Shown here: positions 1 to 64,000 of the stretch, in pieces
Numbering within the stretch: the stretch's first letter is position 1
Layout: the number at the start of each line of letters is the position of its first letter
Origin: Chitinophagales bacterium
GTDB lineage: Bacteria > Bacteroidota > Bacteroidia > Chitinophagales > UBA10324
Length of the DNA: 64,000 nucleotides
Direction of reading: 5' to 3'
NCBI GenBank assembly: GCA_019694975.1
Contig: JAIBAY010000004.1
Location: 378,516-442,515 of the forward strand
Notes under the pieces: model-generated
What the model was told of the DNA's origin: nothing
The model's input: the letters and a program-made list of their open reading frames with translations, nothing else
The model's database searches: none
Program-made: the position numbers and the translations under genes

Positions 1-1
1 T

Positions 2-526
2 GCGCAGGCATTAGGTATTGGCATTGATCCTGCTACCGGAAAAACGATCGTCACCGGCGCCAATACCATCATGTATCATTATGCCGGTGCCGCATCAGGC
101 GCCTTGTTTTGCGGCATGCTCAGCCAGTATCTTCAAAGCCGTAAGAAGGCACTGCTGTATTTTCTTATTGCGGACACCATTTGTGTCTTTGCCTTTGTCT
201 CCCTCAGCGGTATCTCCGTTCCCATGTTTTACTTTTTTTCTTTTCTCTTCGGCATTGCCAACGGATACTGGTCGGTCTTCATGACCGTAGCCTCCGAAGC
301 ATTTGGCACCAACATACGTGCTACGGTCACCACCACCACTCCCAACTTTGTGCGCGGCGCGGTGGTGCCGATGACTTCTGTTTTCTTATGGGTCGAAGGT
401 TATTCGGGCAGCATTATCACGGCGGCACTGTCCGTTGGCATCGTGGTGCTGCTCCTGGCCTTTGTGGCGCTGTGGCGAACAACAGAAACCTATGGCAAAG
501 ACCTCGACTATATCGAAAACAGTTAA
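2..526 (+). CDS. MFS-type transporter, C-terminal part (5' end lies outside the window)
   Basis: The frame is open from base 2 with no stop before the ATG at 71. The product is a series of hydrophobic helices (FLFGIANGYWSVFMTVASEAFGTNIRATV, VGIVVLLLAFVALW) typical of the last TMs of MFS permeases. Confidence 0.7.
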   Translation, partial: AQALGIGIDPATGKTIVTGANTIMYHYAGAASGALFCGMLSQYLQSRKKALLYFLIADTICVFAFVSLSGISVPMFYFFSFLFGIANGYWSVFMTVASEAFGTNIRATVTTTTPNFVRGAVVPMTSVFLWVEGYSGSIITAALSVGIVVLLLAFVALWRTTETYGKDLDYIENS

Positions 527-660
527 GCAGTTGGCTTATGTCATGTACTGAAAGACAAGCATGTTGATTGAAAAATCAGGAAACCGTGTCATCGTAAATT
601 ATCTATCATTGCAAATCCATCTTCATAACCCAACTTACTTTCATTCTTTATTCCCCTGCC

Positions 661-2607
661 ATGCAAGGACAACTACGTGTAAACATCGAAAACCTCACAC
701 CGCAGCTCGACGGTGGCCGATACTGTATTAAACGCATTGCCGGAGAACGCGTGACGCTGGAAGCTGATATCTTCTCCGACGGCCATGATGAAATCAATGC
801 GCGAATCGCCTATAAACATGCCGCCGCTGACGATTGGCAGTATGTTGCCATGGAAGCCACTGAAAATGATCATTGGAAAGGAAGTTTCGTGGTGGAAGTG
901 ATGGGATTCTGGGATTTCAGGATACAAGCATGGGTAGACCATGCCATGACCTGGCAACACGATCTGAAAAAACGGGTTAAGGGGAAACAGGTTGTTACCG
1001 TTGAACTGCTCATCGGTGCCAACCACCTTGAAAGAATGCTGAAGAAGGCAACCCGCCGGGAGAAAACGGAAATCACTAAAGTAATTGCATTGTTTCGTGA
1101 TGAGCGTAAATATGAAAAAGCCGTTGAGGAAGCACTGAGTCAGCAGGTGGCACAATGGATCCGGAAATATCCTGACGATTCCATCATCACTGAATATCCT
1201 GTCAGCGGACAGGTTTTCGCCGATCGTAAGAAAGCGGGTTTCAGCACCTGGTATGAATTGTTTCCGCGTTCCACCTCTTTCACACTGGGCAAACATGGCA
1301 ATTTTGGCGATGTGGAGAAAGTATTGCCCAGGCTAGAAGAGATGGGAATTGATGTCCTGTATCTTCCGCCTATTCATCCCATCGGCGTCTCCAACCGGAA
1401 AGGCAAGAATAATGCTACCGTAGCCAAAAAGGGGGAATGTGGTTCGCCGTGGGCTATTGGTTCAGCGGATGGCGGACATAAATCCATCCATAAAGAACTC
1501 GGTACACTGGAGCAGTTTCACCACCTGGTAAAAACCGCCGCTTCGCATGGCATTGAAATAGCGCTGGATTATGCATTGCAATGTTCACCCGATCATCCAT
1601 ATGTTAAAGAACACCCGGAATGGTTTACCTGGCGGCCCGATGGCACGGTGCAGTATGCTGAAAATCCGCCGAAAAAATACCAGGATGTTTTACCGATAAA
1701 TTTTGAAACGGCCGATTGGGAGAACCTCTGGCAGGAATTAAAGAGTATCGTTGATTTCTGGATTGAACAAGGTGTTAAGATTTTCAGGGTGGACAATCCG
1801 CATACCAAGCCTTTTCCATTCTGGGAATGGCTGATCCGTGAAGTCAAACAGGAACATCCTGAAGTATTGTTTCTTGCAGAAGCCTTTACGAGGCCAAAAG
1901 TGATGCAGCTGCTGGGCAAACTCGGATTCTCGCAATCATATACCTACTATACCTGGCGCAATACCAAACAGGAGATTACTTCCTACCTGCAGGAGCTCAC
2001 GCAAACAGCCATGCGCGATTACTTCAGGCCCAATTTCTGGCCCAATACGCCCGACATCAATCCATACATGCTACAAAGCGGACTCGAATCGCAATTTATT
2101 GCAAGGTTTTTTATGGCTGCCACACTCAGCTCCAGCTATGGATTTTACGGTCCGGTGTACGAGATGATGGTGCATGATGCTATTCCGGGAAAGGAAGAAT
2201 ACCTAAATTCAGAAAAGTATGAAGTGAAATGGTGGGACTGGGACGCAACCAATAAACTGAAAGAGCTGATATCCATCGTGAATGAAGCACGATTTGAAAA
2301 TGAAGCACTGCAACAAACCAATAACTTGCAGTTCTGCGAAACCGGCAACGATAAGCTCATCGCTTATTTCAAGCAAAATGATCATGGCACCAACTCAATG
2401 CTGATGATCGTCAGTCTCGACCCATACTATAAGCAAGGTGGTTATGTGAAGGTACCGATGCACCTGTTCGGGAAAAATGATCATCAGGCCTATAAAGTGC
2501 ACGATCTCATCAATGATGCATCATACACCTGGCACCGCGAATGGAATTATGTTGAACTGGATCCGTATGTGATGCCCTGCCATTTATTCAGGATAGAAGA
2601 GATATAA
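661..2607 (+). CDS. glgE: alpha-1,4-glucan:maltose-1-phosphate maltosyltransferase (GlgE)
   Basis: 648-aa ORF. It has the GlgE-type N-terminal domain (DIFSDGHDEINARI, WDFRIQAWVDH, TWQHDLKKR), the FSTWYELFPRS motif and a GH13 core (IFRVDNPHTKP, LFLAEAFTRP). Confidence 0.9.
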   Translation: MQGQLRVNIENLTPQLDGGRYCIKRIAGERVTLEADIFSDGHDEINARIAYKHAAADDWQYVAMEATENDHWKGSFVVEVMGFWDFRIQAWVDHAMTWQHDLKKRVKGKQVVTVELLIGANHLERMLKKATRREKTEITKVIALFRDERKYEKAVEEALSQQVAQWIRKYPDDSIITEYPVSGQVFADRKKAGFSTWYELFPRSTSFTLGKHGNFGDVEKVLPRLEEMGIDVLYLPPIHPIGVSNRKGKNNATVAKKGECGSPWAIGSADGGHKSIHKELGTLEQFHHLVKTAASHGIEIALDYALQCSPDHPYVKEHPEWFTWRPDGTVQYAENPPKKYQDVLPINFETADWENLWQELKSIVDFWIEQGVKIFRVDNPHTKPFPFWEWLIREVKQEHPEVLFLAEAFTRPKVMQLLGKLGFSQSYTYYTWRNTKQEITSYLQELTQTAMRDYFRPNFWPNTPDINPYMLQSGLESQFIARFFMAATLSSSYGFYGPVYEMMVHDAIPGKEEYLNSEKYEVKWWDWDATNKLKELISIVNEARFENEALQQTNNLQFCETGNDKLIAYFKQNDHGTNSMLMIVSLDPYYKQGGYVKVPMHLFGKNDHQAYKVHDLINDASYTWHREWNYVELDPYVMPCHLFRIEEI

Positions 2608-2644
2608 AGAAAAATTGAACAGATAGATCAGCGGGGCAGATTGC

Positions 2645-2812
2645 ATTGGATATTGAATATTGATTATTGAATATTGATTATTGAATATTGAATATTGATT
2701 ATTGGATATTGAATATTGAATATTCAACACCCAACACTCAACACCCAACACTCAACATTCAACACTCAACATTCAACATCCAACACTCAACACTCAATAT
2801 TCAATTTTCAAT
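2645..2812 (-). repeat. Family-1 long AT-rich hairpin repeat (TGAATAT heptads / CAACACTCAA arm), copy H1
   Basis: The left arm is (TTGAATATTGA)n and the right arm is (TCAACACYCAACA)n, centred at 2721/2722. The arm mismatches are almost all A:C on the + strand, which become G:U on the - strand. Strand here denotes the strand on which the RNA fold is best. Confidence 0.8.
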
Positions 2813-2886
2813 ACGAATAGTCGGACTTAGTTATGAATTTAATCTTACGATGCTATCATATTTTATCCCTATAAAAACCAACTTTT

Positions 2887-3261
2887 ATGAAATTTGATTT
2901 ACAGAATCGATTAGTTGACTTTACAGTCCAATGTTGTGATTTAGCTGAGTCATTGCCAAAGACAAGAACGGGAAACTATTTAGCTGATCATTTGATACGT
3001 GCGGGAATCTCTCCCTCGCTGAACTATTCAGAAGCTACCAGTGCAGAATCCGCAAATGATTTTGTGCATAAAATGAAAATTTGCATAAAAGAGCTGCGCG
3101 AAACAATGATTTGCATGGCCATAATCATAAAGAAGAAAATTCTTCCTCATCATGAATCAATAGCAAGACTGATGAAAGAAAATGACGAATTAATAGCTAT
3201 ATTTCATAAAAGCATCGACACTGCGAAATCAAATATTGAAAAGTTTGGAAAAGGAAAGTAA
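2887..3261 (+). CDS. four-helix-bundle protein (23S rRNA intervening-sequence protein / Avd-like family)
   Basis: 124-aa ORF with the family pattern (LIRAGISPSLNYSEA, FVHKMKICIKELRET). It is small and AT-rich, and is bracketed by repeat copies H1 and H2. Confidence 0.78.
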   Translation: MKFDLQNRLVDFTVQCCDLAESLPKTRTGNYLADHLIRAGISPSLNYSEATSAESANDFVHKMKICIKELRETMICMAIIIKKKILPHHESIARLMKENDELIAIFHKSIDTAKSNIEKFGKGK

Positions 3262-3304
3262 GCAGTGTTTCTTAGATGAATGTGCATCAGATGCTTTCAT
3301 TGAC

Positions 3305-3470
3305 ATTCAATCATTCATCATTGAATATTGAATATTGGATATTGAATATTGGATATTGAATATTGAATATTCAACACTCAACACTCAACATTCAACATTC
3401 AACACTCAACACTCAACACGCAACGCTAACTACTCACTTTTAACTTTTCACCACTCACCACTCACCAAAC
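3305..3470 (-). repeat. Family-1 hairpin repeat, copy H2 (with CACTCAC-rich tail)
   Basis: Same arm order as H1 (TTGAATATTGG... then CAACACTCAACA...). The tail ACTACTCAC...CACCACTCACCACTCACC is the reverse complement of the head of the copy at 47117. Confidence 0.8.
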
Positions 3471-3476
3471 CCAACC

Positions 3477-5069
3477 ATGACCGAAGCACCCGAAAACAAA
3501 ACAGATCTTGTGCTGGAACTGTCAAAACCCTGGCCTGAATTTCCACATGATATAGCAGCCACCGAACAACTGGAAAAAGCGATGTTGCCGGCATATATTC
3601 GTTCATGCCGTTGGTTTGGTGGCAAGGCAAGACGCATCACTGCCGTATGTCTCGACAGCGTGCTCACGATTACAGCTCCGGCAGCGGCCGGTGAACAGGT
3701 GTTTCACCTGATGATTGTGAAAGCCAAATACAAAACCGGTAAACTTGAGCAATACCTGCTGCCCTTGTCGATTGTTCCGGCCAGCCCTGCTGATGAAATC
3801 AATCTGAAGGGAATTATCGGCACCGTGAGGACAGATGACAAGGAGCTGCTGCTCATTGATGCCATTTATGATGAAGCCTTCAGAAAGACGTTGTTTCACC
3901 ATCTCTTTCATTCTTCCGCTATCAAACAGGCAAACGGCTCCCTTTTCTTCAAAAAAGGAAAAGCCTTCCGGGAAAGCGATTTCTCTGAAAACATTTCATC
4001 ACGCGTACTCGATGCCGATCAAAGTAATTCATCGCTGATTTTTGGTGAGAAATATTTCATGAAGATCTACCGAAAGCTTTTCAGGGAAACCAATCCTGAC
4101 GTGGAGGTAGTAAGTTTCTTAACTGAGAAAGCCGGCTATGCTCACATTCCGGCTTTTGCCGGCAGCTTCGGCTGGAAAAAGGCTTACAGCGCACCCGTCA
4201 CTTTTGGCATGATGCAGGAAAAAGTGGAAAGCATAAAAGATGTATGGTCGCTGGTGGGGGACTATCTCAATGAATATATTTTTGGCGTGGCGGATGGAAC
4301 TAAAACCGTGAATCAGTTTGTGCTTGACCATGTAGGTTTGCTTGCTACAAGAACCGCTGAGATGCATTTGGGACTCGGCTGCGACGCAAATGATCCTGCT
4401 TTTGCACCCGAACCGTTCACCGACGAATACCGCGACTGGCTGTTTGCACATTTTGAATCGCTGCTGAAACGGCGACTGCAGCTGGCAAAGGAAAATTTCA
4501 ATGCACTGGATGAAAAAGGAAAACCACTCGCTGAGCTTTTTATGCAGCAGGCCGATGCCATCCGCAACTTCTTCCTGCGCATCAAAACTCAACCGGTGCA
4601 ATCACTGCGCACCCGCATTCATGGCGATTACCATCTCGGGCAGGTATTATATAACGGAAGCGATTACATCATTCTTGATTTTGAGGGAGAGCCGGAAAGT
4701 TCCATCAGCGACCGGAAGATCAAACATACTCCTTTAAAAGACGTTGCGGGCATGCTGCGGTCATTCCATTATGCCGTGAGTGCCAAACTATATTTCAGCC
4801 CTGAAACCCAAAACATCAGTGACGAACTGATGGACGAGGCCGCGCAGCATTGGTATAAAGTTGTTTCGGAAACATATCTGCAGCATTATTTCAAAGTGAT
4901 GGAAGGTTCAGCCCTGATCAGCAGTGATAAAAGTGAGCAGGCTTTCCTGTTGCAAATGCATTTGCTCGAAAAAGCGATTTATGAATTGGGATATGAATTT
5001 AACGGAAGGCCTGCATGGGTCAAGATTCCGTTAAAGGGAATAGAACAGGTGTTGAAGGAATTGAGTTAG
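3477..5069 (+). CDS. mak: maltokinase (Mak/Pep2-like, maltose 1-phosphate forming)
   Basis: 530-aa ORF. The C-terminal APH-like kinase core carries RIHGDYHLGQVL and ILDFEGEP motifs. It lies between glgE and glgB. Confidence 0.8.
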   Translation: MTEAPENKTDLVLELSKPWPEFPHDIAATEQLEKAMLPAYIRSCRWFGGKARRITAVCLDSVLTITAPAAAGEQVFHLMIVKAKYKTGKLEQYLLPLSIVPASPADEINLKGIIGTVRTDDKELLLIDAIYDEAFRKTLFHHLFHSSAIKQANGSLFFKKGKAFRESDFSENISSRVLDADQSNSSLIFGEKYFMKIYRKLFRETNPDVEVVSFLTEKAGYAHIPAFAGSFGWKKAYSAPVTFGMMQEKVESIKDVWSLVGDYLNEYIFGVADGTKTVNQFVLDHVGLLATRTAEMHLGLGCDANDPAFAPEPFTDEYRDWLFAHFESLLKRRLQLAKENFNALDEKGKPLAELFMQQADAIRNFFLRIKTQPVQSLRTRIHGDYHLGQVLYNGSDYIILDFEGEPESSISDRKIKHTPLKDVAGMLRSFHYAVSAKLYFSPETQNISDELMDEAAQHWYKVVSETYLQHYFKVMEGSALISSDKSEQAFLLQMHLLEKAIYELGYEFNGRPAWVKIPLKGIEQVLKELS

Positions 5070-5110
5070 CGTTTGCACCATCCATAGGATGGATCCAGAC
5101 ACAGAAAAGA

Positions 5111-5190
5111 ATTGAGTGCTGAATATTGAATTTTCAATACTGGATATTGAAAATTTTGATACACTCAACACTCAATTTTTAATAACCAAT
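5111..5190. repeat. Family-1 hairpin repeat, short copy H3
   Basis: ATTGAGTGCTGAATATTGAATTTTCAATACTGGATATTGAAAATTTTGATACACTCAACACTCAAT. It has an outer stem ATTGAGTG/CACTCAAT and an inner stem GAATATTGAA/TCAATAC. Confidence 0.6.
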
Positions 5191-5368
5191 TTTTGTCCAC
5201 TTACGACGTCCCTTCCGACTACCTTTAGCATTTAACTCTCTATTTTCTTATCCTCAGAAAAGTTGCAGTGAAAGCGCAAGCACAAACTATATTAAGAGCC
5301 AAAGTAGTGGCGAATCAAAAACGTGTTTCTTAAAATATTTATTATTTTTCACAAATAAAATAAGCTTT

Positions 5369-5791
5369 ATGGAAACTACTCCAAATTCTCAATCACGAAC
5401 TGAATTAGATTCTGCACGTTTTCTTAAGATGCAATCAAATCTCCATCAAGTTCTTTCTGAATTAAATGAAGGAACATGGATTCGTTTATTAAAGAATGGT
5501 GTCTGGCGCATTTTTCAACTGATCTCCTGGCTGATGTGCATTGCCATGTTGATATTTGCATTTTGGATACCAACAACATTAAATGCTATGATTTATTCAG
5601 ACCAGGATACGCAAATTTCACTTCATGCAAGCAATACGGAATTTTCAGCTATCATTTGGGCCGTCAAAGCAATTTTTATTGTCTCAGGATTAACCTTTGC
5701 TATTATAGCCGTTCTTATTGGAGGAATTGTTTCGCGAAATAATCGATTGCAATCAATCTTTGAAAGATTTAAGCAGATTGATGTGATGTAA
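5369..5791 (+). CDS. hypothetical small membrane protein (2-3 TM)
   Basis: 140-aa ORF with hydrophobic segments (ISWLMCIAMLIFAFWIP, IFIVSGLTFAIIAVLIGGIV). It is AT-rich, has no recognisable motif, and is inserted between mak and glgB. Confidence 0.5.
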   Translation: METTPNSQSRTELDSARFLKMQSNLHQVLSELNEGTWIRLLKNGVWRIFQLISWLMCIAMLIFAFWIPTTLNAMIYSDQDTQISLHASNTEFSAIIWAVKAIFIVSGLTFAIIAVLIGGIVSRNNRLQSIFERFKQIDVM

Positions 5792-5807
5792 GTTTTAAAC
5801 TTTGGTA

Positions 5808-5975
5808 CTCCGTTAGTCCGGATTTTTTTCCAATCCGGACTAACGGAGAAGAGGATTTCTAATCCTCACATATTTCACAAAGCTTCACAGCACCTCTCCG
5901 ATAGTCCGGACCTTTTTCCAATCCGGACCTGATGACAAAAGGATTTGTTAGTCCTCGCTATTTCTCGAACTTTCA
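5808..5975 (-). repeat. Family-2 mosaic repeat (terminal two-hairpin module), two tandem ~85-bp units in reverse orientation
   Basis: Unit 1 has a perfect 17-bp stem, CTCCGTTAGTCCGGATT (5808-5824) / AATCCGGACTAACGGAG (5832-5848), followed by AGGATTTCTAATCCT. Unit 2 (about 5893-5975) is a diverged copy. The reverse complement matches GGATTAAAAAATC...CCGGATTGGAAATAAATCCGGACTAAC at 30760-30818. Confidence 0.8.
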
Positions 5976-6215
5976 CAGTCCTTCCCATACTCTATAAATC
6001 TTATCTTGCCCAGGTTTAGCGAAGCATGACACGTTTCTTATTCGATAAGAAAGATCCCGCTATTCTTCATGGCAAAGCAGTATTTTTCAATGAGTAATTC
6101 CACCCCGCTGTCTCATTCTGATGAAAACAGCGGGTTAGGTATTACTTTTAGGAAAAAGTCCGTGTAATAACAGATACCATTCAAAAAAATGAAAACAGCA
6201 CAATAGCTGATAAAT

Positions 6216-8285
6216 ATGGATACAACTACTGGTGAAACAATTACCGATGTACAACAGGAAACCTTACTTCCTGTTGAAGGCTATTCACTGCTTACCGCTT
6301 ACGACATTGATCTTTTCAAGTCGGGCAAACATTATAAGCTGTATGAAAAGCTGGGCGCACACCTCGTTGAATACAAAAACACACAAGGCACCTGTTTCGC
6401 CGTCTGGGCGCCCAATGCCGCCATGGTTTCGGTAATCGGTAACTGGAATGGATGGAATAATCAGTCCCATAAACTGATTGCGCGTGGCGATGAGTCGGGC
6501 ATATGGGAAGGCTTCATTCCACACATTGGCAAAGGAGAAGCCTACAAGTATTACATACAATCCAACTTCGGCGGGGCAGCTTTTGAAAAGGGAGATCCTT
6601 TCGCATTTTATTGGGAACAGCCGCCGAAGACAGCTTCCATCGTTTGGGATACCTGGAAAGAATGGAGCGACGATGCCTGGATGGAATTCAGGAAGACAAA
6701 GAACAAACTCAATCAGCCGTTTTCGGTGTATGAAGTGCATCTCGGTTCGTGGCGGAGAAGCCCGGATGATCCTGATAAAGTGCTCGACTATAAACAGCTG
6801 GCGGAAGAATTATCGAAGTATGTGAAAGAAATGAATTTCACCCATGTGGAATTGCTGCCCGTGATGGAACATCCGTTCTATGGTTCATGGGGTTACCAGG
6901 TGACCGGATTTTTTGCACCCAGCTCCAGGTTCGGCGAGCCGCAGGATTTCATGCAGCTCATTGAAACATTGCACAAAAACGGCATCGGTGTCATCCTCGA
7001 TTGGGTGCCTTCCCATTTCCCGGGCGATGGCCACGGTTTGATTTATTTTGACGGCACGGCATTATATGAACATGCTGATCCCAGGAAGGGTTTTCACCCC
7101 GACTGGAACAGCTACATTTTCAATTACGGCAGAAATGAAGTGCGGTCGTTCCTGTTAAGCAATGCTTTTTTCTGGCTCGACCGTTATCATGCTGATGGAT
7201 TGAGAGTGGATGCCGTAGCATCCATGCTGTACCTCGATTATTCCCGCAAGCAGGGAGAATGGGAACCCAATATCCATGGAGGAAGAGAGAACCTCGAAGC
7301 CATTTCCTTTTTGCAGGAATTCAATACCGCCGTGTTTAAAGAGTTTCCGGATGTACAGACCATCGCCGAAGAATCCACCAGCTTTCCCAAAGTGACTCGG
7401 ATGGTTTCGGAAGGCGGACTGGGCTTCAGCATGAAATGGATGATGGGTTGGATGAATGACACGCTGAAATATTTTTCCACCGATCCCATCTACCGCAAAT
7501 ACCACCATAACCAGATTACTTTCAGCATCATGTATGCTTTCGCCGAAAATTTCATGTTGCCCTTTTCACACGATGAAGTGGTGCACCTGAAAAAATCGCT
7601 GCTCGATAAGATGCCGGGCGACCAGTGGCAGCAGTTTGCCAATATGCGGGCCATGCTCGTGTATATGTACACCCATCCGGGAACCAAGCTGCTATTCATG
7701 GGCGGCGAATTCGGGCAATACCGGGAATGGAACCACGAACAAAGTATAGACTGGCACCTGCTGGATTACAGTTCGCATAAAGGGTTGCAGCAACTCATGA
7801 AGGACCTCAATACGCTTTATACCAAAGAGCATGCGCTGTACGATAAAAATTTCTTACCCGACGGGTTTGAATGGATGAAGGTGGATGATGCGGAGCACAG
7901 CGTCCTCATCTATTGCAGGAAAGGCGTGAAAAAATCGGATGTCATGCTCATCGTGCTGAATCTCACTCCGGTGCCGCGTTATGATTACCGGACGGCTGTT
8001 CCGCTTCACGGTGAATGGAAAGAAATCCTTAATACCGATTCGGTGTACTACTGGGGAGCTGGGTTTACCACAAGAGGCAATGTGCATTCAGCAGCCACAC
8101 CGTGGGACGACAAGAGCCACTCCGTAGAAATTGACATTCCGCCGATGGCTGCCTTGCTGTTTAAGTATGTCGAAAAGCGGAAAAGACGGATCATGCCGTC
8201 GGAAGCGGAGATACTGCCGGTTGGCAAAAAGAAGGTATCCACTGCGAATGTGAAGAAACAAAAAGGCGTGAAAAAGAAAAACTGA
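6216..8285 (+). CDS. glgB: 1,4-alpha-glucan branching enzyme GlgB (with ~40-aa Lys/Arg-rich C-terminal tail)
   Basis: 689-aa ORF. Its GH13_9 motifs are AVWAPNA, GVILDWVPSHF, GLRVDAVASMLY, IAEESTSFP and FSHDEVVH. The tail is KRKRRIMPSEAEILPVGKKKVSTANVKKQKGVKKKN. Confidence 0.93.
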   Translation: MDTTTGETITDVQQETLLPVEGYSLLTAYDIDLFKSGKHYKLYEKLGAHLVEYKNTQGTCFAVWAPNAAMVSVIGNWNGWNNQSHKLIARGDESGIWEGFIPHIGKGEAYKYYIQSNFGGAAFEKGDPFAFYWEQPPKTASIVWDTWKEWSDDAWMEFRKTKNKLNQPFSVYEVHLGSWRRSPDDPDKVLDYKQLAEELSKYVKEMNFTHVELLPVMEHPFYGSWGYQVTGFFAPSSRFGEPQDFMQLIETLHKNGIGVILDWVPSHFPGDGHGLIYFDGTALYEHADPRKGFHPDWNSYIFNYGRNEVRSFLLSNAFFWLDRYHADGLRVDAVASMLYLDYSRKQGEWEPNIHGGRENLEAISFLQEFNTAVFKEFPDVQTIAEESTSFPKVTRMVSEGGLGFSMKWMMGWMNDTLKYFSTDPIYRKYHHNQITFSIMYAFAENFMLPFSHDEVVHLKKSLLDKMPGDQWQQFANMRAMLVYMYTHPGTKLLFMGGEFGQYREWNHEQSIDWHLLDYSSHKGLQQLMKDLNTLYTKEHALYDKNFLPDGFEWMKVDDAEHSVLIYCRKGVKKSDVMLIVLNLTPVPRYDYRTAVPLHGEWKEILNTDSVYYWGAGFTTRGNVHSAATPWDDKSHSVEIDIPPMAALLFKYVEKRKRRIMPSEAEILPVGKKKVSTANVKKQKGVKKKN

Positions 8286-8329
8286 GAAATCTTCGCTGTG
8301 TCTAATGATCCAGCAAGTTATGTTGAAAT

Positions 8330-9432
8330 TGAGTGTTCAATATTGAATATTCATTACTGAATATTGAAAAAATCAATACTCAATATCCAACGCCCAATAT
8401 TCAATAACCAATGTAGGTTCTTGCCCAGGGCCGGCGTCCTCGCCGAGCTAGATGCAAGCATTACTATTCAAGTAATGTAAATGATTAGCGAGGAAGCCAA
8501 CGACTGGCAACAATTGGATATTGAATATTGAATATTCATTATTGAATATTGAAAAAATCAATACTCAATATCCAACACCCAATATTCAATAATCAAGGTA
8601 GGTTCTTGCCCAAGGTCGGCGTCCTCGCCGAACAAACTGCAAGCTGTATCAGTTATGAAATGTAAATGATTAGCGAGGAAGCCAACGACTGGCAACAATT
8701 GGATATTGAATATTGAATATTCATTATTGAATATTGAAAAAATCAATACTCAATATCCAACACTCAATATTCAATAATCAATGTAGGTTCTTGCCCAAGG
8801 TCGGCGTCTTCTCTGATCTAACGGCAAGCGGTATTAGTCTTTGAATTCAAATGTTTGACTAAGAAGCCAACGACTGGCAACAATTGGATGTTGAATATTC
8901 ATTACTGAATATTGAAAAAACCAACACTCAATATCCAACACCCAATATTCAATAATCAATGTTGGCACTTGCCCAAGATCGGTGTCTTCTCTGATCTAAC
9001 GGCAAGCGGTATTAGTCTTTGAATTCAAATGTTTGACAAAGAAGCCAACGACTGGCAACAATTGAATATTGAATATTCATTATTGAATATTAAAAAAATA
9101 AATACTCAATATCCAACACCCAATATTCAATAATCAATGTTGGCACTTGCCCAAGATCGGTGTCTTCTCTGATCTAACGGCAAGCGGTATTAGTCTTTGA
9201 ATTCAAATGTTTGACAAAGAAGCCAACGACTGGCAACAATTGGATGTTGAATATTGAATATTCATTACTGAATATTGAAAAAATCAATACTCAATATTCA
9301 ACACTCAAGATTCAATAACCAATGTTGGCACTTGCCCAATGTCGGCGTCCTCGCCGAACATTGGATATTGAATATTCATTACTGAATATTGAAAAAATCA
9401 ATACTCAATATCCAACACTCAATATCCAATTT
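8330..9432. repeat. Tandem array of ~7 structured units (period ~177-186 bp, last unit ~114 bp): family-1 hairpin plus a ~110-bp multi-hairpin spacer module
   Basis: The hairpin loops GAAAAAATC recur at about 8366, 8551, 8736, 8914, 9091, 9277 and 9391. The spacer modules of units 4 and 5 are identical. Units 1-2 and units 3-5 carry different sequences that keep the same stems (TCGGCG..CGCCGA versus AGATC..GATCT). Confidence 0.85.
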
Positions 9433-9681
9433 TCTGCTTTTGAAAGAAGTCGGTGGTTAGTATTCTTTGCACATCTGCCGGCTATGGAATAGCAATATCG
9501 GGTGAGTGTGCCCGGCGAGGGCATTGATTTATTCAATCCTTTTTGTTCTTTTTTGCCGCTAACTTGATATTGCTGTATCACAAAGCATTGGGAAGCCGGA
9601 AGATGCATTTTGTAGTTTCAAATATTACAATCTGATAGTCAATCACTTATATCGGTCAGAATATTTTTTTTAAGCGCATAG

Positions 9682-9711
9682 TTGTAACTTCAGAAAATGA
9701 CTTTACCTTTG
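9682..9711 (+). promoter_or_regulatory. candidate Bacteroidota sigma-A promoter for the 23S-5S unit
   Basis: TACCTTTG (9704-9711) fits the -7 consensus TAnnTTTG. GTTG at 9681-9684 lies 19 nt upstream, in the position of the -33 TTTG element. The site is about 240 nt upstream of 23S. Confidence 0.35.
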
Positions 9712-9868
9712 TGTCCCGCTTTTGAAAAAGCACCCCCTTAAAAGTTCCTTTAAAACAACTGATTCTCCTCTGTATAAAAGCAGGAGTATTGCCTTGAACG
9801 GCTGATCGGTTACCGGTTCAGTGATGCCTCAGCAGATAAGCTCATCTGTGTTGACGCAAGCTGAATAA

Positions 9869-9900
9869 TGTTCTTTGACATATTGAAACGGAAGTACAAT
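9869..9900 (+). promoter_or_regulatory. rrn leader: boxA-like element and 5' strand of the 23S processing stem
   Basis: TGTTCTTTGACAT resembles boxA (TGCTCTTTAACAA). TGACATATTGAAACGGAAGTACAAT (9877-9900) is complementary to ATTGTATTTCCGTTTTTCAATATTGTCA (12869-12896) just 3' of 23S. Confidence 0.6.
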
Positions 9901-9949
9901 TAATTAAAAATCATTAACAATACTCAAAATCGAGTGCGAGATATTGAAG

Positions 9950-12846
<2,897 letters not shown>

Positions 12847-12868
12847 TCTATTTTTTTATTTTTCTTTG

Positions 12869-12896
12869 ATTGTATTTCCGTTTTTCAATATTGTCA
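12869..12896 (+). other. 3' strand of the 23S processing stem
   Basis: Complementary to 9877-9900 (see the leader feature). This is the typical RNase III-type stem that encloses 23S. Confidence 0.55.
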
Positions 12897-12977
12897 CGAT
12901 TTATTAAGTCTGAAGTTGTCAGTCCTTGGTCGTTAGTTTTCTTTCACTAAGTGTTGCTGCTTCTCACTAAAGATTTT

Positions 12978-13087
<110 letters not shown>

Positions 13088-13092
13088 TCCTA

Positions 13093-13127
13093 AACCCTCA
13101 ACCTGAAAAGGTTGGGGGTTTTTTTAT
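13093..13127 (+). terminator. rho-independent terminator of the rrn unit
   Basis: AACCCTCAACC-TGAAAA-GGTTGGGGG followed by a T-run, immediately after 5S. Confidence 0.8.
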
Positions 13128-13412
13128 TTAGAGCGAAGAAGGATGAATATGTATGCGGTTGGTAGAATATTATTGCCCGATCAAGTTTTTTCATAGGGAC
13201 TGCTTTAGGGAGAAGGACCCAAATTGCTTTCAACTTCTGATTCTGCCGGCCTGTGAATGGCCGAAGCTTTGTTGCAACTATTCGGGATGATTCCGTATTA
13301 TTCCATGAGCCATAATATTTCAAAATAAGCTGCACGGCAATTGTAAAATAATATCAGATGCTTTTTTACATTTGATCTGTATATCTATTTCTTAACTTAT
13401 AAAATTTCTTAT

Positions 13413-14657
13413 ATGAAACTCAGCAACAGACTATCCTGTTTCACCGTACTCCTTCTTTTACTATTTGCCGGCAGCACATTCGCCCTGGATAATTTTATCA
13501 AGGGGTATGTTGTTTTGAATTCCGGCGATACTTTGCACGGACTGATTGAAGATGAAGAATGGAAAGTCAACCCCAGCCTCATCTACTTTAAGGATTCAGC
13601 AACTGCGGAACCAACTATCTTCTCGCCCCTGCAAATCTCCATGTTCAGGCTGGAAAAAGGCAACTGGTATGTAAGTTATTCCGGTCTGGTGGATGCAACA
13701 TCGCTGGAAGTAAGCAAGTTGACCTACCATCCCAAACCTTATTATATCCGCGATACATTTTTTCTGCGTGTGCTGGAAGCTGGCGCGGCCTTTCTTTATT
13801 ATGGCCGTGATATCAGGGAGCGGGATCACTTTTTCATCAGCAAGCCGGGTGATACCCTTGCGGAATTGCAATACAACCGTTATCTCGTGGGTGATGCTGA
13901 TGGAACGCATACGAGGGCGAATGAAGGATATCGCTTGCAGCTGATGAACCTCATCTCCGATTGTGCAAGCCTGGCGGAAAAATTTATGACGTTGCCACTG
14001 GAATACAATAAGGCATCATTTGTATCACTCGTGCAGTCGTACAATCAATGTGAAGGAAGGCATGCTGAATATTCTGAACCTAAGGAAAACTGGACCTTTG
14101 AGTTTTTTGCCATTGCAGGAATCAATACCAGTAAGCTGCGGTTTCACGATAACACCGGCTACTACCTCACTTCGGCGAAAATGGAACGATCATTCGGCTA
14201 TATGGCTGGTGTTGAATTGAATGCGATTACGCCGAGAAACAATAAGAGATGGTCGATCAACAATAAACTTTTCCTGAAGAATTACAAAGCATACGGCAAC
14301 ATCGCGGCTGACAATGAACCGGAAAATTCAATCTACATCGACTTTCTGTATCTTAAGTTAGCCACCACCATGCAGTATGCTTCCCTGAATACACGTGTGA
14401 AGCCATTTTTCGGATTAGGCATGACAAACGCTGTTGCCCTGAAGGATGTTAACACAAGAACATACAGTAACGGCAACGTGCTCCATCTTTTTAATGATGC
14501 CAGGAATTATGAGTTTGGCCTCCTGCTGGAAGGAGGACTTTCCATGAAAAAATTTTTGGTTACCGGCATGTTTGAACTATCCAATGGCATGACACCATTA
14601 GCCAATGTGCTGACCAGGGTGACTACCCTGTATCTGGCAGCGGGATATAAATTTTAG
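13413..14657 (+). CDS. putative outer-membrane beta-barrel protein with a conserved N-terminal domain (paralog of 45751..47115)
   Basis: 414 aa with a signal peptide (LLLLFAGSTFA). The C-terminal half has alternating beta-strand character and ends LYLAAGYKF. The N-terminal GYVVLNSGDTLHGLIEDEEW is shared with the paralog. Confidence 0.6.
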   Translation: MKLSNRLSCFTVLLLLLFAGSTFALDNFIKGYVVLNSGDTLHGLIEDEEWKVNPSLIYFKDSATAEPTIFSPLQISMFRLEKGNWYVSYSGLVDATSLEVSKLTYHPKPYYIRDTFFLRVLEAGAAFLYYGRDIRERDHFFISKPGDTLAELQYNRYLVGDADGTHTRANEGYRLQLMNLISDCASLAEKFMTLPLEYNKASFVSLVQSYNQCEGRHAEYSEPKENWTFEFFAIAGINTSKLRFHDNTGYYLTSAKMERSFGYMAGVELNAITPRNNKRWSINNKLFLKNYKAYGNIAADNEPENSIYIDFLYLKLATTMQYASLNTRVKPFFGLGMTNAVALKDVNTRTYSNGNVLHLFNDARNYEFGLLLEGGLSMKKFLVTGMFELSNGMTPLANVLTRVTTLYLAAGYKF

Positions 14658-14722
14658 CAGGGCAACCTGTTGCAAGCAGCCGGAGTTCTTCACCCGTATT
14701 AATAATTTTGATTTACAACAGG

Positions 14723-14757
14723 AGAAATGCAACGGAAAACCTCCGCTGCATTTTTCA
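14723..14757. terminator. possible bidirectional terminator hairpin between convergent genes
   Basis: AAATGCAACGG-AAAACCT-CCGCTGCATTTTT (one mismatch), flanked by A and T runs. Confidence 0.45.
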
Positions 14758-14848
14758 TTGCCCGCTGAGACTGATTACATTTTTGGCGTATGAATTTTAT
14801 GCATAGCAGATAGTCGGCAAAATACCAGGAAGAAGATTTACTGTTGGT

Positions 14849-15694
14849 TCATTCAATCCTTTTTCTGAATGCTGCAGGAGTGAACGCTTTTTTTCTCCTG
14901 AAAACGCGGTTGAAGTAAGTAATGCTTTCGAAACCGCATAACCCTGCAATTGTGGCGACCGTGCGATCGGTTTCCGTCAGCAAAGTACAAGCCTGCGCAA
15001 TTCTGATCTCATTCACATAGTCAGAATAAGTCTTTCCGGTTGTCCGTTTGAAAAATTTGCAGAACGCGCTGGATGAAAGATGGATAAGTTTCGCAGCATC
15101 TTTTAATGAAATTTTTTTTGCGAAGTTCCGGTTCACATATTGGCAAACCTGGTTGATGCGGCTTTCATTTTCAGCTCCTTTAACAGAAATGAAATAGCCG
15201 GAAGAAAGAGGCTGCGATCTGAGACCTGAGAGTAAACTGAGCAAATGCAACAAACGAATTATCCGCTGCGGACCGTTAGCTGCTGTGAGTGATTTGAGTT
15301 CGAGTATAGCTTCAGTTGTATCCTTTTTAAAATGCAATCCTCTCTTGCTATCCGTTAATAATTTTTTTATACCTCTAAATTCTGATAACTCCATGAATGG
15401 TTTCATCAGTTCATCAGCAAACTGAACCACTGTTGCGGTACTTTTCTTCTTTTGATTCATTGGAACACTTTCCCAGGTGTGCGGCAATCCAGGTCCCAGC
15501 AAAACCAAATCACCGGATTCAAAATTTTTCAGGCTGTCGCCCACCAATCGCTTACCGTGGCCGCTTTCAATCAGCGTGACCTCATACTCGGGATGATAGT
15601 GCCATCTGAATGGAAATCCCGCGATCGTGAAGCGGAAGGCAATAACGGACTGCATCCCTTTTTTTACCTTGATATCCTCAAAACTGGCTTTCAT
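14849..15694 (-). CDS. AraC family transcriptional regulator (cupin sensor + HTH)
   Basis: 281 aa. It has an N-terminal cupin (FRWHYHPEYEVTLIESGHG) and a C-terminal AraC HTH (ATIAGLCGFESITYFNRVFRRKKAFTPAAFR). It is divergent from the PhyH operon. Confidence 0.88.
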   Translation of the reverse strand: MKASFEDIKVKKGMQSVIAFRFTIAGFPFRWHYHPEYEVTLIESGHGKRLVGDSLKNFESGDLVLLGPGLPHTWESVPMNQKKKSTATVVQFADELMKPFMELSEFRGIKKLLTDSKRGLHFKKDTTEAILELKSLTAANGPQRIIRLLHLLSLLSGLRSQPLSSGYFISVKGAENESRINQVCQYVNRNFAKKISLKDAAKLIHLSSSAFCKFFKRTTGKTYSDYVNEIRIAQACTLLTETDRTVATIAGLCGFESITYFNRVFRRKKAFTPAAFRKRIE

Positions 15695-15823
15695 GCTGCA
15701 CTATATTTTCTTGAATATAGCTATAAAATTACCAGTATTGTCAATATAGTGCCAATATTTGCTGCTATCGTGTTGTCCGGCTACGGGAATTTCTGCAATT
15801 TTTGTATTCAATTAAAACTGCTT

Positions 15824-16660
15824 ATGAACAACATCACACCTGCACTCTCACTAAAATGGAATAAACCATATTCCATTAGCAATGAGCAAATCAACTTTTT
15901 TAAAAAGAATGGATTCATTAAACTCAAAAATGTATTTACGCCTGAAGAGCTTCATTATATGGATGCGGTCATCACTCAGCAGGTTGACCGTTTGAATACA
16001 GAACGAAAATCTTTACAGGAGCGCGACACTTATGGTAAAGCATTCCTGCAGATTATGAATATCTGGACACAGTCTGATACCGTAAAGGAAATTGTTTTCA
16101 GCAAACGGATAGCAAAGATTGCGGCGAATCTGATGGAAGTTGCCGGCACGCGCCTCTACCACGATCAGGCCTTGTTTAAGGAGCCGGGCGGAGGCCACAC
16201 GCCCTGGCATGCTGATCAGTTCTACTGGCCACTGGAAACCGACAGAACCATCACTGCCTGGATTCCACTGCAGGAAACACCGCTGGAAATGGGACCACTT
16301 GAATTTGCGGCACAAAGCTATAAACTCATTGCTGGGCGTGAACTGATGATCAGCGATGAAAGTCAGGAAAAGTTAGATGGTAACCTGAAAATAAACAACT
16401 TCCCGCACATCATCGAGCCATTTGAAGCAGGTGAAGTAAGCTTTCATTCCGGATGGCTATTTCATCGTGCAGGCGCAAATAAAAGTGGTCAGATGCGCAA
16501 GGTGATGACCATGATTTATATGGATCAGGAAATGAAACTGAAAAAGCCTGAAAATGAAAATCAGGTCAACGACTGGCATCGATGGTGCCCCGGAGCTGAA
16601 GTTGGTAAAGTGATCAACACACAGTTAAACCCTGTTCTTTATTCCCGCAATGAAGATTAA
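15824..16660 (+). CDS. phytanoyl-CoA dioxygenase (PhyH) family Fe(II)/2-oxoglutarate oxygenase
   Basis: Start taken at ATG 15824 (MNNITPALS); the longer ORF from 15452 overlaps the AraC gene. It has an HxD motif (TPWHADQFYW) and a distal His (SFHSGWLFHRAGAN). Confidence 0.8.
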   Translation: MNNITPALSLKWNKPYSISNEQINFFKKNGFIKLKNVFTPEELHYMDAVITQQVDRLNTERKSLQERDTYGKAFLQIMNIWTQSDTVKEIVFSKRIAKIAANLMEVAGTRLYHDQALFKEPGGGHTPWHADQFYWPLETDRTITAWIPLQETPLEMGPLEFAAQSYKLIAGRELMISDESQEKLDGNLKINNFPHIIEPFEAGEVSFHSGWLFHRAGANKSGQMRKVMTMIYMDQEMKLKKPENENQVNDWHRWCPGAEVGKVINTQLNPVLYSRNED

Positions 16661-17483
16661 GTTCATATGCCCGTTTTGGGGTCAGGAACACCTGGATGCA
16701 GCAACCTTTGTTGCTAAGGTAATTGACCATGGATTTGATGGTATTGAAATCAATCTGCCTGTTGAAGGTTCTTTTACCCATCAGTTTTTGAAGGCGATTG
16801 AAAATGTTCGCATAACCAATCCGGAATTTATTTTCATTGCACAGGCAATGGTTACGGAAGATATTCTTGAGTTCACTGATCACCGCAGCAGCCTCGAAAG
16901 CAGATTGCAACAGCTCGTCAGTTTCCGGCCTGGCTTCATCAATGCACACACGGGCAAAGACCATTATTCATTTGACGACAATTGCAGGATCATTGAGTCC
17001 TGTATGAATATCAGTGTAAAATCAAACATCAGTATTTTGCACGAAACACATCGTGGAAGATTTTCATTTCATACAGCCACACTCATTCCATATCTGGAAA
17101 AATTTCCCGGGATAGCATTAACAGGTGACCTTTCCCATTTTTGTGTGGTTTCGGAGAACCTGTTACAAGATCAGCAGTCACTGTTACAAAAGATCTACCC
17201 TCATATCCAACATCTTCATGCACGGGTTGGGCAAGAACAGTCACCACAGGTGAATGATCCGTTTGCTCCTGCATGGAGAGGTCATCTTAAAGTGTTTTTG
17301 GATTGGTGGAATGAAATCATCCGCTGTAAAATTCAGGAGGGCAATGAAATGTTTACTGTTTGTCCTGAGTTTGGTCCGGCTCCTTACCTGCCCGATGATT
17401 CAGCCATACAACAACCAAGCGCTTATCAATGGAACATGAATGTTGTCATGAAAAATTTTCTCCAGGAATATTTATTAGTATGA
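16650..17483 (+). CDS. xylose-isomerase-like TIM-barrel protein (sugar phosphate isomerase/epimerase family)
   Basis: 277 aa with FDGIEINLP and HARVG-type motifs. It overlaps the PhyH stop by 11 nt, and its stop overlaps the next start (ATGA). Confidence 0.6.
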   Translation: MKIKFICPFWGQEHLDAATFVAKVIDHGFDGIEINLPVEGSFTHQFLKAIENVRITNPEFIFIAQAMVTEDILEFTDHRSSLESRLQQLVSFRPGFINAHTGKDHYSFDDNCRIIESCMNISVKSNISILHETHRGRFSFHTATLIPYLEKFPGIALTGDLSHFCVVSENLLQDQQSLLQKIYPHIQHLHARVGQEQSPQVNDPFAPAWRGHLKVFLDWWNEIIRCKIQEGNEMFTVCPEFGPAPYLPDDSAIQQPSAYQWNMNVVMKNFLQEYLLV

Positions 17484-19465
17484 ACCATACATTATTACAA
17501 TTATTTGTGTACACGATTGCAATTTTTCTGTTATCGTTCAAACCATGCTCTGCACAGTCTATGACGAGCGATCCGTTTAAAAAAATAAAGCCTGTTCCCG
17601 AACAGTTTCAGCAATTGCCACTCAATGCAGTCAGGCCAACAGGCTGGCTGCTGATGCAGTTACGGGAAAACCTTAATGGCTTCACCGGCTATCTGGATGA
17701 GTTAGCTCCCGATCTGTTAGTAAAAGATGATATCTACGGAACAGACCGCTTAACGAAGCATGTGGAAAGTAAAGATGTGGGAGCTGTTGCAGAGGGTGGC
17801 GACTGGCAGGTGCAGTTTCTGTGGTGGAACAGTGAAACACAGAGTAACTGGTGGGATGGTTATATCAGGACAGCTGTGTTATTGAATGATTCCGCAGCGC
17901 TTGATAAGGCCCAAAAATATATTGATAGAATTTTAAGTACGCAGGATGCAGATGGATATCTTGGAATCTACGATAAGGAATTGCGTTACCATTTCGACAA
18001 TGAAAATGGAGAGCTGTGGTCGAAAGCTACGTTGCTGAGAGGGCTGCTCGGATGGTATGAATACACTAATGACCCGGAAATATTGAAAGCCATACAACGT
18101 GCAATTGACAATGTGATCGCCAATTATCCGGTTAATCAATCTCATCCTTTTTACTCCGTGAATCCAAATGCAGGCGGGCTTACCCATGGCCTTGCTTTTA
18201 CTGATGTGCTTGAAAAATTATATCAGCATACAGTCAATCCGCAATATCTGGACTACTGTCTTTTCCTGTATAAGGATTTTTCTCAACAAAATTTAAATGA
18301 AGATGCGCAGTATAAAAAGCTTATCGACGGTGCGCTTCCGCTGCAGGGGCACGGAGTGCATACCTATGAACACCTGCGCTCAGTTGCAGCAGCATATTAT
18401 GCGTCCGGAAATGACGATTTGAAATTTGCCATGAATGAATTTCTCAAAAAAATTGCTGCCTGTATCACCCCATCAGGCGCACCTGTCGGCGATGAATATA
18501 TTGCCGGCAGAAAGGCAGATCCGCTCAATACCGGTTATGAGTATTGTTCTTTGCATGAGTTGCTGCAGGCCTATACCAGCCTGTTGGCTAAAACTGGTGA
18601 AGCATCTTATGGCGATAAAACAGAACAGCTGTTTTTTAATGCGGCTCAGGGGGCAAGATATCCTGACGGGAATTCCATTTGTTATCTGAAGACGGACAAT
18701 TGCTATTATCTGACCGGTGGCATGAATGGTGATACAACCAACAAAAAGCAAACGAGATACCGTTACTCACCGGTGCACAAAGAGGCAGCGGTTTGCTGTG
18801 TACCGAATGCAGGCAGGATCGGACCGGCTTACATTCAAAGTATGTGGATGAGAAATGCAGATGAACTGGTTGCAACTTTGCTTGGCCCTTGTGAAGTGAC
18901 GGCGAGTGTGAAGGGTCAGCAGGTGCTGATCCAGGAAATCACCAACTATCCTTTCGACAACGGCATCACATTTAGAATCAAAACAAAACAACCTATATAC
19001 TTCACACTAAAAATCAGAAAACCTGTATGGGCATCGAAATTTGCCTGCCCGGTAAAACATCAATTGAAGGATGATTACATCGTAATCAGGAAAGAATGGA
19101 ATGACGGAGATACCTTCACCATTCATTTTGATTCATCTGTTATTACCGAAACAGCATCCAACGGTGAGTACTTCTTCAGGTATGGTGCACTTGTGCTTGC
19201 GCATCCAATTACGGCTGCAGAAAGGATAACGAAACGATTTCCGGTTGGCGGGTTTACTGAATTTACCTGCACGCCGGATCAGCTTACTATTTATCAATAT
19301 ATAGAAAACAGCACTGTCCGGCCGGCTGCATCAGGTGACCTTCGCAGCGAGTTGACATTCCGGACTACGCTGTTCAATCCGGCAACCGGTTTGGAAGAAG
19401 AACTGGATTTGAAACCCATGTCGAAAACCACTTTAAGGCAGGTGACTTACAAGAGGAAAGAATAG
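17480..19465 (+). CDS. GH127-like (DUF1680) beta-L-arabinofuranosidase family protein, secreted
   Basis: Start at MNHTLLQLFVYTIAIFLLSFKPCSAQ (signal peptide). It has a GYEYCSLHE motif (E-x-C) and KEAAVCCVPNAGR (Cys-Cys), which match the Zn/Cys catalytic arrangement of GH127. Confidence 0.7.
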   Translation: MNHTLLQLFVYTIAIFLLSFKPCSAQSMTSDPFKKIKPVPEQFQQLPLNAVRPTGWLLMQLRENLNGFTGYLDELAPDLLVKDDIYGTDRLTKHVESKDVGAVAEGGDWQVQFLWWNSETQSNWWDGYIRTAVLLNDSAALDKAQKYIDRILSTQDADGYLGIYDKELRYHFDNENGELWSKATLLRGLLGWYEYTNDPEILKAIQRAIDNVIANYPVNQSHPFYSVNPNAGGLTHGLAFTDVLEKLYQHTVNPQYLDYCLFLYKDFSQQNLNEDAQYKKLIDGALPLQGHGVHTYEHLRSVAAAYYASGNDDLKFAMNEFLKKIAACITPSGAPVGDEYIAGRKADPLNTGYEYCSLHELLQAYTSLLAKTGEASYGDKTEQLFFNAAQGARYPDGNSICYLKTDNCYYLTGGMNGDTTNKKQTRYRYSPVHKEAAVCCVPNAGRIGPAYIQSMWMRNADELVATLLGPCEVTASVKGQQVLIQEITNYPFDNGITFRIKTKQPIYFTLKIRKPVWASKFACPVKHQLKDDYIVIRKEWNDGDTFTIHFDSSVITETASNGEYFFRYGALVLAHPITAAERITKRFPVGGFTEFTCTPDQLTIYQYIENSTVRPAASGDLRSELTFRTTLFNPATGLEEELDLKPMSKTTLRQVTYKRKE

Positions 19466-19609
19466 TTACAGTTCAACTTTATGATAGTGAATTGCGATCA
19501 GTAAGTTGGTATTTCCCTGCAATCGTTCAATTTTTCATTGCATATTTTTTAATCTGTAAAGCTTCTGAAGAACTTAACATCTTGCTTTTTGGGTAAGAAA
19601 TGAACTGGT

Positions 19610-21754
19610 ATGATACGTCACATTATTTTCCTGTACGCTGCTCTTATATTAACAGGTTGTGAAGAAGAATCACAGCTTGCAAAAACGGACTACACGCAGT
19701 ATGTAAACACATTCATTGGCACAGATGGCACCGGCCATACATTTCCCGGAGCCTGTATGCCCTTTGGAATGGTACAGCCAGGACCTGACAATGCCGACAG
19801 GGGTTGGGAATATGCCAGCGGATATCAGTACAGAGACACTGTCATCCTTGGCTTTTCACAAACAAGAGCCAATGGCACAGGCATCAATGAATTTGGTGAT
19901 GTACTGCTGCAGCCTGTTACGGATAATAGAATAGAAGGGTTTGGTCAAATAAAACTGAAAACATCTGAAAGCGCTTCACCCGGATACTACACAGTTACCT
20001 TGCAAAATAAAGTGAGAGTTGAATTGACTGCTACGGAAAGGGTCGCATTCCATCAGTATAGCTATCCTGGTCATCAGGCAAAGTTATTGGTTGATCTGCA
20101 ACATGGCCTGCGGTTTCTGACAGATTCATTAGTGTTGGAAAGCAATGTGCAGATCGAGAATGACACCACAATTTACGGTTACTGTCATACCAGGAATTGG
20201 GTAGAGCGTAAATACTTTTTTGTGATCCGCTTCAGTCAACCCTTCTATGCTGCCCTGCAACTGGAAAGGAAGCCACAGGAAAATGCACCACGTTATGTTT
20301 TGAGTTTTAATTTGAAGGATATGATGCTGAAAGCAAAAATTGCTTTATCAACAGTGAGTGTGAGCGGAGCTGAAAATAATCTGCAAAGAGAATTGCCCGG
20401 CTGGGATTTCATGAGAACAGTTTCCAATGCAAAAAACAGCTGGAATAAATATTTGAGCATGATAGATATTGAAGGAGATAAGCGACAAAAGGAGATTTTC
20501 TACACTTGCCTGTATCGTTTATTCATTCAACCCGCAAACATTGCTGATGCAGATGGCCGTTACAGAGGTGCCGATGATTCGATTCGTACTGCTGAGCACG
20601 GTGAATACTATTCAATGCTTTCATTGTGGGATACTTACCGTGCTGCCAATCCATTGTACACCATCCTTGTTCCTGAAAAAGTGTCCGGCCTGGTGAATAC
20701 CATGATAGCGCATAGTAAGGCAGCGGGCTTCCTTCCCATCTGGACAGCATGGGGACAGGATAATTATTGTATGATTGGTAATCATGCCATTCCGGTGATC
20801 GCAGATGCATACCTGAAAGGAATTCCTGGTTTTGATGCAGAGGATGCGCTCAGGGAAATGATAAAATCAACAACAGTAAACCATATTAACAGCAACTGGA
20901 GCTTACTCGACAAGTATGGCTATTATCCCTTCGACAGCTTAGACAATGAAGCTGTATCACGTACACTTGAGCACGGTGTAGATGATTATTGCATCGCACT
21001 TATGGCCGACAAGATGGGTAAGCAAAACATTGGACAGCAGTATTACAAACGTTCAATGCTGTATAAAAATCTTTATGACAGTACTACACAACAAATGCGG
21101 GGAAAAGACAGCAAAGGATATTGGCGCACTCCTTTTAATCCGTTAATAGCCACTTCTCCCCTGAGTAATCCCGGCGACTATACAGAAGCCAATGCATGGC
21201 AATATTTCTGGACACCGGCACAATATGATATAGCCGGTATGATTCAATTGCTGGGCGGCAAGAAAAAATTCACTGCGCAACTCGACAGTTTCTTCAGTAT
21301 TCAAACTCCACATCCCAATAAATATTTAGGGCAGGAAGCCATGATTGGCCAATACGCTCATGGCAACGAGCCCAGTCATCACATTGCCTACCTCTACGCT
21401 TATGCTGAGAAGCCGGAAAGAGGAAGACAGATTATTACGCAAATCTGCAATCAGTTTTATGGTAATACGCCGGATGGAATGATTGGTAACGATGACTGCG
21501 GACAAATGAGTGCCTGGTATATTTTTTCAACACTTGGCTTTTATCCGGTAAATCCTGCAAGCGGCGAGTATGTGTTTGGAATGCCTCAGGTAAAGAAGGC
21601 AGTCATTTATCTCAGCAACGGCAAATCTTTAACCATTGAAAATGAAATGCAGGATTCACACCAGGTCACTGCCTGTTTTGATGGCCAACCGGTTTCCAAT
21701 CCATTCATTGAACATGCAACAATCAGCAAAGGCGGTGTTTTGGTATTTAAATAA
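19610..21754 (+). CDS. GH92 family alpha-mannosidase lipoprotein
   Basis: 714 aa with a lipobox (ILTGC). The GH92 N-terminal signature is YVNTFIGTDGTGHTFPGACMPFGMVQPGPDN, and the catalytic-domain motifs are GNEPSHHIAYLY and NDDCGQMSAWY. Confidence 0.92.
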   Translation: MIRHIIFLYAALILTGCEEESQLAKTDYTQYVNTFIGTDGTGHTFPGACMPFGMVQPGPDNADRGWEYASGYQYRDTVILGFSQTRANGTGINEFGDVLLQPVTDNRIEGFGQIKLKTSESASPGYYTVTLQNKVRVELTATERVAFHQYSYPGHQAKLLVDLQHGLRFLTDSLVLESNVQIENDTTIYGYCHTRNWVERKYFFVIRFSQPFYAALQLERKPQENAPRYVLSFNLKDMMLKAKIALSTVSVSGAENNLQRELPGWDFMRTVSNAKNSWNKYLSMIDIEGDKRQKEIFYTCLYRLFIQPANIADADGRYRGADDSIRTAEHGEYYSMLSLWDTYRAANPLYTILVPEKVSGLVNTMIAHSKAAGFLPIWTAWGQDNYCMIGNHAIPVIADAYLKGIPGFDAEDALREMIKSTTVNHINSNWSLLDKYGYYPFDSLDNEAVSRTLEHGVDDYCIALMADKMGKQNIGQQYYKRSMLYKNLYDSTTQQMRGKDSKGYWRTPFNPLIATSPLSNPGDYTEANAWQYFWTPAQYDIAGMIQLLGGKKKFTAQLDSFFSIQTPHPNKYLGQEAMIGQYAHGNEPSHHIAYLYAYAEKPERGRQIITQICNQFYGNTPDGMIGNDDCGQMSAWYIFSTLGFYPVNPASGEYVFGMPQVKKAVIYLSNGKSLTIENEMQDSHQVTACFDGQPVSNPFIEHATISKGGVLVFK

Positions 21755-21966
21755 AGTGGTTAAGTGAGCATGTAAGTTGAAAAGGTGCAGATGAATGAAG
21801 TGCGTAGAAATTTTCACAGGTATTCAGCAATAAATTCAAATCGCCACTGATTAGTCACATTTGTAACTGTTACTAGTCTGGGTCTTTCGCTTGCTTTGAT
21901 CAGTCAACCAACGGGGCATATTTTGATCTATATCAGGAACAGTATGTTGGAAAGCAGGCGGTGCAG

Positions 21967-22749
21967 TTATGATTGCCCGCTGAGCATGATTTCTATTCCG
22001 CCAAATGAATTCCATACATAAGAAATGGTTGCCGTGCTGCCTGGAAGAAGATTTAGCATTAGTTTATTGGAACTATAGATCAGGCCCCGCCGAAGCTGGA
22101 CTTCATATTTTCCCTGTTCGAGAGAAAATTTATAAGTCAGTTTGTTAACGAGTATTTCACCAATTTTTTTACCATTGACTAATACGTTTATGTTGCTTTC
22201 ACTCTGGAGGAAACCCGGAGCCTTGTTAAAAAAACATAGTTGTGCTTTTTGCAATGACTCATTGGGGCGCCGGCTGGGGAATTTTTGAAGATATTTGGTT
22301 AAGCCATGAACGCCATTTTTAAATGCATCAAAATCTGTGTCTAACTTGAATTGCTCTGCATTTACCAGGCTGACAAGGCTCGAAGGCAAATCCATTTTGT
22401 GTGGTTTTTGGGCTTTGTCGAGCAAGACAACCACCAATGGTATTTTCTTTTCGAGGGCTTTTTCCAGTTCCATCCGTACAGGATCATCCGCCCTGTCAAT
22501 CTTACGGGCTCTGCCTTCATTGCCGGTCGTGGCATTTAACCAATTGTGTCCGATGATGGCTAGTACAACATCTGAATTCTCCAGTTCTTTTATCATCTTT
22601 TTTTCAAAGTCCTGGCCAACCTTGATCTTTTCCGTGTCTATGAATACCTCAATCGGATACTCTGCTGTGCTTAAACGTAACAATGCTTTTTCCAATGCAT
22701 GTGATTCATGCAAACTGTCATCCCGGCGGTAACTGAGAAAGAAACGCAT
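21967..22749 (-). CDS. TIR-domain protein with PEGA-like C-terminal beta domain (TIR-A)
   Basis: 260 aa. The N-terminus is MRFFLSYRRDD, followed by VFIDTEKIKVGQDF, SDVVLAIIGHNWL and DPVRMELEKALEKKIPLVVVLLD (TIR_2 pattern with a conserved Glu). The C-terminal ~100 aa read INVLVNGKKIGEI...GKYEVQL. Confidence 0.8.
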   Translation of the reverse strand: MRFFLSYRRDDSLHESHALEKALLRLSTAEYPIEVFIDTEKIKVGQDFEKKMIKELENSDVVLAIIGHNWLNATTGNEGRARKIDRADDPVRMELEKALEKKIPLVVVLLDKAQKPHKMDLPSSLVSLVNAEQFKLDTDFDAFKNGVHGLTKYLQKFPSRRPNESLQKAQLCFFNKAPGFLQSESNINVLVNGKKIGEILVNKLTYKFSLEQGKYEVQLRRGLIYSSNKLMLNLLPGSTATISYVWNSFGGIEIMLSGQS

Positions 22750-22762
22750 ACTGTTTAAAAAT

Positions 22763-23524
22763 TTAGTTCTCTGACCTTAGTGAAAGCGTACCCCAATGCG
22801 CATTTCGATCTGCATATAAAACAGACACCTGTTGAGATCTGACTTTTATTCGGCATTCGCATTGTTTGCCAACTTTATTGCCCGGTTTGATTGCAACAAT
22901 ATGTTCTCCGGGAATAACCTTGTGTTCAAATGTTTTGTTTATCAACTGCAAGGTTCCCACTGTTTCATTATCAATCAAAATAATGGCAGGAGGATATTCT
23001 GTTTCGAGGTAGTGGCTGATGAACCCCCCTTTTTTGGTGCGAATCTGAATAGTGCCATATTCAACAGATGGGAGCCATGCACTCTCGTCTCCGGGAGACC
23101 TAAGCATTTCAACAACCTGCATTACATCTTTCTCAAAAGAAGTATTCCTGATGGTGGCGGCATGTATGGTTGCAAAGGCAGTTAATGAAGGCGGGATATC
23201 CTGCTTCCCGGGCATTCTTGCTTCATCAATCAGCAGTGGGGCAATACGGATGTGAGTGTTTTTCAGCGCAGCAGTCAATTCCCGGTTTACATAGTCGCCC
23301 GGCGCATTTAGTATCGTAGCGGATTGTTTGACCGTGCGTAGCCAGTTTTTTCCTATCACCACCAACACCACATCCATATCTCTGATTATTGAATCAATGG
23401 TTGCAGCAGTTGTCTGTGGGTTACTTTGTTTAACTTCTAATGCTGGTAAATGCTCCTGTATATACAGACGGAGTCTTCCTACAAAACCTTTGTCATCCGG
23501 ATGATAGCTTATATATAGACGCAT
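22763..23524 (-). CDS. divergent TIR-domain protein with PEGA-like C-terminal beta domain (TIR-B)
   Basis: Start taken at ATG 23524 (MRLYISYHPDD); the ORF track starts at a GTG at 23554. Motifs are MDVVLVVIGKNWL and DYVNRELTAALKNTHIRIAPLLID. The C-terminus reads AIILIDNETVGTL...GEHIVAI. It ends 13 nt upstream of the TIR-A start. Confidence 0.7.
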   Translation of the reverse strand: MRLYISYHPDDKGFVGRLRLYIQEHLPALEVKQSNPQTTAATIDSIIRDMDVVLVVIGKNWLRTVKQSATILNAPGDYVNRELTAALKNTHIRIAPLLIDEARMPGKQDIPPSLTAFATIHAATIRNTSFEKDVMQVVEMLRSPGDESAWLPSVEYGTIQIRTKKGGFISHYLETEYPPAIILIDNETVGTLQLINKTFEHKVIPGEHIVAIKPGNKVGKQCECRIKVRSQQVSVLYADRNAHWGTLSLRSEN

Positions 23525-23845
23525 ATCAAAAAAATTAAAGCCGTTGTGAGTCACTACAGCGCACTGAAAAAGGTGTTGACCAATATTCCGCCCTCTCTTT
23601 AATGCACAAATTAACGGAATAAAACTTTATGTATTTTGATAATATTAATCTTATTGCCGCAACAAACAGCTGATATAATACCAGGATTTTATGGAATAAG
23701 GCAGTGTATTATTTCACTGCAGCTTACTATGTTTTGAATAATGGTGATTGGAGTATTTTCAAAGTTTATGGGATTGGGTCAGTTGTTGGTCCGGGTTTCC
23801 ACAGGCTTCAATGAGGCCGGCAATCGTGAAAAATGCCGGGCAAGA

Positions 23846-23912
23846 GGATTATCAGGATTTCCAAACTCAATATTCATTACCCGACGCCCAATATCCAATC
23901 TTCAATATCGGG
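23846..23912. repeat. degenerate fragment of the intergenic repeat families
   Basis: GAGGATTATCAGGATTTCC followed by ACTCAATATTCATTACCCGACGCCCAATATCCAATCTTCAATATCGG, which resembles the right arm of the array hairpins. Confidence 0.5.
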
Positions 23913-24145
23913 CCGATGGTCAGCGTTGCCGCTTCATTTTTATGCGGGGTCTGGTTTATAAAAACCTTCTAGAGGGTGTCCATCCTGTTTTTATTTCATG
24001 ACAATCAAAATGGTAAAACCCAAGTTGAAATTGTCATGAAAATGCAATACTGTTTAATGAATTGATGTGAAGTGTAAACAAAATAAATTGCCGGTGGTTA
24101 AGACATGCATTCATCACAAATTAACTAACCAAAAAAACTTCTACC

Positions 24146-25864
24146 ATGAAACGAAAATCCATCTTCTTATCCGCCTTGTTGCTTGTTACAAGTGTCAACC
24201 TTTTTGCAACAGCGCGTTTACAGGTAATTCACAATGCAGCAGATCTTGCAGCCGCAACAGTTGACGTTTGGCTCGATAACACCCTGCTCCTGAACGATTT
24301 TAATTTCCGGACGGCTTCACCCTTTATTGATGCGCCATCAGGCGTCGCTTTTAAAGTGAGTATTCAGCCTGCAAACAGCACGGATACGGTGAATGCCTTA
24401 TTCACTAAAAATTTTACACTCACCGCCGGAAAAACCTATGTGGTGATCGCCAATGGCATCGTAAGCCCATCGGGTTATTCACCTGCCACACCTTTTGATC
24501 TATATGCTTATGATATGGGTAAGGAATCTGCGGCGCTGTCTACCAACACCGAAGTCATGGTATTTCACGGAGCAACCGATGCACCGGTAGTGGATGTGAA
24601 AGAAGTAGGCGTTGGTGCAGGTACCATCATTGATGACCTGGCATACGGCGATTTTACAGACTACCTGGCTTTGCCTACCGCTGATTATTCCCTGCAGGTG
24701 CGTGATGCACATGGCATTACAACCGTAGCGCAATATGATGCACCACTGGCTACCTTAGGTCTGAATGGTGCGGCAGCTGTTGCACTGGCTTCAGGATTTT
24801 TGAATCCTGCGGTAAACAGCAATGGCCCCGCTTTTGGTATTTATGTGGCGCTGCCGTCAGGTGGAAGCTTAGTGGCCCTTCCTGCAGCCGCAATTTCCAC
24901 CGCCCGTGTGCAGGTAATTCACAATGCTTCCGATGCTGCTGCAGCTACGGTGGATGTATGGCTGAATGATACCAAACTGATAGACAATTTTATATTCAGG
25001 ACAGCCACTCCTTTTATTGATGCTCCTGCCGGTGAAAGCTTCACCATTGCGATCAAGGATCAGAACAGCACCAATGCCGACAACCCGATTGCTTCCTTTA
25101 ACTACACCCTGGAAGGTGGCTCCACCTACCTGCTGGTGGCAAACGGTATTGTAAGTGCTACGGGCTACAATCCTGCACCTGCTTTTAACCTGGATGTATT
25201 TGCAGCCGGCCGTGAACGCGCTACCGAAGCTGTGAACACCGATGTTTTGGTATACCATGGCTCAACCGATGCTCCTGTGGTTGACATCGTGGAAACTGGT
25301 GCAGGTGCGGGCACGATTGTTAATGATATTGCCTATAAACAGTTTGCCGGATACCTCGAACTGCCAACAGCAGATTATAAACTTGACGTGCGTGATGAAA
25401 CAGGTACCACTACTGTAGCATCATATGAGGTACCGCTGGCTGCTCTTTCCTTACAGGATGAGGCACTCACCGTGCTGGCTTCAGGATTTCTGAATCCGGC
25501 CAGTAACAGTAATGGCCCTGCATTTGGTTTGTATGTGGCATTGGCAGCCGGTGGTGAATTGCTTGCGCTTCCCTTAGCTACCGGAATTGAGGAAGTTGCA
25601 TCCACCCTTTCAGCAGTAAGCATGTTTCCTAATCCTGCCCGTGATGCAGTTAATCTGCAATTCGACCTTGACTTGCCGGGTGAGGTGCGGTTGGAAGTGT
25701 TCAATGTACTGGGTTCAAGGATGCTGACGCAAAATTTAGGAATGAAATCGTCGGGAACCCATAGCACTACACTGAATGTAAATCAACTTCCGGAAGGACT
25801 TTACATCAGCAAGATTGTTGCCGGTACTGACGAGCAGGTTTCGAAACTGATCGTAAGCCGATAA
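24146..25864 (+). CDS. T9SS-secreted protein with two DUF4397-like domains
   Basis: 572 aa with a signal peptide. There is an internal duplication (ARLQVIHNAADLAAATVDVWL... at 24212-24889 and ARVQVIHNASDAAAATVDVWL... at 24902-25576). The C-terminal T9SS sorting domain is MFPNPARDAVNLQF...GLYISKI...KLIVSR. Confidence 0.8.
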   Translation: MKRKSIFLSALLLVTSVNLFATARLQVIHNAADLAAATVDVWLDNTLLLNDFNFRTASPFIDAPSGVAFKVSIQPANSTDTVNALFTKNFTLTAGKTYVVIANGIVSPSGYSPATPFDLYAYDMGKESAALSTNTEVMVFHGATDAPVVDVKEVGVGAGTIIDDLAYGDFTDYLALPTADYSLQVRDAHGITTVAQYDAPLATLGLNGAAAVALASGFLNPAVNSNGPAFGIYVALPSGGSLVALPAAAISTARVQVIHNASDAAAATVDVWLNDTKLIDNFIFRTATPFIDAPAGESFTIAIKDQNSTNADNPIASFNYTLEGGSTYLLVANGIVSATGYNPAPAFNLDVFAAGRERATEAVNTDVLVYHGSTDAPVVDIVETGAGAGTIVNDIAYKQFAGYLELPTADYKLDVRDETGTTTVASYEVPLAALSLQDEALTVLASGFLNPASNSNGPAFGLYVALAAGGELLALPLATGIEEVASTLSAVSMFPNPARDAVNLQFDLDLPGEVRLEVFNVLGSRMLTQNLGMKSSGTHSTTLNVNQLPEGLYISKIVAGTDEQVSKLIVSR

Positions 25865-25887
25865 TGTGCCTGGTCAGATTTCAGGGA

Positions 25888-25918
25888 AAGAGGCATCCGG
25901 AAGGGTGCCTCTTTTTTA
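25888..25918 (+). terminator. rho-independent terminator
   Basis: AAAGAGGCA-TCCGGAAGGG-TGCCTCTTT followed by TTTTATTT. Confidence 0.8.
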
Positions 25919-26047
25919 TTTATCTGTCTTGAGTTATTGATGCCATTGCTGTACTTTGAAAAGCGCTATAGGAAGCACTGGCCAAAAACCTATTAAAGTT
26001 TCAGGGCAGGATAAGGATTCATAAATCGCACCTATCTTCTTGCAGCA

Positions 26048-26845
26048 TTAATATTTTTCTTCAGCAAAGTCCACCCAGCCTTTCTCAAAGTCAGATTCGC
26101 TTACACCTAAAACAGTTTGGATGTCAACGTAGGATGTAATCAAAACGGGCAATTTGTCTTTGCCCCATGTCTCAACTATATATTCGATAATAGTGTAACC
26201 AACATTATAAATTTGATTGCTTTGGTTCAATTCATTCAGGGTAAGATTTTTTCTCATCCCATACTTCACACTGATGTTATTTACGATATGCGCTTCGTAG
26301 TCGCAGATTGCCTCCCAAAACCATTGGGGATATTCCTTGCTAAACTTCTCTTCAAACATTTTGTCAAAATCTCCGGTGTCCTCATTGCCCCATCTTCCCT
26401 GTTCTTCTTTTATAAGAATGTTCAGCTGAATGCAATGCGTAAATTCATGAATCGCTGTCTTTACCGGATCATCGGGAAGAATGCTGTTATACCAGTTTGT
26501 CCAAAGTAAATGAAATTCGTTGGGGCCGCGGCTTACACCGTTTGCATTACTGTTTAAAAGTCCTGTAGCTTTATTAAAGTCGGCCTGTGCCGGATGAACA
26601 AATACCCGGATTGTATCGTGGTCCGGATCATTCAAATCTGTCCTGATGCTGTTGTAATTTTCTTCCAGGTTGTCAGCAAGGTCTTGTGCTTCTTCTGTGT
26701 AAATCCCCTGATATGAAATGATAAAATGATCAGTTCTGCATTCTGTTAATTTGTCCACGACCGTAAAACTTCGAAAGGTCTTCATACCGAAGCAGGTAAT
26801 GACCAGTCCGCCAAATATTAATAGAATGGTTTTTAGTTTCTGCAT
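26048..26845 (-). CDS. putative MA-clan zinc metallopeptidase-like protein (HExxH), membrane-anchored or secreted
   Basis: 265 aa with an N-terminal hydrophobic anchor (ILLIFGGLVITCFG). It has an HExxH motif (AIHEFTHCIQ) and a downstream Glu-rich helix (WFWEAICDYEAH). Confidence 0.55.
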   Translation of the reverse strand: MQKLKTILLIFGGLVITCFGMKTFRSFTVVDKLTECRTDHFIISYQGIYTEEAQDLADNLEENYNSIRTDLNDPDHDTIRVFVHPAQADFNKATGLLNSNANGVSRGPNEFHLLWTNWYNSILPDDPVKTAIHEFTHCIQLNILIKEEQGRWGNEDTGDFDKMFEEKFSKEYPQWFWEAICDYEAHIVNNISVKYGMRKNLTLNELNQSNQIYNVGYTIIEYIVETWGKDKLPVLITSYVDIQTVLGVSESDFEKGWVDFAEEKY

Positions 26846-26899
26846 TGTCCTTTAATTGCTATCTCTTAACTATCGACGGGTCTCTGTAAAAAGCGTTTT

Positions 26900-27052
26900 G
26901 CTGCCAACGGTTGCCAGCCTTGCATTGATGCCGTTGGTCTTTGCAAAGCGTTGAGGGAAGCAGAGACCAACAAGCTGTTAAAGATACAAGGCAGAATGCG
27001 GATTGGACATCCGATTCTCTATCTGTTCCGACCAAAAAATCAGGACTAACAT
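26900..27052 (+). repeat. Family-2 mosaic repeat, copy a
   Basis: CCGTTGGTCT-TTGCAAAGCGTTGAGGGAAGCAG-AGACCAACAAGCTGTTAAAG, then GGATTGGACATCCGATT, then a CAGGACTAAC tail. Confidence 0.75.
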
Positions 27053-27090
27053 TGCAATTTACTGCTGCTGTAAAGCGAAATGAACCAGCG

Positions 27091-27981
27091 TTATTGTGTT
27101 TCAGTATCAATGGCCTGTTGAGGTGGTGAGAGTTGATGGCGTTTCGTCCAGAAATAAACAGCAAAAAGGAGGCAAACGACTGGCAGCACTGCGCCAAACT
27201 CATCGACGTAATATTTTGTGTTGCCGGTATCAGCGGTAAGTGGTGTAAATATCATTTGAATAAACAGGTTATGACTGCCGTGAAGCAATACTCCTGTCCA
27301 AAGACTCCCTGACCGCAGGCGAAACCATGTAAAAATGAAACTGAGTCCAATCACCATCGCGGTGAAACAACTCAGTGCATAACAGGCAGACGTGCCGCTG
27401 TTGTAATCTGCAAAAAGTAAAATGGGATAATGCCAAAGCGCCCAGATGATTGCTGCTACGATTGCTGTTTTAGTATAGCCCAGTTTTTTGTACAACTCCG
27501 GTACCAGGAAACCGCGCCAACCTATTTCTTCACCTAAAGCGGTGGCGCAACTGCTGGGAAGTCCATAGAGCGCACCGAGGATAAAAAAGAAAGCAATCGT
27601 AACTGCGGTTGGTAAAGTTCCGAAACCGAAATTGTCAGTAACTGCTTTAACATAGTCATGGTTGTAAAAGCCGCCCCATCCAACTGCCCAGATTACTGAA
27701 TAGGCAATGAGTGCATACAGGAAAGGAACAAGATAACTCCAAACCTGCAAACGGGTGTTGCCCCATTGCCATCCCAACAATGATATTTTCCTGTTCAGTA
27801 TCCTTGATGTAATCAGCGCAGAGAGTCCGGGACACCACATCAGGCCGGTAACATAAAGTCCAAACCCACTGCCGATTTTTCCCGTATGAATTATGAGCAG
27901 ATAGAAAGCGGCACTCAATGAAAAAGTGATCAGCAGGAATGTGAGGATTGCTCTTATGCTTTTATCAGGTGCATCTTGCAT
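27091..27981 (-). CDS. CPBP family intramembrane glutamic endopeptidase (CAAX/Abi type)
   Basis: 296 aa, polytopic. It has motif 1 EEIGWRGFL, motif 2 ALWHYP and motif 3 HGSHN. Confidence 0.85.
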   Translation of the reverse strand: MQDAPDKSIRAILTFLLITFSLSAAFYLLIIHTGKIGSGFGLYVTGLMWCPGLSALITSRILNRKISLLGWQWGNTRLQVWSYLVPFLYALIAYSVIWAVGWGGFYNHDYVKAVTDNFGFGTLPTAVTIAFFFILGALYGLPSSCATALGEEIGWRGFLVPELYKKLGYTKTAIVAAIIWALWHYPILLFADYNSGTSACYALSCFTAMVIGLSFIFTWFRLRSGSLWTGVLLHGSHNLFIQMIFTPLTADTGNTKYYVDEFGAVLPVVCLLFAVYFWTKRHQLSPPQQAIDTETQ

Positions 27982-28180
27982 AGTGTATCTGTTTCTGTTA
28001 AATATAATACTAATCTTATCGGAAGCTCATGAGCATCTTAACCGATTGAAAACTGTTGGGAAACAGATCCGGTTGAGCGGAGATTCTCAATACTCCGGCG
28101 CTGCCGGATGTTGCTACCAGCTTATCGCTATTTTTTTGTCGATGGATTTTTATTGCGGCCTAAGTGAAGGGTATTGCTGC

Positions 28181-28338
28181 AGTTGTTGGTCTTTGCAAAG
28201 TACTTGGTGCCGTTGTTGGTCTTAACAGAACTTGCTGGAGGGTCAGACCAACAACCTGTTAAAGTCTCCGGGCAAATGAGGATTAGAATTCCTTTTCTCA
28301 ATCAATCCGGGATTAAAACAAAGGCCGGCTGGCGGGAG
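28181..28338 (+). repeat. Family-2 mosaic repeat, copy b (first hairpin partly duplicated)
   Basis: GTTGTTGGTCTTTGCAAAG..., then GTTGTTGGTCT-TAACAGAACTTGCTGGAGGGTC-AGACCAACAACCTGTTAAAG, then GGATTAGAATTCC, then ATCCGGGATTAAAACAAAGGCCGG. Confidence 0.75.
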
Positions 28339-28365
28339 TTTTATCTGCTGTTGTTCTAATTGGTG

Positions 28366-28788
28366 TCATTTAGTAAGTTTATATCCCATATAGCTGCCCA
28401 GAAATTTTGCCGTATTGGCAAGTGCAAAAATTAAAATGTAATCAGACCATTTCACGCCCGCTGCTGTAATGATGATGACGTCCAGCAACAGGTACAGGAG
28501 CGGGAAAAGAATTACCAGTTTGAACACATCCCGGTATTCTTTTTTCTTCCAGTATCGTGCAACCAGGAAAAAAATGATAAATCCGAAAATACCGGAGATA
28601 TAAGGGGCAGAATCATTGGCATGTGCCTCATACACACTTTCTTGCTGTCCCGGGTTTATAAGATAGGAATACACAGCAACTTCAGCGAATGAAATAAGCA
28701 CCAGAGTTATCATTGTCAATAACACCAGTCCGATTAGTTTCGGAATCACAAACTTCTTCATAGGCTTCAGTTCTGTTTTACTATACAC
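28366..28788 (-). CDS. hypothetical small membrane protein (4 TM)
   Basis: 140-aa ORF with four hydrophobic segments and no recognised motif. The start could instead be the internal MKKFVIPK. Confidence 0.5.
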   Translation of the reverse strand: MYSKTELKPMKKFVIPKLIGLVLLTMITLVLISFAEVAVYSYLINPGQQESVYEAHANDSAPYISGIFGFIIFFLVARYWKKKEYRDVFKLVILFPLLYLLLDVIIITAAGVKWSDYILIFALANTAKFLGSYMGYKLTK

Positions 28789-28799
28789 ATTTGTACGCC

Positions 28800-28930
28800 G
28801 ATATTGGTCTTTGCCTCACGTTGAAGGAGGCATTGATCAATAACCTGTTAAAGATTACTGAAAGACGGAGGAACAAAAATCCTTTTCTCCGTACGTCCTG
28901 GTTTAAAATAAATCCGGACTGACTGGAGGT
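28800..28930 (+). repeat. Family-2 mosaic repeat, copy c
   Basis: ATATTGGTC-TTTGCCTCACGTTGAAGGAGGCAT-TGATCAATAACCTGTTAAAG (the stem is kept through changed bases), then GGAACAAAAATCC, then TTTAAAATAAATCCGGACTGAC. Confidence 0.75.
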
Positions 28931-28983
28931 TTGTGCTTCTTCTTCGTTGGTCATAGATTTCTGTGCAAGCGCATCAGAACAGC

Positions 28984-29463
28984 TTACTTATTTTCTAACA
29001 TGTTTGTAGCAGTTTTATCACCAAGTTGTTCAGCCAGTCCTATAAGTAGTCCTTCGGTACCACGAATGTAGCAGAGCTTGTACATGTCTCCAAACCGAAC
29101 CACTTCTCCAACGAGTTTTGCACCATGTTTTAAAAGCCTGGTTAGCAATTCGTCAAGATTGTCGACCCTAAACATGACTCTCAAATAGCCAAGAGCATTC
29201 ACCGGTGCTTTTCTATGGTCAGCTATAGTCTTTGGGTTGTGAAATTGTGAAAGTTCAAGCCTGCTGTGCCCATCCGGAGTTACCATCATGGCAATTTCCA
29301 CTTGTTGATTCTCAAGGCCTGTTACCCGTCCGGCCCACTCCCCTTCCACCTTCATTCGACCTTCGAGTGACAGTCCGATTTCTGTGAAAAATGAAATGGC
29401 ATTGTCAAGAGATTCCACCACAATGCCGACATTGTTCATTTCCATTAGTTTACTTTTTGACAT
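28984..29463 (-). CDS. VOC family protein (glyoxalase/bleomycin-resistance/dioxygenase fold)
   Basis: 159 aa with MNNVGIVVESLDNAISFFTEIGLSLEGR and a second beta-alpha-beta-beta-beta module. Confidence 0.8.
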   Translation of the reverse strand: MSKSKLMEMNNVGIVVESLDNAISFFTEIGLSLEGRMKVEGEWAGRVTGLENQQVEIAMMVTPDGHSRLELSQFHNPKTIADHRKAPVNALGYLRVMFRVDNLDELLTRLLKHGAKLVGEVVRFGDMYKLCYIRGTEGLLIGLAEQLGDKTATNMLENK

Positions 29464-29496
29464 GATTTAAGATTTCGTTAAAGTTCTTTGCTCGGG

Positions 29497-29630
29497 AATT
29501 GTTTTTTGCAAAACGCTGAGAGATAAATAGACCAACAACCGGAGAAGGATTCCACGCAGGCTGCGGCTTAAAATCTGCTTCTCCATCAGTCCGGATTGGA
29601 GATAAATCAGCACTAACAGCTGATAGTAAA
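29497..29630 (+). repeat. Family-2 mosaic repeat, copy d (left arm of the first hairpin degenerate)
   Basis: TTTGCAAAACGCTGAGAGATAAAT-AGACCAACAACC, then GGATTCC...AAAATC, then CATCAGTCCGGATTGGAGATAAATCAGCACTAACAG. Confidence 0.7.
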
Positions 29631-29705
29631 TTAGTGGCATTAAATTCCTCCATGTCCCCTCGGGAGACACGGAGGCGGTGAAAATGGTGCCTGAATGATG
29701 AACGG

Positions 29706-29933
29706 TCATTGATTGGTGGAGACTTTACCGTCATCAACATATTCCAGGATATCGCCGGGCTGGCATTCCAGGGCTTTGCAAATGGCTTCGAGGGTACTGA
29801 AGCGGATGGCTTTGGCCTTTCCGGTCTTTAAGATCGAAAGGTTCGATAAGGTCAGATCCACTTTTTCAGAAAGCCTGTTGAGTGAGATCTTCCTTTTGGC
29901 CATCATCACATCTAAGTTTACAATGATTGGCAT
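29706..29933 (-). CDS. XRE/YozG-type helix-turn-helix transcriptional regulator
   Basis: 75 aa: NLDVMMAKRKISLNRLSEKVDLTLSNLSILKTGKAKAIRFSTLEAICKALECQPGDILEY. Confidence 0.88.
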   Translation of the reverse strand: MPIIVNLDVMMAKRKISLNRLSEKVDLTLSNLSILKTGKAKAIRFSTLEAICKALECQPGDILEYVDDGKVSTNQ

Positions 29934-29936
29934 AGA

Positions 29937-30473
29937 TTATACAGTTAAATCATTTTCGTTTTGAATATCTACGCCTTTTTGGAAAATAGTCGCTATGATA
30001 TAGATTACAGCCCCCATCATAATGAATGCTTGGCTGTCTGCCCAAAATTGATCTAAGTTGTCCGGGACAAAACCGTGATGCATTAAAGTTTTAGCTGACT
30101 GTCTGGCGATGTAGCTTAACAGTCCGATTGAAAGCGTGTAATAACTGATTTGTGAAATTTGTCTTGAAACGAAACTGTTGAACGGTTTAGACAATTCCAT
30201 TTTGTGCATCAGCCTGATAACTATGTAAAACAAGCAAGCTTTTAAAATTGAAATGATCAGGATAAAGCTATAGATACCGAAAAATGCGAGTCTGCTGTCT
30301 TTATACATTTGCGTTAAGTCCAGCTTTTGATAAAGATTTTGGACGAATTCAGGCTTGTAAAGACTGAAAAAGAAATTTACAATTAAGCCTCCTGCTTCAA
30401 TAGACAAGCCTACAAAAATGAGCCAAGCCACAATGTATAGACCCCAGAATACGAAGTTGTTTGTTTTCGACAT
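29937..30473 (-). CDS. DUF2975-like membrane protein (upstream partner of the YozG-type HTH)
   Basis: 178 aa with 4-5 TM segments. It ends 3 nt before the HTH start. The DUF2975 + small HTH pairing is a recurrent two-gene module. Confidence 0.6.
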   Translation of the reverse strand: MSKTNNFVFWGLYIVAWLIFVGLSIEAGGLIVNFFFSLYKPEFVQNLYQKLDLTQMYKDSRLAFFGIYSFILIISILKACLFYIVIRLMHKMELSKPFNSFVSRQISQISYYTLSIGLLSYIARQSAKTLMHHGFVPDNLDQFWADSQAFIMMGAVIYIIATIFQKGVDIQNENDLTV

Positions 30474-30599
30474 GGTTGTTAAAGTTTAAAGTTATGCCGC
30501 AAAGGTAATTAAAAATTATTGATAAACAATAAATAATGATTTAATATCAAAATATTTTTGTCGAATGTTCTCTTTTAGCGGTGTCGTCAGTTCCAATGA

Positions 30600-30818
30600 C
30601 CGCAACCGTATTGCACCTACCGGAAGGTGGAGATTCAGGGGCACTTCACTGTCAGCGAACCAGAAAGTTTGATAGCAGCACAAGGCTTGATTTAATAAAA
30701 GGTAAGCGGACACCTGATGGTGAAGGGTCTCAGTGGACGCTGGTGGCAGAAGGTGGACGCGGATTAAAAAATCTGCTTATCCATCAGCCCGGATTGGAAA
30801 TAAATCCGGACTAACAGG
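30600..30818 (+). repeat. Family-2 mosaic repeat, copy e (first module degenerate, terminal module well conserved)
   Basis: CAGCGAACCAGAAAGTTTGATAG is a degenerate form of CAGAGACCAACAAGCTGTTAAAG. The terminal module GGATTAAAAAATC...CATCAGCCCGGATTGGAAATAAATCCGGACTAACAGG is well conserved. Confidence 0.65.
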
Positions 30819-30999
30819 TGAGCAGGAGGATGGACTTTATAAAAAAGTGCTGGATAAGTTTTTCAATGGTAAGTTGGACGAGAAAACAACTGCACTGATA
30901 AAAGAATAATTTTGAAATGCCTTGAGACTGATGGCTGCATGTATTACGCATGCTGCCTGATTCATTACAAAACCATTGCATTTAACCTGATCCTGTTTT

Positions 31000-32748
31000 A
31001 TGGAGCATGAAGTAAGCGATCCTTTAAAGAAAGCAGCGGGAGAAGCACCTGTAAGATCCAATGCCGCGACCGGCTGGAGGAAATGGGTGCCCGGCTTGCA
31101 GATGATTGCCAATTATAAACTGCATTGGTTAGCCAATGACCTGATGGCCGGCCTCGTGCTAACGACCATGCTGGTGCCGGTGGGCATCGCATACGCTGAA
31201 GCATCGGGCGTGCCCGGCATCTATGGCCTTTATGCAACGGTGCTGCCACTGTTGGCGTATGCCTTATTTGGCCCGAGCCGTATCATGGTGCTGGGCCCCG
31301 ACTCATCATTAGCTCCTATCATTCTTGCTGTATTACTGCCACTGTCGATGGGTAACCCTGAAAATGCAATCGCACTGGCAGGGATGATGGCGCTGGTTTC
31401 AGGTATCGTCTGCATACTGGCCGGTGTGTTTAAGCTGGGGTTTATTACTGAGTTGCTCTCCAAACCAATCCGGTATGGCTACATGAATGGTATTGCACTC
31501 ACCGTGTTGATCAGTCAGCTTCCCAAGATGCTGGGGTTCAGCATTGAGAGCACGGGACCGTTGCGCAACATGGTGCGTATCATTGAAACCGTCGCGGATG
31601 GAAAGACCAACTATGCCAGCCTCCTGATTGGTCTCAGCACGCTGATCGTGATTATGTTTCTGAAACGTTACAAACGCGTGCCCGGCATCCTCATCGCTGT
31701 GGTGGGTGCAACCATCGTAACGGCCATCTGGCAGCTTGACTTAACACATGGATTGAAAGTTCTGGGTTCGCTGCCGCAAGGTTTACCGGCATTCAGGTTA
31801 CCGTTAATAGATATAGACGACCTGCAAACGGTGATTATCGGCGGATGCACGGTAGCCCTTGTTTCTTTTGCCGATACCAGTGTGTTATCACGTATCTACG
31901 CTGCGAAAACAAAAACACCTGTTGATCCCAACCAGGAAATGATTGGCCTTGGTGCAGCTAACCTGGCAGCCGGTTTTTTCCAAGGCTTTCCCATCAGCAG
32001 CAGTTCATCACGCACACCCGTAGCGGAAGCATCAGGCGCCAAAACACAACTCACCGGTGTGGTGGGCGCGCTGGCAGTGGCCTTGCTTTTATTTTTCGGA
32101 GCCGACTTATTGAAGAGTCTGCCCAACAGTGCATTGGCAGCGGTGGTGATTGCTTCCGCGATCGGATTGTTTGAACTGGGTGACCTTGGAAGAATTTTTC
32201 GCATACAGCGTTGGGAATTCTGGTTATCCATCGTCTGCTTCGCAGGGGTGGCAGTATTTGGTGCCATACCCGGAATAGGGCTGGCCATTGTGCTGGCAGT
32301 GATTGAATTTTTATGGGACGGATGGCGTCCTCATTTTGCAGTGCTTGGCCGTGTAGAAGGCATTCGCGGTTATCATGATATCATGCGGTATCCTGATGCG
32401 GAATTAATACCCGGGCTGTTGCTGTTCCGTTGGGATGCGCCTTTATTTTTTGCCAATGCCGCTTTGTTCCAGGAAGAAATCCTGAAGCAGGTTTCGGATT
32501 CACCAACACCCGTCAAACGCATTGTAGTAGCTGCAGAACCTGTTACAAGCGTTGACATCACTTCGGCAGACATGCTTACTGACCTGAAAAAGGAACTGGA
32601 TGCAAGGCAGATAGCATTGCATTTTGCCGAAATGAAAGATCCGGTAAAAGACAAGCTTAAGCGATTTGAATTGCTGCAAGTGCTTGGCACTGATATTTTC
32701 TTTCCCACTATAGGTTCAGCAGTTGAAAATTATCTGGATACTTATTAA
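31000..32748 (+). CDS. SulP family inorganic anion transporter with C-terminal STAS domain
   Basis: 582 aa with DLMAGLVLTTMLVPVGIAYAEASGVP and QEMIGLGAANLAAGFFQGFPISSSSSRT. The STAS tail includes LFRWDAPLFFANA. Confidence 0.9.
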   Translation: MEHEVSDPLKKAAGEAPVRSNAATGWRKWVPGLQMIANYKLHWLANDLMAGLVLTTMLVPVGIAYAEASGVPGIYGLYATVLPLLAYALFGPSRIMVLGPDSSLAPIILAVLLPLSMGNPENAIALAGMMALVSGIVCILAGVFKLGFITELLSKPIRYGYMNGIALTVLISQLPKMLGFSIESTGPLRNMVRIIETVADGKTNYASLLIGLSTLIVIMFLKRYKRVPGILIAVVGATIVTAIWQLDLTHGLKVLGSLPQGLPAFRLPLIDIDDLQTVIIGGCTVALVSFADTSVLSRIYAAKTKTPVDPNQEMIGLGAANLAAGFFQGFPISSSSSRTPVAEASGAKTQLTGVVGALAVALLLFFGADLLKSLPNSALAAVVIASAIGLFELGDLGRIFRIQRWEFWLSIVCFAGVAVFGAIPGIGLAIVLAVIEFLWDGWRPHFAVLGRVEGIRGYHDIMRYPDAELIPGLLLFRWDAPLFFANAALFQEEILKQVSDSPTPVKRIVVAAEPVTSVDITSADMLTDLKKELDARQIALHFAEMKDPVKDKLKRFELLQVLGTDIFFPTIGSAVENYLDTY

Positions 32749-32777
32749 ATGGAGAAGAAGGGATGATGCCTGCCTTT

Positions 32778-32830
32778 GCCGTTGTTGGGCTTAACAAAGC
32801 TTGCGCGAGGCGCAGACCAACAACCTGCGC
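32778..32830 (+). repeat. Family-2 repeat, first-hairpin module only (copy f)
   Basis: GTTGTTGGGC-TTAACAAAGCTTGCGCGAGGCGC-AGACCAACAACCTG, immediately after the sulP stop. Confidence 0.65.
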
Positions 32831-32969
32831 CACAGTTACCCATACATGTTAACGGAAGTTATCTCAAAATACCCTGAGTCATCCTGTCCCGATTGATAGG
32901 GATCAGTAGCTCTTCAATTCATTGACAGATGGCCAAATAGATTCGGCATGTCAGCACTGATTGCTGTTT

Positions 32970-33875
32970 TTATTTTTTACCAATCAGATCCTGCAAGGCG
33001 GCCTCCAGTGAGGGGAAATGAAATACAAATCCCCGGCCGGCAATCTTTTCCGCCGAACATCTTGTGCTCATCGTCAGTGTTTGTGCAAACCCGCCCAATG
33101 CCAGCTGTAAGGCAAATGACGGAACCGGAATGTTCAGCTTTTTCCGCTTCAGTGCTTTGGCTATGCTGTTCAACAAAATCATGTATCGTTCAGGCGAAGG
33201 TGATACGGCATTGAATGCACCCTGCATGGTTTCATCATCCAATGCATGCAGGTAGATGCCGCAAAGATCGGCTATGTGAATCCAGGGATAAAACGGCAGG
33301 CCGTTGCCGAATACCGGTGCTATGCCAAACCTGACAGGCATTACCAGCCTGGGAAGTGCGCCACCTTCAACGGCGAGCACAATGCCGGTACGTAGGCTTA
33401 CCACTCTTTTGTTCAGCGATGCAATCCTGTTCACTGCCTGTTCCCACTGCAGGCAGGTGGTGGCCAAAAAATCATCGCCCGCTTGCGCGTCTTCCTTGAG
33501 CCATTCATCTCCGCGGCTGCCGTAATAACCTGTAGCGGAGGAGGCGATGATGGCCTTCACCTTATTGGGAGTACGTTGAAGAGCGGTATAAAGCAATTCA
33601 GTGCTGCGGATGCGGCTTTGCAGAATTTCTGCTTTGTAGCTATTGGTCCAGCGGTGGTTACCAACATTAGCGCCCGCCATGTGGATGATATAATCTGCCT
33701 CGCTGATGCATGCATCATCAATTTCATCCCGCGCCGGATCCCAGTGATAAGCAGTGATGCTGCCCTGTGCTTTTTGCCTGCTCAGGTGTGCAACCTTATG
33801 GCCACGCTGCTGCAAGAGTTTGGTAAGATGGCTGCCGATTAGACCCGAACCGCCGCTGATTAGTATGTTCTTCAT
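32970..33875 (-). CDS. TIGR01777-family NAD-dependent epimerase/dehydratase-like oxidoreductase (YfcH-like, DUF1731 C-terminus)
   Basis: 301 aa with the Rossmann motif ILISGGSGLIGSHL. The C-terminus is RCSAEKIAGRGFVFHFPSLEAALQDL. Confidence 0.85.
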   Translation of the reverse strand: MKNILISGGSGLIGSHLTKLLQQRGHKVAHLSRQKAQGSITAYHWDPARDEIDDACISEADYIIHMAGANVGNHRWTNSYKAEILQSRIRSTELLYTALQRTPNKVKAIIASSATGYYGSRGDEWLKEDAQAGDDFLATTCLQWEQAVNRIASLNKRVVSLRTGIVLAVEGGALPRLVMPVRFGIAPVFGNGLPFYPWIHIADLCGIYLHALDDETMQGAFNAVSPSPERYMILLNSIAKALKRKKLNIPVPSFALQLALGGFAQTLTMSTRCSAEKIAGRGFVFHFPSLEAALQDLIGKK

Positions 33876-34199
33876 GCAGAGAGCACAATCATTCTTGAAA
33901 TATACAATTGAAACAGCAGGAAGTTTAAACCATCACGTTACTGATCTGCCAGGCAGGGCACACCTTCTTCCCTTTTACGCTAAAAGCCTGTTGTGTTAAC
34001 CAATCATGATTGATGCTGCGAACTCCGGCGATTTTTGAGTGATCCGGTTATCCATGCTCAGTGCAGCGAAGATTGATATAGCCGCTGAATGACTGTTTTT
34101 GCTTTCTACAAATCGTGGTAACGGAACGCTTTCTGCATAATAATACATTATATCATTTATAATGTGTAAATTCAATTCTTGAAACGAACCGGACTGAAC

Positions 34200-36053
34200 A
34201 TGAAAAGCATCTGCAAATATTTACTCTTGCTGCTGCCTGTTCTGATGCAAGGTTGCAGGGAAAATAACAGGGCAGAGGAGGAGACAGGTAATGTGCGGAA
34301 GAATGAGGCCTTCGTCATTTTCCCGGATGCACCAAAGCTGATGGACGACTGGTCGCGGGAAAACACGCTCATTGTGCATACGCTCTCCGATGCCGGTTAC
34401 CTTCATCCCACCAACTATTCATTTCAGAATGCGCGGCTCATCCTCAGCTTCACACATCCTGCATTGCTGACCGTGGACCAGGTGCAACTTAAGTTATCAC
34501 CCTGCCTTGCAAAATCATTGCCTGTGGTAGATGCCGATGAGCTCCAGTTTACATACACGCTGCGCGATGAAGCAGTCTGGGACGATGGCAGCCCTGTTAC
34601 AAGCGAAGATGTGATATTCACTTTCAAGACCAGTAAGTGCCCGTTAACCGATAACCCTTTACATAAATCAATCTGTAACAATCTTAAAACGATTATTCCG
34701 GATGCAGGCAACCCGAAACGGTTTACGATGGTGATGAAGAGGAGATATGTGCAGGCTATCAGCATGGTGACGGACTTTCCGATTTTGTGCCGCAAATTTT
34801 TTGATCCTGAAAATGTAATGGGATCAATGACGATGGAACAACTGGATGATCCCGCCTTTGATGCCGGCCGTTATCCTGCACTAAAGCAATGGGAAGCCAC
34901 ATTTAATGACGGCAAGTATGGAAATGATGTGCAGTTTTTCTATGGATGCGGCGCTTATAAAGTAACAGCATGGGAACGCGGACAATCGGTAGTGCTGGAA
35001 AAAAAATCCGGTCACTGGACCGACCATCTGCCGGAAGATGATATCTACCTGCATGCCTATCCTCAGCAGATAATATTTAAGGCGATCAAAGATGAAAATG
35101 CAAGCATGCTGGAGTTTAAATCACAAACCTTAGACGCTTCCACATTCATCACGAGCAGGATATTGCTCGACCTGCAGCGCGACAGTTTGTTTAACCGTAA
35201 CTATCATTCGGTGTTCCTCAACAGTTATGCATTTACCTTCATCGGTTTGAACATGCGGCCTGACGGTCTCCGGCATAAACGTATACTCGATGATGTGAAT
35301 GTGCGGCATGCCATTGCCCTGCTTACGCCTGTTGACAGAATTATTGATGTGGTGGCCATGGGCAGAGCGCGGCGCTGGCCCAGTATGGTTTCACCTCTTA
35401 AACCGGAATTCAATGAAGACCTTGCCCTGTTACCGTATGATGTTGCTGCTGCTTCGCAGTTACTGGATAAAGCGGGATGGAAAGATACCGATGGCGACAA
35501 TATCCGCGATAAGGTAGTTGACGGTGAACGCATTCCTCTGCAGCTGGAGTTGCTTTGCATGGTGCAGGGAAATATGGTGAAGGAGATGACCAACATTATT
35601 GCAGAAGGTGCCTGGCCGGCCGGTGTGAAGATTGTTCCGCGGCCGGTAGACGGCGCTGTTTTACGGCAACAGATTACAGATCATGATTTTGATATGGCAC
35701 TTTCGAGTTGGGCCGTATCCTCGCTGCCTGAAGATTTCAGCCAGCTGTGGTCAACTAATGCATGGGCTACCAGGGGCAGCAATTTCACCGGCTTTGGCAA
35801 TGCCGCAAGCGATGCACTTATTGATTCCATAGCAGGAATGCTCGATGATACGAAGCGGATACCGATGGTGAAAAGATTACAACGTATCATATATGATGAA
35901 CAGCCTTATGTATTCATGTACAGTCCCGACAGAAAAGTAGTCATTCACAAACGATGGGGCAATGCAACCGCTACTTCCGAATTGCCTTCATTCATTCCCA
36001 ACAACCTTTTACTGCTTTCCGCTGCCACTCCCTTAGCAGCCGATGTTCAATAG
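34200..36053 (+). CDS. ABC-transporter family-5 substrate-binding lipoprotein (peptide/nickel/oligosaccharide type), orphan
   Basis: Start at the Met of MKSICKYLLLLLPVLMQGC (lipobox), 7 codons into the tracked ORF. It has an SBP_bac_5-like body (WDDGSPVTSEDVIFTF, YAFTFIGLNMRP). No permease or ATPase genes are adjacent. Confidence 0.75.
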   Translation: MKSICKYLLLLLPVLMQGCRENNRAEEETGNVRKNEAFVIFPDAPKLMDDWSRENTLIVHTLSDAGYLHPTNYSFQNARLILSFTHPALLTVDQVQLKLSPCLAKSLPVVDADELQFTYTLRDEAVWDDGSPVTSEDVIFTFKTSKCPLTDNPLHKSICNNLKTIIPDAGNPKRFTMVMKRRYVQAISMVTDFPILCRKFFDPENVMGSMTMEQLDDPAFDAGRYPALKQWEATFNDGKYGNDVQFFYGCGAYKVTAWERGQSVVLEKKSGHWTDHLPEDDIYLHAYPQQIIFKAIKDENASMLEFKSQTLDASTFITSRILLDLQRDSLFNRNYHSVFLNSYAFTFIGLNMRPDGLRHKRILDDVNVRHAIALLTPVDRIIDVVAMGRARRWPSMVSPLKPEFNEDLALLPYDVAAASQLLDKAGWKDTDGDNIRDKVVDGERIPLQLELLCMVQGNMVKEMTNIIAEGAWPAGVKIVPRPVDGAVLRQQITDHDFDMALSSWAVSSLPEDFSQLWSTNAWATRGSNFTGFGNAASDALIDSIAGMLDDTKRIPMVKRLQRIIYDEQPYVFMYSPDRKVVIHKRWGNATATSELPSFIPNNLLLLSAATPLAADVQ

Positions 36054-36376
36054 CAAAAGGAACCAGATCACGTAGGCATTAGGTCGATAAAGGACTTGTT
36101 TAGCTGATGTGATCACCGGTTACGGGTAACCGGCGTCTGCCATTATCACCAATTCATTGGACGCAACAAAACGATCATGATCAACATAAAATGGAAGCAT
36201 CGGCAGCAGCTTGATTGCGTTCTATACGACGGGTTATATTACCGCTATTCGCCTTTGTGTACACTTTTCGGAGTGGGTGTGAATAAAACAGTCCCTGAAA
36301 TTTGAAGCTGTGGCCATTTATTGGTCATCTTTAGCCATCACTGAAAACACCACCTTTCAGAATCACGCTGATATAT

Positions 36377-38656
36377 ATGAAAAAAACATACTTAGTGCTG
36401 CTTTTTTGCTGGCTTTACCTGCCGCTTCATGCGCAGGAATACCTTGGTATCATGAACAGCAATTATGCAGGCACCATCGGCACACAGTTAAACCCAAGTT
36501 CCTTTGTAGATTCGAAGCTGCAGTTTGACATCAATCTCATCAGCGGGGGCGCATCTTTCGACAATACGTTTTTATACATTCCCAGGGAAGATCTGACATT
36601 TTTTGGTTTCGGGAATATTGTGGATATCGTAAAGAACAAAGAGTTTCTTTCACGGTGGGATCCTGATAATCCGAATGCAAAGCAAAACTTAACGGCATCC
36701 ATGGAAGGCATCGGGCCATCCTTCATGATCAACTTTGCGAATCGCCACAGCATTGGTTTTACCACGGGCGCAAAATTTTTCATGACTGACAACAACATCG
36801 CTGCGCATGTGGCTGAAAATGCTTACCAGGAATTGCGGGATGAATCGTTATACAACATCAACTGGACCACAGACAATATGCAACAGAATATACTCGGCTG
36901 GGCTGAGTACGGCTTGAACTACGGCATTATTCTTTACAAAGACAAAACGCATGAAGTGAAAGGAGGCGTTACACTGAAGGTTGTTGACGGCATCGGCGGC
37001 GGTTACATGAAGAATGCGAATGTAAGCTACAACATCACCGGCCCTGATACCATTCTCTTTGGCCCCACCGCACTCGATTACGGCCGCACTGATTTCAATT
37101 CCTTTGATCCCATCAATAGTTACAGCGATTTAAAACATGGCGGAGGATTCGGCTGGGATCTTGGTTTCACCTATGAATGGCTGCGCGATTCTTCCGAATG
37201 GACCTATGAGATGGATCAGCGCAGATGGGCTGATCCGGATAAGAATCAGTACAGATTACGCATTGGTGCATCATTGATTGATATGGGAAGCATTAAGTTC
37301 AATGAAGCTTCCGGCAACTATCACCTCGAAACGGTTGGTGCGGATTACCCTGAATGGCGGGGTGAGCATTATGAAGATAATATTGACTTCGACAAGACAC
37401 TCAGTTATATTTTTTATGGTGATTCAACGGCATCATTCGTGTCGGATAATTTCAAGATGGCGTTGCCATCGGCATTCAGCCTGCAGGTTGACTGGAATGT
37501 TTACCAGAACTTTTTCGTGAATGCCACGATCATACAATCATTACATCATAAAAGTGATCAGGGCATAGTGCGGCCTGATATCTATTCCATTACGCCGCGT
37601 TATGAGCACAAGTGGTTTGAAGTGGCTGTGCCGCTGTCGGTGGAATATTACGGACACACCAAAACCCGTATCGGCATGATGCTGCGTGCAGGGCCGGTAT
37701 TTGTGGGTACTGATGAGATTGGGTCGCTGCTCACTTTAAATGATATGGAAGGTGCCGACATTTATGGCGGAATAAAGGTGAATATCCCGGGAAACAAATT
37801 GCACGACTTGGATAAGGATATGATGTCCGACAAGAAAGATCATTGTCCTGAAGTGCCGGGTCCTGTCGCTCTGTTTGGCTGTCCTGACCGTGACCGCGAT
37901 GGTGTGGAAGATGCGAAAGATAATTGCCCTGATGCTGCCGGTGTTGCCGCCCTCAATGGTTGCCCGGATAAAGACGCTGACGGCATCACCGATACAAAAG
38001 ATAAATGCCCGGAACAGGCCGGCCTTCCGCAGTTTGATGGCTGCCCGGATACGGATACCGATGGCATTCCTGATTTTGAAGATGAATGTCCGTATTTGGC
38101 AGGTACCATACAGTTTCATGGCTGCCCTGATACTGATGCTGACGGCATTCCTGATAAGATCGATTCCTGCGCTAACCTGGCAGGTCCGATCTCCACGAAT
38201 GGTTGCCCCGACCGTGACGGTGACCTTGTGCCTGACCGTAAGGACAACTGTCCTGATGTAGCCGGTACGATTGACAAAGAAGGTTGTCCGGGCCTGCGAG
38301 AAGATGAATTGACGAAGATCAGGCTCAGTTCAAAATCCATCATGTTTGAAACGGGAAGCGACAAGATCAAAGGCGCCTCCACGGAAGTGCTTGATGTGAT
38401 TGCGGAAATAATGCAACAATACAGTTATACAAGGTGGAGCATTGAAGGCTACACGGACAACACCGGAAGCGCATCGGCTAACCTGGCACTATCTAAAAAA
38501 CGCGCTACCGCAGTAAAGGATTACTTCATCTCCAAAGGGATCAGTCCTGACAGGCTGACGTCTGAAGGATATGGCATCGAAAAGCCCGTAGCAACCAATG
38601 CCACTGCTGCCGGCCGCGCAAAAAACAGGAGGGTCGAGATTAAGCTGGTCAATTAA
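36377..38656 (+). CDS. OmpA-family outer-membrane protein with an N-terminal beta-barrel-like domain and thrombospondin type-3 repeats
   Basis: 759 aa with a signal peptide. About six TSP3 repeats (D-x-CP...GCPDxDxDGxxD) fall at about 37850-38290. The C-terminal OmpA domain is IEGYTDNTGSASANLALSKKRATAV...NRRVEI. Confidence 0.88.
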   Translation: MKKTYLVLLFCWLYLPLHAQEYLGIMNSNYAGTIGTQLNPSSFVDSKLQFDINLISGGASFDNTFLYIPREDLTFFGFGNIVDIVKNKEFLSRWDPDNPNAKQNLTASMEGIGPSFMINFANRHSIGFTTGAKFFMTDNNIAAHVAENAYQELRDESLYNINWTTDNMQQNILGWAEYGLNYGIILYKDKTHEVKGGVTLKVVDGIGGGYMKNANVSYNITGPDTILFGPTALDYGRTDFNSFDPINSYSDLKHGGGFGWDLGFTYEWLRDSSEWTYEMDQRRWADPDKNQYRLRIGASLIDMGSIKFNEASGNYHLETVGADYPEWRGEHYEDNIDFDKTLSYIFYGDSTASFVSDNFKMALPSAFSLQVDWNVYQNFFVNATIIQSLHHKSDQGIVRPDIYSITPRYEHKWFEVAVPLSVEYYGHTKTRIGMMLRAGPVFVGTDEIGSLLTLNDMEGADIYGGIKVNIPGNKLHDLDKDMMSDKKDHCPEVPGPVALFGCPDRDRDGVEDAKDNCPDAAGVAALNGCPDKDADGITDTKDKCPEQAGLPQFDGCPDTDTDGIPDFEDECPYLAGTIQFHGCPDTDADGIPDKIDSCANLAGPISTNGCPDRDGDLVPDRKDNCPDVAGTIDKEGCPGLREDELTKIRLSSKSIMFETGSDKIKGASTEVLDVIAEIMQQYSYTRWSIEGYTDNTGSASANLALSKKRATAVKDYFISKGISPDRLTSEGYGIEKPVATNATAAGRAKNRRVEIKLVN

Positions 38657-38678
38657 GCACCGGAATTTGTGAAGGAAG

Positions 38679-38709
38679 ATGGACGGTCGGCTGGCCGTCC
38701 ATTTTTTTT
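38679..38709 (+). terminator. rho-independent terminator
   Basis: ATGGACGG-TCGGCTGG-CCGTCCAT followed by TTTTTTT. Confidence 0.8.
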
Positions 38710-39081
38710 CACCGCCTGCTATCCGATTTGTTTGGATCTGTTTGCCACATCGTGTCTGTATCGATGATGCAGCTACATTTTTTTTCATCGTAATTTTTAT
38801 AGAATAACTTCCGGATGCAATGATTTACTATTCGTTGACGAAAGGTTTTTTGAATGATAACCTTTGGTGGTTGACAGTTGCTTTTATGAGATATAAGCCA
38901 TCAGCGCGGGCCGCTTTCGAGATTTAAATATGTTGTGAAGTCAGTGTATACAAAGCAGGAAAGGCAAACAGTTGAACATTCCGGCATTTACCTGAAGAAA
39001 CACGATCATGATTTTCCTGCCTTACTGTGGCATATTTTTGGCTGCAATAATATCTTTCACATTTGATGATTGTATCACTTT

Positions 39082-41193
39082 ATGTTTGGAGCAGCAAGTT
39101 TGAATTATAGTGGTCTGACATTTAATCGATGGATTGTTACTTCCCTGGTCTTGCTCTTCATGCTCTTCACTTTCGAGCTTTCCGCGCAACCATCATCGGT
39201 TAACAATCTTAGCGGATTTTACCATAGCGGGCAGGTATTCCTTACGTGGCAGAATACGACAGATTCACTGGCCTTCTATAAAGTGTACCGGTCCGTCGTT
39301 CCCATCACCGATAGTAGTCAGCTTGCGGGTTGCGAATACCTCGGTTGGACGAATGCGGCATCTTCTAAAGATCATAATCTATCCAGGCATGATGGTGCAG
39401 CACGTTACCTGGTGATTGATTCGGGCGCTGCACCGCTGAATAAGGCCACCGGATTATTTGTGGCTACAACGCTTGCAGATGGAAATTACTATTATGCTGT
39501 AACTACGTACATCGGTGGAATGGAACTGTTGAACATCGTGACAGGTGTCAATTCGCTGCAGGATCCCATTGCGGAAAGGGTGGAAGCACCGCAACCTGTT
39601 TTTCAGCAGCAACGATTCATCGGTGAAAAGGCAGTGGATATCTATGCCACTTTTGCAAGCAGCAAATATGCAGCAGGCCAGCCGCTGATGAATGAAGCAG
39701 GATTTATGACTAATGATTTCATACTGTATAGAAATGGTGCGACATCAGGAAGGCATCCACTCAGGATTCGTTTTCATGGAGGCGGCGCTGACTTTTTCTA
39801 TAACGTGATCAATGTTGATCAGGATGAGATTAACCTCAATCCTGAGGATTTTTTACCCGGCGGGGATAACTCCGGCTGGTGGGGAGCCAATGAACACTTT
39901 AACATCTACGCATCCAACGGCAGTCAGGTGCCGCCGGTTTCAGGCATCAATTATAATTTTTGTCATCAGCGGATCACGCAGCTGATCAACTGGGCGATCC
40001 GGCATCTTCCTGTTGACAGCAATCGTATCTGCCTTGAAGGCACTTCACTTGGTTCTGTAGGCGCCTATTTTTATGCACTGCTGTATCCTGAACGTATTGC
40101 GGCGGTCAAACTGAGCGGAAGTGTTTTTGATCTGTCTTTTAACCATGATTATAATCCATCCTGCACACTTAACGAAGGAAAGATCAATCGCATCAGCGGC
40201 GACAACAGGTTTGGTAAAGTAAGCACTAACCTTGCAAGCAACCTGGGCTACAACTTTTATGACGTAGTAAACGGTAACTGGATCATGCATAATTTTAATG
40301 AGCGGGATTACCCTGTCATTTACAGTGTGAATGGCAAGCATGACACTATCGTTGGCTGGACTGAGAAAACAATTTATTATGATTCAGTGAATGCCAATCA
40401 TGCCGGTGGTTACTACTTCTGGGATGGCCGTAAACATGGTGGTGGAGAGGGGTTGGTGTGGAGTGATGACAACTTTGATTTGTTCAGGTACCGCAACAAT
40501 GTTGTGTATCCTGCCTTTGCGCATTGCAGCGTGAATGAAGATTATGGTGATGGCCATGCATACAGCGGAGCAGATTTCGGAACCGTGAATGGCTTCCTCG
40601 ACTGGAGCAACGATATTACCGACGACACTTCTCTGCTTGGCATAACTCTATTTATGAAAGATCTGAACAGGCAGGATAAGTCGGTGTATGCGGCTCCACC
40701 CAATTGCATGGTGGATGTTACGATGAGAAGAAGACAACATTTCAATCCTACTGCCGGTGAAAAACTGTGGTGGAATGTGGTGCATGATAATTCCGTTATT
40801 CAATCCGGCAGCCTGTTGTATCAGGGCGGCCTGATGTCCATTCCGGAAGTCTATGTTTACAAAGACAGTATCCGCCTGACAGTGACCAATGATTCTTCGT
40901 ATTTAACCGGTATTGCACAGAAGACATTACTGATTGAATATCCCAATCCCGTATCCCATTCAGCCACGATACAATGGAATGTGTCAACACCGGGTAACTG
41001 CAGTCTTAAGATTTATGATGTTTCCGGCAGATGGATTACGACTCTTGCTGAAGGAGCAATGGATGCCGGCACCTATCAGATTAACTGGAATATTGACGAT
41101 GGCCGGCATGTTGCAGTCAGCAATGGAATTTACCTGTTGCGGCTGGAAACGTCCACGCAATCAGCTACTCAAAAGTTGTTGGTAGTAAGGTAA
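39082..41193 (+). CDS. T9SS-secreted alpha/beta-hydrolase-like protein
   Basis: First ATG at 39082; the ORF track opens at a TTG at 39070. It has a signal peptide (LVLLFMLFTFELSAQ), a GxSxG-like motif (LEGTSLGSVGAY) and a C-terminal T9SS domain (YPNPVSHSATIQWNV...GIYLLRL...KLLVVR). Confidence 0.65.
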   Translation: MFGAASLNYSGLTFNRWIVTSLVLLFMLFTFELSAQPSSVNNLSGFYHSGQVFLTWQNTTDSLAFYKVYRSVVPITDSSQLAGCEYLGWTNAASSKDHNLSRHDGAARYLVIDSGAAPLNKATGLFVATTLADGNYYYAVTTYIGGMELLNIVTGVNSLQDPIAERVEAPQPVFQQQRFIGEKAVDIYATFASSKYAAGQPLMNEAGFMTNDFILYRNGATSGRHPLRIRFHGGGADFFYNVINVDQDEINLNPEDFLPGGDNSGWWGANEHFNIYASNGSQVPPVSGINYNFCHQRITQLINWAIRHLPVDSNRICLEGTSLGSVGAYFYALLYPERIAAVKLSGSVFDLSFNHDYNPSCTLNEGKINRISGDNRFGKVSTNLASNLGYNFYDVVNGNWIMHNFNERDYPVIYSVNGKHDTIVGWTEKTIYYDSVNANHAGGYYFWDGRKHGGGEGLVWSDDNFDLFRYRNNVVYPAFAHCSVNEDYGDGHAYSGADFGTVNGFLDWSNDITDDTSLLGITLFMKDLNRQDKSVYAAPPNCMVDVTMRRRQHFNPTAGEKLWWNVVHDNSVIQSGSLLYQGGLMSIPEVYVYKDSIRLTVTNDSSYLTGIAQKTLLIEYPNPVSHSATIQWNVSTPGNCSLKIYDVSGRWITTLAEGAMDAGTYQINWNIDDGRHVAVSNGIYLLRLETSTQSATQKLLVVR

Positions 41194-41502
41194 CAACCTC
41201 TAAAAATGCAGAAGCTATCTTAAAACAGGCAATGAATGCTGTTATGCCGGATTTTTTCCGGCATCTGTCAATGAATGGAAAGGATCCTGATCCCGATCCC
41301 AATCAATCGGGACAGGATGACTCCGGGTATTATGAGATAGCTGTAATTATAAACCCTAAGGCAGCATCAATAGTATTACCTGTGATGCAAGCGGCGCATT
41401 ACGCCGGCACGACTGATTGATCAAAAAAAATAAACGGCAGTTTATGGAATCGGGCGGAAGCCATGCATCTATGGACAGTAACGCATACTTAATCTGCTGC
41501 CA

Positions 41503-42354
41503 ATGGAACTACCGGTTATCATCAACACAAAAGAAAATGCCTTCCAGCAAAGGTTCCGGGCATTCAGTAATTGGTTTAATCGCGATGCGCGTCATTACCA
41601 GATTGTTTTCCTCAGTAGTTTTCTTACCTATGGAATCGCGGTGCTGCAATGGGAGATTGCGCCATCGGTTTTTGCAGCCGCTTTCAGTGCCTGTTTAATC
41701 ACGCAATTCCTGTTTGTCACCTTCAAATCGAAGGACCTGAATTCATTAAAGAGTGCCGTCATCTCTGCGCTGAGTTTATGCCTTTTGCTGAAAACAAACG
41801 ATCCGCTGATTATGGCGCTTGCCGGTGTACTCAGCATTGGCGGCAAATTTATTTTCAGATACGGCGGCAAACACTTTTTCAATCCCACCAACTTCGGTAT
41901 CATCACCACCATCCTGCTGACGGGTGGAGCGTGGATCTCACCGGGACAATGGGGTAGCGACGGTCTGCTGGTTTTTTGCATTGGCATGCTTGGTTTCACG
42001 GTATTGCTCAGTGTTAAAAGATTGGATATCGCTATCACCTTTTTCAGCGTATTCAGCCTCTTAAATTTTTTCAGAAGTGTTATGCAGCTGGGCTGGACCG
42101 CTGATGTGTTTATCCATCAGTTCAGCAGCGGCACCTTGCTGCTTTTCACCTTCTTCATGATCACGGATCCGGTTTCCACACCCTCGCATCCTGCCGCACG
42201 CATTGTTTGGGCTTCGATGGTTGCAATGTTGTCATTCTATCTCAGCGCCTTTCAGTTTGTGAATGGTGCACCACTTTGGGCTTTATTCATGCTTTCCCCG
42301 CTTACCATTCTATTTAATAAATTTTTTCCTCACACTAAATTCTCATGGTTATGA
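41503..42354 (+). CDS. solitary RnfD/NqrB-like polytopic membrane protein
   Basis: 283 aa. GGKFIFRYGGKHFFNPTNFGI matches the K-x-fGG-x-N-x-FNP pattern of RnfD/NqrB. FFMITDPVSTP matches the family's FMATDPV(S/T) region. No other Rnf or Nqr subunits are nearby. Confidence 0.6.
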   Translation: MELPVIINTKENAFQQRFRAFSNWFNRDARHYQIVFLSSFLTYGIAVLQWEIAPSVFAAAFSACLITQFLFVTFKSKDLNSLKSAVISALSLCLLLKTNDPLIMALAGVLSIGGKFIFRYGGKHFFNPTNFGIITTILLTGGAWISPGQWGSDGLLVFCIGMLGFTVLLSVKRLDIAITFFSVFSLLNFFRSVMQLGWTADVFIHQFSSGTLLLFTFFMITDPVSTPSHPAARIVWASMVAMLSFYLSAFQFVNGAPLWALFMLSPLTILFNKFFPHTKFSWL

Positions 42355-43958
42355 AAAAGCAGACTAAGTATCATCTTGCAGATGCTGCAAACAGGAAATC
42401 AACACTCACCAATAGCAGTGCGCTGGCCCTGCTTTTAACCGCATTGTTATTTTTTCAACAGCATGGTGCAGCGGCGTTCTGCGGGTTTTATGTCGCCAAG
42501 GCAGATGCTGCTTTGTTTAACAAAACGTCACAGGTCATCCTGGTGCGGGAAGGTGACCGCTCTACCATCACCATGTCAAGCGATTTCGAAGGGAACGTGA
42601 AAGATTTTGCCATGGTGGTTCCGGTGCCGGTGGTATTGCAACGTGATGAGATCAGAACGGTGTCTTCGCAGATCTTTGCCACACTGGATGCCTATTCCGG
42701 CCCGCGCCTCGTGGAATACTATGATGCTAATCCCTGTGGTGTTGTGATTGAAGAAGATGAAGTGCAGGCGATGATACCGATGTCGGAAAAGCGCGTTGAA
42801 GCAGTGAGTAAAGCTGCAGGCGACAGCTATCATGTAACAATTGAAGCGCGTTACACCGTAGATGAATACGATATATTGTTATTGTCGGCAAAGGAATCTT
42901 CAGGCCTTGAAAGATGGCTTACTGACAATGGATATAAAATTCCTGAAGGTGCAAGGGAAGTGCTACAGCCTTATATCAGCAGCGGCATGAAGTTTTTCGT
43001 GGTGAAAGTGAATATGGAAGAGCTGAAGAAGAAGGGCACTACCTTTTTAAGCCCTTTGCAGATATCATTTAATTCTCCCAAGTTCATGTTGCCCATCAGG
43101 CTGGGTATGGCGAATGCAAAAGGTTCACAGGATATGATCATCTATGCGTTCACGCATAATGGCAGGGTGGAAACCACTAATTACCGGACGGTGAAGGTGC
43201 CAACAGATAAAAATGTTCCGGTGTTTGTGCAAAATTATTTCGGACAGTTTTATGTCGATACCTATCGGAAGAACCGCCGTGAACAGGGTTCATCCAATGT
43301 ATATCTTGAATATGCGTGGGATGTGAGCAGCAGCGTAACACAATTTTGCGATCCGTGTACCGGTGCGCCACCTATGTTGCAGGATTTCCTTACGGCAGGA
43401 GTGGATTGGGTGCAACAGTACCATTACGGTTATAATGGCAACGTGTTTTTTACACGGCTGCATGTTACGTATGATCGCAGCAGTTTTCCGCAGGATCTGC
43501 AATTCCAGGAAACACCCAATAAGGAAAATTTCCAGGCACGTTACATCATCACGCATCCGGCTTATGGTGATTTCAGTTGTGATGAAGGCAAGAAATACCT
43601 GCAGGATGTTTATCAGCGCCGTACGAGGGAGTTGCAGCAACTGGCCATGCTGACAGGTTGGGAAACTTCATCTTACCGTTCCTACATCAGTAATTTTGAT
43701 TTTTCGCCCGAAGGTACGCCGGTATATCGTAAATCGGTTGATCCTCCTTTGAAGAAGATTCCGGTTGACAGCGCCAGCAACAAGGTGCCACAAAAGGATC
43801 CTGATCAGATCGGCCAGGGTGCTTTTAATGTGCCATTTACTGACGGACCTGATGATGATAACAATGCAGGCAGGTCAGGACAATGGATGATGATTGGAAT
43901 AGGTGTCTTGTTATTGCTGCTTACATTTTCCGGTCGTAAAAGAACTGAGATAAAGTAA
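42345..43958 (+). CDS. DUF2330-like secreted protein with a C-terminal TM anchor
   Basis: 537 aa. A signal peptide is followed by FCGFYVAKADAALFN. The C-terminus is a low-complexity region plus a TM segment plus a basic tail (WMMIGIGVLLLLLTFSGRKRTEIK). The start overlaps the upstream stop: ATG 42345 gives a 10-nt overlap, and ATG 42351 gives an ATGA overlap. Confidence 0.55.
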   Translation: MVMKKQTKYHLADAANRKSTLTNSSALALLLTALLFFQQHGAAAFCGFYVAKADAALFNKTSQVILVREGDRSTITMSSDFEGNVKDFAMVVPVPVVLQRDEIRTVSSQIFATLDAYSGPRLVEYYDANPCGVVIEEDEVQAMIPMSEKRVEAVSKAAGDSYHVTIEARYTVDEYDILLLSAKESSGLERWLTDNGYKIPEGAREVLQPYISSGMKFFVVKVNMEELKKKGTTFLSPLQISFNSPKFMLPIRLGMANAKGSQDMIIYAFTHNGRVETTNYRTVKVPTDKNVPVFVQNYFGQFYVDTYRKNRREQGSSNVYLEYAWDVSSSVTQFCDPCTGAPPMLQDFLTAGVDWVQQYHYGYNGNVFFTRLHVTYDRSSFPQDLQFQETPNKENFQARYIITHPAYGDFSCDEGKKYLQDVYQRRTRELQQLAMLTGWETSSYRSYISNFDFSPEGTPVYRKSVDPPLKKIPVDSASNKVPQKDPDQIGQGAFNVPFTDGPDDDNNAGRSGQWMMIGIGVLLLLLTFSGRKRTEIK

Positions 43959-44346
43959 ATGCCGGCAATAAAAAGCTTGAGTTGCGGATTGTACAGTTGG
44001 TGGTTAGCACACCACATGAATACAAGACCAATTTGTTTTGCCACACAAAACTGTCATGTGATTGGATGGTGCAATAATTCACCAGAAGATTCTTGTACCC
44101 GCAGCAGCAGATCAACTGATTAACAGTATGCATGATTCAATCAATGCCGTGTCGAGTTCTGATACGGCATTGATGTTTGTAAGTTTTGGCGGCTCCTTTT
44201 TACCAATACTTTTTCATATTCAGTCATCATTCGTTATGCAGTTATCTCCGTCTGATGATTTCCGGCTGCAAAATGAATCTGAGCAGCCACCATCTCTTTG
44301 ATTGCTTATTCCGTTGTATTTTTCAGTCTGCCTTGTAAAGTTTTTT

Positions 44347-45699
44347 ATGGCCGGATACCTCAGACACTGTTCCTGCAATGCGTCAGTATTCATATGGATA
44401 TTGTGCCTGTTGATTTTTCTTGCAACTAATTGTGTGATTGCACAACTCCCTCTTCCGTTACAGAACGAATATTGGAGCACCAATCCAAACATACAGCATA
44501 AGGCAGCCAAAGCAATATTGAAATCAGGACTGCCATTTGCGGAAGCAGTGCAGTTTATTAAGCAAGGCAGAACCTATTCCACAAGCGTGCAGCGGGGATT
44601 TCTTAAGTGGGACCGCAGTACACCGGAAGGCATACAGTTATTCGCACTGATTTTTATTCCTTATGATTATACGCCGGAGAAAAAATGGCCGGTGAGGGTG
44701 ATGTTGCACGGCGACATCTCTCACAAGGATGCATTCAATGTATTCCGGTTTATTGATACCACTTTGGAGGCTTACAATAAGGTGGAAGAAATCCGGATTT
44801 ACCCGTCAGGGTATTTTGCCGCAAGGTGGTACTATAAGATTCAATACGAGAATATGATGTACCTGCTTAACCGCGTTAAGCAACAATACAATATGGATGA
44901 GAACAGGGTGTCGCTTGGCGGTTTCTCCGATGGCGGCACCGGAGTTTATGCTTTTTCGAATTATGACGTCACCCCTTACAGCTGTTTTTTAAGTTATATA
45001 GGAAGTTGTGGTTCATTAAAAGTGCTTGGAACCAGGCAGGTGTACTTTAACAACTTCCGCAACAAACCCATGTTTATTGAAAACGGAAAGCTCGATCAGA
45101 CCTTTCCGCCATCCGTTGTGCTTCCCTATGTCAATGCAATTCTTCAGTTGAACAATGCTGCTTCCTTTATGATGATTGACAGTTGTGATCACACGCTCCG
45201 CTGGATACCGCAATATGCTGACACCATCAATCATTTTATTTCATACCATCCGCGCAATCCTTATCCCAAACACCTGGTATGGCAAACGGAGAGTGCAGCC
45301 ATTTTTAACAGGAATCATTGGGTGCTGATCAATGGCATTGGCAAATCGCCAAGTAATGCACTTTCACTGATCGATTATAATGAAGTGATAACTGGCGGGC
45401 AGTATGTGCCGGCATTCCGGCGCGACAGCTTAGCAGCAATTATTGATGTGACGGCAACCGGCAATACAATAGAAGTGCTTACCAGGAATGTTACGAAGTA
45501 TACTTTGTTGCTGTCTGCGGGGCAGTTTGATTTTTCAGCACCCTTTAAGATCATCACCAATAATATGTTGTCATTTGAAGGAGTTTTACAGCCGCAGGTG
45601 CAGTCGTTGTTAAAATGGAATCAGCTTGACAATGACCGCACGATGCTGTTTGCCGCTGAAATAGAACTTGTGCCGGGAAAATTATACGGGCAAAAGTGA
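44347..45699 (+). CDS. secreted alpha/beta-hydrolase (esterase-like) protein
   Basis: Start at MAGYLRHC...LLIFLATNCVIAQ. It has VRVMLHGD and a nucleophile elbow, LGGFSDGGTGVYAF. Confidence 0.6.
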   Translation: MAGYLRHCSCNASVFIWILCLLIFLATNCVIAQLPLPLQNEYWSTNPNIQHKAAKAILKSGLPFAEAVQFIKQGRTYSTSVQRGFLKWDRSTPEGIQLFALIFIPYDYTPEKKWPVRVMLHGDISHKDAFNVFRFIDTTLEAYNKVEEIRIYPSGYFAARWYYKIQYENMMYLLNRVKQQYNMDENRVSLGGFSDGGTGVYAFSNYDVTPYSCFLSYIGSCGSLKVLGTRQVYFNNFRNKPMFIENGKLDQTFPPSVVLPYVNAILQLNNAASFMMIDSCDHTLRWIPQYADTINHFISYHPRNPYPKHLVWQTESAAIFNRNHWVLINGIGKSPSNALSLIDYNEVITGGQYVPAFRRDSLAAIIDVTATGNTIEVLTRNVTKYTLLLSAGQFDFSAPFKIITNNMLSFEGVLQPQVQSLLKWNQLDNDRTMLFAAEIELVPGKLYGQK

Positions 45700-45750
45700 A
45701 CTGCATTCACTGTCGGGGATATTTTTTATTTTGCGATATATATTCTTATC

Positions 45751-47115
45751 ATGACTATCCGACTGATTCATTATCCGGCAGCGGACAATTCCGTATGCGT
45801 GGCGACACCTTCCAGGTCAAATGGATGGCCCGCAGTTGTCACAGCACGGCAGGTATTACTGCGCATTGCCTTTTTCACATGCATGATGTTTTTGCTGTCA
45901 CCTGATGCCATTGCCCAGAAATTTGTGCCCGGCTATGTATTGCTCAACAACGGTGATACACTACAGGGATTGATTGGTGAAGAGAACTGGGTGAAAGCGC
46001 CGGTGAAGGTTTTATTTAAGAAGTCGGCAGCGGAAAGGGTACACGCATATTCTCCGCTCCTCATTCATTCTTTTCGCATCAAAGATGGCGACTGGTATTT
46101 CAGTTTTGTGGGCGATATTGATCCTTCTTCCTTACTTGACGATCAGCTGGATTATAACCCGTTTCCGGATACGATGCGTGTTTACATGTTTATCCGTTCC
46201 ATCGTAATGGGTAAAATCAGCCTCTATTATGCCCGCGATATGAATGACCGTTTGCATCTGTTCATTCAGAAAGATGGCGGCGTGATAGCAGAGCTGAAAT
46301 ATAAAAAGTATTACCTGGATGAAAGAGTGGTGGCAGACTACCGCAACGAGATTACCAGGCGCGCCATCATGGCCAACCAGATTTACAAAGAACAGCTTAC
46401 CAACCTGATGGCGGATTGTCCGGCCGTTGCCACGGGAATTGTTTCCAGGCCGCTGTCCTATTCAAAGAACGATATCATGAAGCTGGTGATCGAATACAAT
46501 CATTGCAAGGGTTCGAGGAAAGGTTATACGGAAGAAAAGGAACCCTGGAAGCTGGAAGTACGCGCACATCTTGGTATCAACTATTCCGGATTGAAGTTTA
46601 AAAGTTCAGGCAATACGTATGTTGGTAATTCACAGTTTGACAACAGTCTTGGGTATGCGTCCGGGCTGTCCTTTAATGCGGTGTTGCCCCGCACTGACAA
46701 CAGCTGGGGGATTTATAATGAAGTACTGATCCGCAATTTTAATTCAACAGGCGTTTCGGGAACAACACCATTCAAAGAACAACGGCCTGTGCAAATGGAT
46801 CTTATCTATGTTAAGCTGGGAACAATGGCAAGATACCGGTTTACCAGGTCTGTCGTTCAGCCATTCCTTGCTGCGGGTATCACCAACAGCATCGCGATAA
46901 AATCAGAAAACCTTGAAACAGACACTGCCGGCATCACCAGCAACTTCCTGCAGTACTTCCGCAATTATGAACAAGGGTTGTTGTTCGGAGCGGGTTTGCA
47001 ATGGAAGGCAATCTCCGGTGAGGTACAACTAGAGTTCTCCAATGGCATGTCAGGTTACTCCGATGTGAAGAGTGCTTTCAGTACATTGTACTTGTTGGTG
47101 GGGTATAAGTTTTAA
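45751..47115 (+). CDS. putative outer-membrane beta-barrel protein, paralog of 13413..14657
   Basis: 454 aa. GYVLLNNGDTLQGLIGEENW and the C-terminal TLYLLVGYKF parallel the 13413 protein along its whole length. The exact start is uncertain because the N-region before the signal peptide is long. Confidence 0.6.
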   Translation: MTIRLIHYPAADNSVCVATPSRSNGWPAVVTARQVLLRIAFFTCMMFLLSPDAIAQKFVPGYVLLNNGDTLQGLIGEENWVKAPVKVLFKKSAAERVHAYSPLLIHSFRIKDGDWYFSFVGDIDPSSLLDDQLDYNPFPDTMRVYMFIRSIVMGKISLYYARDMNDRLHLFIQKDGGVIAELKYKKYYLDERVVADYRNEITRRAIMANQIYKEQLTNLMADCPAVATGIVSRPLSYSKNDIMKLVIEYNHCKGSRKGYTEEKEPWKLEVRAHLGINYSGLKFKSSGNTYVGNSQFDNSLGYASGLSFNAVLPRTDNSWGIYNEVLIRNFNSTGVSGTTPFKEQRPVQMDLIYVKLGTMARYRFTRSVVQPFLAAGITNSIAIKSENLETDTAGITSNFLQYFRNYEQGLLFGAGLQWKAISGEVQLEFSNGMSGYSDVKSAFSTLYLLVGYKF

Positions 47116-47116
47116 G

Positions 47117-47445
47117 GTGAATAGTGAGTAGTGAGTGTTGGATATTGAGTGTTGAATATTGAGTGTTGGATATTGAGTGTTAAATATTGAGTGTTAAATA
47201 TTGAGTATCGGATATTGAGTGTTGAATATTGAGCGTTGAATATTCAGTATCCTATATTGAGTGTTGAAAATTTAAAGTTCAATATTCAATATTCAATATC
47301 CAATATCCAATATCCAATATTCAATATTCAATATTCAATATCCAATATCCAATATCCAATATCCAATATCCAATATCCAATATCCAATAACCAATATTCA
47401 ATATCCAATAACCAATAATCAATATTCAATATCCAATAACCACTG
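47117..47445 (+). repeat. Family-1 giant hairpin, inverted orientation, with a (CAATATY)n microsatellite arm
   Basis: The left arm is (GAGTGTTGRATATT)n over 47130-47268, the loop is about 47269-47277, and the right arm is a run of CAATATT/CAATATC heptads reaching about 47440. Its mismatches are G:T on the + strand. Confidence 0.85.
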
Positions 47446-47796
47446 ATTATCATTTATTGAAAGGATTTCTGGCTTTGCAATAAATGAGACTATCCGTAAA
47501 CAACAATACAGTATGGTTGTTAATGCAGGATGAGAGTCGGTATGGAATCATTTTCAAGGTAAGATTGAGCCTTATGAATTTTCGGCAGTTTCCATTTTTA
47601 GAACAGGCATCATCCATTTGAATATGTTTACAGTCCGGCATATACCATCAAATTTTAAAATGCGGGCGGAACCGTTGAAGACAATGTTTGCAAACCATTT
47701 TTCACCGAGCTGTGATTTGCCGGAACTACTTTTACCCTTTCATTTTTATTTTCATGGGTTGTGCTTCGTGGTGCGGCCTGCATTTCATTGCATCAA

Positions 47797-49059
47797 ATGA
47801 AACGTATCATTATCATCGGTGGTGGTTTTGGCGGACTGAAGCTGGCCGAATGCCTAAACAACACATCATTCGAAATTCTTTTGATTGATAAGCTGAATCA
47901 CCACCAGTTTCAGCCGTTGTTTTACCAGGTTGCCACTGCCGGCCTTGAGCCCTCCAGCATTTCATTTCCTTTAAGAGGCATCTTTCATCATTCAAAAAAT
48001 GTGCGTATCCGTTATGCTGAGGTATTAAAAGTGTTGCCGGAAACAAATGTTATCCTCACCACCTTTGGTGAGTTCCGCTACGATTTTCTAGTGATGGCAA
48101 CGGGCGTAACCACTAATTTTTTTGGTAACAAGAACCTCGAGGCCTGGACCTATCCAATGAAATCCACCACGGAAGCCATCAATATCCGTCAGCATGTATT
48201 ACATAATTTTGAAGATGCGCTGTCAAGGGATGAAACGGAGCGGCAGGGATTAATGAATGTGGTAATTGTGGGAGGAGGACCAACAGGTGTTGAACTGGCA
48301 GGCGCATTTGCCGAGATGAAGCGCCATGTTTTTCCGCGTGACTACCCTGAACTGGATTTCAGCAAGATGAATGTGATACTGCTGGAAGGTTCCGGTAAGA
48401 CACTCGGTACCATGAGTGAGCAATCATCTGCCAAATCAAAGGAGTATCTCGAAGCGCTGGGAGTGCAGGTGATGATTAACGCCAGGGTGAAAGACTATGA
48501 TGGAAAGCATGTATTGCTGGAAGACGGCAACAGTATTGCTTCCAACACGGTGATCTGGGCAGCCGGTATCCGCGGCAATGTGATTGAAGGCATTCCACCG
48601 GCTGTTGTCATGCGGGGAAACCGATTGAAGGTGAACAGGTTCAACCTCGTTGACGGATTCCGTAATATTTATGCGATTGGCGACATCGCATACATGATCA
48701 CTGAAAAATATCCGCAGGCTCATCCACAGGTAGCGAATGTGGCCATCGGCCAGGCCAAATTGTTGTCGAAAAATTTCAGGAATATGCTGCTCAGCAAACC
48801 CATGGTTGCATTTGAGTATAAGGACAAGGGCTCTATGGCAACAATCGGAAAGCACAAAGCCGTGGTAGATCTTTCCTTCATCCGCTTCCAGGGTTTCTTT
48901 GCCTGGTTTGTATGGATGGGCCTGCACCTCTTGTTGCTCATGGGCATGAAGAATAAAATTTTTGTATTTGTGGATTGGCTGATATCCTATTTTTCCAATG
49001 ATTCAACACTGCGGCTGATTTTTTCGCCGGTAAACAGGAGGCCGTCGGAAAGAAAATAG
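47797..49059 (+). CDS. ndh: type II NADH:quinone oxidoreductase (NDH-2)
   Basis: Start at MKRIIIIGGGFGGLKLA. A second dinucleotide fold is VVIVGGGPTGVELAG, and there is an IYAIGDIA motif. Confidence 0.88.
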   Translation: MKRIIIIGGGFGGLKLAECLNNTSFEILLIDKLNHHQFQPLFYQVATAGLEPSSISFPLRGIFHHSKNVRIRYAEVLKVLPETNVILTTFGEFRYDFLVMATGVTTNFFGNKNLEAWTYPMKSTTEAINIRQHVLHNFEDALSRDETERQGLMNVVIVGGGPTGVELAGAFAEMKRHVFPRDYPELDFSKMNVILLEGSGKTLGTMSEQSSAKSKEYLEALGVQVMINARVKDYDGKHVLLEDGNSIASNTVIWAAGIRGNVIEGIPPAVVMRGNRLKVNRFNLVDGFRNIYAIGDIAYMITEKYPQAHPQVANVAIGQAKLLSKNFRNMLLSKPMVAFEYKDKGSMATIGKHKAVVDLSFIRFQGFFAWFVWMGLHLLLLMGMKNKIFVFVDWLISYFSNDSTLRLIFSPVNRRPSERK

Positions 49060-49177
49060 TAATCATGCGCATTACAGCTTATAAACGAACAGTACCGCTT
49101 CATTCGCTGATGAGCCGCGTTTCCCTGATTGAAACATGCGTAAAATTCTATATCTTGTCAGTCACTAATCCGTTCCC

Positions 49178-50557
49178 ATGGAAACCAGGCAAATTGAATT
49201 TACCAATTGGTCGCGGCAATATAAAAGCACGCCTGCCGTATATGCCATCCCTGAAAGTGCAGAAGACATCCAGGAAATAATCCGTAACAAGGAAAAATTC
49301 CCTTCCCCCGTGGTGGCAATCGGTTCCGGCCATTCCAACAGCGGCTGTAATGTGGTGAATGGCGGCACTGCTGTCTACATGAAAAAGTTTCTCCAGCTGC
49401 CTGAGCCGTCAGGCAATGAAATTACCGTAGGTGCAGGCCGGCAGTTGTATGAGATTCACCGGTTTCTTGCAGAAAGGAAACTGCAGTTGCCCTTTACGCC
49501 GGAGATCGGGAATGCTACTATTGGCAGCGTAGCATGTTGCTGCTTAAAGGATGCCGCAATCGGGCAGAGTTCCGGTATTGCAACGGGTATGATCAAAGGC
49601 ATACGTTTTATTGATGCAGCAGGCAATAACCGCAGCATGCAGCGCGGTGATGCAGGATGGGAAGTAATGACTTCAGGCCACGGTTTATTTTGCATCATCT
49701 ACGAAGTTACGCTCGACGTGCTGCCAATGAAGCTCGTGATACAGAATTACGTCAGCAGCAATGTGCATGATAAGAACTGGGAGGCTGCCTACCGCAAAAC
49801 GCTTGCTGAGAATGATGGCATCTTTGGATTAGTCAATGCCACGAATGGCAAGTTCATCTTTGAGACCCGCAACTTCAGCACAAAACAGGAAGTGCCGGGA
49901 TACATTGAAAATATCTACAACAAGCTTGATCAGAATGTATTCAAGTATTTCAATCCGATCATGGGTGCGGTGGAAACCAACTGGTGGTCGGTGAATGTGC
50001 GTAAGGTGGCCATGGCCGGGTTTGGATTCATGAAGATTTCATTCCGCAGAGGCAGGAGGACCTTTAAAAACCTGAAGCCCATTGATTACTCATACAAATA
50101 CAAATGGCGCTGGGATTTTCATTTCTGGGCTTATCCAACTGCCACTTTTCCCACGGTGGTGTTGCCGGCATTTATACAATTCCTCAGGAACTATAAAAAG
50201 GAACATCCGCGGTTTGATGAGAAAGGACTCATGGCCTGTTACAGGATCAGGGTGGAGAAGAAGGCGTTGCTCTCACCTTCCTTTGATGAAGAACGCATGA
50301 CGCTCGATCCATTGCGGCCTGTTACTACCGATCAGCAGTTGATGAAAGACTGGGATGAATTCTGCCATGCTTACAATGAGTTTGCCGTACAACATGGCGG
50401 CAAATGCACGTTCAATCAAACAAAAGTGCTTACGAAATCGCAGGTGGAAAAAGCCTTTGGTGATAAGTGGGAACAATTCAAAAAAAGCCGGGAACAGGCG
50501 GATCCGGAAAACAGGTTTTTAAGCAATTACTTCCGCGCATTAATGTATGGTAGCTGA
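49178..50557 (+). CDS. FAD-binding PCMH-type oxidoreductase (sugar-1,4-lactone/alditol oxidase-like)
   Basis: 459 aa. NWSRQYKSTPAVYAIPESAEDIQEII...VVAIGSGHSNSG is typical of FAD_binding_4 domains. Confidence 0.65.
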   Translation: METRQIEFTNWSRQYKSTPAVYAIPESAEDIQEIIRNKEKFPSPVVAIGSGHSNSGCNVVNGGTAVYMKKFLQLPEPSGNEITVGAGRQLYEIHRFLAERKLQLPFTPEIGNATIGSVACCCLKDAAIGQSSGIATGMIKGIRFIDAAGNNRSMQRGDAGWEVMTSGHGLFCIIYEVTLDVLPMKLVIQNYVSSNVHDKNWEAAYRKTLAENDGIFGLVNATNGKFIFETRNFSTKQEVPGYIENIYNKLDQNVFKYFNPIMGAVETNWWSVNVRKVAMAGFGFMKISFRRGRRTFKNLKPIDYSYKYKWRWDFHFWAYPTATFPTVVLPAFIQFLRNYKKEHPRFDEKGLMACYRIRVEKKALLSPSFDEERMTLDPLRPVTTDQQLMKDWDEFCHAYNEFAVQHGGKCTFNQTKVLTKSQVEKAFGDKWEQFKKSREQADPENRFLSNYFRALMYGS

Positions 50558-50595
50558 AGAATGGGTTGCTGTAGTTTTAGTGCGTCAGTAAAATT

Positions 50596-52053
50596 CTAAT
50601 GCTGCACGGTAAACTTACCGGTTACCTTGCCGGTAGTGGTGATCACATTCACAAAGTACGTTCCATTGTCATAACCGCTTACGTTGATGGAAAGAGAAGG
50701 TAATTGCGGATGATTGATTTCACTTACCATTTTTCCTGCTGCATTCCATATGCTTACCGATTTTATTGTCGATAGGGCACCGGATAGCTCAAGCTGTATT
50801 TGTTGCGCAGCCGGATTGGGGAAAAGTGAAAGACCGGTATTGTGCGACTTCAATGATTTACCTGCCGTTTTTTCCGGATTGGGAATATCAAAAGTATACT
50901 CTCCCCGCAGGCTGTTGCCATCGTGTTTGGTGATCCAGTTGGTGGCAGTATCAATGATGCCATCCAGATCATTCCAGGGGGAATCGGTATCATCTTTTCT
51001 TCCCATAAACCGGATCTGCAGCTCATTCGATGGAACGGTTACTCCATTGTTGCCTGAATATTTATACCGCACATTGTATCCTGCAGGCCCGTTACCTTTT
51101 ACACAATAGACGCCGTAGTAATAGGCAGGATGATTACCCAGTCCGCTGGCCACAACAGGTGGTGCATCAATCCTGTAAACGAAAATGCCTTCGCCGGTGA
51201 TGTCCTGTGTGAGCATTTTGTCACCGGAAGGAGATAGCAACGTGACTTTTACTTCAAACCAATTGTTTGTGAATTTAATCTTTGCCTCATTGCCCAAAGC
51301 AGCGCCGGAAGTCACCCTTGTCACATTCCCGTTGATGATACCATCCTCCGGTGCGGCAGCTTTATCGGCCAGTATATTGCTGCTGTATGATTCATCTGCC
51401 GTCCAGTAGCCAAGCATATCTGTTGAAGGTGTGACATACTTCACGCACACATTGTTACGGATCTGAAACTGTGAACGTGATTTCTTCCAGAGCCGGATCT
51501 CATCCATTTCCCCTTTATAGGAAACAGTGCCGGACGGTGATACAATTTTTCCAATAGTGGCCCTTGCGGCAGAATGACTGATGGTAACCGAAGAGGATGT
51601 GCCGTCCGTTGCGATAAATGATTGTGAAAGGCCATTGATATAAATCGTTACATCGGTCACCGACTTGCAGGAAACGGCAATATGCGTCCAGCTGTCAAGT
51701 GGAATGGATGCAATCGTAATATAACCTCTTTTAAATGCTGATCCGTTTCCAAGTCCGTTGCCAAATTCCAACTGCAGATTGCCCGACGTATTCAGCATAA
51801 TTCTTATTCCGTTTTCGGCATTTGCATCGTTGTCGGTGGAGATAATCGCACCCGAAGTATAGTCTGCCGGTTTTATCCAGGCCTCGAATAAAAATGGAAA
51901 AGTGACGGTGTTGTACACATCTCCTAAATCAACGTAGCTACCGGCATTACCGTCAAAAAGAAGGCTGATGCCGGCACCTACTTCATTTGACTGTGAGAAG
52001 GAACTACCTGTCGCGAAAAATAAAATGTTCAGTGCAATCAAATACTTTTTCAT
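50596..52053 (-). CDS. T9SS-secreted LamG/concanavalin-like lectin domain protein
   Basis: Start at MKKYLIALNILFFATGSSFSQ. It has a LamG_3-type motif (GEMDEIRLWKKSRS) and a C-terminal T9SS domain (LFPNPAAQQIQLEL...GTYFVNV...GKFTVQH). Confidence 0.8.
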   Translation of the reverse strand: MKKYLIALNILFFATGSSFSQSNEVGAGISLLFDGNAGSYVDLGDVYNTVTFPFLFEAWIKPADYTSGAIISTDNDANAENGIRIMLNTSGNLQLEFGNGLGNGSAFKRGYITIASIPLDSWTHIAVSCKSVTDVTIYINGLSQSFIATDGTSSSVTISHSAARATIGKIVSPSGTVSYKGEMDEIRLWKKSRSQFQIRNNVCVKYVTPSTDMLGYWTADESYSSNILADKAAAPEDGIINGNVTRVTSGAALGNEAKIKFTNNWFEVKVTLLSPSGDKMLTQDITGEGIFVYRIDAPPVVASGLGNHPAYYYGVYCVKGNGPAGYNVRYKYSGNNGVTVPSNELQIRFMGRKDDTDSPWNDLDGIIDTATNWITKHDGNSLRGEYTFDIPNPEKTAGKSLKSHNTGLSLFPNPAAQQIQLELSGALSTIKSVSIWNAAGKMVSEINHPQLPSLSINVSGYDNGTYFVNVITTTGKVTGKFTVQH

Positions 52054-52148
52054 AGCAGTTTTTACTGTTGTGGCGAGGTAAAATAGAGAGAATATGGAAA
52101 TCATTCCTAATCCGTTCAAAACAATATAGCCGCACTTCTTACCAGGGG

Positions 52149-55001
52149 TCAGTTGGCCAGTTCGAAGCGTGTCACGAGGAATTGTACCGGTGAGGTTTGC
52201 TGAATCGACTGATTGAAGGCATAGCTGTACCGGAATCCCGCCGACATATTGAAGAGCCGAAACAACCGCAGATCAATGAATAATTCAGCACCCGTGGAGG
52301 AAAGCGTGTTGCTGATGCCTTCCACTTTTCCGATGGAATAGTCGCAAAAGATATTCAACCTGATCCTTTGCAGCAGGGCAACCGGACTGATCGCTATGTC
52401 AGGATACCAGAGTGGAAATTCATAGTTGCCATATATGCCGTATTGCGTTTCAAAAGGAGTGGACTGGTAACCTCTTGGCATGATATACTTGTCCTGAAAC
52501 CGATAGGTGCCGATTACTTTTTCTGATTTATAGTTTAGATTTATATTGAAAGAATGTGTCTTGAACATTCCGGGGAAATACAATTGTGCAACCACCAGCA
52601 TTCTCTCCGGTTCAGCGTTGAATGATTTCAGATAAGAAAAGTTGACTTGCTGGCCCCACCTTGGCTTTACCTGTTGCCTTGCCTGTATCTGCAACCGGCT
52701 GAACGTAACTGCGGGTTCTGCCGCATGAAAGAATGTATGGCCGTTTAAAGCCGGGTCGCCGGTACTGTCTGCGGCTTGTATGTCATAGTAATGATACCAG
52801 CCGGAAATATTCAACTGTGTGCGGTAAGTTCCCCGCGTAAGCCTGAATGGCAATGTTATGCCACCGGACACCACATTTTCCGTCCACCGGATTTTCTGCA
52901 CTGCCAGGGAAACGGAATCAATAATTTTTCCATTCCTGTTTAACCCGTATTCATACTGTGCGTCAAGCAGCGGGTAAAAAGCAGCATACGTGAAACGCAG
53001 GTAGGAATGCAGGTTTTGTTCATTGGTGTTGTAAAGTATGCCCACGGTGCCCCTGAGGGTACTCATGATGTTTTGTGTATAGAATTCGGCGCCATACTCC
53101 GGCACATTGGGAATCGGAAACCAGCCGTAAAAATTAAACAAGCCGTCCGTGAGTGCATGGTATTTTTTTACAGCATAAGTTGTATCCTTCAGTGCTTCGG
53201 AAAGGTCGAAACCTTGTGACTGCATCAATGGTACATGAAACTGAATATCGGATGAAACCGGTCGGGTAACAGGTTTCCACTGTTCCGGTTGCAGTGCCAT
53301 TTCATGAATCCGCCGGCCATCGGCCGAATATTCGCTGTATAAAAGTTTTTTTCCGTCTGCTGAAACCGCTGGCTCCATCGCACCAAACCGTACAGTCGTA
53401 ACCTGGAAAATCTGACGGGTGGAAAGCTGAATGGCGTAGATATTATCAATGCCTGAATAGCCACCGGAATAATAAACATAATCGCCTGATGGGAATGGGC
53501 GGCTGACAGGAACATCGGTATATTCGAGTAATTGACTGGATGCACCTGATTCAACATCCATGGCGATGATGGCATTCCCATATTTTGTCAGAGCAAGTGC
53601 TACAATCTGCCGGTCATTATCGGTGAAGCGTGGTTGTGAAAAATTAATGTTTTCAGGATTGTCAAAGCGCCGCAATTCTTTTCCTGACGCTGCATCAAGC
53701 AGGACGATGTTGAATTTTCCAGTAAGGTCTATTGAAACGGCAACCACCTTCTTCCCGTCGTTGGATGGTGCAGGTGAGAAATAACGGGAATGACCGGATA
53801 ACTGCTGCTTCTTTCCGGTAGCAAAATCATACAACATAATCACGGAGTAATCGCGGTTGAACCAGCGCGCATCAAAGGATGATTCGGCCCATGTCATCAG
53901 GTGGCCGGTGACGGTGGTCGTCAGATGGTCATCGGTATAGATGCCGGGTGAAAATAATTTTTCTTCACCACCATCCGGGAGCAGCCGGTAGTACGTGTTG
54001 ATTTCATTAAACGCATTTTTCAATACGAGTACTGATCCATCCTGTAAGTAATGCGGGAAACGGTAATTGGTATATATGCCGGATGGAACAGGGGTAATGG
54101 TGGAGGAAACGGTTAACCCGATTGATTGATCGGTTGACTTGAAAACGCTGTCGAGGTCATGCAGTGTTGCCGCATATAATTTCCGGGGCGTCCATCCTGT
54201 AACCTGTTGGAGGCTTCTTCCAAACGGATAAAAGAATCCCTTTTTGTTGTAAATATCATCCAGCACTTTTCTCCAGGTTTCATCACCGAAGTGTGCGCGG
54301 GCATTCGAAACCATGTAGTAACCGATACGGTAAGGATTGGGAATGTAGTCCTTGTACGACGACCATGTTCCCACATCATAGCGATAATGTTTTCCGGATA
54401 GGATTAACGCGCGGTATTCCATATTGAATGACGGAAGCCTGCCGCGGCCGCCTTTCGTCAGCAGTGTTTCATTAACGACGGCATCGCCTTCGCGAAACCA
54501 GAGTGGTTGTGTAAAAAGGGTATTCAGCAGCCATCCTGTTTGCCCCATCAATATTTTGTAGGGAAGGGTAAATCCTTCATTGGCTTCAGAAAACTGCTGC
54601 GTATGCCGGTATTCATGGGCAATAAGCGCATCACTCCATACTACCGGCCCCAAAAAGGAATTTTGCGGTGGTGTAAGATAATATTCGTTGCGCCACGGCG
54701 CCGGTGTGCTGAATCCGCCTGGCAGGGTGGAGAGGTGTTGCAGAATAGCAGCCACTTCTTTTGTATGGCCGGTGCCGGAAATACTTTCATCGTGCTGACG
54801 CACATAGTTCATGATACTTGCTGTGTGAAAAGCCATCGTATCTAAGCTTTCCGGGAAAATGATCCGTCCGGTGGGGGATTGCAACTGGTACCACTGCACC
54901 GACGGAGGATTAATGCCTAACCTTCCCTGTGGTTCTTCCTGTGCGAAGATGACCTGCACAGGCAAAACCAATAACAGGAAGAGCAAGTATCTTTTTTTCA
55001 T
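52149..55001 (-). CDS. large outer-membrane protein: HExxH (MA-like) module + TolB-like beta-propeller + Omp85-like C-terminal barrel
   Basis: Start at MKKRYLLFLLLVLPVQVIFAQ (ATG at 55001). It has ALIAHEYRHTQQF followed by WFREGDAVVNE. The middle region has WD40/TolB-like repeats (SPAPSNDGKKVV, EPAVSADGKKLLYSEY). The last ~330 aa are rich in aromatic and Gly-alternating beta-strands. Confidence 0.6.
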   Translation of the reverse strand: MKKRYLLFLLLVLPVQVIFAQEEPQGRLGINPPSVQWYQLQSPTGRIIFPESLDTMAFHTASIMNYVRQHDESISGTGHTKEVAAILQHLSTLPGGFSTPAPWRNEYYLTPPQNSFLGPVVWSDALIAHEYRHTQQFSEANEGFTLPYKILMGQTGWLLNTLFTQPLWFREGDAVVNETLLTKGGRGRLPSFNMEYRALILSGKHYRYDVGTWSSYKDYIPNPYRIGYYMVSNARAHFGDETWRKVLDDIYNKKGFFYPFGRSLQQVTGWTPRKLYAATLHDLDSVFKSTDQSIGLTVSSTITPVPSGIYTNYRFPHYLQDGSVLVLKNAFNEINTYYRLLPDGGEEKLFSPGIYTDDHLTTTVTGHLMTWAESSFDARWFNRDYSVIMLYDFATGKKQQLSGHSRYFSPAPSNDGKKVVAVSIDLTGKFNIVLLDAASGKELRRFDNPENINFSQPRFTDNDRQIVALALTKYGNAIIAMDVESGASSQLLEYTDVPVSRPFPSGDYVYYSGGYSGIDNIYAIQLSTRQIFQVTTVRFGAMEPAVSADGKKLLYSEYSADGRRIHEMALQPEQWKPVTRPVSSDIQFHVPLMQSQGFDLSEALKDTTYAVKKYHALTDGLFNFYGWFPIPNVPEYGAEFYTQNIMSTLRGTVGILYNTNEQNLHSYLRFTYAAFYPLLDAQYEYGLNRNGKIIDSVSLAVQKIRWTENVVSGGITLPFRLTRGTYRTQLNISGWYHYYDIQAADSTGDPALNGHTFFHAAEPAVTFSRLQIQARQQVKPRWGQQVNFSYLKSFNAEPERMLVVAQLYFPGMFKTHSFNINLNYKSEKVIGTYRFQDKYIMPRGYQSTPFETQYGIYGNYEFPLWYPDIAISPVALLQRIRLNIFCDYSIGKVEGISNTLSSTGAELFIDLRLFRLFNMSAGFRYSYAFNQSIQQTSPVQFLVTRFELAN

Positions 55002-55266
55002 GGGCAGATATTCCGGTAATAATAACGCATGAATACGGAAAAGTAACAAGCAGCAAGTAGAAAAGAATGCGGATAGTTTGCTGTATTGAAATAACCGTTG
55101 CTGCCTTTCTCTTGCATTCTGCAATCATACAATAAAGATGGCAGCATATCTCTATTTGACAAAGGCACAAAGACAAAGTGTTTATGTATCGTATTCTTCT
55201 TAAACATGTTGATGACGGTTTCAAGCCTTCTTTTGCCCGTTTGAGCAGACATTTTTTGCCTGCTTA

Positions 55267-58200
55267 GTGAAACATATTGAGATTTATGGCAGTAGAACTA
55301 CAATTCGCCTTTTCAGCCAAAGCGTTAATGCCACCTTAGCCATGATTATTTTTTACCCGGGCAAATCTAACTACCGGAAAGCGGCTGACCTTAGTGCGAC
55401 AAGAATTGTCGTGGGCGTAATCATATGGCTGACGATTTCTATACTACAGGTAACTGCTCAGGAACTAACCTCACGTGTTACTTCAAAGGCTGTCAATACG
55501 CAGTTTATTAACGGTGAAAATATTGCGGCAGGCACAAACCTGTCCTCTACAGCAGCAGTTTTTATCCGCAATGTCGGGCAATATGGCGATACCCTTTCCG
55601 GCATTGCAGGCATGCAGCAGATCATATACGGATATGAAGGTTTTGACATGCCGGTTCTTTTTACGCCGCGGGGGCTGATCTATTTACAACGAACCGTTAA
55701 ACAACCATCGGAAGAGGCAAGGGAGGAGATGGAGCGCAAAGGATTTTCTGAAGAGGAGATTATGCTTTCAGGCGTGGTTAAGGAAAGAACGGTTACCATG
55801 CGTTGGCTCAATGCAAATCCTCATCCTGAAATTGTGGCGTCAGCACCGGGCACCGGCTATTTCACCTACGGCAGGCTTCCTGAAAAAGCGCTGTCGTATA
55901 AGAAGATTACCTACAAAGAATTATATCCCGGAATTGATATTGAGTACAGTTTTACGGCAAGCAGCAAAAGAGGATTTGAATACAAAATTGTAGTAAGGCC
56001 GGGTGCCGATCTCAGTGTGTTACAACTGGAATATGGCGGTGATGTTGTGAGTGTAAGGCAAGATCAGAATGGCGGTGTAACCGTGAAGACAGGCATTGGA
56101 AAGATTAATGAGACTGCACCTGTTACCTATTATGCCGAGGATGCCGGGAGCCGGGTGATGCTGTCTTCCAGACTGGAAAACAATGTGCTTCGTTTTACTG
56201 CACCTGCTGATTATGACAGGCATCGCACGCTCATCATTGATCCTTTCATCAGCGCCGCCACTAACCTTACCGGCACCAATGCCGGCAAAGCAAAAGACGT
56301 GGATTTTGATTATGCGGGAAATATTTATGTCACCGGCGGAGGTGACGGTAATGTTTATCAACTGGCTAAATACAATGCTTCCGGTGCCTGGCAATGGACA
56401 TTTAACGGATCACTTTCGATTCCCTACTGGACGTTTGGCACCTATTACGGCGGATGGGTGGTGGAGAAAAATACGGGCAGCATCTACCTCGGGCAAGGGT
56501 TTAATTACGCAACAGGATTTGCGATTGTCAGAATTAATACCGCGGGACTGTACGACAACTACATCACGGCTACTAATGTAAATTTCAGGGAAGACTGGAA
56601 GATGTACTGGAGTTGTAACAGCGGAGTACCTAAAATCCTGATTGCCGGCGGCGGTACCAATTCCAATATCAATTTCGGAATCTGTTCTCCGCCCTCCACA
56701 GTGCTGTCATCTTTGAATGTAACCAATATAGCCTACAGCACTTCCTCAGGATGGGCGCAGGATATCGCTGACATCATCATTGACCCGGTTACCAATGACA
56801 TGTACACGATTTATGGTTCCCTGATAGGTACGCCTTCCTTGTGCAATATGATCTATAAAAACACGTCGCCTTATAGTGGCGCAACGGTTTCATGGAGTGT
56901 TAACTCAGGCTTTACTGTAATACAGGAAATTGCCAACCGGCCCTACATGACGGGTGGCATCATTGAAAATTCCTGCAATGTTTTCGCCATCAATTCTTCC
57001 TACTTGTTTTACTGGGATGGGAAAAATCTTAAAGCCATTAACAAAGCAACCGGCGCAGGGGTAGGAGCATCACTGACAATAGCGGCGAATACTGCTTTGT
57101 GGAGTGGCGGAATCATTGCCGATGAATGTAACAATGTATTTGTGGGCTCAGTCAATGGAACCATTAAAGTATACCACTTTAACGGCGCTGCTTTTGATGA
57201 TGCTGCTAAACCTGACATTACTATTACCGGCTACACAACAAAATCAGTCTATGATCTGGCATATGATGAAGCGAATACCCTGCTCTATGCCAGCGGGGAT
57301 GGATTTGTTGCCTCGTTTGATGTAACGGCATACGGATGTGCAAACACTTCCTATACGATAACACCTTCACCAAACTGCGCAACTGCATCTGTATCCACAA
57401 CGCTGAGTCCGGCACCACCGTCAGGCTCTGTAATAAATTACTACCTGTATACAGGAAGCACTCTTGTAGCTACGAATTCTACCGGTACTTTTACCGGACT
57501 GACACCAGGCGTTACCTACACGATCATTGCATTCATCAATCAAACATGCAGCGGTACCTCTACCACCGCTGATTTCTTTTTACCCGGTCCCGCACTTACT
57601 TTGAACAGCACCAACACCTTATGTGGAAGCAATACCGGAACCATTTCTGCGTCCGGGGCTGGCGGCTCTTTACCATATACCTTTAGTATTGATGGCGTAC
57701 TATTCCAGGTCAGTGGTTCTTTTACCAATTTGGGTGCTGGTGTGTACACCGTCACTATAAAAGATGCCGGTGGCTGCAGTACAACAGACACAATAACCAT
57801 TATCAATTCAAACGGGCCTTCACTGTCATTTACCAAAACAGATGCCTTGTGCAGCAGTAATAACGGAACCATTACTGCTAACGGTAGCGGTGGTGCACCT
57901 CCCCTCGAATACAGCATAGACGGTTCGACCTTTCAGCTCAATAATTTCTTCACCGGACTCAATGCAGGTACATACACCCTGACGGTAAAAGATGCAACAG
58001 GTTGCCTTAATGAAGTTATTGTTTTGATTAGCAATACCGGCGGTCCTGTCCTTACTGCCACTCCGGCCGCTACGTACTGTAACAGCAACAATGGCAAAAT
58101 AACCGCCTTTGCAACGGGCGGAACAGCACCTCTTCAATACAGTATTGATGGAAATAATTTCCAGGTCAGCAATGTCTTTACCGGATTGGCTGCCGGATCT

Positions 58201-61200
58201 TATACTGTTACCGTGATGGATGCCAATGGTTGCATCGGTTCCTATGCAGTAACAATTGCCAATTCTGCCGGACCAACAGTAACCGCTACCACCACAGCAG
58301 CGGCATGTGGAAACAGCAATGGTACTATCACCGCTACCGGCTTAAGCGGAACAGCACCGCTTCAATACAGCATCAACGGTGTTACTTTTCAAAGCAGTGG
58401 TTTTTTTGGCGGACTTACTGCAGGATCTTATACGGTAACTGTTAAAGATGCGAACGGGTGCACAAGTACATTTAGTACTACTGTCGGCAATTCCAATGCA
58501 CCTACCGTAACTGCCACTACCGTTTCTGCTACCTGCAATACCAGTAATGGCTCGGTTACCGCTACAGGTTCCGGCGGTACTGCACCTTTAACATTCAGCA
58601 TCAATGGCTTTACCTTCCAGGCAAGTGGCTTGTTCAGCGGGCTTGCTCCAGGCAGTTATACCATATTGGTAAAAGATGCTTTGGGTTGTATCGGTGCAAC
58701 TATTGTGGCGGTGACCAATACATCAGGACCGTCTGTTTCAGCAATGGTGACGCCTGCTGCCTGCGGCGCAAACAATGGTATTATTACCGCAAACGGAACG
58801 GGCGGCACCGGCTTATTACAGTACAGTTTGAATAATGGCACTTATCAGGTGAGCAGCATCTTCTCCGGACTTTCAACAGGCACGTATACACTTACGGTTA
58901 AAGATGCCAATGGATGTATCAGCACGATTACGGTAATTATGACAAATGCATCAGGCTTATCACTTACAGCCAGTTCCATTGCCACACCGTGTAGCGGAAG
59001 CGATGGCATTGTGACAGCAATAGCGGCAGGAGGTGTTGGATTATTGCAATACAGTATTGACGGTTCTACTTTTCAAAGCAGTAATATATTTACCGGACTG
59101 GCCGCCGGCATTTATACGGTTACCGTGCAGGATGCCAATGGTTGTTCAGCCAATGCAACAGTGACCGTTTCGATTATTTTTTCTCCAACTATAACGGCTG
59201 CGGTAACCAATGCCAACTGCACAAGCAGCAATGGAATTATTACCGCTACCGGTTCAGGTGGCACACCGCCCTATACCTATAGCATTGACGGTGTAAATTT
59301 TCAAAGTAGCAATGTCATTTCTGCTCTTGCACCGGGAACTTATACTGTAACAATAAAGGATGCCGCAGGTTGCACCGGCACAACCAGTGTTACTATTATC
59401 AATGTAGGTTCCGGTCCGCCGCCTTCGATCACAATTATCAAAGCCGATAATATTCCTTGCGATGGCTCTGGCGATCCCGGCGAAATAAAGGTTTCAGGAA
59501 CCGGTGGAACAGGTCCCTATCAATTTAGTTTTGAAGGTGGACCATTCAGTAATACAAATAACTGGGACATTGATACCGCCGGAACCTACAGCGTTACTAT
59601 TAAGGATGCCAATGGTTGTACAACCACCATAGAAATTACTATAAGTGTTGACGTTGCTCCGGGATTGACTGCAACAGTGACGAATTCCGTTTGTGGCAGC
59701 AGCACCGGTATTATTGTAGCTTCAGGAAGCGGTGGAGAACCTCCTTATAAATACAGTCTAAATGGTGGTCCTTATCAATCAAGCGGCACATTCTCCGGTC
59801 TTGCTCCCGGAACCTATACCATTACTATCAAAGATGATGAAGGCGACTGTAAGCCGTCCATCACTGTTAACGTTTTAAGCATTGGCGGACCAACTGTTAC
59901 GCTGGTAAAGACAGATGCGATGTGTGGATTGATTAATGGCACGATCACGGCAACAGGGGTAGGCAATGCGCCACTAACCTACAATCTTAACAATGGAGCT
60001 TTTCAAAGCAGTAACGTGTTCTCCGGACTTAATGCGGGCACTTACACAGTATTAATTAAGGATGCCATTGGATGTTTAGGTGCAGCAATCATTAGCATTT
60101 CAGCTTTTTCTGCTCCTTCCGTAAATGCGGTTGCCACTGGAACTTCCTGCGGATTAATAAATGGTACCATCACGGCAAACGGCAGTGGTGGCAGCGGAAC
60201 CTTGCAATACAGTCTGAATGGAACTACCTATCAAACCAGTACGGTATTTACCGGACTCGCTTCCGGATCCTATACTGTTTGGGTAGTTGATCCTGGAGGC
60301 TGCTTTGCAAATTCTGCTGTTTCGGTGCCTGCCACTTCATCGCCTCTGCTTACTGCCTATGGCATTCCAGCTTCTTGCGGAAATGCCACTGGCTCCATTG
60401 TAGGAACCGGATCCGGAGGCACATCGCCTTATCAGTTCAGTATTGACGGTTCCACTTTTCAAAGCAGTGGTACCTTTTCAGGACTTGCAGCCGGAGCCTA
60501 TACGCTTACCATAAAGGACCTCAACGATTGTCAGAATACGACTATAGTTAATGTCCCTAATTTAAATGCGCCGACGCTCAGCACGTCGGCCACCTCATCA
60601 AAGTGCGGAAATGCGAATGGTACCATTACCGGCACCGGATCAGGTGGTACACCACCATTGCAATACAGTATTGACGGCGTCAACTTCCAGAGTTCCGGTA
60701 TCTTTAATGGAGTGGCAGCAGGTATCTATACGGTTACTGTGAAAGACGGTAATGGTTGCATCACCACGAAACTGGTAGATGTAGCAAACATTGAAGGGCC
60801 TTCCACTTTAACGGCCAACATCATAGCGGCTACTTGTGGAAATAACAATGGCAAACTAACCGCAACGGCCACTGGAGGTACCGGTGCACTAAGCTATAGC
60901 CTTGATGGTTCAACATATCAGGCAGGAACTGTCTTTACTCCGCTTGCTGCCGGCACCTATACCCTTTGGGTAAAAGATAACAATGGCTGCACTAAAACAA
61001 TTACCGTTACTATTCCCAACCTGGAAGGTCCGGTATTGACAACTACTACATCACCTTCTACCTGCTATGCGAATGATGGCACCATTACCGCTACCGCCAC
61101 AGGAGGCACAGTAGCCATTACTTACAACAAAGACGGAGGTGCTTATCAGTCAAGTAATGTATTCACCGGTTTGGCCTCCGGTGTTTATGTGATCAATGCA

Positions 61201-62019
61201 AAAGATGCAAATGGTTGCATAAGTACTGCAAACGTTACGGTTGGTGCATTAGCGGGTCCGTCCATTGCTGCAGTAGCAATAAGTTCGGGTTGCGGAGACG
61301 GAGCTATTACTGCAACCGGCTCCGGAGGCACACCCGGGTATGAATACAGCATTGATGGAGTCAACTTCCAGTCAAACAATACCTTCGACTGCCTTGCCAT
61401 AGGCACTTATACAATTACCGTTATGGATGCAAACGGATGCCAGAGTTCAACAACGGTGAATGTGACCAATGTGCTTCCTGTTTCCTTGCTTTATTTTACT
61501 GCACATATGGTAAAAAATGTTGTCGTCCTGGATTGGTCAACTGATTCAGAATTCAACAATGACTATTTCACGGTAGAGAAATCAACCCGGGAAATTTCTT
61601 TCAATCCGATTGACACCGTGGATGGTGCAGGAAGCAGCCTGGTACCCCATTCTTATGTTGCATACGATGTGCATCCGGCGGACGGCATGAATTATTACCG
61701 ACTGAAGCAAACAGATTTCAATGGCAATTTCAAATACTCTGATGTGGTGAGTGCAGAAATGGTAAGCGCCTTTTATTTTCAGATCTATCCTAATCCTGCA
61801 GGTGAATATATTACGATAGTCACCGATCAGGTTTTTAACCATATCGGCATCAGCGATGGTACCGGAAGAAATGTCATGGAATTCAAAGGTGAATTTGGTA
61901 ATAAGACGGTGCTGCATTTGACCGGCCTCTCTTCCGGTAGCTATGTACTGAAAGCGACTTCCGGTAATGGCATGACACAATCAATTCTGTTTCTTAAGAA
62001 TTTGAATGACACAAAGTAG
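55267..62019 (+). CDS. giant T9SS-secreted SprB-repeat adhesin-like protein
   Basis: 2250-aa ORF opening at a GTG; the first in-frame ATG is 55342 (MIIFYPG...IIWLTISILQVTAQ). The N-terminus has beta-propeller-like SBBP motifs (DVDFDYAGNIYVTGG). About 17 repeats of ~78 aa follow the pattern C-x-(S/N)-x-NG-x-I-T-A...GG...Y-S-(I/L)-(D/N)-G...F...L..G.YT(V/L)T(V/I)KD..GC. A C-terminal T9SS sorting domain is present. Confidence 0.9.
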   Translation: MKHIEIYGSRTTIRLFSQSVNATLAMIIFYPGKSNYRKAADLSATRIVVGVIIWLTISILQVTAQELTSRVTSKAVNTQFINGENIAAGTNLSSTAAVFIRNVGQYGDTLSGIAGMQQIIYGYEGFDMPVLFTPRGLIYLQRTVKQPSEEAREEMERKGFSEEEIMLSGVVKERTVTMRWLNANPHPEIVASAPGTGYFTYGRLPEKALSYKKITYKELYPGIDIEYSFTASSKRGFEYKIVVRPGADLSVLQLEYGGDVVSVRQDQNGGVTVKTGIGKINETAPVTYYAEDAGSRVMLSSRLENNVLRFTAPADYDRHRTLIIDPFISAATNLTGTNAGKAKDVDFDYAGNIYVTGGGDGNVYQLAKYNASGAWQWTFNGSLSIPYWTFGTYYGGWVVEKNTGSIYLGQGFNYATGFAIVRINTAGLYDNYITATNVNFREDWKMYWSCNSGVPKILIAGGGTNSNINFGICSPPSTVLSSLNVTNIAYSTSSGWAQDIADIIIDPVTNDMYTIYGSLIGTPSLCNMIYKNTSPYSGATVSWSVNSGFTVIQEIANRPYMTGGIIENSCNVFAINSSYLFYWDGKNLKAINKATGAGVGASLTIAANTALWSGGIIADECNNVFVGSVNGTIKVYHFNGAAFDDAAKPDITITGYTTKSVYDLAYDEANTLLYASGDGFVASFDVTAYGCANTSYTITPSPNCATASVSTTLSPAPPSGSVINYYLYTGSTLVATNSTGTFTGLTPGVTYTIIAFINQTCSGTSTTADFFLPGPALTLNSTNTLCGSNTGTISASGAGGSLPYTFSIDGVLFQVSGSFTNLGAGVYTVTIKDAGGCSTTDTITIINSNGPSLSFTKTDALCSSNNGTITANGSGGAPPLEYSIDGSTFQLNNFFTGLNAGTYTLTVKDATGCLNEVIVLISNTGGPVLTATPAATYCNSNNGKITAFATGGTAPLQYSIDGNNFQVSNVFTGLAAGSYTVTVMDANGCIGSYAVTIANSAGPTVTATTTAAACGNSNGTITATGLSGTAPLQYSINGVTFQSSGFFGGLTAGSYTVTVKDANGCTSTFSTTVGNSNAPTVTATTVSATCNTSNGSVTATGSGGTAPLTFSINGFTFQASGLFSGLAPGSYTILVKDALGCIGATIVAVTNTSGPSVSAMVTPAACGANNGIITANGTGGTGLLQYSLNNGTYQVSSIFSGLSTGTYTLTVKDANGCISTITVIMTNASGLSLTASSIATPCSGSDGIVTAIAAGGVGLLQYSIDGSTFQSSNIFTGLAAGIYTVTVQDANGCSANATVTVSIIFSPTITAAVTNANCTSSNGIITATGSGGTPPYTYSIDGVNFQSSNVISALAPGTYTVTIKDAAGCTGTTSVTIINVGSGPPPSITIIKADNIPCDGSGDPGEIKVSGTGGTGPYQFSFEGGPFSNTNNWDIDTAGTYSVTIKDANGCTTTIEITISVDVAPGLTATVTNSVCGSSTGIIVASGSGGEPPYKYSLNGGPYQSSGTFSGLAPGTYTITIKDDEGDCKPSITVNVLSIGGPTVTLVKTDAMCGLINGTITATGVGNAPLTYNLNNGAFQSSNVFSGLNAGTYTVLIKDAIGCLGAAIISISAFSAPSVNAVATGTSCGLINGTITANGSGGSGTLQYSLNGTTYQTSTVFTGLASGSYTVWVVDPGGCFANSAVSVPATSSPLLTAYGIPASCGNATGSIVGTGSGGTSPYQFSIDGSTFQSSGTFSGLAAGAYTLTIKDLNDCQNTTIVNVPNLNAPTLSTSATSSKCGNANGTITGTGSGGTPPLQYSIDGVNFQSSGIFNGVAAGIYTVTVKDGNGCITTKLVDVANIEGPSTLTANIIAATCGNNNGKLTATATGGTGALSYSLDGSTYQAGTVFTPLAAGTYTLWVKDNNGCTKTITVTIPNLEGPVLTTTTSPSTCYANDGTITATATGGTVAITYNKDGGAYQSSNVFTGLASGVYVINAKDANGCISTANVTVGALAGPSIAAVAISSGCGDGAITATGSGGTPGYEYSIDGVNFQSNNTFDCLAIGTYTITVMDANGCQSSTTVNVTNVLPVSLLYFTAHMVKNVVVLDWSTDSEFNNDYFTVEKSTREISFNPIDTVDGAGSSLVPHSYVAYDVHPADGMNYYRLKQTDFNGNFKYSDVVSAEMVSAFYFQIYPNPAGEYITIVTDQVFNHIGISDGTGRNVMEFKGEFGNKTVLHLTGLSSGSYVLKATSGNGMTQSILFLKNLNDTK
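57585..61470 (+). repeat. in-frame tandem SprB-type repeat region (~17 x ~234 nt) inside the adhesin gene
   Basis: The conserved Cys...NGxIT motif recurs 17 times by hand count. The reverse-strand and off-frame ORFs in this interval are by-products of the repeats. Confidence 0.85.
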
Positions 62020-62083
62020 TTGTTGAAATTGAAACCCCTATTTGTATCGCCTTGTGCCTCAATAAAAATTATTTAGTTTACCC

Positions 62084-62610
62084 TCAAAAAGTGGATTTTA
62101 ATTGTCGGGTAATCTGAAACCGGTAAACAGTTGCATTAAAATTACAAGCGAATTGCCAGCTGTTGGTTGCCTCTTTAAGCCAGAGGTTCATGACTCGCTT
62201 AAAATTCATGGCTGCCGCAGCAGGCAGCACATTTATTTCATCGTGCATCACACCCTTCAAAAAATTCTTTCCCGTTCGGTAATCACTTTTTAAATGGCCG
62301 ATCACCGGTTCAATGGCAGCTATTCTTCCGTTTCGTCTGCGTTTTGTTTTCGTTAGTTTGTTATCCGGCTTCGGTACGCAGATGTTGGTTTCATTAGTGG
62401 TTTTTGGTCCGCGATATCCGCGGTCAACCAAAATATTTTTTGCTTTGTTTTCAGTAAGCCGTTCGTATTGCCCGAGTGCCCGGGGAAGTGTTTTGCTGTC
62501 GTGCTTAGTGTTGTTAAAATTCAGTGAACCAACAAAGACGCCGGTACAGTATATCTTGAATAACAGCTTCGGGTTTTGATGAATTATTCTGAATCGTACA
62601 TTCTATGCGA
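62084..62610 (-). mobile_element. IS5/IS4-superfamily DDE transposase remnant (N-terminally truncated pseudogene)
   Basis: The tracked ORF is MVDRGYRG...AIEPVIGHLKSDYRTGKNFLKG. The frame stays open upstream (KIYCTGVFVGSLNFNNTKHDSKTLPRALGQYERLTENKAKNILVDRGYRG) to a stop at about 62610. There is no ATG and no N-terminal domain. Confidence 0.75.
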
Positions 62611-63127
62611 GCAATAGATGCTTTTGCAAAAAAATTATCGTCTATTAAAATTCATTTATTTAATGTATGCCTTGCCAGTTTTATTATTTCTTCAAACTGG
62701 TGTAGATTGAAAAATATAATAAAAGACTAAACCAGAAAATCCAGGTGAAAAGGAAATCAAGCCGGCACATGATTAAAGTATGCTGATTTGCCTCTTTTTC
62801 TATGATTTCCATTTTGCAATTCAATCTGTCAAATACCTTGAGCTCAAGACTTTATATCGATAAAAAGGTACAGCAGCAGCTGCTAAAACTGTTTGATCTG
62901 TAAATTTGGGTGACCCATGAGGAAATCAGGTGATGCACTTTGATGGAGGCATTGCCTGAAGCATCCGGCACGGTCATAATTTTTTTTCAAATTAGGAAAT
63001 TTGATTTGGTAATTTTGATTGACGCAAATGTCTGTTAATGATGTTACTCACCAGTAATGAATAATGTCAGCAATAGTCAGGTCTAAAAATTGTATTTCTT
63101 TTCATGCATTAAAAATCAACAATCAAA

Positions 63128-63760
63128 ATGAAAGCAAATGTTATTTTTCTTTTCGCATGCCTGTTGAGCTTTAACTTGTTTGGCCAGAGCCAGGCGGAAA
63201 CATTTATCAAAGAAGCACAGGGTTATCTTGCCCAAAAGGATTACAAACAGGCACAACTCAGCCTCCAGGATGCTATTAACGACCTCAATACTTTGATAGC
63301 GAAGGATATTGCGAAGTCGTTGCCGGAAGATGTTAATGGACTGAAAAAAGATGGAGATGCTGACATCAGTACCGGCGCTATGGGAATAATCGGCGGCGGG
63401 TTAACGATTTCGCAGAAGTATAAACATCCGTCGAACCGTGACAATAATGCAGAAGTGCAGATTCTTGCCAATTCACCTTTGCTGGCCAGCATGAACATGT
63501 ACCTCAGCAATCCCAGCATGATGGGGCAGGATTATAAAAGTATCCGAATCGGTACGCAGCGGGCCATCCTGAAATCTGAAACGGATGATGTGTATGATGA
63601 TGCCGGTAACAGTAAAAAAATCCGCTCGAGTGAAATTCAGATTCCGCTCAGCCAGACATTGATTACCATCAAGGCAGATGGCTTTGCCACTGAACAGGAT
63701 GAGATTGCCTTTGCCACAAAGCTTGACCTCGCCAAATTGAAAACGGCATTGGGAGAATAA
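63128..63760 (+). CDS. hypothetical secreted protein
   Basis: 210 aa with a signal peptide (VIFLFACLLSFNLFGQSQ). No recognised motif. Confidence 0.55.
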   Translation: MKANVIFLFACLLSFNLFGQSQAETFIKEAQGYLAQKDYKQAQLSLQDAINDLNTLIAKDIAKSLPEDVNGLKKDGDADISTGAMGIIGGGLTISQKYKHPSNRDNNAEVQILANSPLLASMNMYLSNPSMMGQDYKSIRIGTQRAILKSETDDVYDDAGNSKKIRSSEIQIPLSQTLITIKADGFATEQDEIAFATKLDLAKLKTALGE

Positions 63761-63830
63761 GTTATCAGGGACTGTAAAGCCAATGCCTGTCATTTAATTG
63801 TACAAAGTCCTGCTTGCAGCCAAAGCAATG

Positions 63831-63890
63831 CAAGGGGTTTGTATTCATTTCCTTTTCATCGGAAAGAAACAAACCCCTTGTTGCTTTTGG
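63831..63890 (+). terminator. possible terminator hairpin
   Basis: Perfect 12-bp stem CAAGGGGTTTGT / ACAAACCCCTTG around a 26-nt loop, followed by TTGCTTTTGG. Confidence 0.4.
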
Positions 63891-64000
63891 TCTTCGCCTA
63901 ACGCAGTTGTAATTTGTAATCAGGACAGCTTCAATACAATACTGTCAACCGCATCAGCTCAACAATCCGCCGGGCGTTGCATACTATTGCTCCCAAAACC

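Follow-up and report, generated by a model that had tools for sequence, protein, structure and literature searches.

Between glgE and a maltokinase-like gene of a Chitinophagales bacterium, a small open reading frame is accompanied on both sides by hairpins made of tandem heptamers, and the arms of these hairpins differ in such a way that one strand, folded as RNA, pairs far better than the other. What produced this strand asymmetry, and does it mark a functional RNA? We analyzed the locus within a window of 64,000 nucleotides, which is the whole stretch of DNA under study. The features of the locus are listed below, with a strand for the protein-coding genes and none for the hairpin arms.

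Positions 661-2607, + strand: glgE, the upstream neighbour of the PF05635 gene
Positions 2645-2721: left arm of hairpin H1, 11 tandem heptamers, the TTG-type arm on the + strand
Positions 2722-2812: right arm of H1, about 11-12 heptamers TCAACAC/CCAACAC/TCAACAT
Positions 2887-3261, + strand: PF05635 gene (S23p / four-helix-bundle / 23S rRNA-intervening-sequence protein), 124 aa
Positions 3303-3368: left arm of hairpin H2, ATTGAAT/ATTGGAT units
Positions 3369-3436: right arm of H2, TCAACAC/TCAACAT units, degrading toward 3436
Positions 3477-5069, + strand: maltokinase-like gene (mak), the downstream neighbour of the PF05635 gene

Heptamer hairpins also occur elsewhere in the window. They are given here together with the rRNA gene that follows one of them, again with no strand assigned. 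Folding energies throughout the text are in kcal/mol, for the + strand and then for the - strand, and refer to RNA; DNA parameters were run as a control.

Positions 5108-5185: H3, a small hairpin after the maltokinase-like gene, weakly asymmetric (-22.7 / -28.7)
Positions 8323-9436: an array of seven heptamer hairpins of ~85 nt each, between glgB and the 23S rRNA gene
Positions 9952-12852: 23S rRNA gene, matched by the Rfam model end to end and without insertion
Positions 47117-47442: H47, a hairpin ~330 nt long that lies 300 nt ahead of the next gene

All heptamer-hairpin copies in the window are intergenic, and all genes flanking them are on the + strand. The repeated units (TTGAATA, TTGGATA, TTGAGTG, TTGATTA and similar) follow the pattern TTGRRTR, with an invariant TTG/CAA core, and none of them is TAACTGA or any of STRR1-3. 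Matches to TTGAATATTGAATA with at most two mismatches number 116, compared with 1.2 expected, and the period-7 arrays reported by TRF have 10-23 copies. The left arm of H1 is composed of ATTGAAT/ATTGATT/ATTGGAT units (TRF period 7, 11.4 copies), and its right arm is the complement of GTTGAGT/GTTGGGT/GTTGAAT units, arranged with a higher-order period of 21 nt (3.9 copies). The left arm of H47 reads (TGAGTGTTGAATAT)n with periods 14/28/42, and its right arm reads (CAATATC)n with period 7 in 23 copies. Expressed in units, the two arms measure 11.4 and 11.5 in H1, 7.4 and 9.4 in H2, and about 24 and 23 in H47. Successive copies of the seven-hairpin array (period ~185) are separated by an unrelated hairpin-forming segment of ~100 nt, except for the last two.

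An earlier note on this DNA had aligned by hand the 34 positions on each side of the H1 centre (2721/2722), and recomputation returned the identical count: 23 Watson-Crick oppositions, 9 A:C, 1 G:T and 1 T:C. Over 77 positions, H1 contains 54 Watson-Crick oppositions, 18 A:C, 2 G:T and 3 others. To call the arm differences almost purely transitions is correct for H1, with 22 differences of transition type versus 3 others, and for H2 (14 versus 0), but this does not extend to the whole window, where ~78% of the unit departures from TTGAATA are transitions and the transversion variant TTGATTA is common among the TTG-frame units.

The strand asymmetry itself is real. RNA folding of H1 gave -36.5 / -87.9, with 17 G:U pairs in the - strand fold, and that of H2 gave -22.4 / -58.2; the whole cassette folds to -256.5 on the - strand versus -170.1 on the + strand. 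Compared with 200 dinucleotide shuffles, the fold of H1 reaches z = -15.1 for the - strand and z = -5.9 for the + strand. Each of the seven array copies folds 9-17 kcal/mol better on the - strand, and in H47 (-124.7 / -107.6) the + (sense) strand is mildly favoured. Thus, the favoured strand is the one that the earlier note had named in each case: H1, H2 and the array fold better on the strand antisense to the flanking genes, and the copy at 47117 does so on the sense strand. DNA parameters shrink the gap between the strands, to -19.8 / -33.1 for H1 and -52.4 / -51.0 for H47.

These values could point to an antisense RNA, that is, to a transcribed - strand in which the long G:U-containing hairpins are functional and selection retains the G:U pairs. 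The large energy gaps of H1, H2 and the cassette, the z score of the H1 - strand and the preference of all seven array copies for one strand speak for it, as do the nearly equal lengths of the arms and several differences between array copies that change G:U to A:U and so preserve the pair. Such an RNA might regulate as an antisense transcript, serve as a substrate of RNase III or give rise to small RNAs, and a possible variant has an 800-nt long-range H2:H1 stem around the anti-IVP as an alternative fold. Several results stand against this reading, which we regard as unlikely: (i) a covariation test of the seven array copies found none on either strand, the term being about 0 (about 0.09), and these copies show 8 broken cells on the - strand, (ii) one-armed and truncated variants persist, (iii) the annotated genes over ~10 kb are all on the + strand, and no Bacteroidetes-type -7 motif was found on the - strand near H1/H2, the sole one, at 4728, occurring at chance frequency, (iv) Rfam at gathering thresholds reported only 23S and 5S in the window and no family for the hairpins, and (v) the favoured strand is not conserved at the orthologous spacers described below. 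Relaxing the Rfam search to E <= 1 added merely sub-threshold models of plant and animal miRNA precursors, i.e. generic A+U-rich hairpins. Scans for sigma-70 and Bacteroidetes promoters gave nothing above chance near H1/H2 and carry little information on whether the favoured strand is transcribed. Neither strand shows an intrinsic terminator at H1/H2, where the stems are rich in A+U and no T run adjoins them.

The same energies can be read from the other strand. The PF05635 gene is bracketed by the right arm of H1 upstream and the left arm of H2 downstream, and the duplex between these two arms has energies of -34.9 / -64.6. On the - strand, the entire H1 is able to pair with the entire H2; the H1 versus H2 pairing spans 118 nt, with 85 Watson-Crick pairs, 23 A:C and 3 G:U. 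The arrays might persist as DNA while selection has favoured the A:C mismatches for weakening the sense stems, which would spare the glgE-IVP-mak-glgB transcript RNase III cutting or termination within the operon, and the G:U pairing of the antisense strand would be a mere mirror image of this weakening. The bracketing duplex fits this proposal, and so do the positions of the hairpins: H1, H2 and H3, which all lie within a co-directional operon, fold most weakly as sense RNA, and H47, which follows a gene and precedes the next one by 300 nt, is not weakened on that strand. However, the sense folds are still far below shuffled controls (z = -5.9). The L129 group, which has the closest IVP relative (87% identity), carries an H2 that is stronger on the sense strand (-45 versus -33), L128 is symmetric at both spacers, and A:C is about equal to G:U on the sense strand of 24 other S23p cassettes. 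We therefore hold this proposal, too, to be improbable.

To see how the mismatches are distributed, the arms were read in the frame xTTGxxx and paired unit against unit. The ATTGAAT units of one arm oppose GTTGAGT/GTTGAAT units of the other. At heptad position 1, the left arm has A and the complement of the right arm has G in 10 of the 11 units of H1 and in 7 of 7 units of H2; at position 6, the same A versus G difference is found in 7/11 and 4/7 units, respectively. These two positions supply nearly all A:C mismatches. Since the mismatches fall at fixed heptad positions of tandem arrays, one or two unit substitutions spread within one arm suffice to account for them. The higher-order periods differ between the arms of H1 (14/21 in the left arm, 21 in the right) and between those of H47 (14/28/42 in the left arm, a clean period of 7 in the right), and each arm has therefore been built through its own tandem duplications. 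The mismatches are not independent, so that a binomial test for H1 (19 versus 3, p about 1e-3) is invalid. The earlier note had attributed the pattern either to selection acting on RNA structure or to deamination confined to one arm, and had regarded it as unexpected for a DNA-level palindrome. This does not follow, as duplication of one or two unit substitutions within one arm reproduces the pattern.

Deamination fits the data least well of the rival explanations, and we judge it very unlikely. It would be a strand-specific mutation process, e.g. deamination of cytosines in an extruded or single-stranded - strand, converting CACTCAA to TATTCAA in one arm, and it would be arm-specific because just one arm has cytosines on the - strand. 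The differences are indeed transitions, the - strand of the hairpins is G+T-rich, which is the usual signature of deamination, and TTGAGTG contains no C, so that a C-to-T process acting on one strand becomes arm-specific by composition alone. However, the cytosine of CAA is kept in 11 of 11 H1 units while the adjacent position differs in 10 of 11, which speaks against an unselective process. The + strand is both the leading strand, as judged from GC skew over the whole window, and the coding strand, and both kinds of exposure predict the opposite polarity. H47, in the same replichore, has a weak polarity in the opposite direction, TTGAATA and TTGAGTG are also found as units in other, distant phyla, and the polarity flips among close relatives. 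A general replication-strand bias was rejected on similar grounds: the GC skew is single-signed across the window, yet the polarity of H1/H2 is opposite to that of H47.

The relatives compared at the orthologous locus comprise three lineages of Chitinophagales, namely, L127 (Chitinophagales MAG GCA_039918875.1), L128, and L129-L134. Their S23p homologues are 78-87% identical, the GlgE proteins share about 85% identity across the three, and the glgE-IVP-maltokinase context is preserved in all of them. Heptamer arrays are present at both spacers in L127, L128 and L129-L134, with varying arm lengths and polarity, and inverted arms likewise surround the S23p ORF in L127-L132. The folding energies at the two spacers are as follows.

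Window: H1 -36 / -88; H2 -22 / -58
L127: H1 about 13 versus about 3 units, essentially one-armed; H2 -26 / -41
L128: H1 -37 / -40; H2 -28 / -31; near-symmetric
L129: H1 -37 / -40; H2 -45 / -33; H2 favours the sense strand
L131: H2 -39 / -26; sense strand favoured

In L129 and L131, the G-type units occupy the left arm of H2, and therefore the sense strand folds better. Even contigs of one population that encode an identical IVP protein differ from one another: H1 of L132 lacks exactly four units (28 nt) in one arm, and L131 has a difference of 24 nt in one arm of H2. Thus, the favoured strand varies or flips at orthologous spacers and, taken with the array copies, which lack covariation, the comparison of these sequences argues against a conserved strand-specific RNA, a reading that is not supported here. 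The same differences argue for fast repeat dynamics that would proceed arm by arm.

The other hairpins of the window were compared in the same way where orthologous positions were available. H3 has no counterpart at the corresponding position in L127. None of L183, L184 and L185 has a counterpart of H47 in its orthologous PorT-family/NDH2 spacer; in two of them, a DUF817 gene occupies the position of H47. H47 was accordingly rejected as a conserved element. No target-site duplication is evident at H47.

What kind of element, then, carries H1 and H2? The ORF at 2887-3261 is assigned to PF05635 with E 4.7e-11 and 43.3 bits against a cut-off of 33.8, and all 190 homologues of the window protein belong to the same family. 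The cassette (2645-3436) sits in the glgE-maltokinase spacer, outside 23S rRNA, and combines the features of an intervening sequence (IVS): an S23p ORF, inverted repeats that bracket it, and adjacent heptamers that vary in copy number. Neither a transposase nor a RAYT nor a reverse transcriptase was found in a Pfam scan of the 25 larger ORFs of the window. H3, the array and H47 are solo hairpins, all with the TTG-arm first. Loss of the ORF from a cassette would not yield this order, because in the cassette the CAA-arm comes first.

To learn how common this arrangement is, metagenome contigs were searched with the PF05635 protein of the window, yielding 41 loci with 29-54% identity and a G+C content from 32% to 65%. 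Arrays of period 7 (and 14) cover 3.9% of the bases within 350 nt of the PF05635 genes versus 0.38% elsewhere, a ~10-fold enrichment, and nothing of the kind was found close to these genes for periods 5, 6 and 8-11. About 28 of 38 metagenome PF05635 loci display the inverted-arm architecture: an upstream arm, e.g. CGAACATCGAACGTCGAAC, stops 0-40 nt ahead of the start codon, and its reverse complement begins 0-20 nt past the stop codon. The arms in these loci are 40-49 nt long and 75-90% Watson-Crick paired. The sequence of the heptamer unit varies among lineages, but every lineage keeps a period of 7. A hand count of the sense-strand mismatches in the best 24 stems gave about 73 A:C, 81 G:U and 72 other. 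As A:C and G:U are roughly equal, the family of PF05635 stems as a whole is not strand-asymmetric; the transition/transversion ratio across the same 24 stems is ordinary, and the window is an outlier.

A second search started from the hairpins themselves. Exact copies of TTGAATATTGAATATTCAA, a neutral 19-mer taken from the centre of the hairpin, number at least 120 and are spread over genomes from many phyla, and many of them lie in short hairpins of TTGAATA/TTGAGTA/TTGAACA/TTGAGTG units. Two generalizations were rejected on this set: (i) the hairpins of the 120 loci are mostly short and near-symmetric, and strand asymmetry is not a family-wide property, and (ii) the 120 loci gave a single PF05635 ORF, distant from the match, which excludes a general linkage of the hairpins to PF05635 and shows that solo hairpins exist without the gene. 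Six exact matches in viral contigs were without long hairpin arrays or any sign of a phage vector. A literature search on the exact repeat sequence found no paper.

The range of arm lengths in these genomes bears on an explanation at the DNA level, in which long palindromes do not survive when perfect, being cleaved (SbcCD) or deleted, and only diverged arms reach 80-170 nt. Any mismatch would serve, and transitions would dominate as the commonest unit variants. H1, H2 and H47, the longest hairpins, are indeed the most poorly matched, at about 70% Watson-Crick, shorter hairpins of other genomes reach 90-100%, and folding with DNA parameters is modest on both strands. On the other hand, the relation between length and identity is biased by the detection threshold, and near-perfect arms of 38-48 nt exist (L078, L045, L024). 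Survival of diverged palindromes also leaves unexplained why the pairing of one strand is near-complete once G:T is allowed, and we consider it quite unlikely as the source of the asymmetry.

Based on these results, we propose, with a probability of about 0.6, that the asymmetry reflects slippage-driven, separately evolving arms of an IVS-type S23p cassette located outside rRNA. In this reconstruction, H1 and H2 would be the greatly expanded heptamer arms of an IVS-type S23p (PF05635) cassette in the glgE-maltokinase spacer, an element consisting of a small ORF in the loop of a stem made from inverted arrays of 7-nt units. Each flank in the window would have acquired a second arm, and each would thus also fold as a local hairpin. 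Every arm would expand, contract and homogenise separately, via replication slippage or unequal exchange between tandem units. In the lineage of the window, the TTG-type arms of the + strand may have become fixed for ATTGAAT-type units and those of the - strand for GTTGAGT/GTTGAAT-type units. What separates the two types is one or two purine transitions, which, copied about ten times, would create the apparent asymmetry of A:C on the + strand and G:U on the - strand and would cause the - strand RNA to fold far better. Slippage is the inferred mechanism; the strand asymmetry probably has no function of its own, and the bracketing stem may be an RNase III-type processing site by analogy with the IVSs of rRNA.

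Some features of the locus are not fully captured by slippage in independent arms. The near-equal arm lengths in the three large hairpins count against fully independent arm dynamics and suggest that pairing is under some selection or that the arms change by a coupled mechanism. The invariant TTG/CAA core and the recurrence of the same variants in other phyla point to a sequence constraint beyond slippage alone. Four independent loci between 2.6 and 9.4 kb all favour the - strand, which, with n = 4, is suggestive and not significant. These three observations leave some weight with the rival explanations. A bolder alternative may also be considered: S23p genes and inverted heptamer arrays could form one widespread mobile IVS-like element that also resides in ordinary operons of many phyla, with a pentameric S23p protein binding the 7-nt-periodic arms as RNA or single-stranded DNA, and with lopsided arms as a functional state. 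If this were true, the lopsided arms would represent either antisense double-stranded RNA or a sense strand 'disarmed' by the host and escaping RNase III. We regard this extension as doubtful.

Under the proposed slippage-driven reading, the asymmetry serves mainly as a warning. Many identical mismatches in a tandem-repeat hairpin can stem from one mutation, and since they may share one origin, transition-only or G:U-only patterns are no evidence of a structured RNA until orthologues have been compared. The strand asymmetry is thus of modest interest, and the context of PF05635 genes and heptamers is more notable. In many unrelated metagenomic lineages, PF05635 genes outside rRNA are bracketed by inverted arrays with a period of exactly 7, which provides a link between two old puzzles, the heptamer repeats of bacteria and the IVS proteins. 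The window represents an unusually expanded, four-armed and strand-lopsided cassette within a glycogen/maltose operon. The arrays also have a practical consequence, as they break short-read assemblies and so affect the completeness of metagenome-assembled genomes; every short-read contig from the same organism breaks within H1.

Comparison with known systems places the cassette between several classes of repeats. G:U-wobble hairpins have been engineered in shRNA and inverted-repeat constructs, where transitions in one arm leave the RNA fully paired on one strand and the DNA, no longer a perfect palindrome, is easier to maintain. Those changes are deliberate, whereas the relatives of the window show no consistent strand choice. 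REP/BIME and MITE-like palindromes resemble the hairpins of the window in being dispersed, imperfect, located between co-directional genes, lineage-specific and quickly gained or lost; in contrast to them, the window hairpins have no conserved unique sequence and consist just of arrays of 7-nt units.

A closer likeness is seen to the intergenic heptamer repeats, a class that includes the STRR heptamers of cyanobacteria. Both this TAACTGA/STRR class and the arrays of the window have a 7-nt unit, are intergenic and differ in copy number between close relatives. The unit in the window is TTGRRTR and, in distinction to the TAACTGA repeats, its arrays are paired and inverted and form hairpins. Heptamer direct repeats of Beggiatoaceae, Cyanobacteria and Bacteroidetes were described as intergenic, variable among relatives and breaking assemblies, and the Bacteroidetes arrays reach tens of copies with mixed related heptamers (PMC4679880). 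The TAACTGA repeats (MacGregor 2015) were proposed as binding sites for OB-fold proteins, with one protein per heptamer; among 170 sets in the Beggiatoa genome, one inverted set was reported, and the same paper makes no mention of a link to S23p/PF05635 (PMC4679880).

The closest known counterparts are the IVSs with an S23p ORF that interrupt 23S rRNA genes, of the Leptospira, Coxiella, Brucella and Xanthomonas type. Proteins of the S23p/IVS kind occur very commonly, and the Avd protein of diversity-generating retroelements is related to them. In Coxiella burnetii, helix 45 of 23S rRNA contains an IVS with an S23p ORF, whose start codon is directly preceded by 2-3 tandem GACAGAT heptamers, the number of which varies among strains; RNase III removes this IVS, which is viewed as a selfish element gained by horizontal transfer (PMC4990558). 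The window cassette shares with such IVSs an ORF placed in the loop of an inverted-repeat stem. It differs from them in several respects: (i) it is located outside 23S rRNA, (ii) its arms are far longer (7-12 units), (iii) each of its flanks carries a second arm and thus forms a local hairpin of its own, and (iv) it is strongly strand-asymmetric, with processing by RNase III being putative here.

Inverted heptamer arrays flank PF05635 (S23p/IVS protein) genes in metagenome loci L141-L181, abutting both the start and the stop codons, and the lineages with such array-bracketed genes range from 32 to 65% in G+C content. The enrichment near PF05635 genes in these loci is about 10-fold and is confined to period 7 (and 14), and the unit sequence varies by lineage, with CGAACGT, CAACATC, TTCTAAC and AAGTATT among the examples. 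Examples of bracketed loci are the following:
L145, 1330-1800, bracketed PF05635 gene
L156, 2900-3415, bracketed PF05635 gene
L157, 2660-3140, bracketed PF05635 gene
L177, 2910-3410, bracketed PF05635 gene

The arms, named by the invariant TTG core of the unit or its complement CAA, are arranged differently in the solo hairpins and in the S23p cassettes, where the gene lies in the loop of the stem. In every window hairpin (H1, H2, H3, the array, and H47) the TTG-arm comes first, whereas in the cassettes the CAA-arm comes first around the gene; therefore, the solo hairpins are not simple remnants of ORF deletion. Instead, they resemble junctions at which the 3' arm of a cassette meets the 5' arm of the cassette that follows.

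The 330-nt hairpin H47, which starts one base past the stop codon, is peculiar to the window lineage (window 47117-47760 compared with L183 3842-4997, L184 3822-4988, and L185 3791-4000). In two of the three relatives, the stretch from the PorT-family gene to NDH2 holds a DUF817 gene, which is on the opposite strand; in the third relative it is a plain spacer of 210 nt.

The 23S and 5S rRNA genes are found at 9952-13088, no 16S gene was found anywhere in the 64-kb window, and the 1.1-kb hairpin array occupies the usual place of the 16S gene and spacer. At 9704-9711, 3' of the array, a Bacteroidetes-type -7 motif (TAnnTTTG) may serve as promoter for an unlinked 23S-5S operon. Between one heptamer hairpin of the array and the next lies another repeat, a segment of about 100 nt with imperfectly complementary ends (TTGCCCAAGGTCGGCGTCCTCGC ... 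GCGAGGAAGCCAACGACTGGCAA), of which just ~30 nt separates the last two hairpins:
8413-8510, segment copy
8597-8695, segment copy
8783-8880, segment copy
8961-9058, segment copy
9139-9236, segment copy

Elsewhere in the window, an 88-nt tandem repeat (5808-5978; 1.9 copies, 78% matches) containing a perfect 17-bp hairpin (5808-5848) lies between glgB and a 140-aa ORF (5369-5791) without a Pfam match. A pair of mutually adjacent genes (21967-23554, minus strand), each with a TIR domain (PF13676), lies among glycoside hydrolase genes and is a possible defence locus.

The heptamer arrays of the window systematically break short-read assemblies. Among short-read contigs from the organism of the window, all six carrying identical GlgE (L121-L126) terminate at one shared point within the H1 left arm, and the contig with the PorT-family gene (L182) terminates within the H47 left arm. 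The majority of PF05635 homologues are on contigs only 1-2 kb long.

A different heptamer, GTTGACC/AGTTGAT (TTGACCA-type), builds hairpins in Niastella and Chitinophagaceae MAGs:
L072, 2130-2237, TTGACCA-type hairpin
L111, 6605-6686, TTGACCA-type hairpin
The L072 hairpin is strongly lopsided (13 G:T vs 2 A:C); thus, one-strand asymmetry is also seen in heptamer hairpins other than those of the window. The unit of these two hairpins corresponds by complement-rotation to TTGGTCA, the STRR2 unit of cyanobacteria.

Follow-up and report, generated by a model that had tools for sequence, protein, structure and literature searches.

A tandem array of heptamer-built hairpins and a private module downstream of glgB in a Chitinophagales bacterium

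The REP units of enterobacteria are palindromes of ~20-40 nt with a conserved GTAG head, which alternate in orientation within BIMEs, and REPs protect the 3' ends of mRNAs. BIMEs are reported to attenuate transcription within operons (PMC3049150). In the pneumococcal BOX elements (boxA-boxB(n)-boxC), the number of internal modules is variable, and SPRITE, a long duplex followed by a U-rich tract, has been proposed to be a terminator (PMC3049150). Correia (CREE) and ERIC elements are transcribed palindromes that lead RNase III or RNase E to cut the host mRNA, with an effect that depends on their orientation (PMC3049150). Heptanucleotide repeats (the cyanobacterial STRR, the long simple-sequence repeats and TAACTGA) have a sporadic and lineage-specific distribution that includes a few Bacteroidetes, and slippage has been proposed for them (PMC4679880).

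The array described here lies in a 64-kb window (the whole stretch of DNA that was analyzed), where a cluster of glgE, a mak-like gene and glgB ends with glgB. T9SS sorting domains place the organism in the Bacteroidota, and probably it belongs to the Chitinophagales, as which a 73% match is named; among the matches listed in a contig scan with GlgB, the best is one of 65% in a Chitinophagales MAG. The array, which starts 43 nt beyond the stop codon of glgB, spans positions 8327-9432 (~1.1 kb) and consists of seven hairpins (73-85 nt) and six modules (five full modules of ~100 nt and one cut to 36 nt), in the pattern of n+1 hairpins and n modules with the last module truncated. The features of the locus, with the RNA folding energies of the hairpins and, for h1 and h2, their scores with a covariance model of the hairpin (R1), are the following.

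6216-8285, plus strand: glgB, 1,4-alpha-glucan branching enzyme (Pfam CBM_48, Alpha-amylase, Alpha-amylase_C; homologues named GlgB)
8328-8412, minus strand: hairpin h1, heptamer-built; minus -25.0, plus -15.8 kcal/mol; R1 102 bits minus, 42.7 bits plus
8413-8512, unstranded: module m1, type A; GC-rich hairpin GGCCGGCG-TCCT-CGCCGAGC (about 8429-8448); invariant end GAAGCCAACGACTGGCAACA
8513-8597, minus strand: hairpin h2; minus -36.4, plus -23.2 kcal/mol; R1 104.8 bits minus, 51.8 bits plus
8598-8697, unstranded: module m2, type A; 86/100 positions identical to m1
8698-8782, minus strand: hairpin h3; minus -37.7 (z -9.5), plus -25.3 (z -6.2) kcal/mol
8783-8882, unstranded: module m3, a chimera; type A through alignment column 111, type B from column 112
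8883-8960, minus strand: hairpin h4, one heptamer shorter; minus -26.7, plus -15.8 kcal/mol
8961-9060, unstranded: module m4, type B; decayed inner hairpin AGATC-N12-GATCT, palindrome TTTGAATTCAAA, outer stem GTTGGC..GCCAAC
9061-9138, minus strand: hairpin h5; minus -26.7, plus -14.2 kcal/mol
9139-9238, unstranded: module m5, type B; 100/100 positions identical to m4
9239-9323, minus strand: hairpin h6; minus -32.9, plus -20.1 kcal/mol
9324-9359, unstranded: module m6, a truncated chimera of 36 nt; B-type start GTTGGCAC, then the A-type GC hairpin TCGGCG-TCCT-CGCCGA
9360-9430, minus strand: hairpin h7, the last; minus -35.7, plus -18.9 kcal/mol
9508-9524, plus strand: terminator-like GC hairpin with a T-rich tail, within a larger stem AGCAATATC...GATATTGCT, in the interval between the array and the rRNA promoter
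9682-9711, plus strand: Bacteroidetes-type promoter TTG-N19-TACCTTTG, a consensus match
9952-12852, plus strand: 23S rRNA, downstream of the array; above the Rfam threshold
12977-13088, plus strand: 5S rRNA, forming with the 23S gene an operon at 9952-13088; above the Rfam threshold

An initial annotation of this region had described a tandem array of about seven units of ~180 bp. The tandem array is borne out, but not as seven equal units: five units are full, a sixth is truncated to 121 nt, and a hairpin closes the array. TRF finds a period of 185/178 with 5.6 copies, 88% matches and a score of 1406, and a repeat search finds five long copies at spacings of 185, 185, 178 and 178 nt, with the hairpin part in register seven times. 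All seven hairpins are direct copies, each scoring 95-105 bits with R1 on the minus strand. The units are also as highly structured as had been proposed, since they fold well beyond dinucleotide shuffles on both strands, with z values from -4.7 to -8.6.

The modules are of two types, A and B, with chimeras of these, and their pairwise identity ranges from 71 to 100%. The inner hairpin TCGGCG-TCCT-CGCCGA is seen in U1, U2 and the short U6, as first reported. The alternative inner hairpin AGATC-N12-GATCT, reported for units 3-5, is present in U4 and U5, and U3 has AGGTC...GATCT in its place; the outer stem GTTGGC..GCCAAC exists in U4 and U5 only, with U1-U3 reading GTAGGTTC; and the sub-hairpin CATTACT..AGTAATG is found in U1 only and is lacking in U2. 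The identity of the U4 and U5 modules holds, and the recent duplication or gene conversion that had been suggested to explain it gains further support from the chimeric U3 and U6 and from the four-gamete pattern of the hairpins, which show all four combinations at alignment columns 30 and 67. The observation that the inner hairpins differ between units and stay paired does not, however, amount to evidence of covariation, as only two module lineages and their recombinants are involved. Double changes are seen at three pairs when the minus-strand fold is taken as the model and at no pair with the plus-strand one, and the inner hairpin of type B is a decayed form of the GC-rich hairpin that a strain of 96% identity has intact.

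The copy number is taken from one assembly, and all short-read contigs from this organism are interrupted by the repeats and end inside them. Together with the identical modules of U4 and U5, this is what would be expected if the array or its copy number were an assembly artefact, in which case only the copy number would be at stake. Such an artefact is extremely improbable: the independent NCBI assembly of strain L105 (99% identity) recovers the linker, h1, m1 and the beginning of h2, with 98% identity across 352 nt; 7/78 positions distinguish h4 from h5 despite the identity of m4 and m5; and the graded mosaic of the modules is not expected from simple collapse or expansion. Six of the seven differences with L105 over the 352 nt of unit 1 are located in the hairpins, and m1 is identical. 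In the 96% strain, a half hairpin is joined directly to the GC-hairpin motif, which recurs after 82 nt. The array units are thus unconserved even across strains of 96-100% identity. Relatives of 86% and 81% identity have a compact glgE-mak-glgB cluster without the array. With relatives lacking the array and covariation unsupported, functional interest is low by two of the three standards that the initial annotation had set in advance.

The initial annotation had drawn attention to the position of the array directly upstream of an rRNA unit. The 23S and 5S genes are indeed downstream, but neither a 16S gene nor a tRNA gene is present across the whole 64-kb window, and the rRNA operon consists of 23S-5S alone. 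Only three perfect matches to TTG-N17-21-TAnnTTTG, which we take to be the Bacteroidetes promoter consensus, are found in the 64 kb, both strands included; one of them is the site at 9682-9711, which probably drives the 23S-5S operon. The array could be a set of tandem small-RNA genes of the NsiR1 type, in which every unit has a promoter and a terminator of its own, or a protein-binding regulatory array upstream of this promoter, in agreement with its position relative to the rRNA operon, its structured units and the recurrence of the palindrome TTGAATATTCAA. This is very improbable. Among the promoter types searched, no promoter-like site was found per unit: TTG-N17-21-TAnnTTTG has no match inside the array on either strand, and the matches of relaxed or sigma-70-like form are weak. 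Between the end of the array and the -33 element of the putative promoter are 250 nt, which include the terminator-like structure; the same hairpins occur at four other sites unrelated to rRNA, and, besides the lack of conservation among the 96-100% strains and the absence of the array from the 81% and 86% relatives, the 81% relative has a convergent gene after glgB and no rRNA genes there. A functional link to the rRNA promoter is therefore not supported. The array lies where synteny is broken and a 23S-5S operon lacking 16S has become the neighbor of glgB, so the repeats may mark or mediate rearrangements.

The hairpins of the array belong to a family with five loci in the window, as detected with R1, all of which are made of inverted runs of ATTGAAT/ATTCAAY and begin about 10-60 nt after a stop codon. 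Besides the array, the R1 matches are the following.

2640-2815, minus strand: long hairpin, (ATTGAAT)11 then (AYYCAAC)12; minus -87.9, plus -35.0 kcal/mol; 17 G.U versus 1 A.C pairs on the minus strand
3300-3440, minus strand: family member; minus -58.2, plus -22.4 kcal/mol; 15 G.U versus 2 A.C
5105-5200, unstranded: short family member without a clear strand preference; minus -28.7, plus -24.5 kcal/mol
47120-47445, plus strand: family member in the opposite orientation, 326 nt with ~124 pairs; plus -123.2, minus -106.8 kcal/mol

The hairpin length, from ~70 to 326 nt, is set by the number of heptamers; TRF finds a period of 7 with 9-23 copies at 2645-2813, 3303-3436 and 47280-47442 and ~6 copies within the array hairpins. 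U-rich tails are seen only at h7 and at the 5105 element, and most of the hairpins are not canonical terminators. A 23S_rRNA_IVP gene is located between the hairpins at 2640 and 3300, as a cassette-like insertion that is absent from relatives. The module, on the other hand, is private to the array: a module 24-mer occurs five times in the window, always in the array, and blastn-short finds no similarity to the module elsewhere in the window. It had been proposed that this repeat and a second family (26933, 28185, 28803, 32784 and 5808-5978) are mosaics of shared modules, on the basis of a resemblance of the outer stem and flanks. The similarity is at chance level (9/14 and 9/13 matches; 16 matches in a 14-mer search versus 9.9 expected), blastn-short of the module against the second family gives no match, and a shared module is rejected.

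Searches outside the window also do not find relatives of the array. Exact and homology searches for related arrays, with the longest ORF and spurious ORFs across the module, give no homologue; a metagenome scan with an invariant 20-mer gives three matches in unrelated coding sequence, taken as chance. BLAST gives no matches in phages, and its plasmid matches are confined to E. fergusonii, in an unrelated (AATAATC)n run. A viral scan with the GC-hairpin motif gives no matches, and those with (ATTGAAT)3 or the loop of the hairpins give direct heptamer runs or chance matches and no such hairpins, the (ATTGAAT)n runs of IMG/VR viral contigs being direct repeats. In Rfam 15 no family reaches the gathering threshold in the array; at E<=10 the matches, all below threshold, are to hairpin models such as those of miRNA precursors and snoRNAs.

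When compared with the described systems, the array is similar in spirit to REP/BIME clusters, as initially suggested, in being a clustered, highly structured intergenic repeat: both lie just after genes, are palindromic and strain-variable, and are clustered with other short motifs. The hairpins are nevertheless not short GTAG-headed palindromes, being built of tandem heptamers, with lengths of 73-85 nt in the array and of up to 326 nt at the other loci, and without GTAG; they do not alternate, with 7/7 in direct orientation; and a dispersed intergenic location downstream of genes applies to the hairpin only, not to the module. The RAYT (Y1 transposase) gene that goes with REP clusters, flanked by the repeats, is not seen among the window ORFs scanned with Pfam or the genes annotated on matching contigs. 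The likeness to BOX and SPRITE, which were compared by description, is in the modular build, the variable number of internal modules, the predicted stem-loops and the position near gene 3' ends; BOX has no heptamer substructure, and its modules are dispersed, unlike the array module. With STRR- and LSSR-type repeats the array shares intergenic tandem heptamers and a sporadic, lineage-specific distribution, and the hairpins are heptanucleotide simple-sequence repeats in the sense of tandem, non-coding 7-nt units, with an inverted two-arm layout that exceeds this definition. The STRR-type repeats are direct and often just upstream of start codons, whereas here a hairpin results from two runs that face each other, its G.U pairs lying on one strand, and within the array it alternates with a non-heptamer module. 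Correia and ERIC elements are fixed-length MITE-like units with terminal inverted repeats, unlike the array, and we know of no tandem array with a private spacer for them. Among the described repeat families, no match was found for hairpins of opposed heptamer runs with G.U pairing on one strand.

CRISPR and attC arrays also have a palindromic repeat alternating with other segments, n+1 repeats and a single orientation. CRISPR is rejected, with repeats of 73-85 nt versus the required 23-55 and 'spacers' that are mutually homologous (71-100% identical), and no cas domain or gene is found among the window ORFs scanned with Pfam or annotated on the matching contigs. The attC consensus has R'' RYYYAAC at the 5' end and R' GTTRRRY at the 3' end. 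The heptamers fit GTTRRRY/RYYYAAC, but an integron attC array (CALIN) is rejected because the order is reversed, with the GTTRRRY-like arm at the 5' side on either strand; no intI or other integrase is found among the window ORFs examined. A MITE with an arm-module-arm structure would be dispersed as a whole unit in many copies with target-site duplications; it is rejected since the module is private to the array, and it would also require each of six insertions to have hit the AAAAA loop of the neighboring copy. Tandem peptides, from the TTG-started ORFs of 36-38 aa in every unit, are likewise rejected, with variable positions that number 12/13/9 over the three codon positions rather than being concentrated at the third, and with codon 4 of U5 a stop in the same frame.

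It is also conceivable, if quite improbable, that the hairpins act as folded ssDNA that is recognized by an HUH/Y1 transposase (RAYT, IS200/IS605-like) or another recombinase, and that the array has grown by repeated insertion or recombination at hairpins, as in REP/REPIN clusters. The family is dispersed, polar and intergenic, the 23S_rRNA_IVP cassette is flanked by two of its members, and in an 87% relative a 182-aa gene with a weak Y1_Tnp match and inverted-repeat flanks is located directly after glgB. These inverted repeats are, however, GC-rich and unrelated to the heptamers. No RAYT/Y1 transposase or integrase is present among the window ORFs scanned with Pfam or the genes annotated on matching contigs, the direct, heptamer-set hairpins of variable length are unlike the fixed REP units, the module is not dispersed, and the two strands are nearly equal when DNA parameters are used.

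The reading that we favor, at somewhat better than even chance, is that the array is a lineage-specific composite repeat amplified in place, not a conserved RNA gene, with a passive role at most. A heptamer hairpin of the species-wide family would have been situated beside a small GC-rich hairpin region downstream of glgB, and unequal homologous recombination and gene conversion among hairpin copies would then have amplified the unit of hairpin plus ~100-nt module. The expected outcome would be n+1 hairpins, n modules of two types, chimeric units and one identical pair, while heptamer slippage would continually alter the hairpins. There is no terminator between the glgB stop codon and the array, and the plus strand is therefore probably transcribed as a long glgB 3' region. 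The likely plus-strand stop points, as predicted, are the last hairpin, h7, followed by TTTTCTGCTTTT (9430-9441) in a U-rich tail (8 T in 16 nt), and the hairpin at 9508-9524. The stacked hairpins may form a passive barrier that impedes 3' exonucleases as well as transcription reading through toward the rRNA promoter; by analogy with what is thought for REP/BIME, BOX and SPRITE, such a barrier is probably the most that the array provides. If it is indeed such a composite repeat, it is ordinary selfish or neutral structured repeat DNA, and it calls for caution, as arrays of this kind break short-read assemblies, vary between near-identical strains and may be mistaken for RNA genes or CRISPR-like loci. 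In Bacteroidota, translation is not led by Shine-Dalgarno sequences and promoters are atypical; the opposed-heptamer hairpins may inform how these bacteria end or insulate transcripts.

The point of interest in this locus is the strand polarity of the hairpins, which the initial annotation had not noted. All seven array hairpins and two of the four other family members form a far more stable RNA on the strand antisense to the flanking genes, which for the array are glgB and the rRNA genes; the difference is 9-17 kcal/mol per array hairpin and reaches -87.9 versus -35.0 at 2640. The hairpins fold better on one strand because the mismatches there are G.U, and A.C on the other. A passive role of the sense strand does not predict this stability of the antisense strand. 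Mutational bias is rejected as the cause by reasoning: the usual C-to-T excess is on the non-template or lagging-template strand, which predicts the opposite polarity. By analogy with Correia and ERIC, there might be a reason for the hairpins within the glg cluster to retain the orientation in which they fold only weakly as part of the mRNA.

It is rather unlikely, though consistent with this polarity, that the minus strand is functional, the array and the other heptamer hairpins being transcribed antisense to the glg genes, and their near-perfect, G.U-containing duplexes of 25-80 bp serving as RNase III substrates, as processed small RNAs or as blocks to antisense transcription from the strong rRNA promoter region. 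On the stronger strand G.U outnumber A.C pairs 88 to 19 overall (17:1 and 15:2 in the two large neighbors of the array), 97.7% of cells pair in the seven array hairpins on the minus strand, and 5/5 one-sided variable pairs toggle between G.U and A.U only. The asymmetry is large with RNA parameters (-37.7/-25.3) and nearly gone with DNA parameters (-17.8/-15.8). The binomial P for G.U versus A.C is nevertheless inflated, since heptamer slippage and a possible single polar master copy leave few independent events. At 47120, where the genes are on the plus strand, the element is oriented the other way, relatives show no conservation, and a Bacteroidetes-type promoter on the minus strand is found neither within the array nor to its right. 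In a still bolder and unlikely extension, the heptamer hairpins would be an undescribed class of strand-polar elements in Chitinophagales-like Bacteroidota, in which a near-perfect, G.U-containing RNA duplex is selected on one strand only; these would spread by slippage and recombination or through an RNA or ssDNA intermediate, carry cassettes such as 23S_rRNA_IVP and seed tandem arrays, the present array being an antisense multi-hairpin RNA locus or an RNase III 'sponge' by the rRNA operon.

Two minor observations also agree with a function of the minus strand. On this strand, the B-type units have a small hairpin GCCAGTCGTTGGC followed by TTCTTTGT, which is weak and terminator-like, and an unrelated heptamer hairpin of Hufsiella has a similar, smaller asymmetry.

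The array follows glgB, which ends at 8285, with h1 beginning 43 nt further on, and it precedes the 23S rRNA gene (start at 9952), which is followed by the 5S gene. Tandem Repeats Finder delineates it at 8327-9432 (period 185/178, 5.6 copies, 88% matches, score 1406), and a repeat search of the window finds five long copies spaced by 185, 185, 178 and 178 nt, with the hairpin part in register seven times (8335, 8520, 8705, 8883, 9061, 9246 and 9360), besides six offset partial matches. The initial annotation described about seven structured units of ~180 bp; a tandem array of structured units is indeed present, its makeup being revised by the unit alignment to seven hairpins and six modules, five of 100 nt and the last cut to 36 nt, and hence to n+1 hairpins per n modules.

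Parts of the array, from the unit alignment
8328-8412: h1, hairpin
8513-8597: h2, hairpin
8698-8782: h3, hairpin
8883-8960: h4, hairpin
9061-9138: h5, hairpin
9239-9323: h6, hairpin
between h1 to h6: m1-m5, five modules of 100 nt each
9324-9359: m6, final module, shortened to 36 nt
9360-9430: h7, hairpin

Every unit folds much more stably than its dinucleotide shuffles on both strands (z -4.7 to -8.6). On balance, we favour the interpretation of the array as a composite repeat amplified in place, which possibly ends or protects the glgB transcript. It would have started from a hairpin of a dispersed family adjoining a GC-hairpin region 3' of glgB; recombination among hairpin copies would then have multiplied the unit of hairpin plus module, and conversion and slippage may have continued to reshuffle the array. 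The invariant module 24-mer GAAGCCAACGACTGGCAACAATTG occurs five times in the window, always within the array, blastn-short finds no module similarity elsewhere in the window, and a module 20-mer has three matches in the metagenome collection, each within an unrelated coding sequence, which are taken as chance. The type A modules m1 and m2 are identical at 86 of 100 positions and the type B modules m4 and m5 at all 100, whereas m3 is a chimera, A-like through alignment column 111 and B-like thereafter, and m6 has a B start followed by A. Despite the identity of their modules, h4 is distinguished from h5 by 7 of its 78 positions, and hairpin alignment columns 30 and 67 are present in all four combinations. 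Unequal crossing-over and gene conversion among the units would be expected to leave such a mosaic pattern.

The RNAalifold consensus folds of the module differ between the strands. The minus-strand fold is a long nested stem (TTGCC/GGCAA, GTTGGC/GCCGAC, TCYTN/...) of 29 pairs, with pairing in 92% of cells and changes on both sides in 3 pairs, whereas the plus-strand fold has 18 pairs, with CTTGCC/GGCAAG enclosing the inner hairpin, plus GCCA/TGGC, and 0 compensatory changes. Since there are only two module lineages and their recombinants, statistical support for a conserved structure is not obtained. In the unit alignment, the previously proposed outer stem GTTGGC..GCCAAC is present in U4 and U5 and in no other unit, and the CATTACT..AGTAATG pairing is limited to U1. 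When the type B inner hairpin (AGATC-N12-GATCT, -8.1 kcal/mol) is compared with the intact GC-rich hairpin of a related strain (AGGTCGGCG-TCCC-CGCCGACCT, -17.4 kcal/mol), there is one compensated pair, G-C to A-T, and the former is best interpreted as a degenerate version of the GC-rich hairpin. The suggested kinship of the array with the 'family 2' repeat is not borne out, the similarity being no better than chance.

Occurrences of the 'family 2' repeat (~88-130 nt, two hairpins)
5808-5978: window
26925-27060: window
28185-28330: window
28795-28930: window
32775-32860: window
130-470: L105, the strain with 99% GlgB identity

This repeat has the same orientation to the neighbouring genes at four of its five window sites, the fifth (32775) being between convergent genes. 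Its 88-nt version is present 5' of glgB in four tandem copies in L105 versus two in the window.

The array hairpins have a short ATTGAAT run as the left arm and a short AYYCAAY run as the right arm. When a covariance model of all seven is used for an unfiltered scan of the window, exactly the array and four longer family members are found, which corresponds to five loci per 64 kb, all of them beginning ~10-60 nt past a stop codon.

Longer members of the heptamer hairpin family in the window
2640-2815: hairpin
3300-3440: hairpin
5105-5200: hairpin
47120-47445: hairpin

The first two, both large, flank a gene of 124 aa (2887-3261) of the '23S rRNA intervening sequence protein' family in the glgE-mak spacer, and this block (2640-3440) looks like a hairpin-flanked cassette. 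The last, of 326 nt (~124 pairs, -123 kcal/mol; heptamers TGAGTGT/TGAATAT and CAATATY), has an outer-membrane beta-barrel gene on one side and an NDH-2 gene on the other.

These hairpins have a strand polarity that was not noticed in the initial annotation, as the stem mismatches that are A.C on the plus strand are G.U at the same positions on the minus strand. As RNA, the array hairpins reach -25 to -37.7 kcal/mol when read from the minus strand versus -14 to -25 kcal/mol from the plus strand, and the same preference holds for the elements at 2640 (-87.9 versus -35.0 kcal/mol) and 3300 (-58.2 versus -22.4 kcal/mol). For the 5105 element, the strands are about equal, and the 47120 element is reversed (plus -123.2 versus minus -106.8 kcal/mol), being the sole family member whose sense strand folds more stably. 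The strong strand is antisense to the flanking genes at four of the five loci, five being too few to generalise. On the stronger strand, 88 G.U pairs are counted versus 19 symmetric A.C mismatches; the arms expand by amplification of heptamer variants and the copies possibly share a polar ancestor, so that the independent events are few and the binomial P value is inflated. In the 25-pair core of the seven array hairpins, standard pairs are found in 97.7% of the minus-strand cells, and all five one-sided variable pairs switch between G.U and A.U. The main rival explanation, that the minus strand is functional, is alone in making use of this G.U polarity, but it comes without a Bacteroidetes-type promoter and without any conservation, and we consider it unlikely. 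The array would gain in interest if the polarity turned out to be due to antisense transcription or to a novel mode of mobility.

The two strands come out almost alike when DNA energy parameters are used (-17.8/-15.8 and -14.1/-12.1), and the asymmetry is thus relevant to RNA, not to folded DNA. An origin by single-stranded-DNA transposition is improbable; the 87% relative (percentages of relatives refer to GlgB identity) has a 182-aa gene after glgB (L106 3102-3650, L107 2415-2963) with a weak Y1_Tnp (IS200/RAYT-like) match, and the GC-rich inverted repeats flanking it (CGCGCTCGTTTGCAGACAAGC... / ...GCTTGTCTGCAAACGAGCGCG) are unrelated to the heptamers. Part of the 5' end of this gene is duplicated together with its flank.

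Concerning the plus strand, there is no terminator between glgB and the array, which is therefore probably transcribed on this strand. In the preferred scheme of a locally amplified repeat, three plus-strand features could terminate or protect the glgB transcript, namely the weaker hairpins, the U-rich stretch 3' of h7 (TTTTCTGCTTTT, 9430-9441) and a terminator-like structure at 9508-9524. These features could also screen the rRNA promoter against read-through, and such a mode of action has been proposed for BIME, BOX and SPRITE repeats (PMC3049150). A perfect Bacteroidetes-type promoter (TTG-N19-TACCTTTG, 9682-9711), the sole one in the vicinity and one of three in the 64 kb, is located 250 nt past the array and ~240 nt 5' of the 23S gene. 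The 23S-5S operon (9682-13088) is solitary, with no 16S or tRNA gene anywhere in the 64-kb window. No Rfam family reaches threshold over the array and no perfect Bacteroidetes-type promoter is found in any of the units, and a regulatory or small-RNA-gene model is very improbable. There are no ORFs longer than 67 aa in 8286-9950, the short TTG-started frames of each unit lack a coding pattern, and membership tests for CRISPR, attC and MITE were all negative.

The GlgB homologues include sequences of 99, 96, 87, 86, 81 and 73% identity. L105, an NCBI metagenome contig, aligns over 352 nt (98%) with window 8225-8576, with seven differences, six of them in hairpins, and an identical module 1. This independent assembly confirms the array start, and an assembly artefact is the least probable of the explanations. 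The window's 140-aa ORF at 5369-5791 is absent from L105. In the 96% strain (L108), the linker is shared and h1 is represented by its left arm and loop, followed directly by TTGCCCAAGGTCGGCCTCCTCGTCGACCTAAC, which recurs 82 nt further on. The 86% relative (L104) has a compact glgE-mak-glgB arrangement with spacers of 101 and 89 nt; heptamers are absent from it and its 3' flank is unrelated. The ~800-nt block at 2640-3440 is missing from its 101-nt spacer. The 81% relative (L100) has neither an array nor rRNA genes after glgB, with a convergent glycosyltransferase gene 6 nt downstream, which places a synteny break at the 23S-5S operon. Its glgE-mak spacer, which in the window is occupied by the large hairpins, has a short palindromic ATTGAAC/ATTGAAT/ATTCAAT cluster just 5' of the mak-like gene (8329-8375, including the 12-bp palindrome TTGAATATTCAA), and the heptamer motif thus predates the species. 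That the array is not conserved past the species, and that it differs among 96-100% strains, speaks against a specific function under conservation.

In ~1.6 Mb of loci, mostly from more distant Bacteroidota but with the close relatives included, the distant ones contain no exact ATTGAAT dimers. In one Hufsiella ginkgonis genome (L017 16580-16700), the same hairpin design is seen between convergent genes with another heptamer, (AATAGAA)n versus (TTCTCYA)n, and it is also asymmetric (-47.2 versus -39.5), which suggests that other Bacteroidota may have this design too, each lineage with a heptamer of its own. Precedents exist for structured repeats between genes, for modular repeat clusters and for heptamer microsatellites (PMC3049150; PMC4679880); what is new is the combination of opposed-heptamer hairpins, one-strand G.U pairing and a tandem array whose spacer is private to it.

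Direct (ATTGAAT)3-7 repeats are found in 30 stretches of IMG/VR viral contigs (L109-L138), including contigs of 44-59% GC, often a few bases 5' of a start codon and without an inverted arm, and these runs are reminiscent of the Beggiatoaceae TAACTGA repeats. Among plasmids, the sole 'match' of the array (L144 1490-1575, E. fergusonii IncFII plasmids) is an unrelated (AATAATC)12 run, located in a spacer that carries no annotation, close to an integrase gene. Elsewhere in the window, at 21967-23554, two neighbouring minus-strand genes encode TIR_2-domain proteins of 260 and 253-263 aa, which are possibly defence-related.

Follow-up and report, generated by a model that had tools for sequence, protein, structure and literature searches.

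A co-encoded pair of PEGA-like-tailed TIR proteins, a likely NADase and its degenerate paralogue, as a candidate conflict module in Bacteroidota and beyond

A stretch of 64,000 nucleotides from a Chitinophagales genome, called the window below, harbours two adjacent genes, tirA and tirB, that appear to make up an undescribed two-protein TIR module, probably with a role in conflict or defence. TirB is the likely NADase of the pair and TirA, judged by its motifs, its non-catalytic partner. The family is absent both from the PADLOC models (none corresponds to TirA, and TirB meets a weak and partial ThsB match at best) and from the literature searched, with the consequence that current defence-annotation tools would miss it. 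TIR NADases are an immune currency common to bacteria, plants and animals, and how such enzymes are kept off, then switched on, is a central question. The present pair offers a minimal, two-protein case of it: a TIR domain of the SARM1 type is always accompanied by a degenerate paralogue carrying the same small beta-sandwich, and by no other partner.

The two genes lie on the same strand, 13 nucleotides apart (Table 1), exactly as had been proposed when the locus was first read, and a gap this short implies co-transcription. The start of tirA was placed at the ATG at 23524 rather than at the GTG at 23554, because its homologues begin with MRLYISY. The upstream spacer, first put at 590 bp, measures 621 nt from this ATG and 591 nt from the GTG. 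Its GC content is 0.372, and the putative promoter of tirA-tirB presumably lies within it. The repeat debris once noted there dissolved, upon inspection, into short repeat families of two to four copies and one 12-nt palindrome, none of them significant. No terminator was found in this spacer, and promoter-like sites are no commoner in it than in shuffled sequence. A regulatory RNA was considered for the same region and rejected, the spacer having no Rfam match.

Table 1. Features of the tirA-tirB locus, in window coordinates.
Feature	Position	Strand	Description and basis
tirA	22763..23524	-	Upstream gene, 253 aa, MRLYISYHPDD...; ORF listing
TirA TIR domain	23090..23524	-	About residues 1-145; alignments and modelled secondary structure
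TirA Glu82 codon (GAA)	23279..23281	-	Position of SARM1 E642; sequence and alignments
TirA C-terminal PEGA-like beta-sandwich	22766..23062	-	About residues 155-253; AF2 model, domain-profile search, hhalign
tirA-tirB spacer	22750..22762	-	13 nt
tirB	21967..22749	-	Downstream gene, 260 aa, MRFFLSYRRDD...; ORF listing
TirB TIR domain	22285..22749	-	About residues 1-155; phmmer/hmmsearch alignments to SARM1 chains and family alignment
TirB BB-loop motif F36-I-D-T-E-K-I-K-V-G-Q-D-F48	22606..22644	-	Alignment to SARM1 and family alignment
TirB Glu94 codon (GAA)	22468..22470	-	Position of SARM1 catalytic E642; sequence and alignments
TirB C-terminal PEGA-like beta-sandwich	21970..22257	-	About residues 165-260; weak DUF2846 match, AF2 strands, profile search, hhalign
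Divergent intergenic region between tirA and the DUF4397/T9SS gene	23525..24145		621 nt

Both proteins begin with a TIR domain, as originally predicted. The Pfam TIR_2 profile (PF13676) is matched with 33.0 bits by TirA and 42.5 bits by TirB, above its gathering cut-off of 28 bits (whole-protein score), as well as by all 14 members of family alignment A2. Sequence comparison makes TirA and TirB paralogues (24% identity over 235 columns, E 3e-10). Their AF2 models reach pLDDT values of 82.5 and 81.7, respectively, with a pTM of 0.58-0.65, too low to fix how the two domains are placed relative to each other. When the TirB model was compared with the PDB using Foldseek, the top 25 matches were all TIR domains of SARM1 or TIR-1 (best E 4.5e-8, TM 0.83 relative to the target), while the TirA model retrieved the SARM1 TIR domain first, then the RPS4/RRS1 TIR heterodimer (4c6t), with the RRS1 TIR domain (4c6s) also among its matches. 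At the level of sequence, SARM1 chains were the sole PDB matches of the family profile (E 5.5e-6), and the resulting alignment puts the glutamate that had been singled out in DPVRMELEKAL (TirB E94) and DYVNRELTAAL (TirA E82), invariant among 13-14 close homologues, on the catalytic residue 642 of full-length SARM1. S6-Y7-R8-R9 of TirB aligns to S567-Y568-R569-R570 of SARM1, and its BB loop, FIDTEKIKVGQDF, corresponds to FIDVEKLEAGKF in SARM1. The aromatic residue of the W-x-x-x-E helix, W638 in SARM1, is a proline in TirB and P, A, Y or F across proteins of the B type, a substitution that could lower activity or alter the product. With this reservation, sequence and fold together suggest that TirB consumes NAD. 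TirA in this genome has His in place of R8 and Pro in place of the second Arg of SYRR; it keeps Glu82 and, as first noticed, has no D-x-x-I-x-x-G region.

It is in the comparison of relatives that the division of labour becomes visible. Among proteins of the B type, SYR[RH], the BB loop (F[IL]D, then G-x-[DN]-F) and the glutamate are conserved in 14 of 14, the glutamate being counted over the sequences that reach its position. None of the 21 proteins of the A type has a BB loop, and 11 of them, more distant relatives, carry L, V, A, T or F where the glutamate would stand. Since B keeps the motifs that A loses, B is likely to be the NADase and A its non-catalytic partner, so that the catalytic and regulatory pair suggested at the outset is now, as far as sequence conservation can tell, well supported. 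Furthermore, the pairing is obligate: A stands directly upstream of B in 13 distinct lineages from at least two phyla, including Chitinophagales and an Actinomycetota MAG, and no unpaired A or B was seen wherever flanking sequence exists. These lineages are the window; L001/2; L003-5; the JGI 3300047160 contig; L010/11; L012/13; L095; L096; L097; L098; L100 (with L151, of the same lineage); L101 (with L103, likewise); and L169/170, the Actinomycetota MAG. The two genes overlap by 1 nt at one extreme and stand 46 nt apart at the other, the 13 nt of the window recurring in L001-L005, and the GC content of the hosts extends from 0.41 to 0.70. The family is nonetheless rare: 1.84 billion representatives contain some 20 clusters of it at 50% identity. 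A metagenome scan with the B-family alignment returned 70 loci, mostly TIR-only relatives with other C-terminal parts, and family members just at L099-L101, L103 and L151. Within the family, protein identity is 45-75% and synonymous sites are saturated. A further locus, L014, had the look of a decayed copy, with a frameshifted tirB and a 650-nt gap; it was discarded as a chimeric contig, full of frameshifts and with a GC jump from 0.40 to 0.73 at about position 3500.

The second half of each protein is a beta-rich domain, for which a PEGA-like pattern had been proposed. This stands at the level of profiles, below the Pfam PEGA cut-off. Aligned with hhalign to the PEGA repeat profile, the domain scores a probability of 96.2% (E 2.3e-9) over the core I-x-[IV]-[DN]-G-x-x-[IV]-G...PG-x-H-x-V, and a search with its own profile retrieves giant proteins with 11-28 PEGA repeats; the TirA model shows seven strands. 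Pfam PEGA itself (PF08308, cut-off 20.8 bits) is matched by none of the 14 family members, and the domain stays below every Pfam threshold, its best score being that of DUF2846 (20.9 bits for a cut-off of 34.3). The TirB sandwich matches DUF2846 weakly (E 3.8e-4, under the cut-off), and weak matches to DUF2846, BcsB and TcaA_3rd_4th are all that Pfam yields for the 14 members. Judged by these profile comparisons, the domain belongs, at the superfamily level, to the PEGA / DUF2846 / CarboxypepD_reg group, a set of families whose relatedness is itself judged by shared matches. Neither the P-E-G-A nor the G-x-T-P signature of PEGA proper occurs in it. The usual place of PEGA-type domains is outside the cytoplasm, as a rule in proteins of the surface or the periplasm, whereas TirA and TirB have no signal peptide. 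We know of no precedent for a cytoplasmic sensor role of such a domain.

We may now picture how the pair would work. Two co-transcribed genes would yield two cytoplasmic paralogues, each made of a TIR domain followed by a PEGA-like beta-sandwich. TirB, with a complete site of the SARM1 type (SYRR, the BB loop FIDxEKIxxGxDF and the catalytic Glu), would be an NAD+ glycohydrolase or cyclase, and TirA a non-catalytic TIR protein working with it, most likely in a hetero-oligomer formed through TIR-TIR or sandwich-sandwich contacts. TirA may keep TirB switched off, or it may seed the head-to-tail TIR assembly on which the activity of TIR NADases depends; the beta-sandwiches are candidate input or assembly domains. 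As the pair never comes with a separate effector gene, TirB would most simply deplete NAD+ directly, and so lead to growth arrest or abortive infection, in the manner of SARM1, SPARTA, TIR-STING and SpbK. We give an even chance to this reading, in which a two-gene module associates the NADase TirB with a non-catalytic TirA that acts on it, and ends in direct NAD+ depletion. One may go further and imagine a self-contained paired-TIR immune module, in which the pseudo-enzyme TirA gates a SARM1-like TirB by hetero-oligomerisation while the cytoplasmic PEGA-like sandwiches are direct receptors for a protein of a phage or another invader, the whole being a prokaryotic counterpart of the RRS1/RPS4 sensor-executor logic that has spread horizontally between Bacteroidota and Actinomycetota. 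We put this extended version forward as tentative, possible rather than probable.

What surrounds the genes bears on whether they belong to a conflict. The neighbours of tirA-tirB differ in every context, and no conserved effector or partner gene adjoins the pair in any of them. The expectation that no known TIR partner would be within reach was confirmed and extended: ThsA/SIR2/SLOG, CD-NTase, STING, pAgo, reverse transcriptase and STAND proteins are missing near the pair in the window and in the other contexts with flanking sequence, and the same contexts contain no ThsA-type effector (SIR2/SLOG, Macro/TM, caspase and the like) within about 10 kb. Enrichment near defence islands, which the first reading had proposed to test, did not materialize. 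Pfam annotation of 20 window ORFs gave metabolic and envelope genes only, and a PADLOC scan matched 2 of 73 neighbouring proteins, a small sample drawn from seven contexts, where both matches look like generic domain matches; a defence island is thus rejected on the present sample. Nor did the genes nearby include integrases, transposases or other mobile-element genes. The phage collection contained no homologue, the plasmid collection no full-length one (partial, TIR-only matches were all it returned), and BFVD no two-domain analogue. The pair had also seemed more AT-rich than its neighbours. Measurement disagrees: with a GC content of 0.424, against a mean of 0.449 for the window, it ranks at the 20th percentile among stretches of equal size (sd 0.029), and its GC3 (0.40-0.43) is the same as in the genes on either side, which disposes of the idea of an AT-rich island. 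Finally, the pair occurs in 0 of 80 related Bacteroidota GH92 loci, the closest of which is only 73% identical and has different downstream neighbours as well, so that this comparison separates the pair from the GH92 cluster without defining a clean insertion site. The conflict module of the original prediction is therefore left with a divided record: a rare, patchy, cross-phylum distribution in varied contexts speaks for it, and the missing defence island, mobile genes, compositional anomaly and phage or plasmid copies speak against it. The case for conflict is circumstantial, and a role of the pair in defence plausible.

Several other explanations must be weighed on the same evidence. The pair might serve physiology, making a cADPR isomer or trimming NAD+ pools when the cell meets starvation, envelope stress or another cue, with no phage or mobile element involved. 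The ordinary metabolic and surface-protein genes that surround it in all contexts, its native composition and the lack of enrichment in defence genes around it would all fit; its extreme rarity, its presence in distant phyla, its unconserved neighbours and its absence from the 80 related loci that share the adjacent GH92 cluster are what one expects when an accessory set of genes moves horizontally, and not what a housekeeping pathway would show; no signal receptor is linked to the pair. We find this account unlikely while granting it some weight. A step further down in probability, and to our mind decidedly unlikely, is addiction of the toxin-antitoxin kind, where TirB would be a constitutive NADase toxin and TirA its stoichiometric pseudo-enzyme antitoxin, the couple being kept by post-segregational killing or as a stress response, without any sensing of phage. 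The order of the genes, non-catalytic before catalytic, with tight spacing or overlapping stop and start codons, resembles that of type II toxin-antitoxin operons, and patchiness across phyla, variable context and want of a link to defence islands would suit such a module too. Yet TirA matches TirB in size and shows neither a DNA-binding nor a disordered domain of the kind seen in antitoxins; plasmids and phages, where addiction modules are common, provided no copies; TIR NADases are normally inactive until assembled; and half of the A-type proteins still keep their glutamate.

Two further accounts rank lower still. TirA and TirB might be multiple sensors of the ThsB type, sending a nucleotide signal to an unlinked effector (ThsA, a caspase or another protein), as the weak and partial matches of TirB to ThsB models and to ThcB4 of type III Thoeris could suggest, together with the several TIR genes often found in a Thoeris locus. 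The match to ThcB4, an NCBIfam model, reaches 38 bits for a cut-off of 220, over residues 2-65 only, and horizontally moving defence systems nearly always keep sensor and effector linked, whereas here a search out to 10 kb turned up no effector in any context; TirA, having no catalytic motifs, could not be an alternative producer of signal. This makes the proposal improbable. Most improbable of all is that both proteins are non-enzymatic scaffolds, adaptors or assembly factors in which the glutamate is structural. The adaptor role is indeed common among TIR domains, and W638 of SARM1 is not conserved in the family, but B keeps the full catalytic constellation of SARM1 unchanged from phylum to phylum while A loses it, and this asymmetric constraint is what an enzyme and its pseudo-enzyme would be expected to display.

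If, as the preferred reading has it, TirA and TirB form a complex, they would provide a compact model for the regulation of a TIR enzyme by a pseudo-TIR, a situation that to our knowledge has been known mainly from plant paired NLRs. Such a complex would also add a new accessory domain, PEGA-like and cytoplasmic, to the input modules of TIR proteins.

How does the pair relate to the systems already described? It shares nothing diagnostic with CBASS, Pycsar or type III CRISPR signalling, as neither protein has a SAVED, STING, CARF or cNMP-binding domain and no cyclase was found among the neighbours; with SPARTA the resemblance stops at the TIR part, which SPARTA chains match, in the absence of any APAZ or Argonaute match. 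Thoeris is closer in layout, having a TIR protein with a variable C-terminal part, and several TIR genes frequently occur in one Thoeris locus. The difference is that neither ThsA nor another effector occurs in any context of the pair, and that TirA does not look like a second active sensor; the PADLOC ThsB model aligns with residues 2-66 of TirB only (E 7.5e-5), and TirA matches neither this nor any other PADLOC model. A nearer parallel is offered by the partner-less TIR systems, which sense phage structural proteins directly and stop growth, SpbK doing so through NAD+ depletion (PMC11350192, PMC12847820). Like the present proteins, they join a TIR domain to a single small variable domain and do without a separate effector gene; they are, however, single genes, whereas here two paralogues are co-encoded, one of them degenerate, and the second domain is PEGA-like. 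No sequence relationship with them beyond the TIR fold was found, and PADLOC contains no matching model.

The plant pair RRS1/RPS4 combines an inactive TIR with an active one that it restrains, and this is the arrangement that a probably inactive TIR encoded beside a probably active one brings to mind, all the more as 4c6t and 4c6s figure among the fold matches of TirA. RRS1 and RPS4 are large NLRs with NB-ARC, LRR and integrated decoy domains, encoded head to head, and we draw an analogy here, claiming homology for the TIR fold only. The best structural match of both proteins remains SARM1 / TIR-1, with which TirB has in common SYRR, the BB loop FIDxEKxxxG..F and the equivalent of the catalytic E642. 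SARM1 is built as ARM-SAM-SAM-TIR. TirA and TirB dispense with ARM, SAM and the octamer scaffold and carry instead a PEGA-like sandwich after the TIR domain, and TirB, in which W638 is replaced, is paired with a degenerate paralogue.

The tirA and tirB genes are separated by 13 nt, and while an in-frame GTG at 23554 could lengthen tirA, this start was not adopted because the homologues all begin MRLYISY, in agreement with the gene coordinates of the original prediction. About 105 nt upstream of the DUF4397/T9SS gene, the divergent intergenic region contains a perfect inverted repeat with 12-nt arms (TTTCATGACAAT ... ATTGTCATGAAA, 24 nt apart), a possible operator or small hairpin.

Positions of the pair and of features in its various contexts (L numbers are homologous loci on contigs outside the window; JGI is the JGI 3300047160 contig)
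Feature	Sequence	Positions	Strand	Remarks
tirA	window	22763-23524	-	253 aa, MRLYISYHPDD
tirB	window	21967-22749	-	260 aa, MRFFLSYRRDD
GH92	window	19610-21754	+	convergent with tirB
DUF4397 gene with T9SS sorting domain	window	24146-25864	+	divergent from tirA, 621 nt between
Inverted repeat	window	23994-24005, 24030-24041		
AraC regulator, PhyH dioxygenase, 277-aa ORF, GH127, GH92	window	14849-21754		
GH127 to Rce1-like protease	window	17429-27981		
Glyoxalase-fold gene	window	28984-29463		
Glyoxalase-fold gene	JGI	5951-6478		
Glyoxalase-fold gene	L095	9210-9692		
Two genes preceding pair	L169	1635-2766		same strand
Two genes preceding pair	L170	2-1157		same strand
Arr-ms	L010	11063-11509		
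eCIS_core and NUDIX genes	JGI	1399-3496		
2250-aa ORF	window	55267-62019	+	largest in window

A word-indexed search recovered only eight full-length relatives per protein, and Chitinophagales-type metagenomes or MAGs were the source of all of them. Every time, the relative of tirA (A-type) lay directly upstream of the relative of tirB (B-type), and the flanking genes varied: GH92 and DUF4397 in the window and L006-L009, a 2OG-Fe(II) oxygenase and a 1741-aa T9SS protein in L001/L002, small ORFs and an M20 peptidase in L003-L005, a glyoxalase and a 166-aa ORF in the JGI contig, a CCG-domain protein and Arr-ms in L010/L011, DUF1801 and DUF1670 in L012/L013. An exhaustive search with the C-terminal domain added about 20 proteins of 236-292 aa with identical architecture and, wherever the contig was readable, the same A-then-B order (L095, L096, L097, L098, L100, L101, L103, L151 and, from Actinomycetota MAGs, L169/L170). 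Once near-identical loci were merged, this amounted to 13 distinct lineages, whose hosts range in GC from 0.41 to 0.70 and whose gene spacing lies between a 1-nt overlap and a 46-nt gap; no solitary A or B was seen among loci with flanking sequence. The pair is a conserved unit, and its anatomy and cross-phylum conservation are solid. A putative decayed locus, L014 (ENA contig_7113, ERZ25039581), was rejected as a chimeric, error-rich assembly: its GC passes from 0.40 to 0.73 at about 3500, within a MIP-channel gene, and both tir genes are frameshifted.

The predicted TIR domains were recognized in both proteins by Pfam TIR_2 (TirB 42.5 bits, TirA 33.0 bits, gathering score 28 bits), and the two are paralogous end to end (24% identity, E 3e-10). 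AlphaFold2 models built from family alignments (mean pLDDT 81.7 and 82.5) combine a flavodoxin-like TIR (approximately residues 1-150) with a C-terminal beta-sandwich of seven or eight strands. In a Foldseek comparison with the PDB, the TIR domains of SARM1, the animal NAD+ hydrolase, and of C. elegans TIR-1 filled the first 25 places for TirB (E 4.5e-8; target-relative TM 0.83), SPARTA, ThsB and AbTir ranking far below; SARM1 was also on top for TirA, the plant RPS4/RRS1 TIR heterodimer coming next. Searched against all PDB sequences, a profile of 13 close homologues retrieved SARM1 chains only (E 5.5e-6), structure 7cm7 (E642A) among them. In the profile alignment, residue 642 of full-length SARM1, established as the catalytic residue of that enzyme, is matched by the Glu that is invariant in the family (TirB E94, TirA E82). 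TirB and SARM1 share S-Y-R-R and the BB loop (FIDTEKIKVGQDF in TirB, FIDVEKLEAGKF in SARM1), but TirB has Pro in place of W638.

Constraint on the two families is asymmetric, as seen when 14 B-type and 21 A-type TIR domains are aligned with SARM1. SYR[RH] is kept in all 14 B-type domains whereas it is often altered in the A-type, and the BB loop (F[IL]D then G-x-[DN]-F) is kept in 14/14 against 0/21. The catalytic Glu persists in B-type domains wherever the sequence extends that far, while L, V, A, T or F replaces it in 11 of the 21 A-type proteins, mostly from high-GC lineages; TirA of the window retains it, with His-Pro instead of Arg-Arg. Such a motif pattern is that expected if B were an enzyme and A a pseudo-enzyme, and this retention against loss supports the idea of a catalytic plus regulatory pair, the upstream copy being the degenerate one.

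No Pfam model matched the C-terminal domain above threshold, the best being DUF2846, for the B family only (20.9 bits, threshold 34.3). Its profile produced 391 matches among 1.84 billion representative proteins, headed by giant proteins with 11 to 28 PEGA repeats (Pfam annotation), and profile-profile comparison with PEGA repeats gave a probability of 96.2%. The label 'PEGA-like' is therefore fair at the superfamily level, though the domain is not a PF08308 member. Both proteins lack an N-terminal hydrophobic segment, the TIR beta-A strand beginning at residue 2, so that we read them as probably cytoplasmic.

As predicted, no known TIR partner (ThsA, SIR2, SLOG, CD-NTase, STING, SAVED, Argonaute, RT or STAND) was found in any context, up to a distance of about 10 kb. 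Enrichment near defence islands was not seen: PADLOC matched 2 of 73 neighbouring proteins in seven contexts (PD-T4-6 and PD-T4-2_B, taken as generic domain matches), no defence-island signature appeared, and the genes around the pair in the window are metabolic and envelope genes. Nor is the pair distinctly AT-rich (GC 0.424 against 0.449, sd 0.029; GC3 as in its neighbours): its composition is native. GC3 is 0.40-0.44 in every gene between and including GH127 and the Rce1-like protease, against 0.49-0.58 for housekeeping genes elsewhere in the window, and the distinct codon composition belongs to this whole 10-kb stretch, not to the TIR pair alone. Known phages held no homologue, and plasmid matches were limited to TIR-only fragments. 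The AraC-PhyH-GH127-GH92 cluster adjoins the pair in the window, and none of 80 Bacteroidota loci with this cluster carries the pair. What does suit an accessory, horizontally moving gene set is that the family is very rare, is present in distant phyla, and never repeats its neighbours.

Several neighbours deserve mention in their own right. The AraC-to-GH92 cluster is conserved, with some reordering of its genes, across dozens of Bacteroidota genomes ranging from Chitinophagaceae to Flavobacterium; it looks like a widespread glycan-utilization unit, one with an unusual PhyH-family dioxygenase. Three unrelated contexts have a glyoxalase / bleomycin-resistance-fold gene close to the pair, directly adjacent in two of them, which may be coincidence since the fold is very common. 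The genes preceding the pair in L169/L170 encode a 218-aa protein with an HExxH-like motif (AHEQGH) and a 154-aa HEAT-like protein, without homologues beside the pair in other lineages. In L010, a Chitinophagales relative, the pair is directly followed by the rifampin ADP-ribosyltransferase Arr-ms, another NAD+-using enzyme, then by a Fur regulator. In the JGI contig, genes for an eCIS_core-domain protein and a NUDIX hydrolase occur upstream of the pair at 3-5 kb, making this the one context where a neighbour may be related to conflict.

TIR NADases need head-to-tail assembly, as established for SARM1, AbTir, SPARTA and TIR-STING. We may picture TirB as a SARM1-type NAD+ hydrolase or cyclase, with which TirA, a non-catalytic TIR, would assemble, either restraining it or nucleating a head-to-tail array with composite active sites, the PEGA-like sandwiches being candidate input or oligomerization domains. 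Direct NAD+ depletion would be the simplest output, because no effector is linked to the pair. Both E. coli (TIR-V, TIR-VI, TIR-IX; PMC11350192) and Bacillus (SpbK; PMC12847820) are documented to have partner-less TIR defence proteins, whose triggers are portal, tail-tube or tail-fibre proteins of phages; by analogy, a defence role appears reasonable. The rival readings would make the genes a TA-like addiction pair, give them a physiological role in NAD+ signalling, have them signal in a Thoeris-like way to an unlinked effector, or reduce their TIR domains to a purely structural part.

The paired TIR + PEGA-like module is not represented in PADLOC, has no specific name in NCBIfam and was not found in the literature searched. 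TIR NADase systems being already well known, tirA-tirB does not stand for a new kind; what sets it apart is the obligate association of a SARM1-like TIR with a degenerate TIR paralogue, each fused to a probably cytoplasmic PEGA-like sandwich.

Follow-up and report, generated by a model that had tools for sequence, protein, structure and literature searches.

A modular intergenic hairpin repeat, probably of the BIME/BOX type, in an accessory gene string of a Chitinophagales bacterium

Several families of structured intergenic repeats resemble the element described here. BIMEs, the REP/PU clusters of E. coli and its relatives, combine palindromic units with conserved linker motifs in variable mosaics. 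They occur only outside genes, commonly between co-directional genes or at 3' ends, and are co-transcribed without being terminators; partial and solitary units are common. The REP itself, in the outline given in PMC3733652, is palindromic, GC-rich and 20-40 nt long, and its stem has a conserved GTAG or CGTC tag at the foot. BOX elements of Streptococcus pneumoniae (boxA-boxB-boxC) are intergenic and modular, measure about 130-160 nt, have modules that are absent or multiplied, are predicted to form RNA stem-loops and tend to be miscalled as ORFs; mobilization in trans has been proposed for them (PMC3049150). ERIC and Correia (NEMIS) elements are structured repeats of about 120-160 nt found in operons, and orientation- or RNase-dependent effects on mRNA stability have been shown for them (PMC3049150); the functions of BIME, ERIC, Correia and BOX used for comparison here are those summarised in that paper. 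REPIN/RAYT systems consist of lineage-restricted hairpin repeats that are inherited vertically and are stable between close strains. In integron attC arrays and CALINs, small, unrelated and co-oriented genes are each followed by a repeat, structured and about 60-140 nt long, whose sequence is lineage-specific, and a promoter lies upstream.

We analyzed a 64-kb stretch of the genome of a Chitinophagales bacterium (the window, 64,000 nt) and found a modular repeat at eight intergenic loci and nowhere else in the window. On balance, we regard it as a new, lineage-restricted family of BIME/BOX-type mosaic small interspersed repeats that is probably co-transcribed within a string of accessory genes. 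The class is used operationally, for extragenic copies assembled from a few conserved modules in variable combinations.

Modules, distribution and folding of the repeat

Copies of the repeat are assembled from two building blocks. The first, M1, is a 51-nt module that forms hairpin H1 and is usually followed by the linker CTGTTAAAG, which is among the best conserved segments of the element. The second, M2, spans about 70 nt and joins a weak hairpin of variable sequence (H2, stem of 4-7 bp) to a strong one (H3, stem of 15-17 bp, CTCCGTTAGTCCGGATT/AATCCGGACTAACGGAG in copy g1). An nhmmer census of the 64 kb, with M1 and M2 profiles built from the window's own copies, returned six M1 copies plus a half copy, eight M2 copies and nothing further. 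The 27-nt H3 consensus, with at most three mismatches allowed, matched three times in the window and in none of 100 shuffles.

Table 1 Repeat copies and associated features, numbered from the first nucleotide of the window
Feature	Position	Strand	Description
Copies g1, g2	5808-5880, 5896-5978	-	Tandem H2 and H3, without H1
Copy a0	25942-26051	+	Degenerate H1, linker and H2, without H3; nhmmer M1 E=2.8e-13, M2 E=2.5e-4
Copy a	26926-27055	+	H1 GCCGTTGGTCT...AGACCAACAAG, linker CTGTTAAAG, H2 CGGAT/ATCCG, degenerate H3
Orphan 5' half of a-type H1 (GTTGTTGGTCTTTGCAAAG)	28178-28207	+	nhmmer M1 positions 2-23, E=0.048
Copy b	28208-28337	+	Perfect 11-bp H1, linker, H2, altered H3
Copy c	28796-28928	+	Variant H1, linker, H2, H3
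Copy d	29495-29622	+	H2 and H3; H1 5' arm and linker CTGTTAAAG decayed
Copy e	30750-30818	+	H2 and H3 only
Copy f	32777-32830	+	H1 only, solitary 51-nt module; convergent gap
Co-directional six-gene string	26048-30473	-	Same gene calls in public contigs
HExxH/DUF6055-like gene	26048-26845	-	Pfam: peptidase-MA-like
CPBP gene	27091-27981	-	Rce1-like
4-TM protein gene	28366-28761	-	
VOC/glyoxalase gene	28984-29463	-	
HTH_26 gene	29706-29933	-	
DUF2975 gene	29937-30473	-	
Candidate -7 promoter box	30500-30507	-	TACCTTTG, TAnnTTTG match
DUF1810 remnant	30819-30909	+	Last ~30 codons; tblastn E=6e-9

An initial sequence-only reading had placed a three-hairpin copy in every gap of the string and in the gap beyond it. 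Its copies a-e were located and found again by nhmmer, as were the isolated modules that it had described after sulP (f, H1) and, reversed and in tandem, after the gene at 5369-5791 (g1/g2, H2 and H3). Its list lacked the degenerate copy a0 past the last gene, and the 3-nt HTH/DUF2975 junction holds no copy. The modular H1/H2/H3 organization stood, with d lacking the 5' arm of H1 and the linker and e reduced to M2.

All eight loci are in non-coding DNA, which makes up 16.6% of the window, and seven of them fill a run of eight consecutive gaps between 25.9 and 32.8 kb (35 gaps in the window); these proportions describe eight loci in one 64-kb window. Two loci, one at 5.8 kb and one at 32.8 kb, are not part of the gene string. 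Every composite copy is antisense to its flanking genes. This includes g1/g2, which are on the opposite strand beside plus-strand genes and have the same orientation relative to transcription as the array copies. A shared orientation would arise by chance at about 2^-6 if seven loci are taken as independent, and few independent events lie behind the bias.

Modules are found together, alone, in tandem and halved: H1 is solitary in f, M2 stands by itself in e and g1/g2, and H3 is missing from a0. Copy a0 abuts the stop codon of the last gene of the string, the orphan half of H1 directly precedes copy b, copy f lies 29 nt past the sulP stop codon, and g1/g2 lie 17 nt past the stop of their plus-strand neighbor. 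Copies b and f are about 83-86% identical over the discrete H1 module, and d and e are each other's closest relatives, with M2 83% identical. Reading frames across the copies are broken by stops and indels, and the repeat is thus non-coding; an 80-aa ORF that gene callers placed over copy d is spurious. The two ends of the element, TGCCGTTGTTGG... and ...GGACTAACRG, do not form an inverted repeat, and by eye no target-site duplication was recognizable at the copy flanks; neither hallmark of a MITE was seen. A search against Rfam covariance models, suggested at the outset, gave no family at the gathering score and only chance-level matches (E up to 5). At least two other intergenic repeat families are also present in the window, which points to a repeat-rich genome.

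Folding of both strands gave three separate hairpins, not one long imperfect hairpin. The fold z-scores are -2.9 on the plus strand and -3.2 on the minus strand for copy a, -3.8 and -3.0 for c, and about -0.5 to -0.9 for d. On the gene-sense strand, e folds at -29.6 kcal/mol (z = -4.0) and the g1/g2 tandem at -52.4 kcal/mol (z = -6.95). The conservation of stems noted from the sequence holds as shared sequence across copies, without significant covariation: H3 does not exceed shuffles (422/500) and the H1 signal is weak (34/500 shuffles). H3 is degenerate in a and b, and several hairpins (copies a, b and d) have decayed with no compensatory change. Copy c had been said to keep its H1 stem through changed bases; the changes come to one true compensatory pair (G-C to A-T) next to one G-T wobble and two mismatches. 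Mismatches compatible with G.U pairing favor the gene-sense strand, 26 vs 14.

Set beside the described systems, the repeat shares the mosaic, extragenic organization of BIMEs and probably their co-transcription. However, it is unrelated to them in sequence, its units do not alternate in orientation, its host belongs to the Bacteroidota, and neither H1 (TGCC, then GTTGTTGGTCT) nor H3 (CTCCGTTAGTCCGGATT) has a GTAG or CGTC tag. Its hairpins are also longer (stems of 11 and 15-17 bp, large loops) and AT-richer than the short GC-rich REPs. It matches BOX in size, modularity, intergenic location, predicted stem-loops and spurious ORF calls, but the boxA/boxC pair of BOX acts as terminal inverted repeats whereas each module here folds alone. 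There is no sequence similarity between the two, and BOX orientation mirrors coding bias (~61%) whereas all composite copies here have one orientation. REPINs resemble it in lineage restriction, in vertical inheritance and in stability between close strains, but it has no GTAG tag or inverted doublets, and no gene for a RAYT or IS200/IS605-like Y1 transposase was found among the ORFs scanned in the 64-kb window. ERIC and Correia are of similar length and, like the array copies if these are transcribed as expected, sit within operons; they differ in being MITE-like, each one long imperfect palindrome bounded by terminal inverted repeats, where the element here has three independent hairpins and no such repeats.

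Occurrence in relatives and between strains

Nucleotide homology to a DUF1810 gene begins at 30819/30826, directly past the right end of copy e, so the end of the element is a DNA breakpoint. An intact DUF1810 gene lies upstream of sulP in two relatives (L002 and L003), beside a Xer-like recombinase in L002 (190.9 bits, under the IntI cut-off of 265 bits). Relatives at 87-90% SulP identity have other genes upstream of sulP, making the interval lineage-specific, and the repeat family is absent from their sulP loci. GTDB genomes searched with the H1 pattern, JGI metagenomes searched with the H3 pattern, viral contigs searched with both, and plasmids gave no true match. Two Flavobacteriales MAGs, with an H1 hairpin that may be related, are the exception to this lineage restriction.

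An independent strain of the same species (GCA_054403415.1, 98.6-99.1% identity) covers 23144-27755 (contig L037), 28159-29325 (L032) and 29773-32980 (L008), and leaves out 27756-28158 and 29326-29772, the latter with copy d. Within these stretches the two strains agree in gene order and show no structural difference; each of the covered copies, a0, a, b (from 28159), c, e and f, is at its corresponding position, f having its ortholog in L008. No gene-plus-repeat unit was gained or lost in the covered stretches, and no empty site or insertion polymorphism of the repeat was found between the two strains. The sole structural polymorphism seen is a DUF2975 allele in L018, which is 26% divergent.

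Divergence between the strains is 0-10% for the copies, 0-1.35% for genes and 0-3.75% for other intergenic DNA. Together with the decayed hairpins and the lack of significant covariation, these values speak against selection on individual copies. Copy e, at 10%, changes at least as fast as expected under neutrality. In copy b, the 24-nt H1 loop has five between-strain substitutions, at least one of which shifts b toward f, and these may reflect gene conversion. Copies a, c, a0 and f are nearly unchanged, which could reflect constraint; their adjacent genes are equally unchanged.

Transcription of the string and alternative explanations

The six genes are functionally unrelated by Pfam and transmembrane assignments (peptidase-MA-like, CPBP, 4-TM, VOC, HTH_26 and DUF2975) and co-directional, with the repeat between them in one orientation, as had been noticed from the sequence. 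Promoters of Bacteroidota have the -7 consensus TAnnTTTG. The only perfect match on the array sense strand, TACCTTTG, precedes the DUF2975 start codon by 26 nt. Transcription from this single canonical promoter probably takes in the six genes and the array copies together, and the transcribed copies would fold into hairpins within the intercistronic RNA. Tight clustering in the consecutive gaps of one string is atypical of randomly dispersed repeats, and clustering with a single upstream promoter is also expected from a cassette array.

Could the copies be a selected cis-acting RNA module that acts between cistrons as an insulator or a signal for processing? The upstream cistron would then have its 3' end shielded by H3 and H2 and the downstream cistron its 5' end capped by H1, and an endonuclease would cut the conserved single-stranded linker CUUUAACAG. 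The fixed orientation relative to transcription, the high conservation of the linker, the G.U-compatible asymmetry toward the sense strand and the identity of copies a and c between strains all fit such a module. So does the spacing: H3 lies 17-84 nt past stop codons (17 at g1, 30-84 in the array), and H1 lies about 30-80 nt ahead of the start codon in three of four cases (about 200 nt ahead of the CPBP start). However, no cistron is served by e, which is upstream of the promoter, or by f and a0, which are in convergent gaps, and g1/g2 have no H1. Together with the decayed hairpins of a, b and d, the lack of significant covariation and the evolution of copy e at or above the neutral rate, this makes selection for such a role unlikely.

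We consider it quite unlikely that the region is a cassette-like array, as the sequence-only reading had proposed, in which gene-plus-repeat units were added by recombination at the repeat and promoterless genes depend for expression, as integron cassettes do, on the promoter at the DUF2975 end. Units would have entered through an unlinked dedicated site-specific recombinase or by RecA-mediated integration of repeat-bearing circles. Such an array would account for small, unrelated, co-oriented genes with one repeat per gap, for the sole canonical -7 box at the upstream end, for an array edge formed by a truncated DUF1810 gene exactly at an element end, and for the absence of the interval from relatives at 87-90% SulP identity. 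It would also account for the closest pair, d and e, flanking DUF2975-HTH as direct repeats; a0 and a likewise flank the HExxH gene, at 72% identity, barely above background. However, the two ~99%-identical strains carry the same units and repeats, and the interval is invariant against GCA_054403415.1 in the covered stretches, an outcome named beforehand as telling against the array. This comparison is a weak test because it involves two strains only, about 1% apart. The visible edge of the only variant allele, that of DUF2975 in L018, is the HTH/DUF2975 junction and not a repeat. Different modules are missing from different copies, and e, f and a0 are modules without a gene to serve.

Resemblance to attC sites also fails in the details. 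A consensus scan of the eight gaps on both strands found no R'' (RYYYAAC)/R' (GTTRRRY) pair 50-160 nt apart with at least 6/7 complementarity, and the stem of H1 (5'-GTTGTTGG...CCAACAAC-3') has the opposite polarity to attC boxes. Instead of R''/L''-L'/R' boxes in a single bulged hairpin, the element has three hairpins and variable module content. No Phage_integrase, recombinase or transposase domain, and no other mobilizing enzyme, was seen in the window ORFs scanned (26 of ~37; the 2250-aa ORF and rRNA aside). A complete integron would have an integrase nearby, and a CALIN at least two attC sites. The element departs from both in its boxes and its fold, in the lack of an integrase among the ORFs scanned and in the lack of whole-cassette differences between the two strains, and nothing here supports an integron-like gene-cassette system.

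That the copies are atypical terminators, each gene being its own transcription unit, is highly improbable: strong stems do lie just past stops on the gene-sense strand (e and g1/g2), but no hairpin is followed by a T-run on the gene (minus) strand in gaps a-d, as an intrinsic terminator requires after its GC-rich stem, the window does have canonical terminators made of a hairpin and a T-run, at 25884-25917 and 32952-32966, and gaps a-d hold no canonical promoter to restart transcription.

We therefore return to a BIME/BOX-type repeat as the best explanation, under which the copies are neither intrinsic terminators nor recombination sites of a cassette system. The modules would spread and rearrange at the DNA level, either by transposition in trans through an enzyme encoded outside the window or by recombination or gene conversion between copies, and would be retained only between genes and in a single orientation with respect to transcription. 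If the transcribed hairpins have any effect, the likeliest would be to block 3' exonucleases or to provide a processing site, in the manner of REP/BIME, ERIC and Correia. It is very doubtful that the element is instead the recombination site of an integron-independent cassette-shuffling system of Bacteroidota, with units captured at existing repeats, through an unlinked recombinase or homologous recombination, and read from one promoter upstream. On that reading, captures would have left two footprints, the DUF1810 breakpoint and the direct repeats d and e on either side of DUF2975-HTH.

Modular anatomy and gene setting of the repeat

We defined the element by direct-repeat detection, alignment and an nhmmer census. 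It consists of two modules, M1 (hairpin H1 plus the linker CTGTTAAAG) and M2 (hairpins H2 and H3), and in our reading it forms a new family of the BIME/BOX kind of mosaic small interspersed repeat, confined to this lineage. All eight loci lie within the non-coding 16.6% of the window, seven of them in a run of eight consecutive gaps, and the census found no M1 or M2 match elsewhere in the 64 kb. The 27-nt H3 consensus had zero occurrences in shuffles. The three-hairpin outline of the sequence-only reading stood, but the H3 stem actually spans 15-17 bp, that of H2 is weak at 4-7 bp, and not every copy keeps its hairpins intact, with decay of H1 in copy d and of H3 in copies a and b. One copy per gap was mostly right, except at the 3-nt HTH/DUF2975 junction, which has none; the degenerate copy a0 was absent from the earlier list.

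The modules act independently of each other. Copies b and f have a discrete 51-nt H1 module in common (83-86% identity), M2 of copy d is 83% identical to that of copy e, and the tandem g1 and g2 are 70% identical; the remaining copy pairs have 52-72% identity. The 5' half of another H1 variant lies directly before copy b.

Repeat copies, genes of the array and its flanks, and stretches compared with strain GCA_054403415.1
Feature	Window position	Strand	Description	Between-strain differences
g1/g2	5808-5978	minus	tandem, M2 only	
Copy a0	25942-26051		degenerate, H1+H2, after last gene	1/106
Copy a	26926-27055		complete or nearly so	0/130
Orphan H1	28178-28207		5' half of H1	
Copy b	28208-28337		complete or nearly so	7/179 (covered part 28159-28337), five in H1 loop
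Copy c	28796-28928		complete or nearly so	0/133
Copy d	29495-29622		complete or nearly so	
Copy e	30750-30818		M2 only	7/69
Copy f	32777-32830		H1 only	1/54
DUF4397 T9SS gene		+	one flank of array; canonical terminator at its end	
DUF6055/peptidase-MA-like gene	26048-26845	minus	weak assignment	
CPBP gene	27091-27981	minus	Rce1-like	
4-TM protein gene	28366-28761	minus		
VOC/glyoxalase gene	28984-29463	minus		
HTH_26 gene	29706-29933	minus		
DUF2975 gene	29937-30473	minus		
sulP	31000-32748	+	other flank of array	
L037	23144-27755		stretch of GCA_054403415.1	98.9% identity
L032	28159-29325		stretch of GCA_054403415.1	99.06% identity
L008	29773-32980		stretch of GCA_054403415.1	98.6% identity
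Genes				0-1.35%
Other intergenic DNA				0-3.75%

The closest matches of SulP are from Chitinophagales, Parafilimonas and Taibaiella MAGs and genomes, and several window proteins carry T9SS sorting domains; the source is a Chitinophagales-like member of the Bacteroidota. Next to the T9SS gene and the string of genes with repeats lie two adjacent minus-strand genes with TIR_2 domains (21967-23554), and with this pair the 22-31 kb stretch resembles a defence or accessory island. TIR/ThsB-like genes also occur near sulP in a relative (L001). At the other end of the window, an alpha-glucan cluster (661-8285) with GlgE-like, Mak-like and GlgB-like genes is broken up by a 23S-rRNA-intervening-sequence-protein gene (2887-3261), and again by heptamer repeats and a small membrane-protein gene, followed by g1/g2. 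The adjacent region (8286-13088) holds 23S and 5S rRNA genes (9952-13088) and a TACCTTTG promoter box at 9704. Neither a 16S rRNA gene nor tRNA genes were found in the whole 64 kb, and the rRNA genes look unlinked in arrangement. A 2250-aa ORF (55267-62019), in which a repeat of 228 nt (76 aa) recurs about a dozen times, probably encodes a large repetitive surface protein.

Two further intergenic repeat families in the window indicate a generally repeat-rich genome. One has a 7-nt period (2610-2855, 3264-3495, 5088-5193, 8305-9440, 23859-23908 and 47109-47473) and consists of (ATTGAAT/ATTGGAT)n runs followed by inverted (TTCAACA/CTCAACA)n, which would give very long hairpins. The stretch 8305-9440, which precedes the 23S rRNA gene, is filled by seven tandem units of ~180-185 nt, and similar 7-nt-period repeats occur in a Flavobacteriaceae locus (L007, 1012-1076). 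The other family comprises two ~120-nt copies in inverted orientation (32857-32970 and 41222-41342; 84% identical), each just downstream of a plus-strand gene; a terminator-like hairpin with a T-run closes the copy that follows sulP.

Strain comparison, a breakpoint and possible gene capture

Exact-protein look-ups found all array genes in public contigs. Most of these are 100% identical to the window and thus represent the same population, adding no independent information. The one independent strain is the MAG GCA_054403415.1 (n=1). Its three covered stretches have the same gene order as the window and zero structural differences, with copies a0, a, b (from 28159), c, e and f in place; copy d falls outside this coverage and is identical in L018, a variant locus from the same metagenomes. 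The strain comparison proposed in the sequence-only reading revealed no gain or loss of a gene-plus-repeat unit in the available data, a test of low power, as it covers just two strains about 1% apart. The divergence figures (table) indicate that the copies are conserved no better than other non-coding DNA. In copy b, at least one between-strain change moves the sequence toward the f variant, and the patches of excess change in the copies fit gene conversion.

In L018 (equivalent to 29426-30254), the nucleotide sequence of the DUF2975 allele departs from that of the window by 26%, starting at 29935; the HTH gene, copy d and the start of the VOC gene are identical to the window. The replaced allele has its visible edge at a gene junction rather than at a repeat. 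Many Logan contigs end near the divergence point (29899-29905 and 29928), which suggests that several alleles of the DUF2975 region co-occur in the population.

A DNA breakpoint coincides with an element end at a disrupted DUF1810 gene. This gene is intact (140 codons) directly upstream of sulP in two relatives (L002 and L003, 90% SulP identity), and the window retains only its last ~30 codons. Nucleotide homology to these loci starts at 30819, and the H3 stem of copy e ends one base earlier, at 30818; this adjacency identifies the element end as the breakpoint. Constraint also changes sharply exactly at the 30818/30819 boundary. The DUF1810 remnant and sulP upstream region (30819-30999) has one difference in 181 nt between strains, and the adjoining 30600-30818 has 16. 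The sulP promoter box TAATTTTG (30907-30914) overlaps the former DUF1810 stop codon. In L002, a minus-strand gene for a Xer-like tyrosine recombinase (71-1186) lies ~300 nt upstream of the intact DUF1810-sulP pair, at the position where the window has the array; it scores below all curated cut-offs, that for integron integrase included.

The arrangement could also have arisen by capture of gene units at the repeats, through an unlinked recombinase or homologous recombination. The clustering of copies in consecutive gaps, the single upstream promoter, the breakpoint at the element end, the d/e direct repeats that flank the DUF2975-HTH pair, and the lack of the whole interval in more distant relatives are in keeping with such capture, which we nevertheless regard as improbable. 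An integron-like version was negative on every attC test run: R''/R' boxes are missing, the element folds otherwise than as a single hairpin, the scanned window ORFs include no integrase, and the array is invariant between the two strains, which are ~1% apart. If capture at the repeats were true, it would be a new gene-capture route.

Orientation, transcription and folding

As written in the sequence-only reading, the composite copies are all antisense to their flanking genes. The order on the mRNA strand is stop codon, H3, H2, linker, H1 and next start codon. The g1/g2 tandem lies on the opposite DNA strand from the array copies, beside plus-strand genes, and keeps the same relation to transcription. 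Cumulative GC skew rises near-monotonically across the window, yet g1/g2 run opposite to the array copies; orientation thus appears to follow transcription, and on these few independent loci an orientation set by replication is the less likely of the two.

We take TAnnTTTG as the -7 promoter consensus of Bacteroidota. With 27 matches in the window versus 53 expected, the motif is strongly avoided; it is present upstream of several genes. The only perfect box on the array sense strand is TACCTTTG at 30507-30500, 26 nt before the DUF2975 start. Gaps a-d contain no perfect box on this strand and no hairpin with a T-run on the gene strand; canonical terminators were found at 25884-25917 and 32952-32966. 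We accordingly do not class the element as a terminator. With a single upstream box and none in gaps a-d, co-transcription of the six genes is plausible. A role of the element as promoter carrier was dropped since no TAnnTTTG box is conserved within it, and a peptide-coding role because reading frames are not conserved among copies, stop codons and indels breaking every frame; the ORF of 80 aa that public gene calls show across copy d is spurious.

Compared with shuffled sequences, folding is significantly more stable for copies a, c, e and g1/g2 (z -2.9 to -7) but not for copies b and d. Pair counts indicate that the stems are retained mainly through sequence identity. Covariation is weak in H1 (observed score reached in 34/500 shuffles) and absent in H3 (422/500). 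The G.U-compatible mismatches number 26 for the gene-sense strand versus 14, which weakly suggests that functional folding, if there is any, occurs in the mRNA. The Rfam search that had been proposed matched no family, by gathering score or at lax E-values. Most probably, the copies would form hairpins in the intercistronic RNA of the array, where, by analogy with REP/ERIC, they may affect transcript stability or processing.

Distribution of the element and comparison with BIME and BOX repeats

A GTDB genome scan with the H1 pattern gave no Chitinophagales match, two chance-looking matches (Alphaproteobacteria and Bremerella) and three matches in two Flavobacteriales MAGs (L006 and L007). Only chance matches resulted from the JGI metagenome scan with the H3 pattern and the viral scans with both patterns, and plasmid blastn gave none. 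At the sulP loci of relatives with 87-90% SulP identity, neither the family nor analogous repeats were found. The H1-like hairpin of the two Flavobacteriales MAGs, CCCCTTGTTGGTCTTTGCGGCAGGCTTGCGAGGGGTGAGACCAACAAGCTG, has a similar loop motif and lies in sense orientation within other mosaic hairpin repeats, followed by unrelated modules. It is possibly homologous to H1; homology is unproven because the search pattern itself selected these matches, which makes their nhmmer score of ~15 bits partly circular. In L006 (6100-7260; CANHQZ010000007.1) and L007 (6310-6507), it belongs to a large intergenic region of several hairpin modules, a 298-nt tandem duplicate among them. A NusG-like gene follows downstream, and a polysaccharide locus may begin here. 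The same region contains a ATGCTGAGC...GAAGCAT-type hairpin, which we take to be one widespread in Bacteroidota.

We compared the element with the features of BIME and BOX repeats (PMC3049150). Like these, it is made of a few palindromic modules in variable combinations, is strictly extragenic and often between co-directional genes, is probably transcribed within neighbouring mRNAs, is prone to yield false ORF calls, and decays in individual copies. This shared defining behaviour is the ground for reading it as a family of that type.

Most of the small interspersed repeats characterised so far are, to our knowledge, from Proteobacteria, Firmicutes and Neisseria, and hardly any families have been described in Bacteroidota. 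The element is a clean case from this phylum, with independent modules, an orientation fixed relative to transcription and an exact junction with a disrupted gene. It also calls for caution in annotation, as gene callers place spurious ORFs on it, such as that over copy d. If abundant genome-wide, it could serve as a strain-typing marker, and it would then offer a tractable case for the spread of such repeats without an evident RAYT-like gene.
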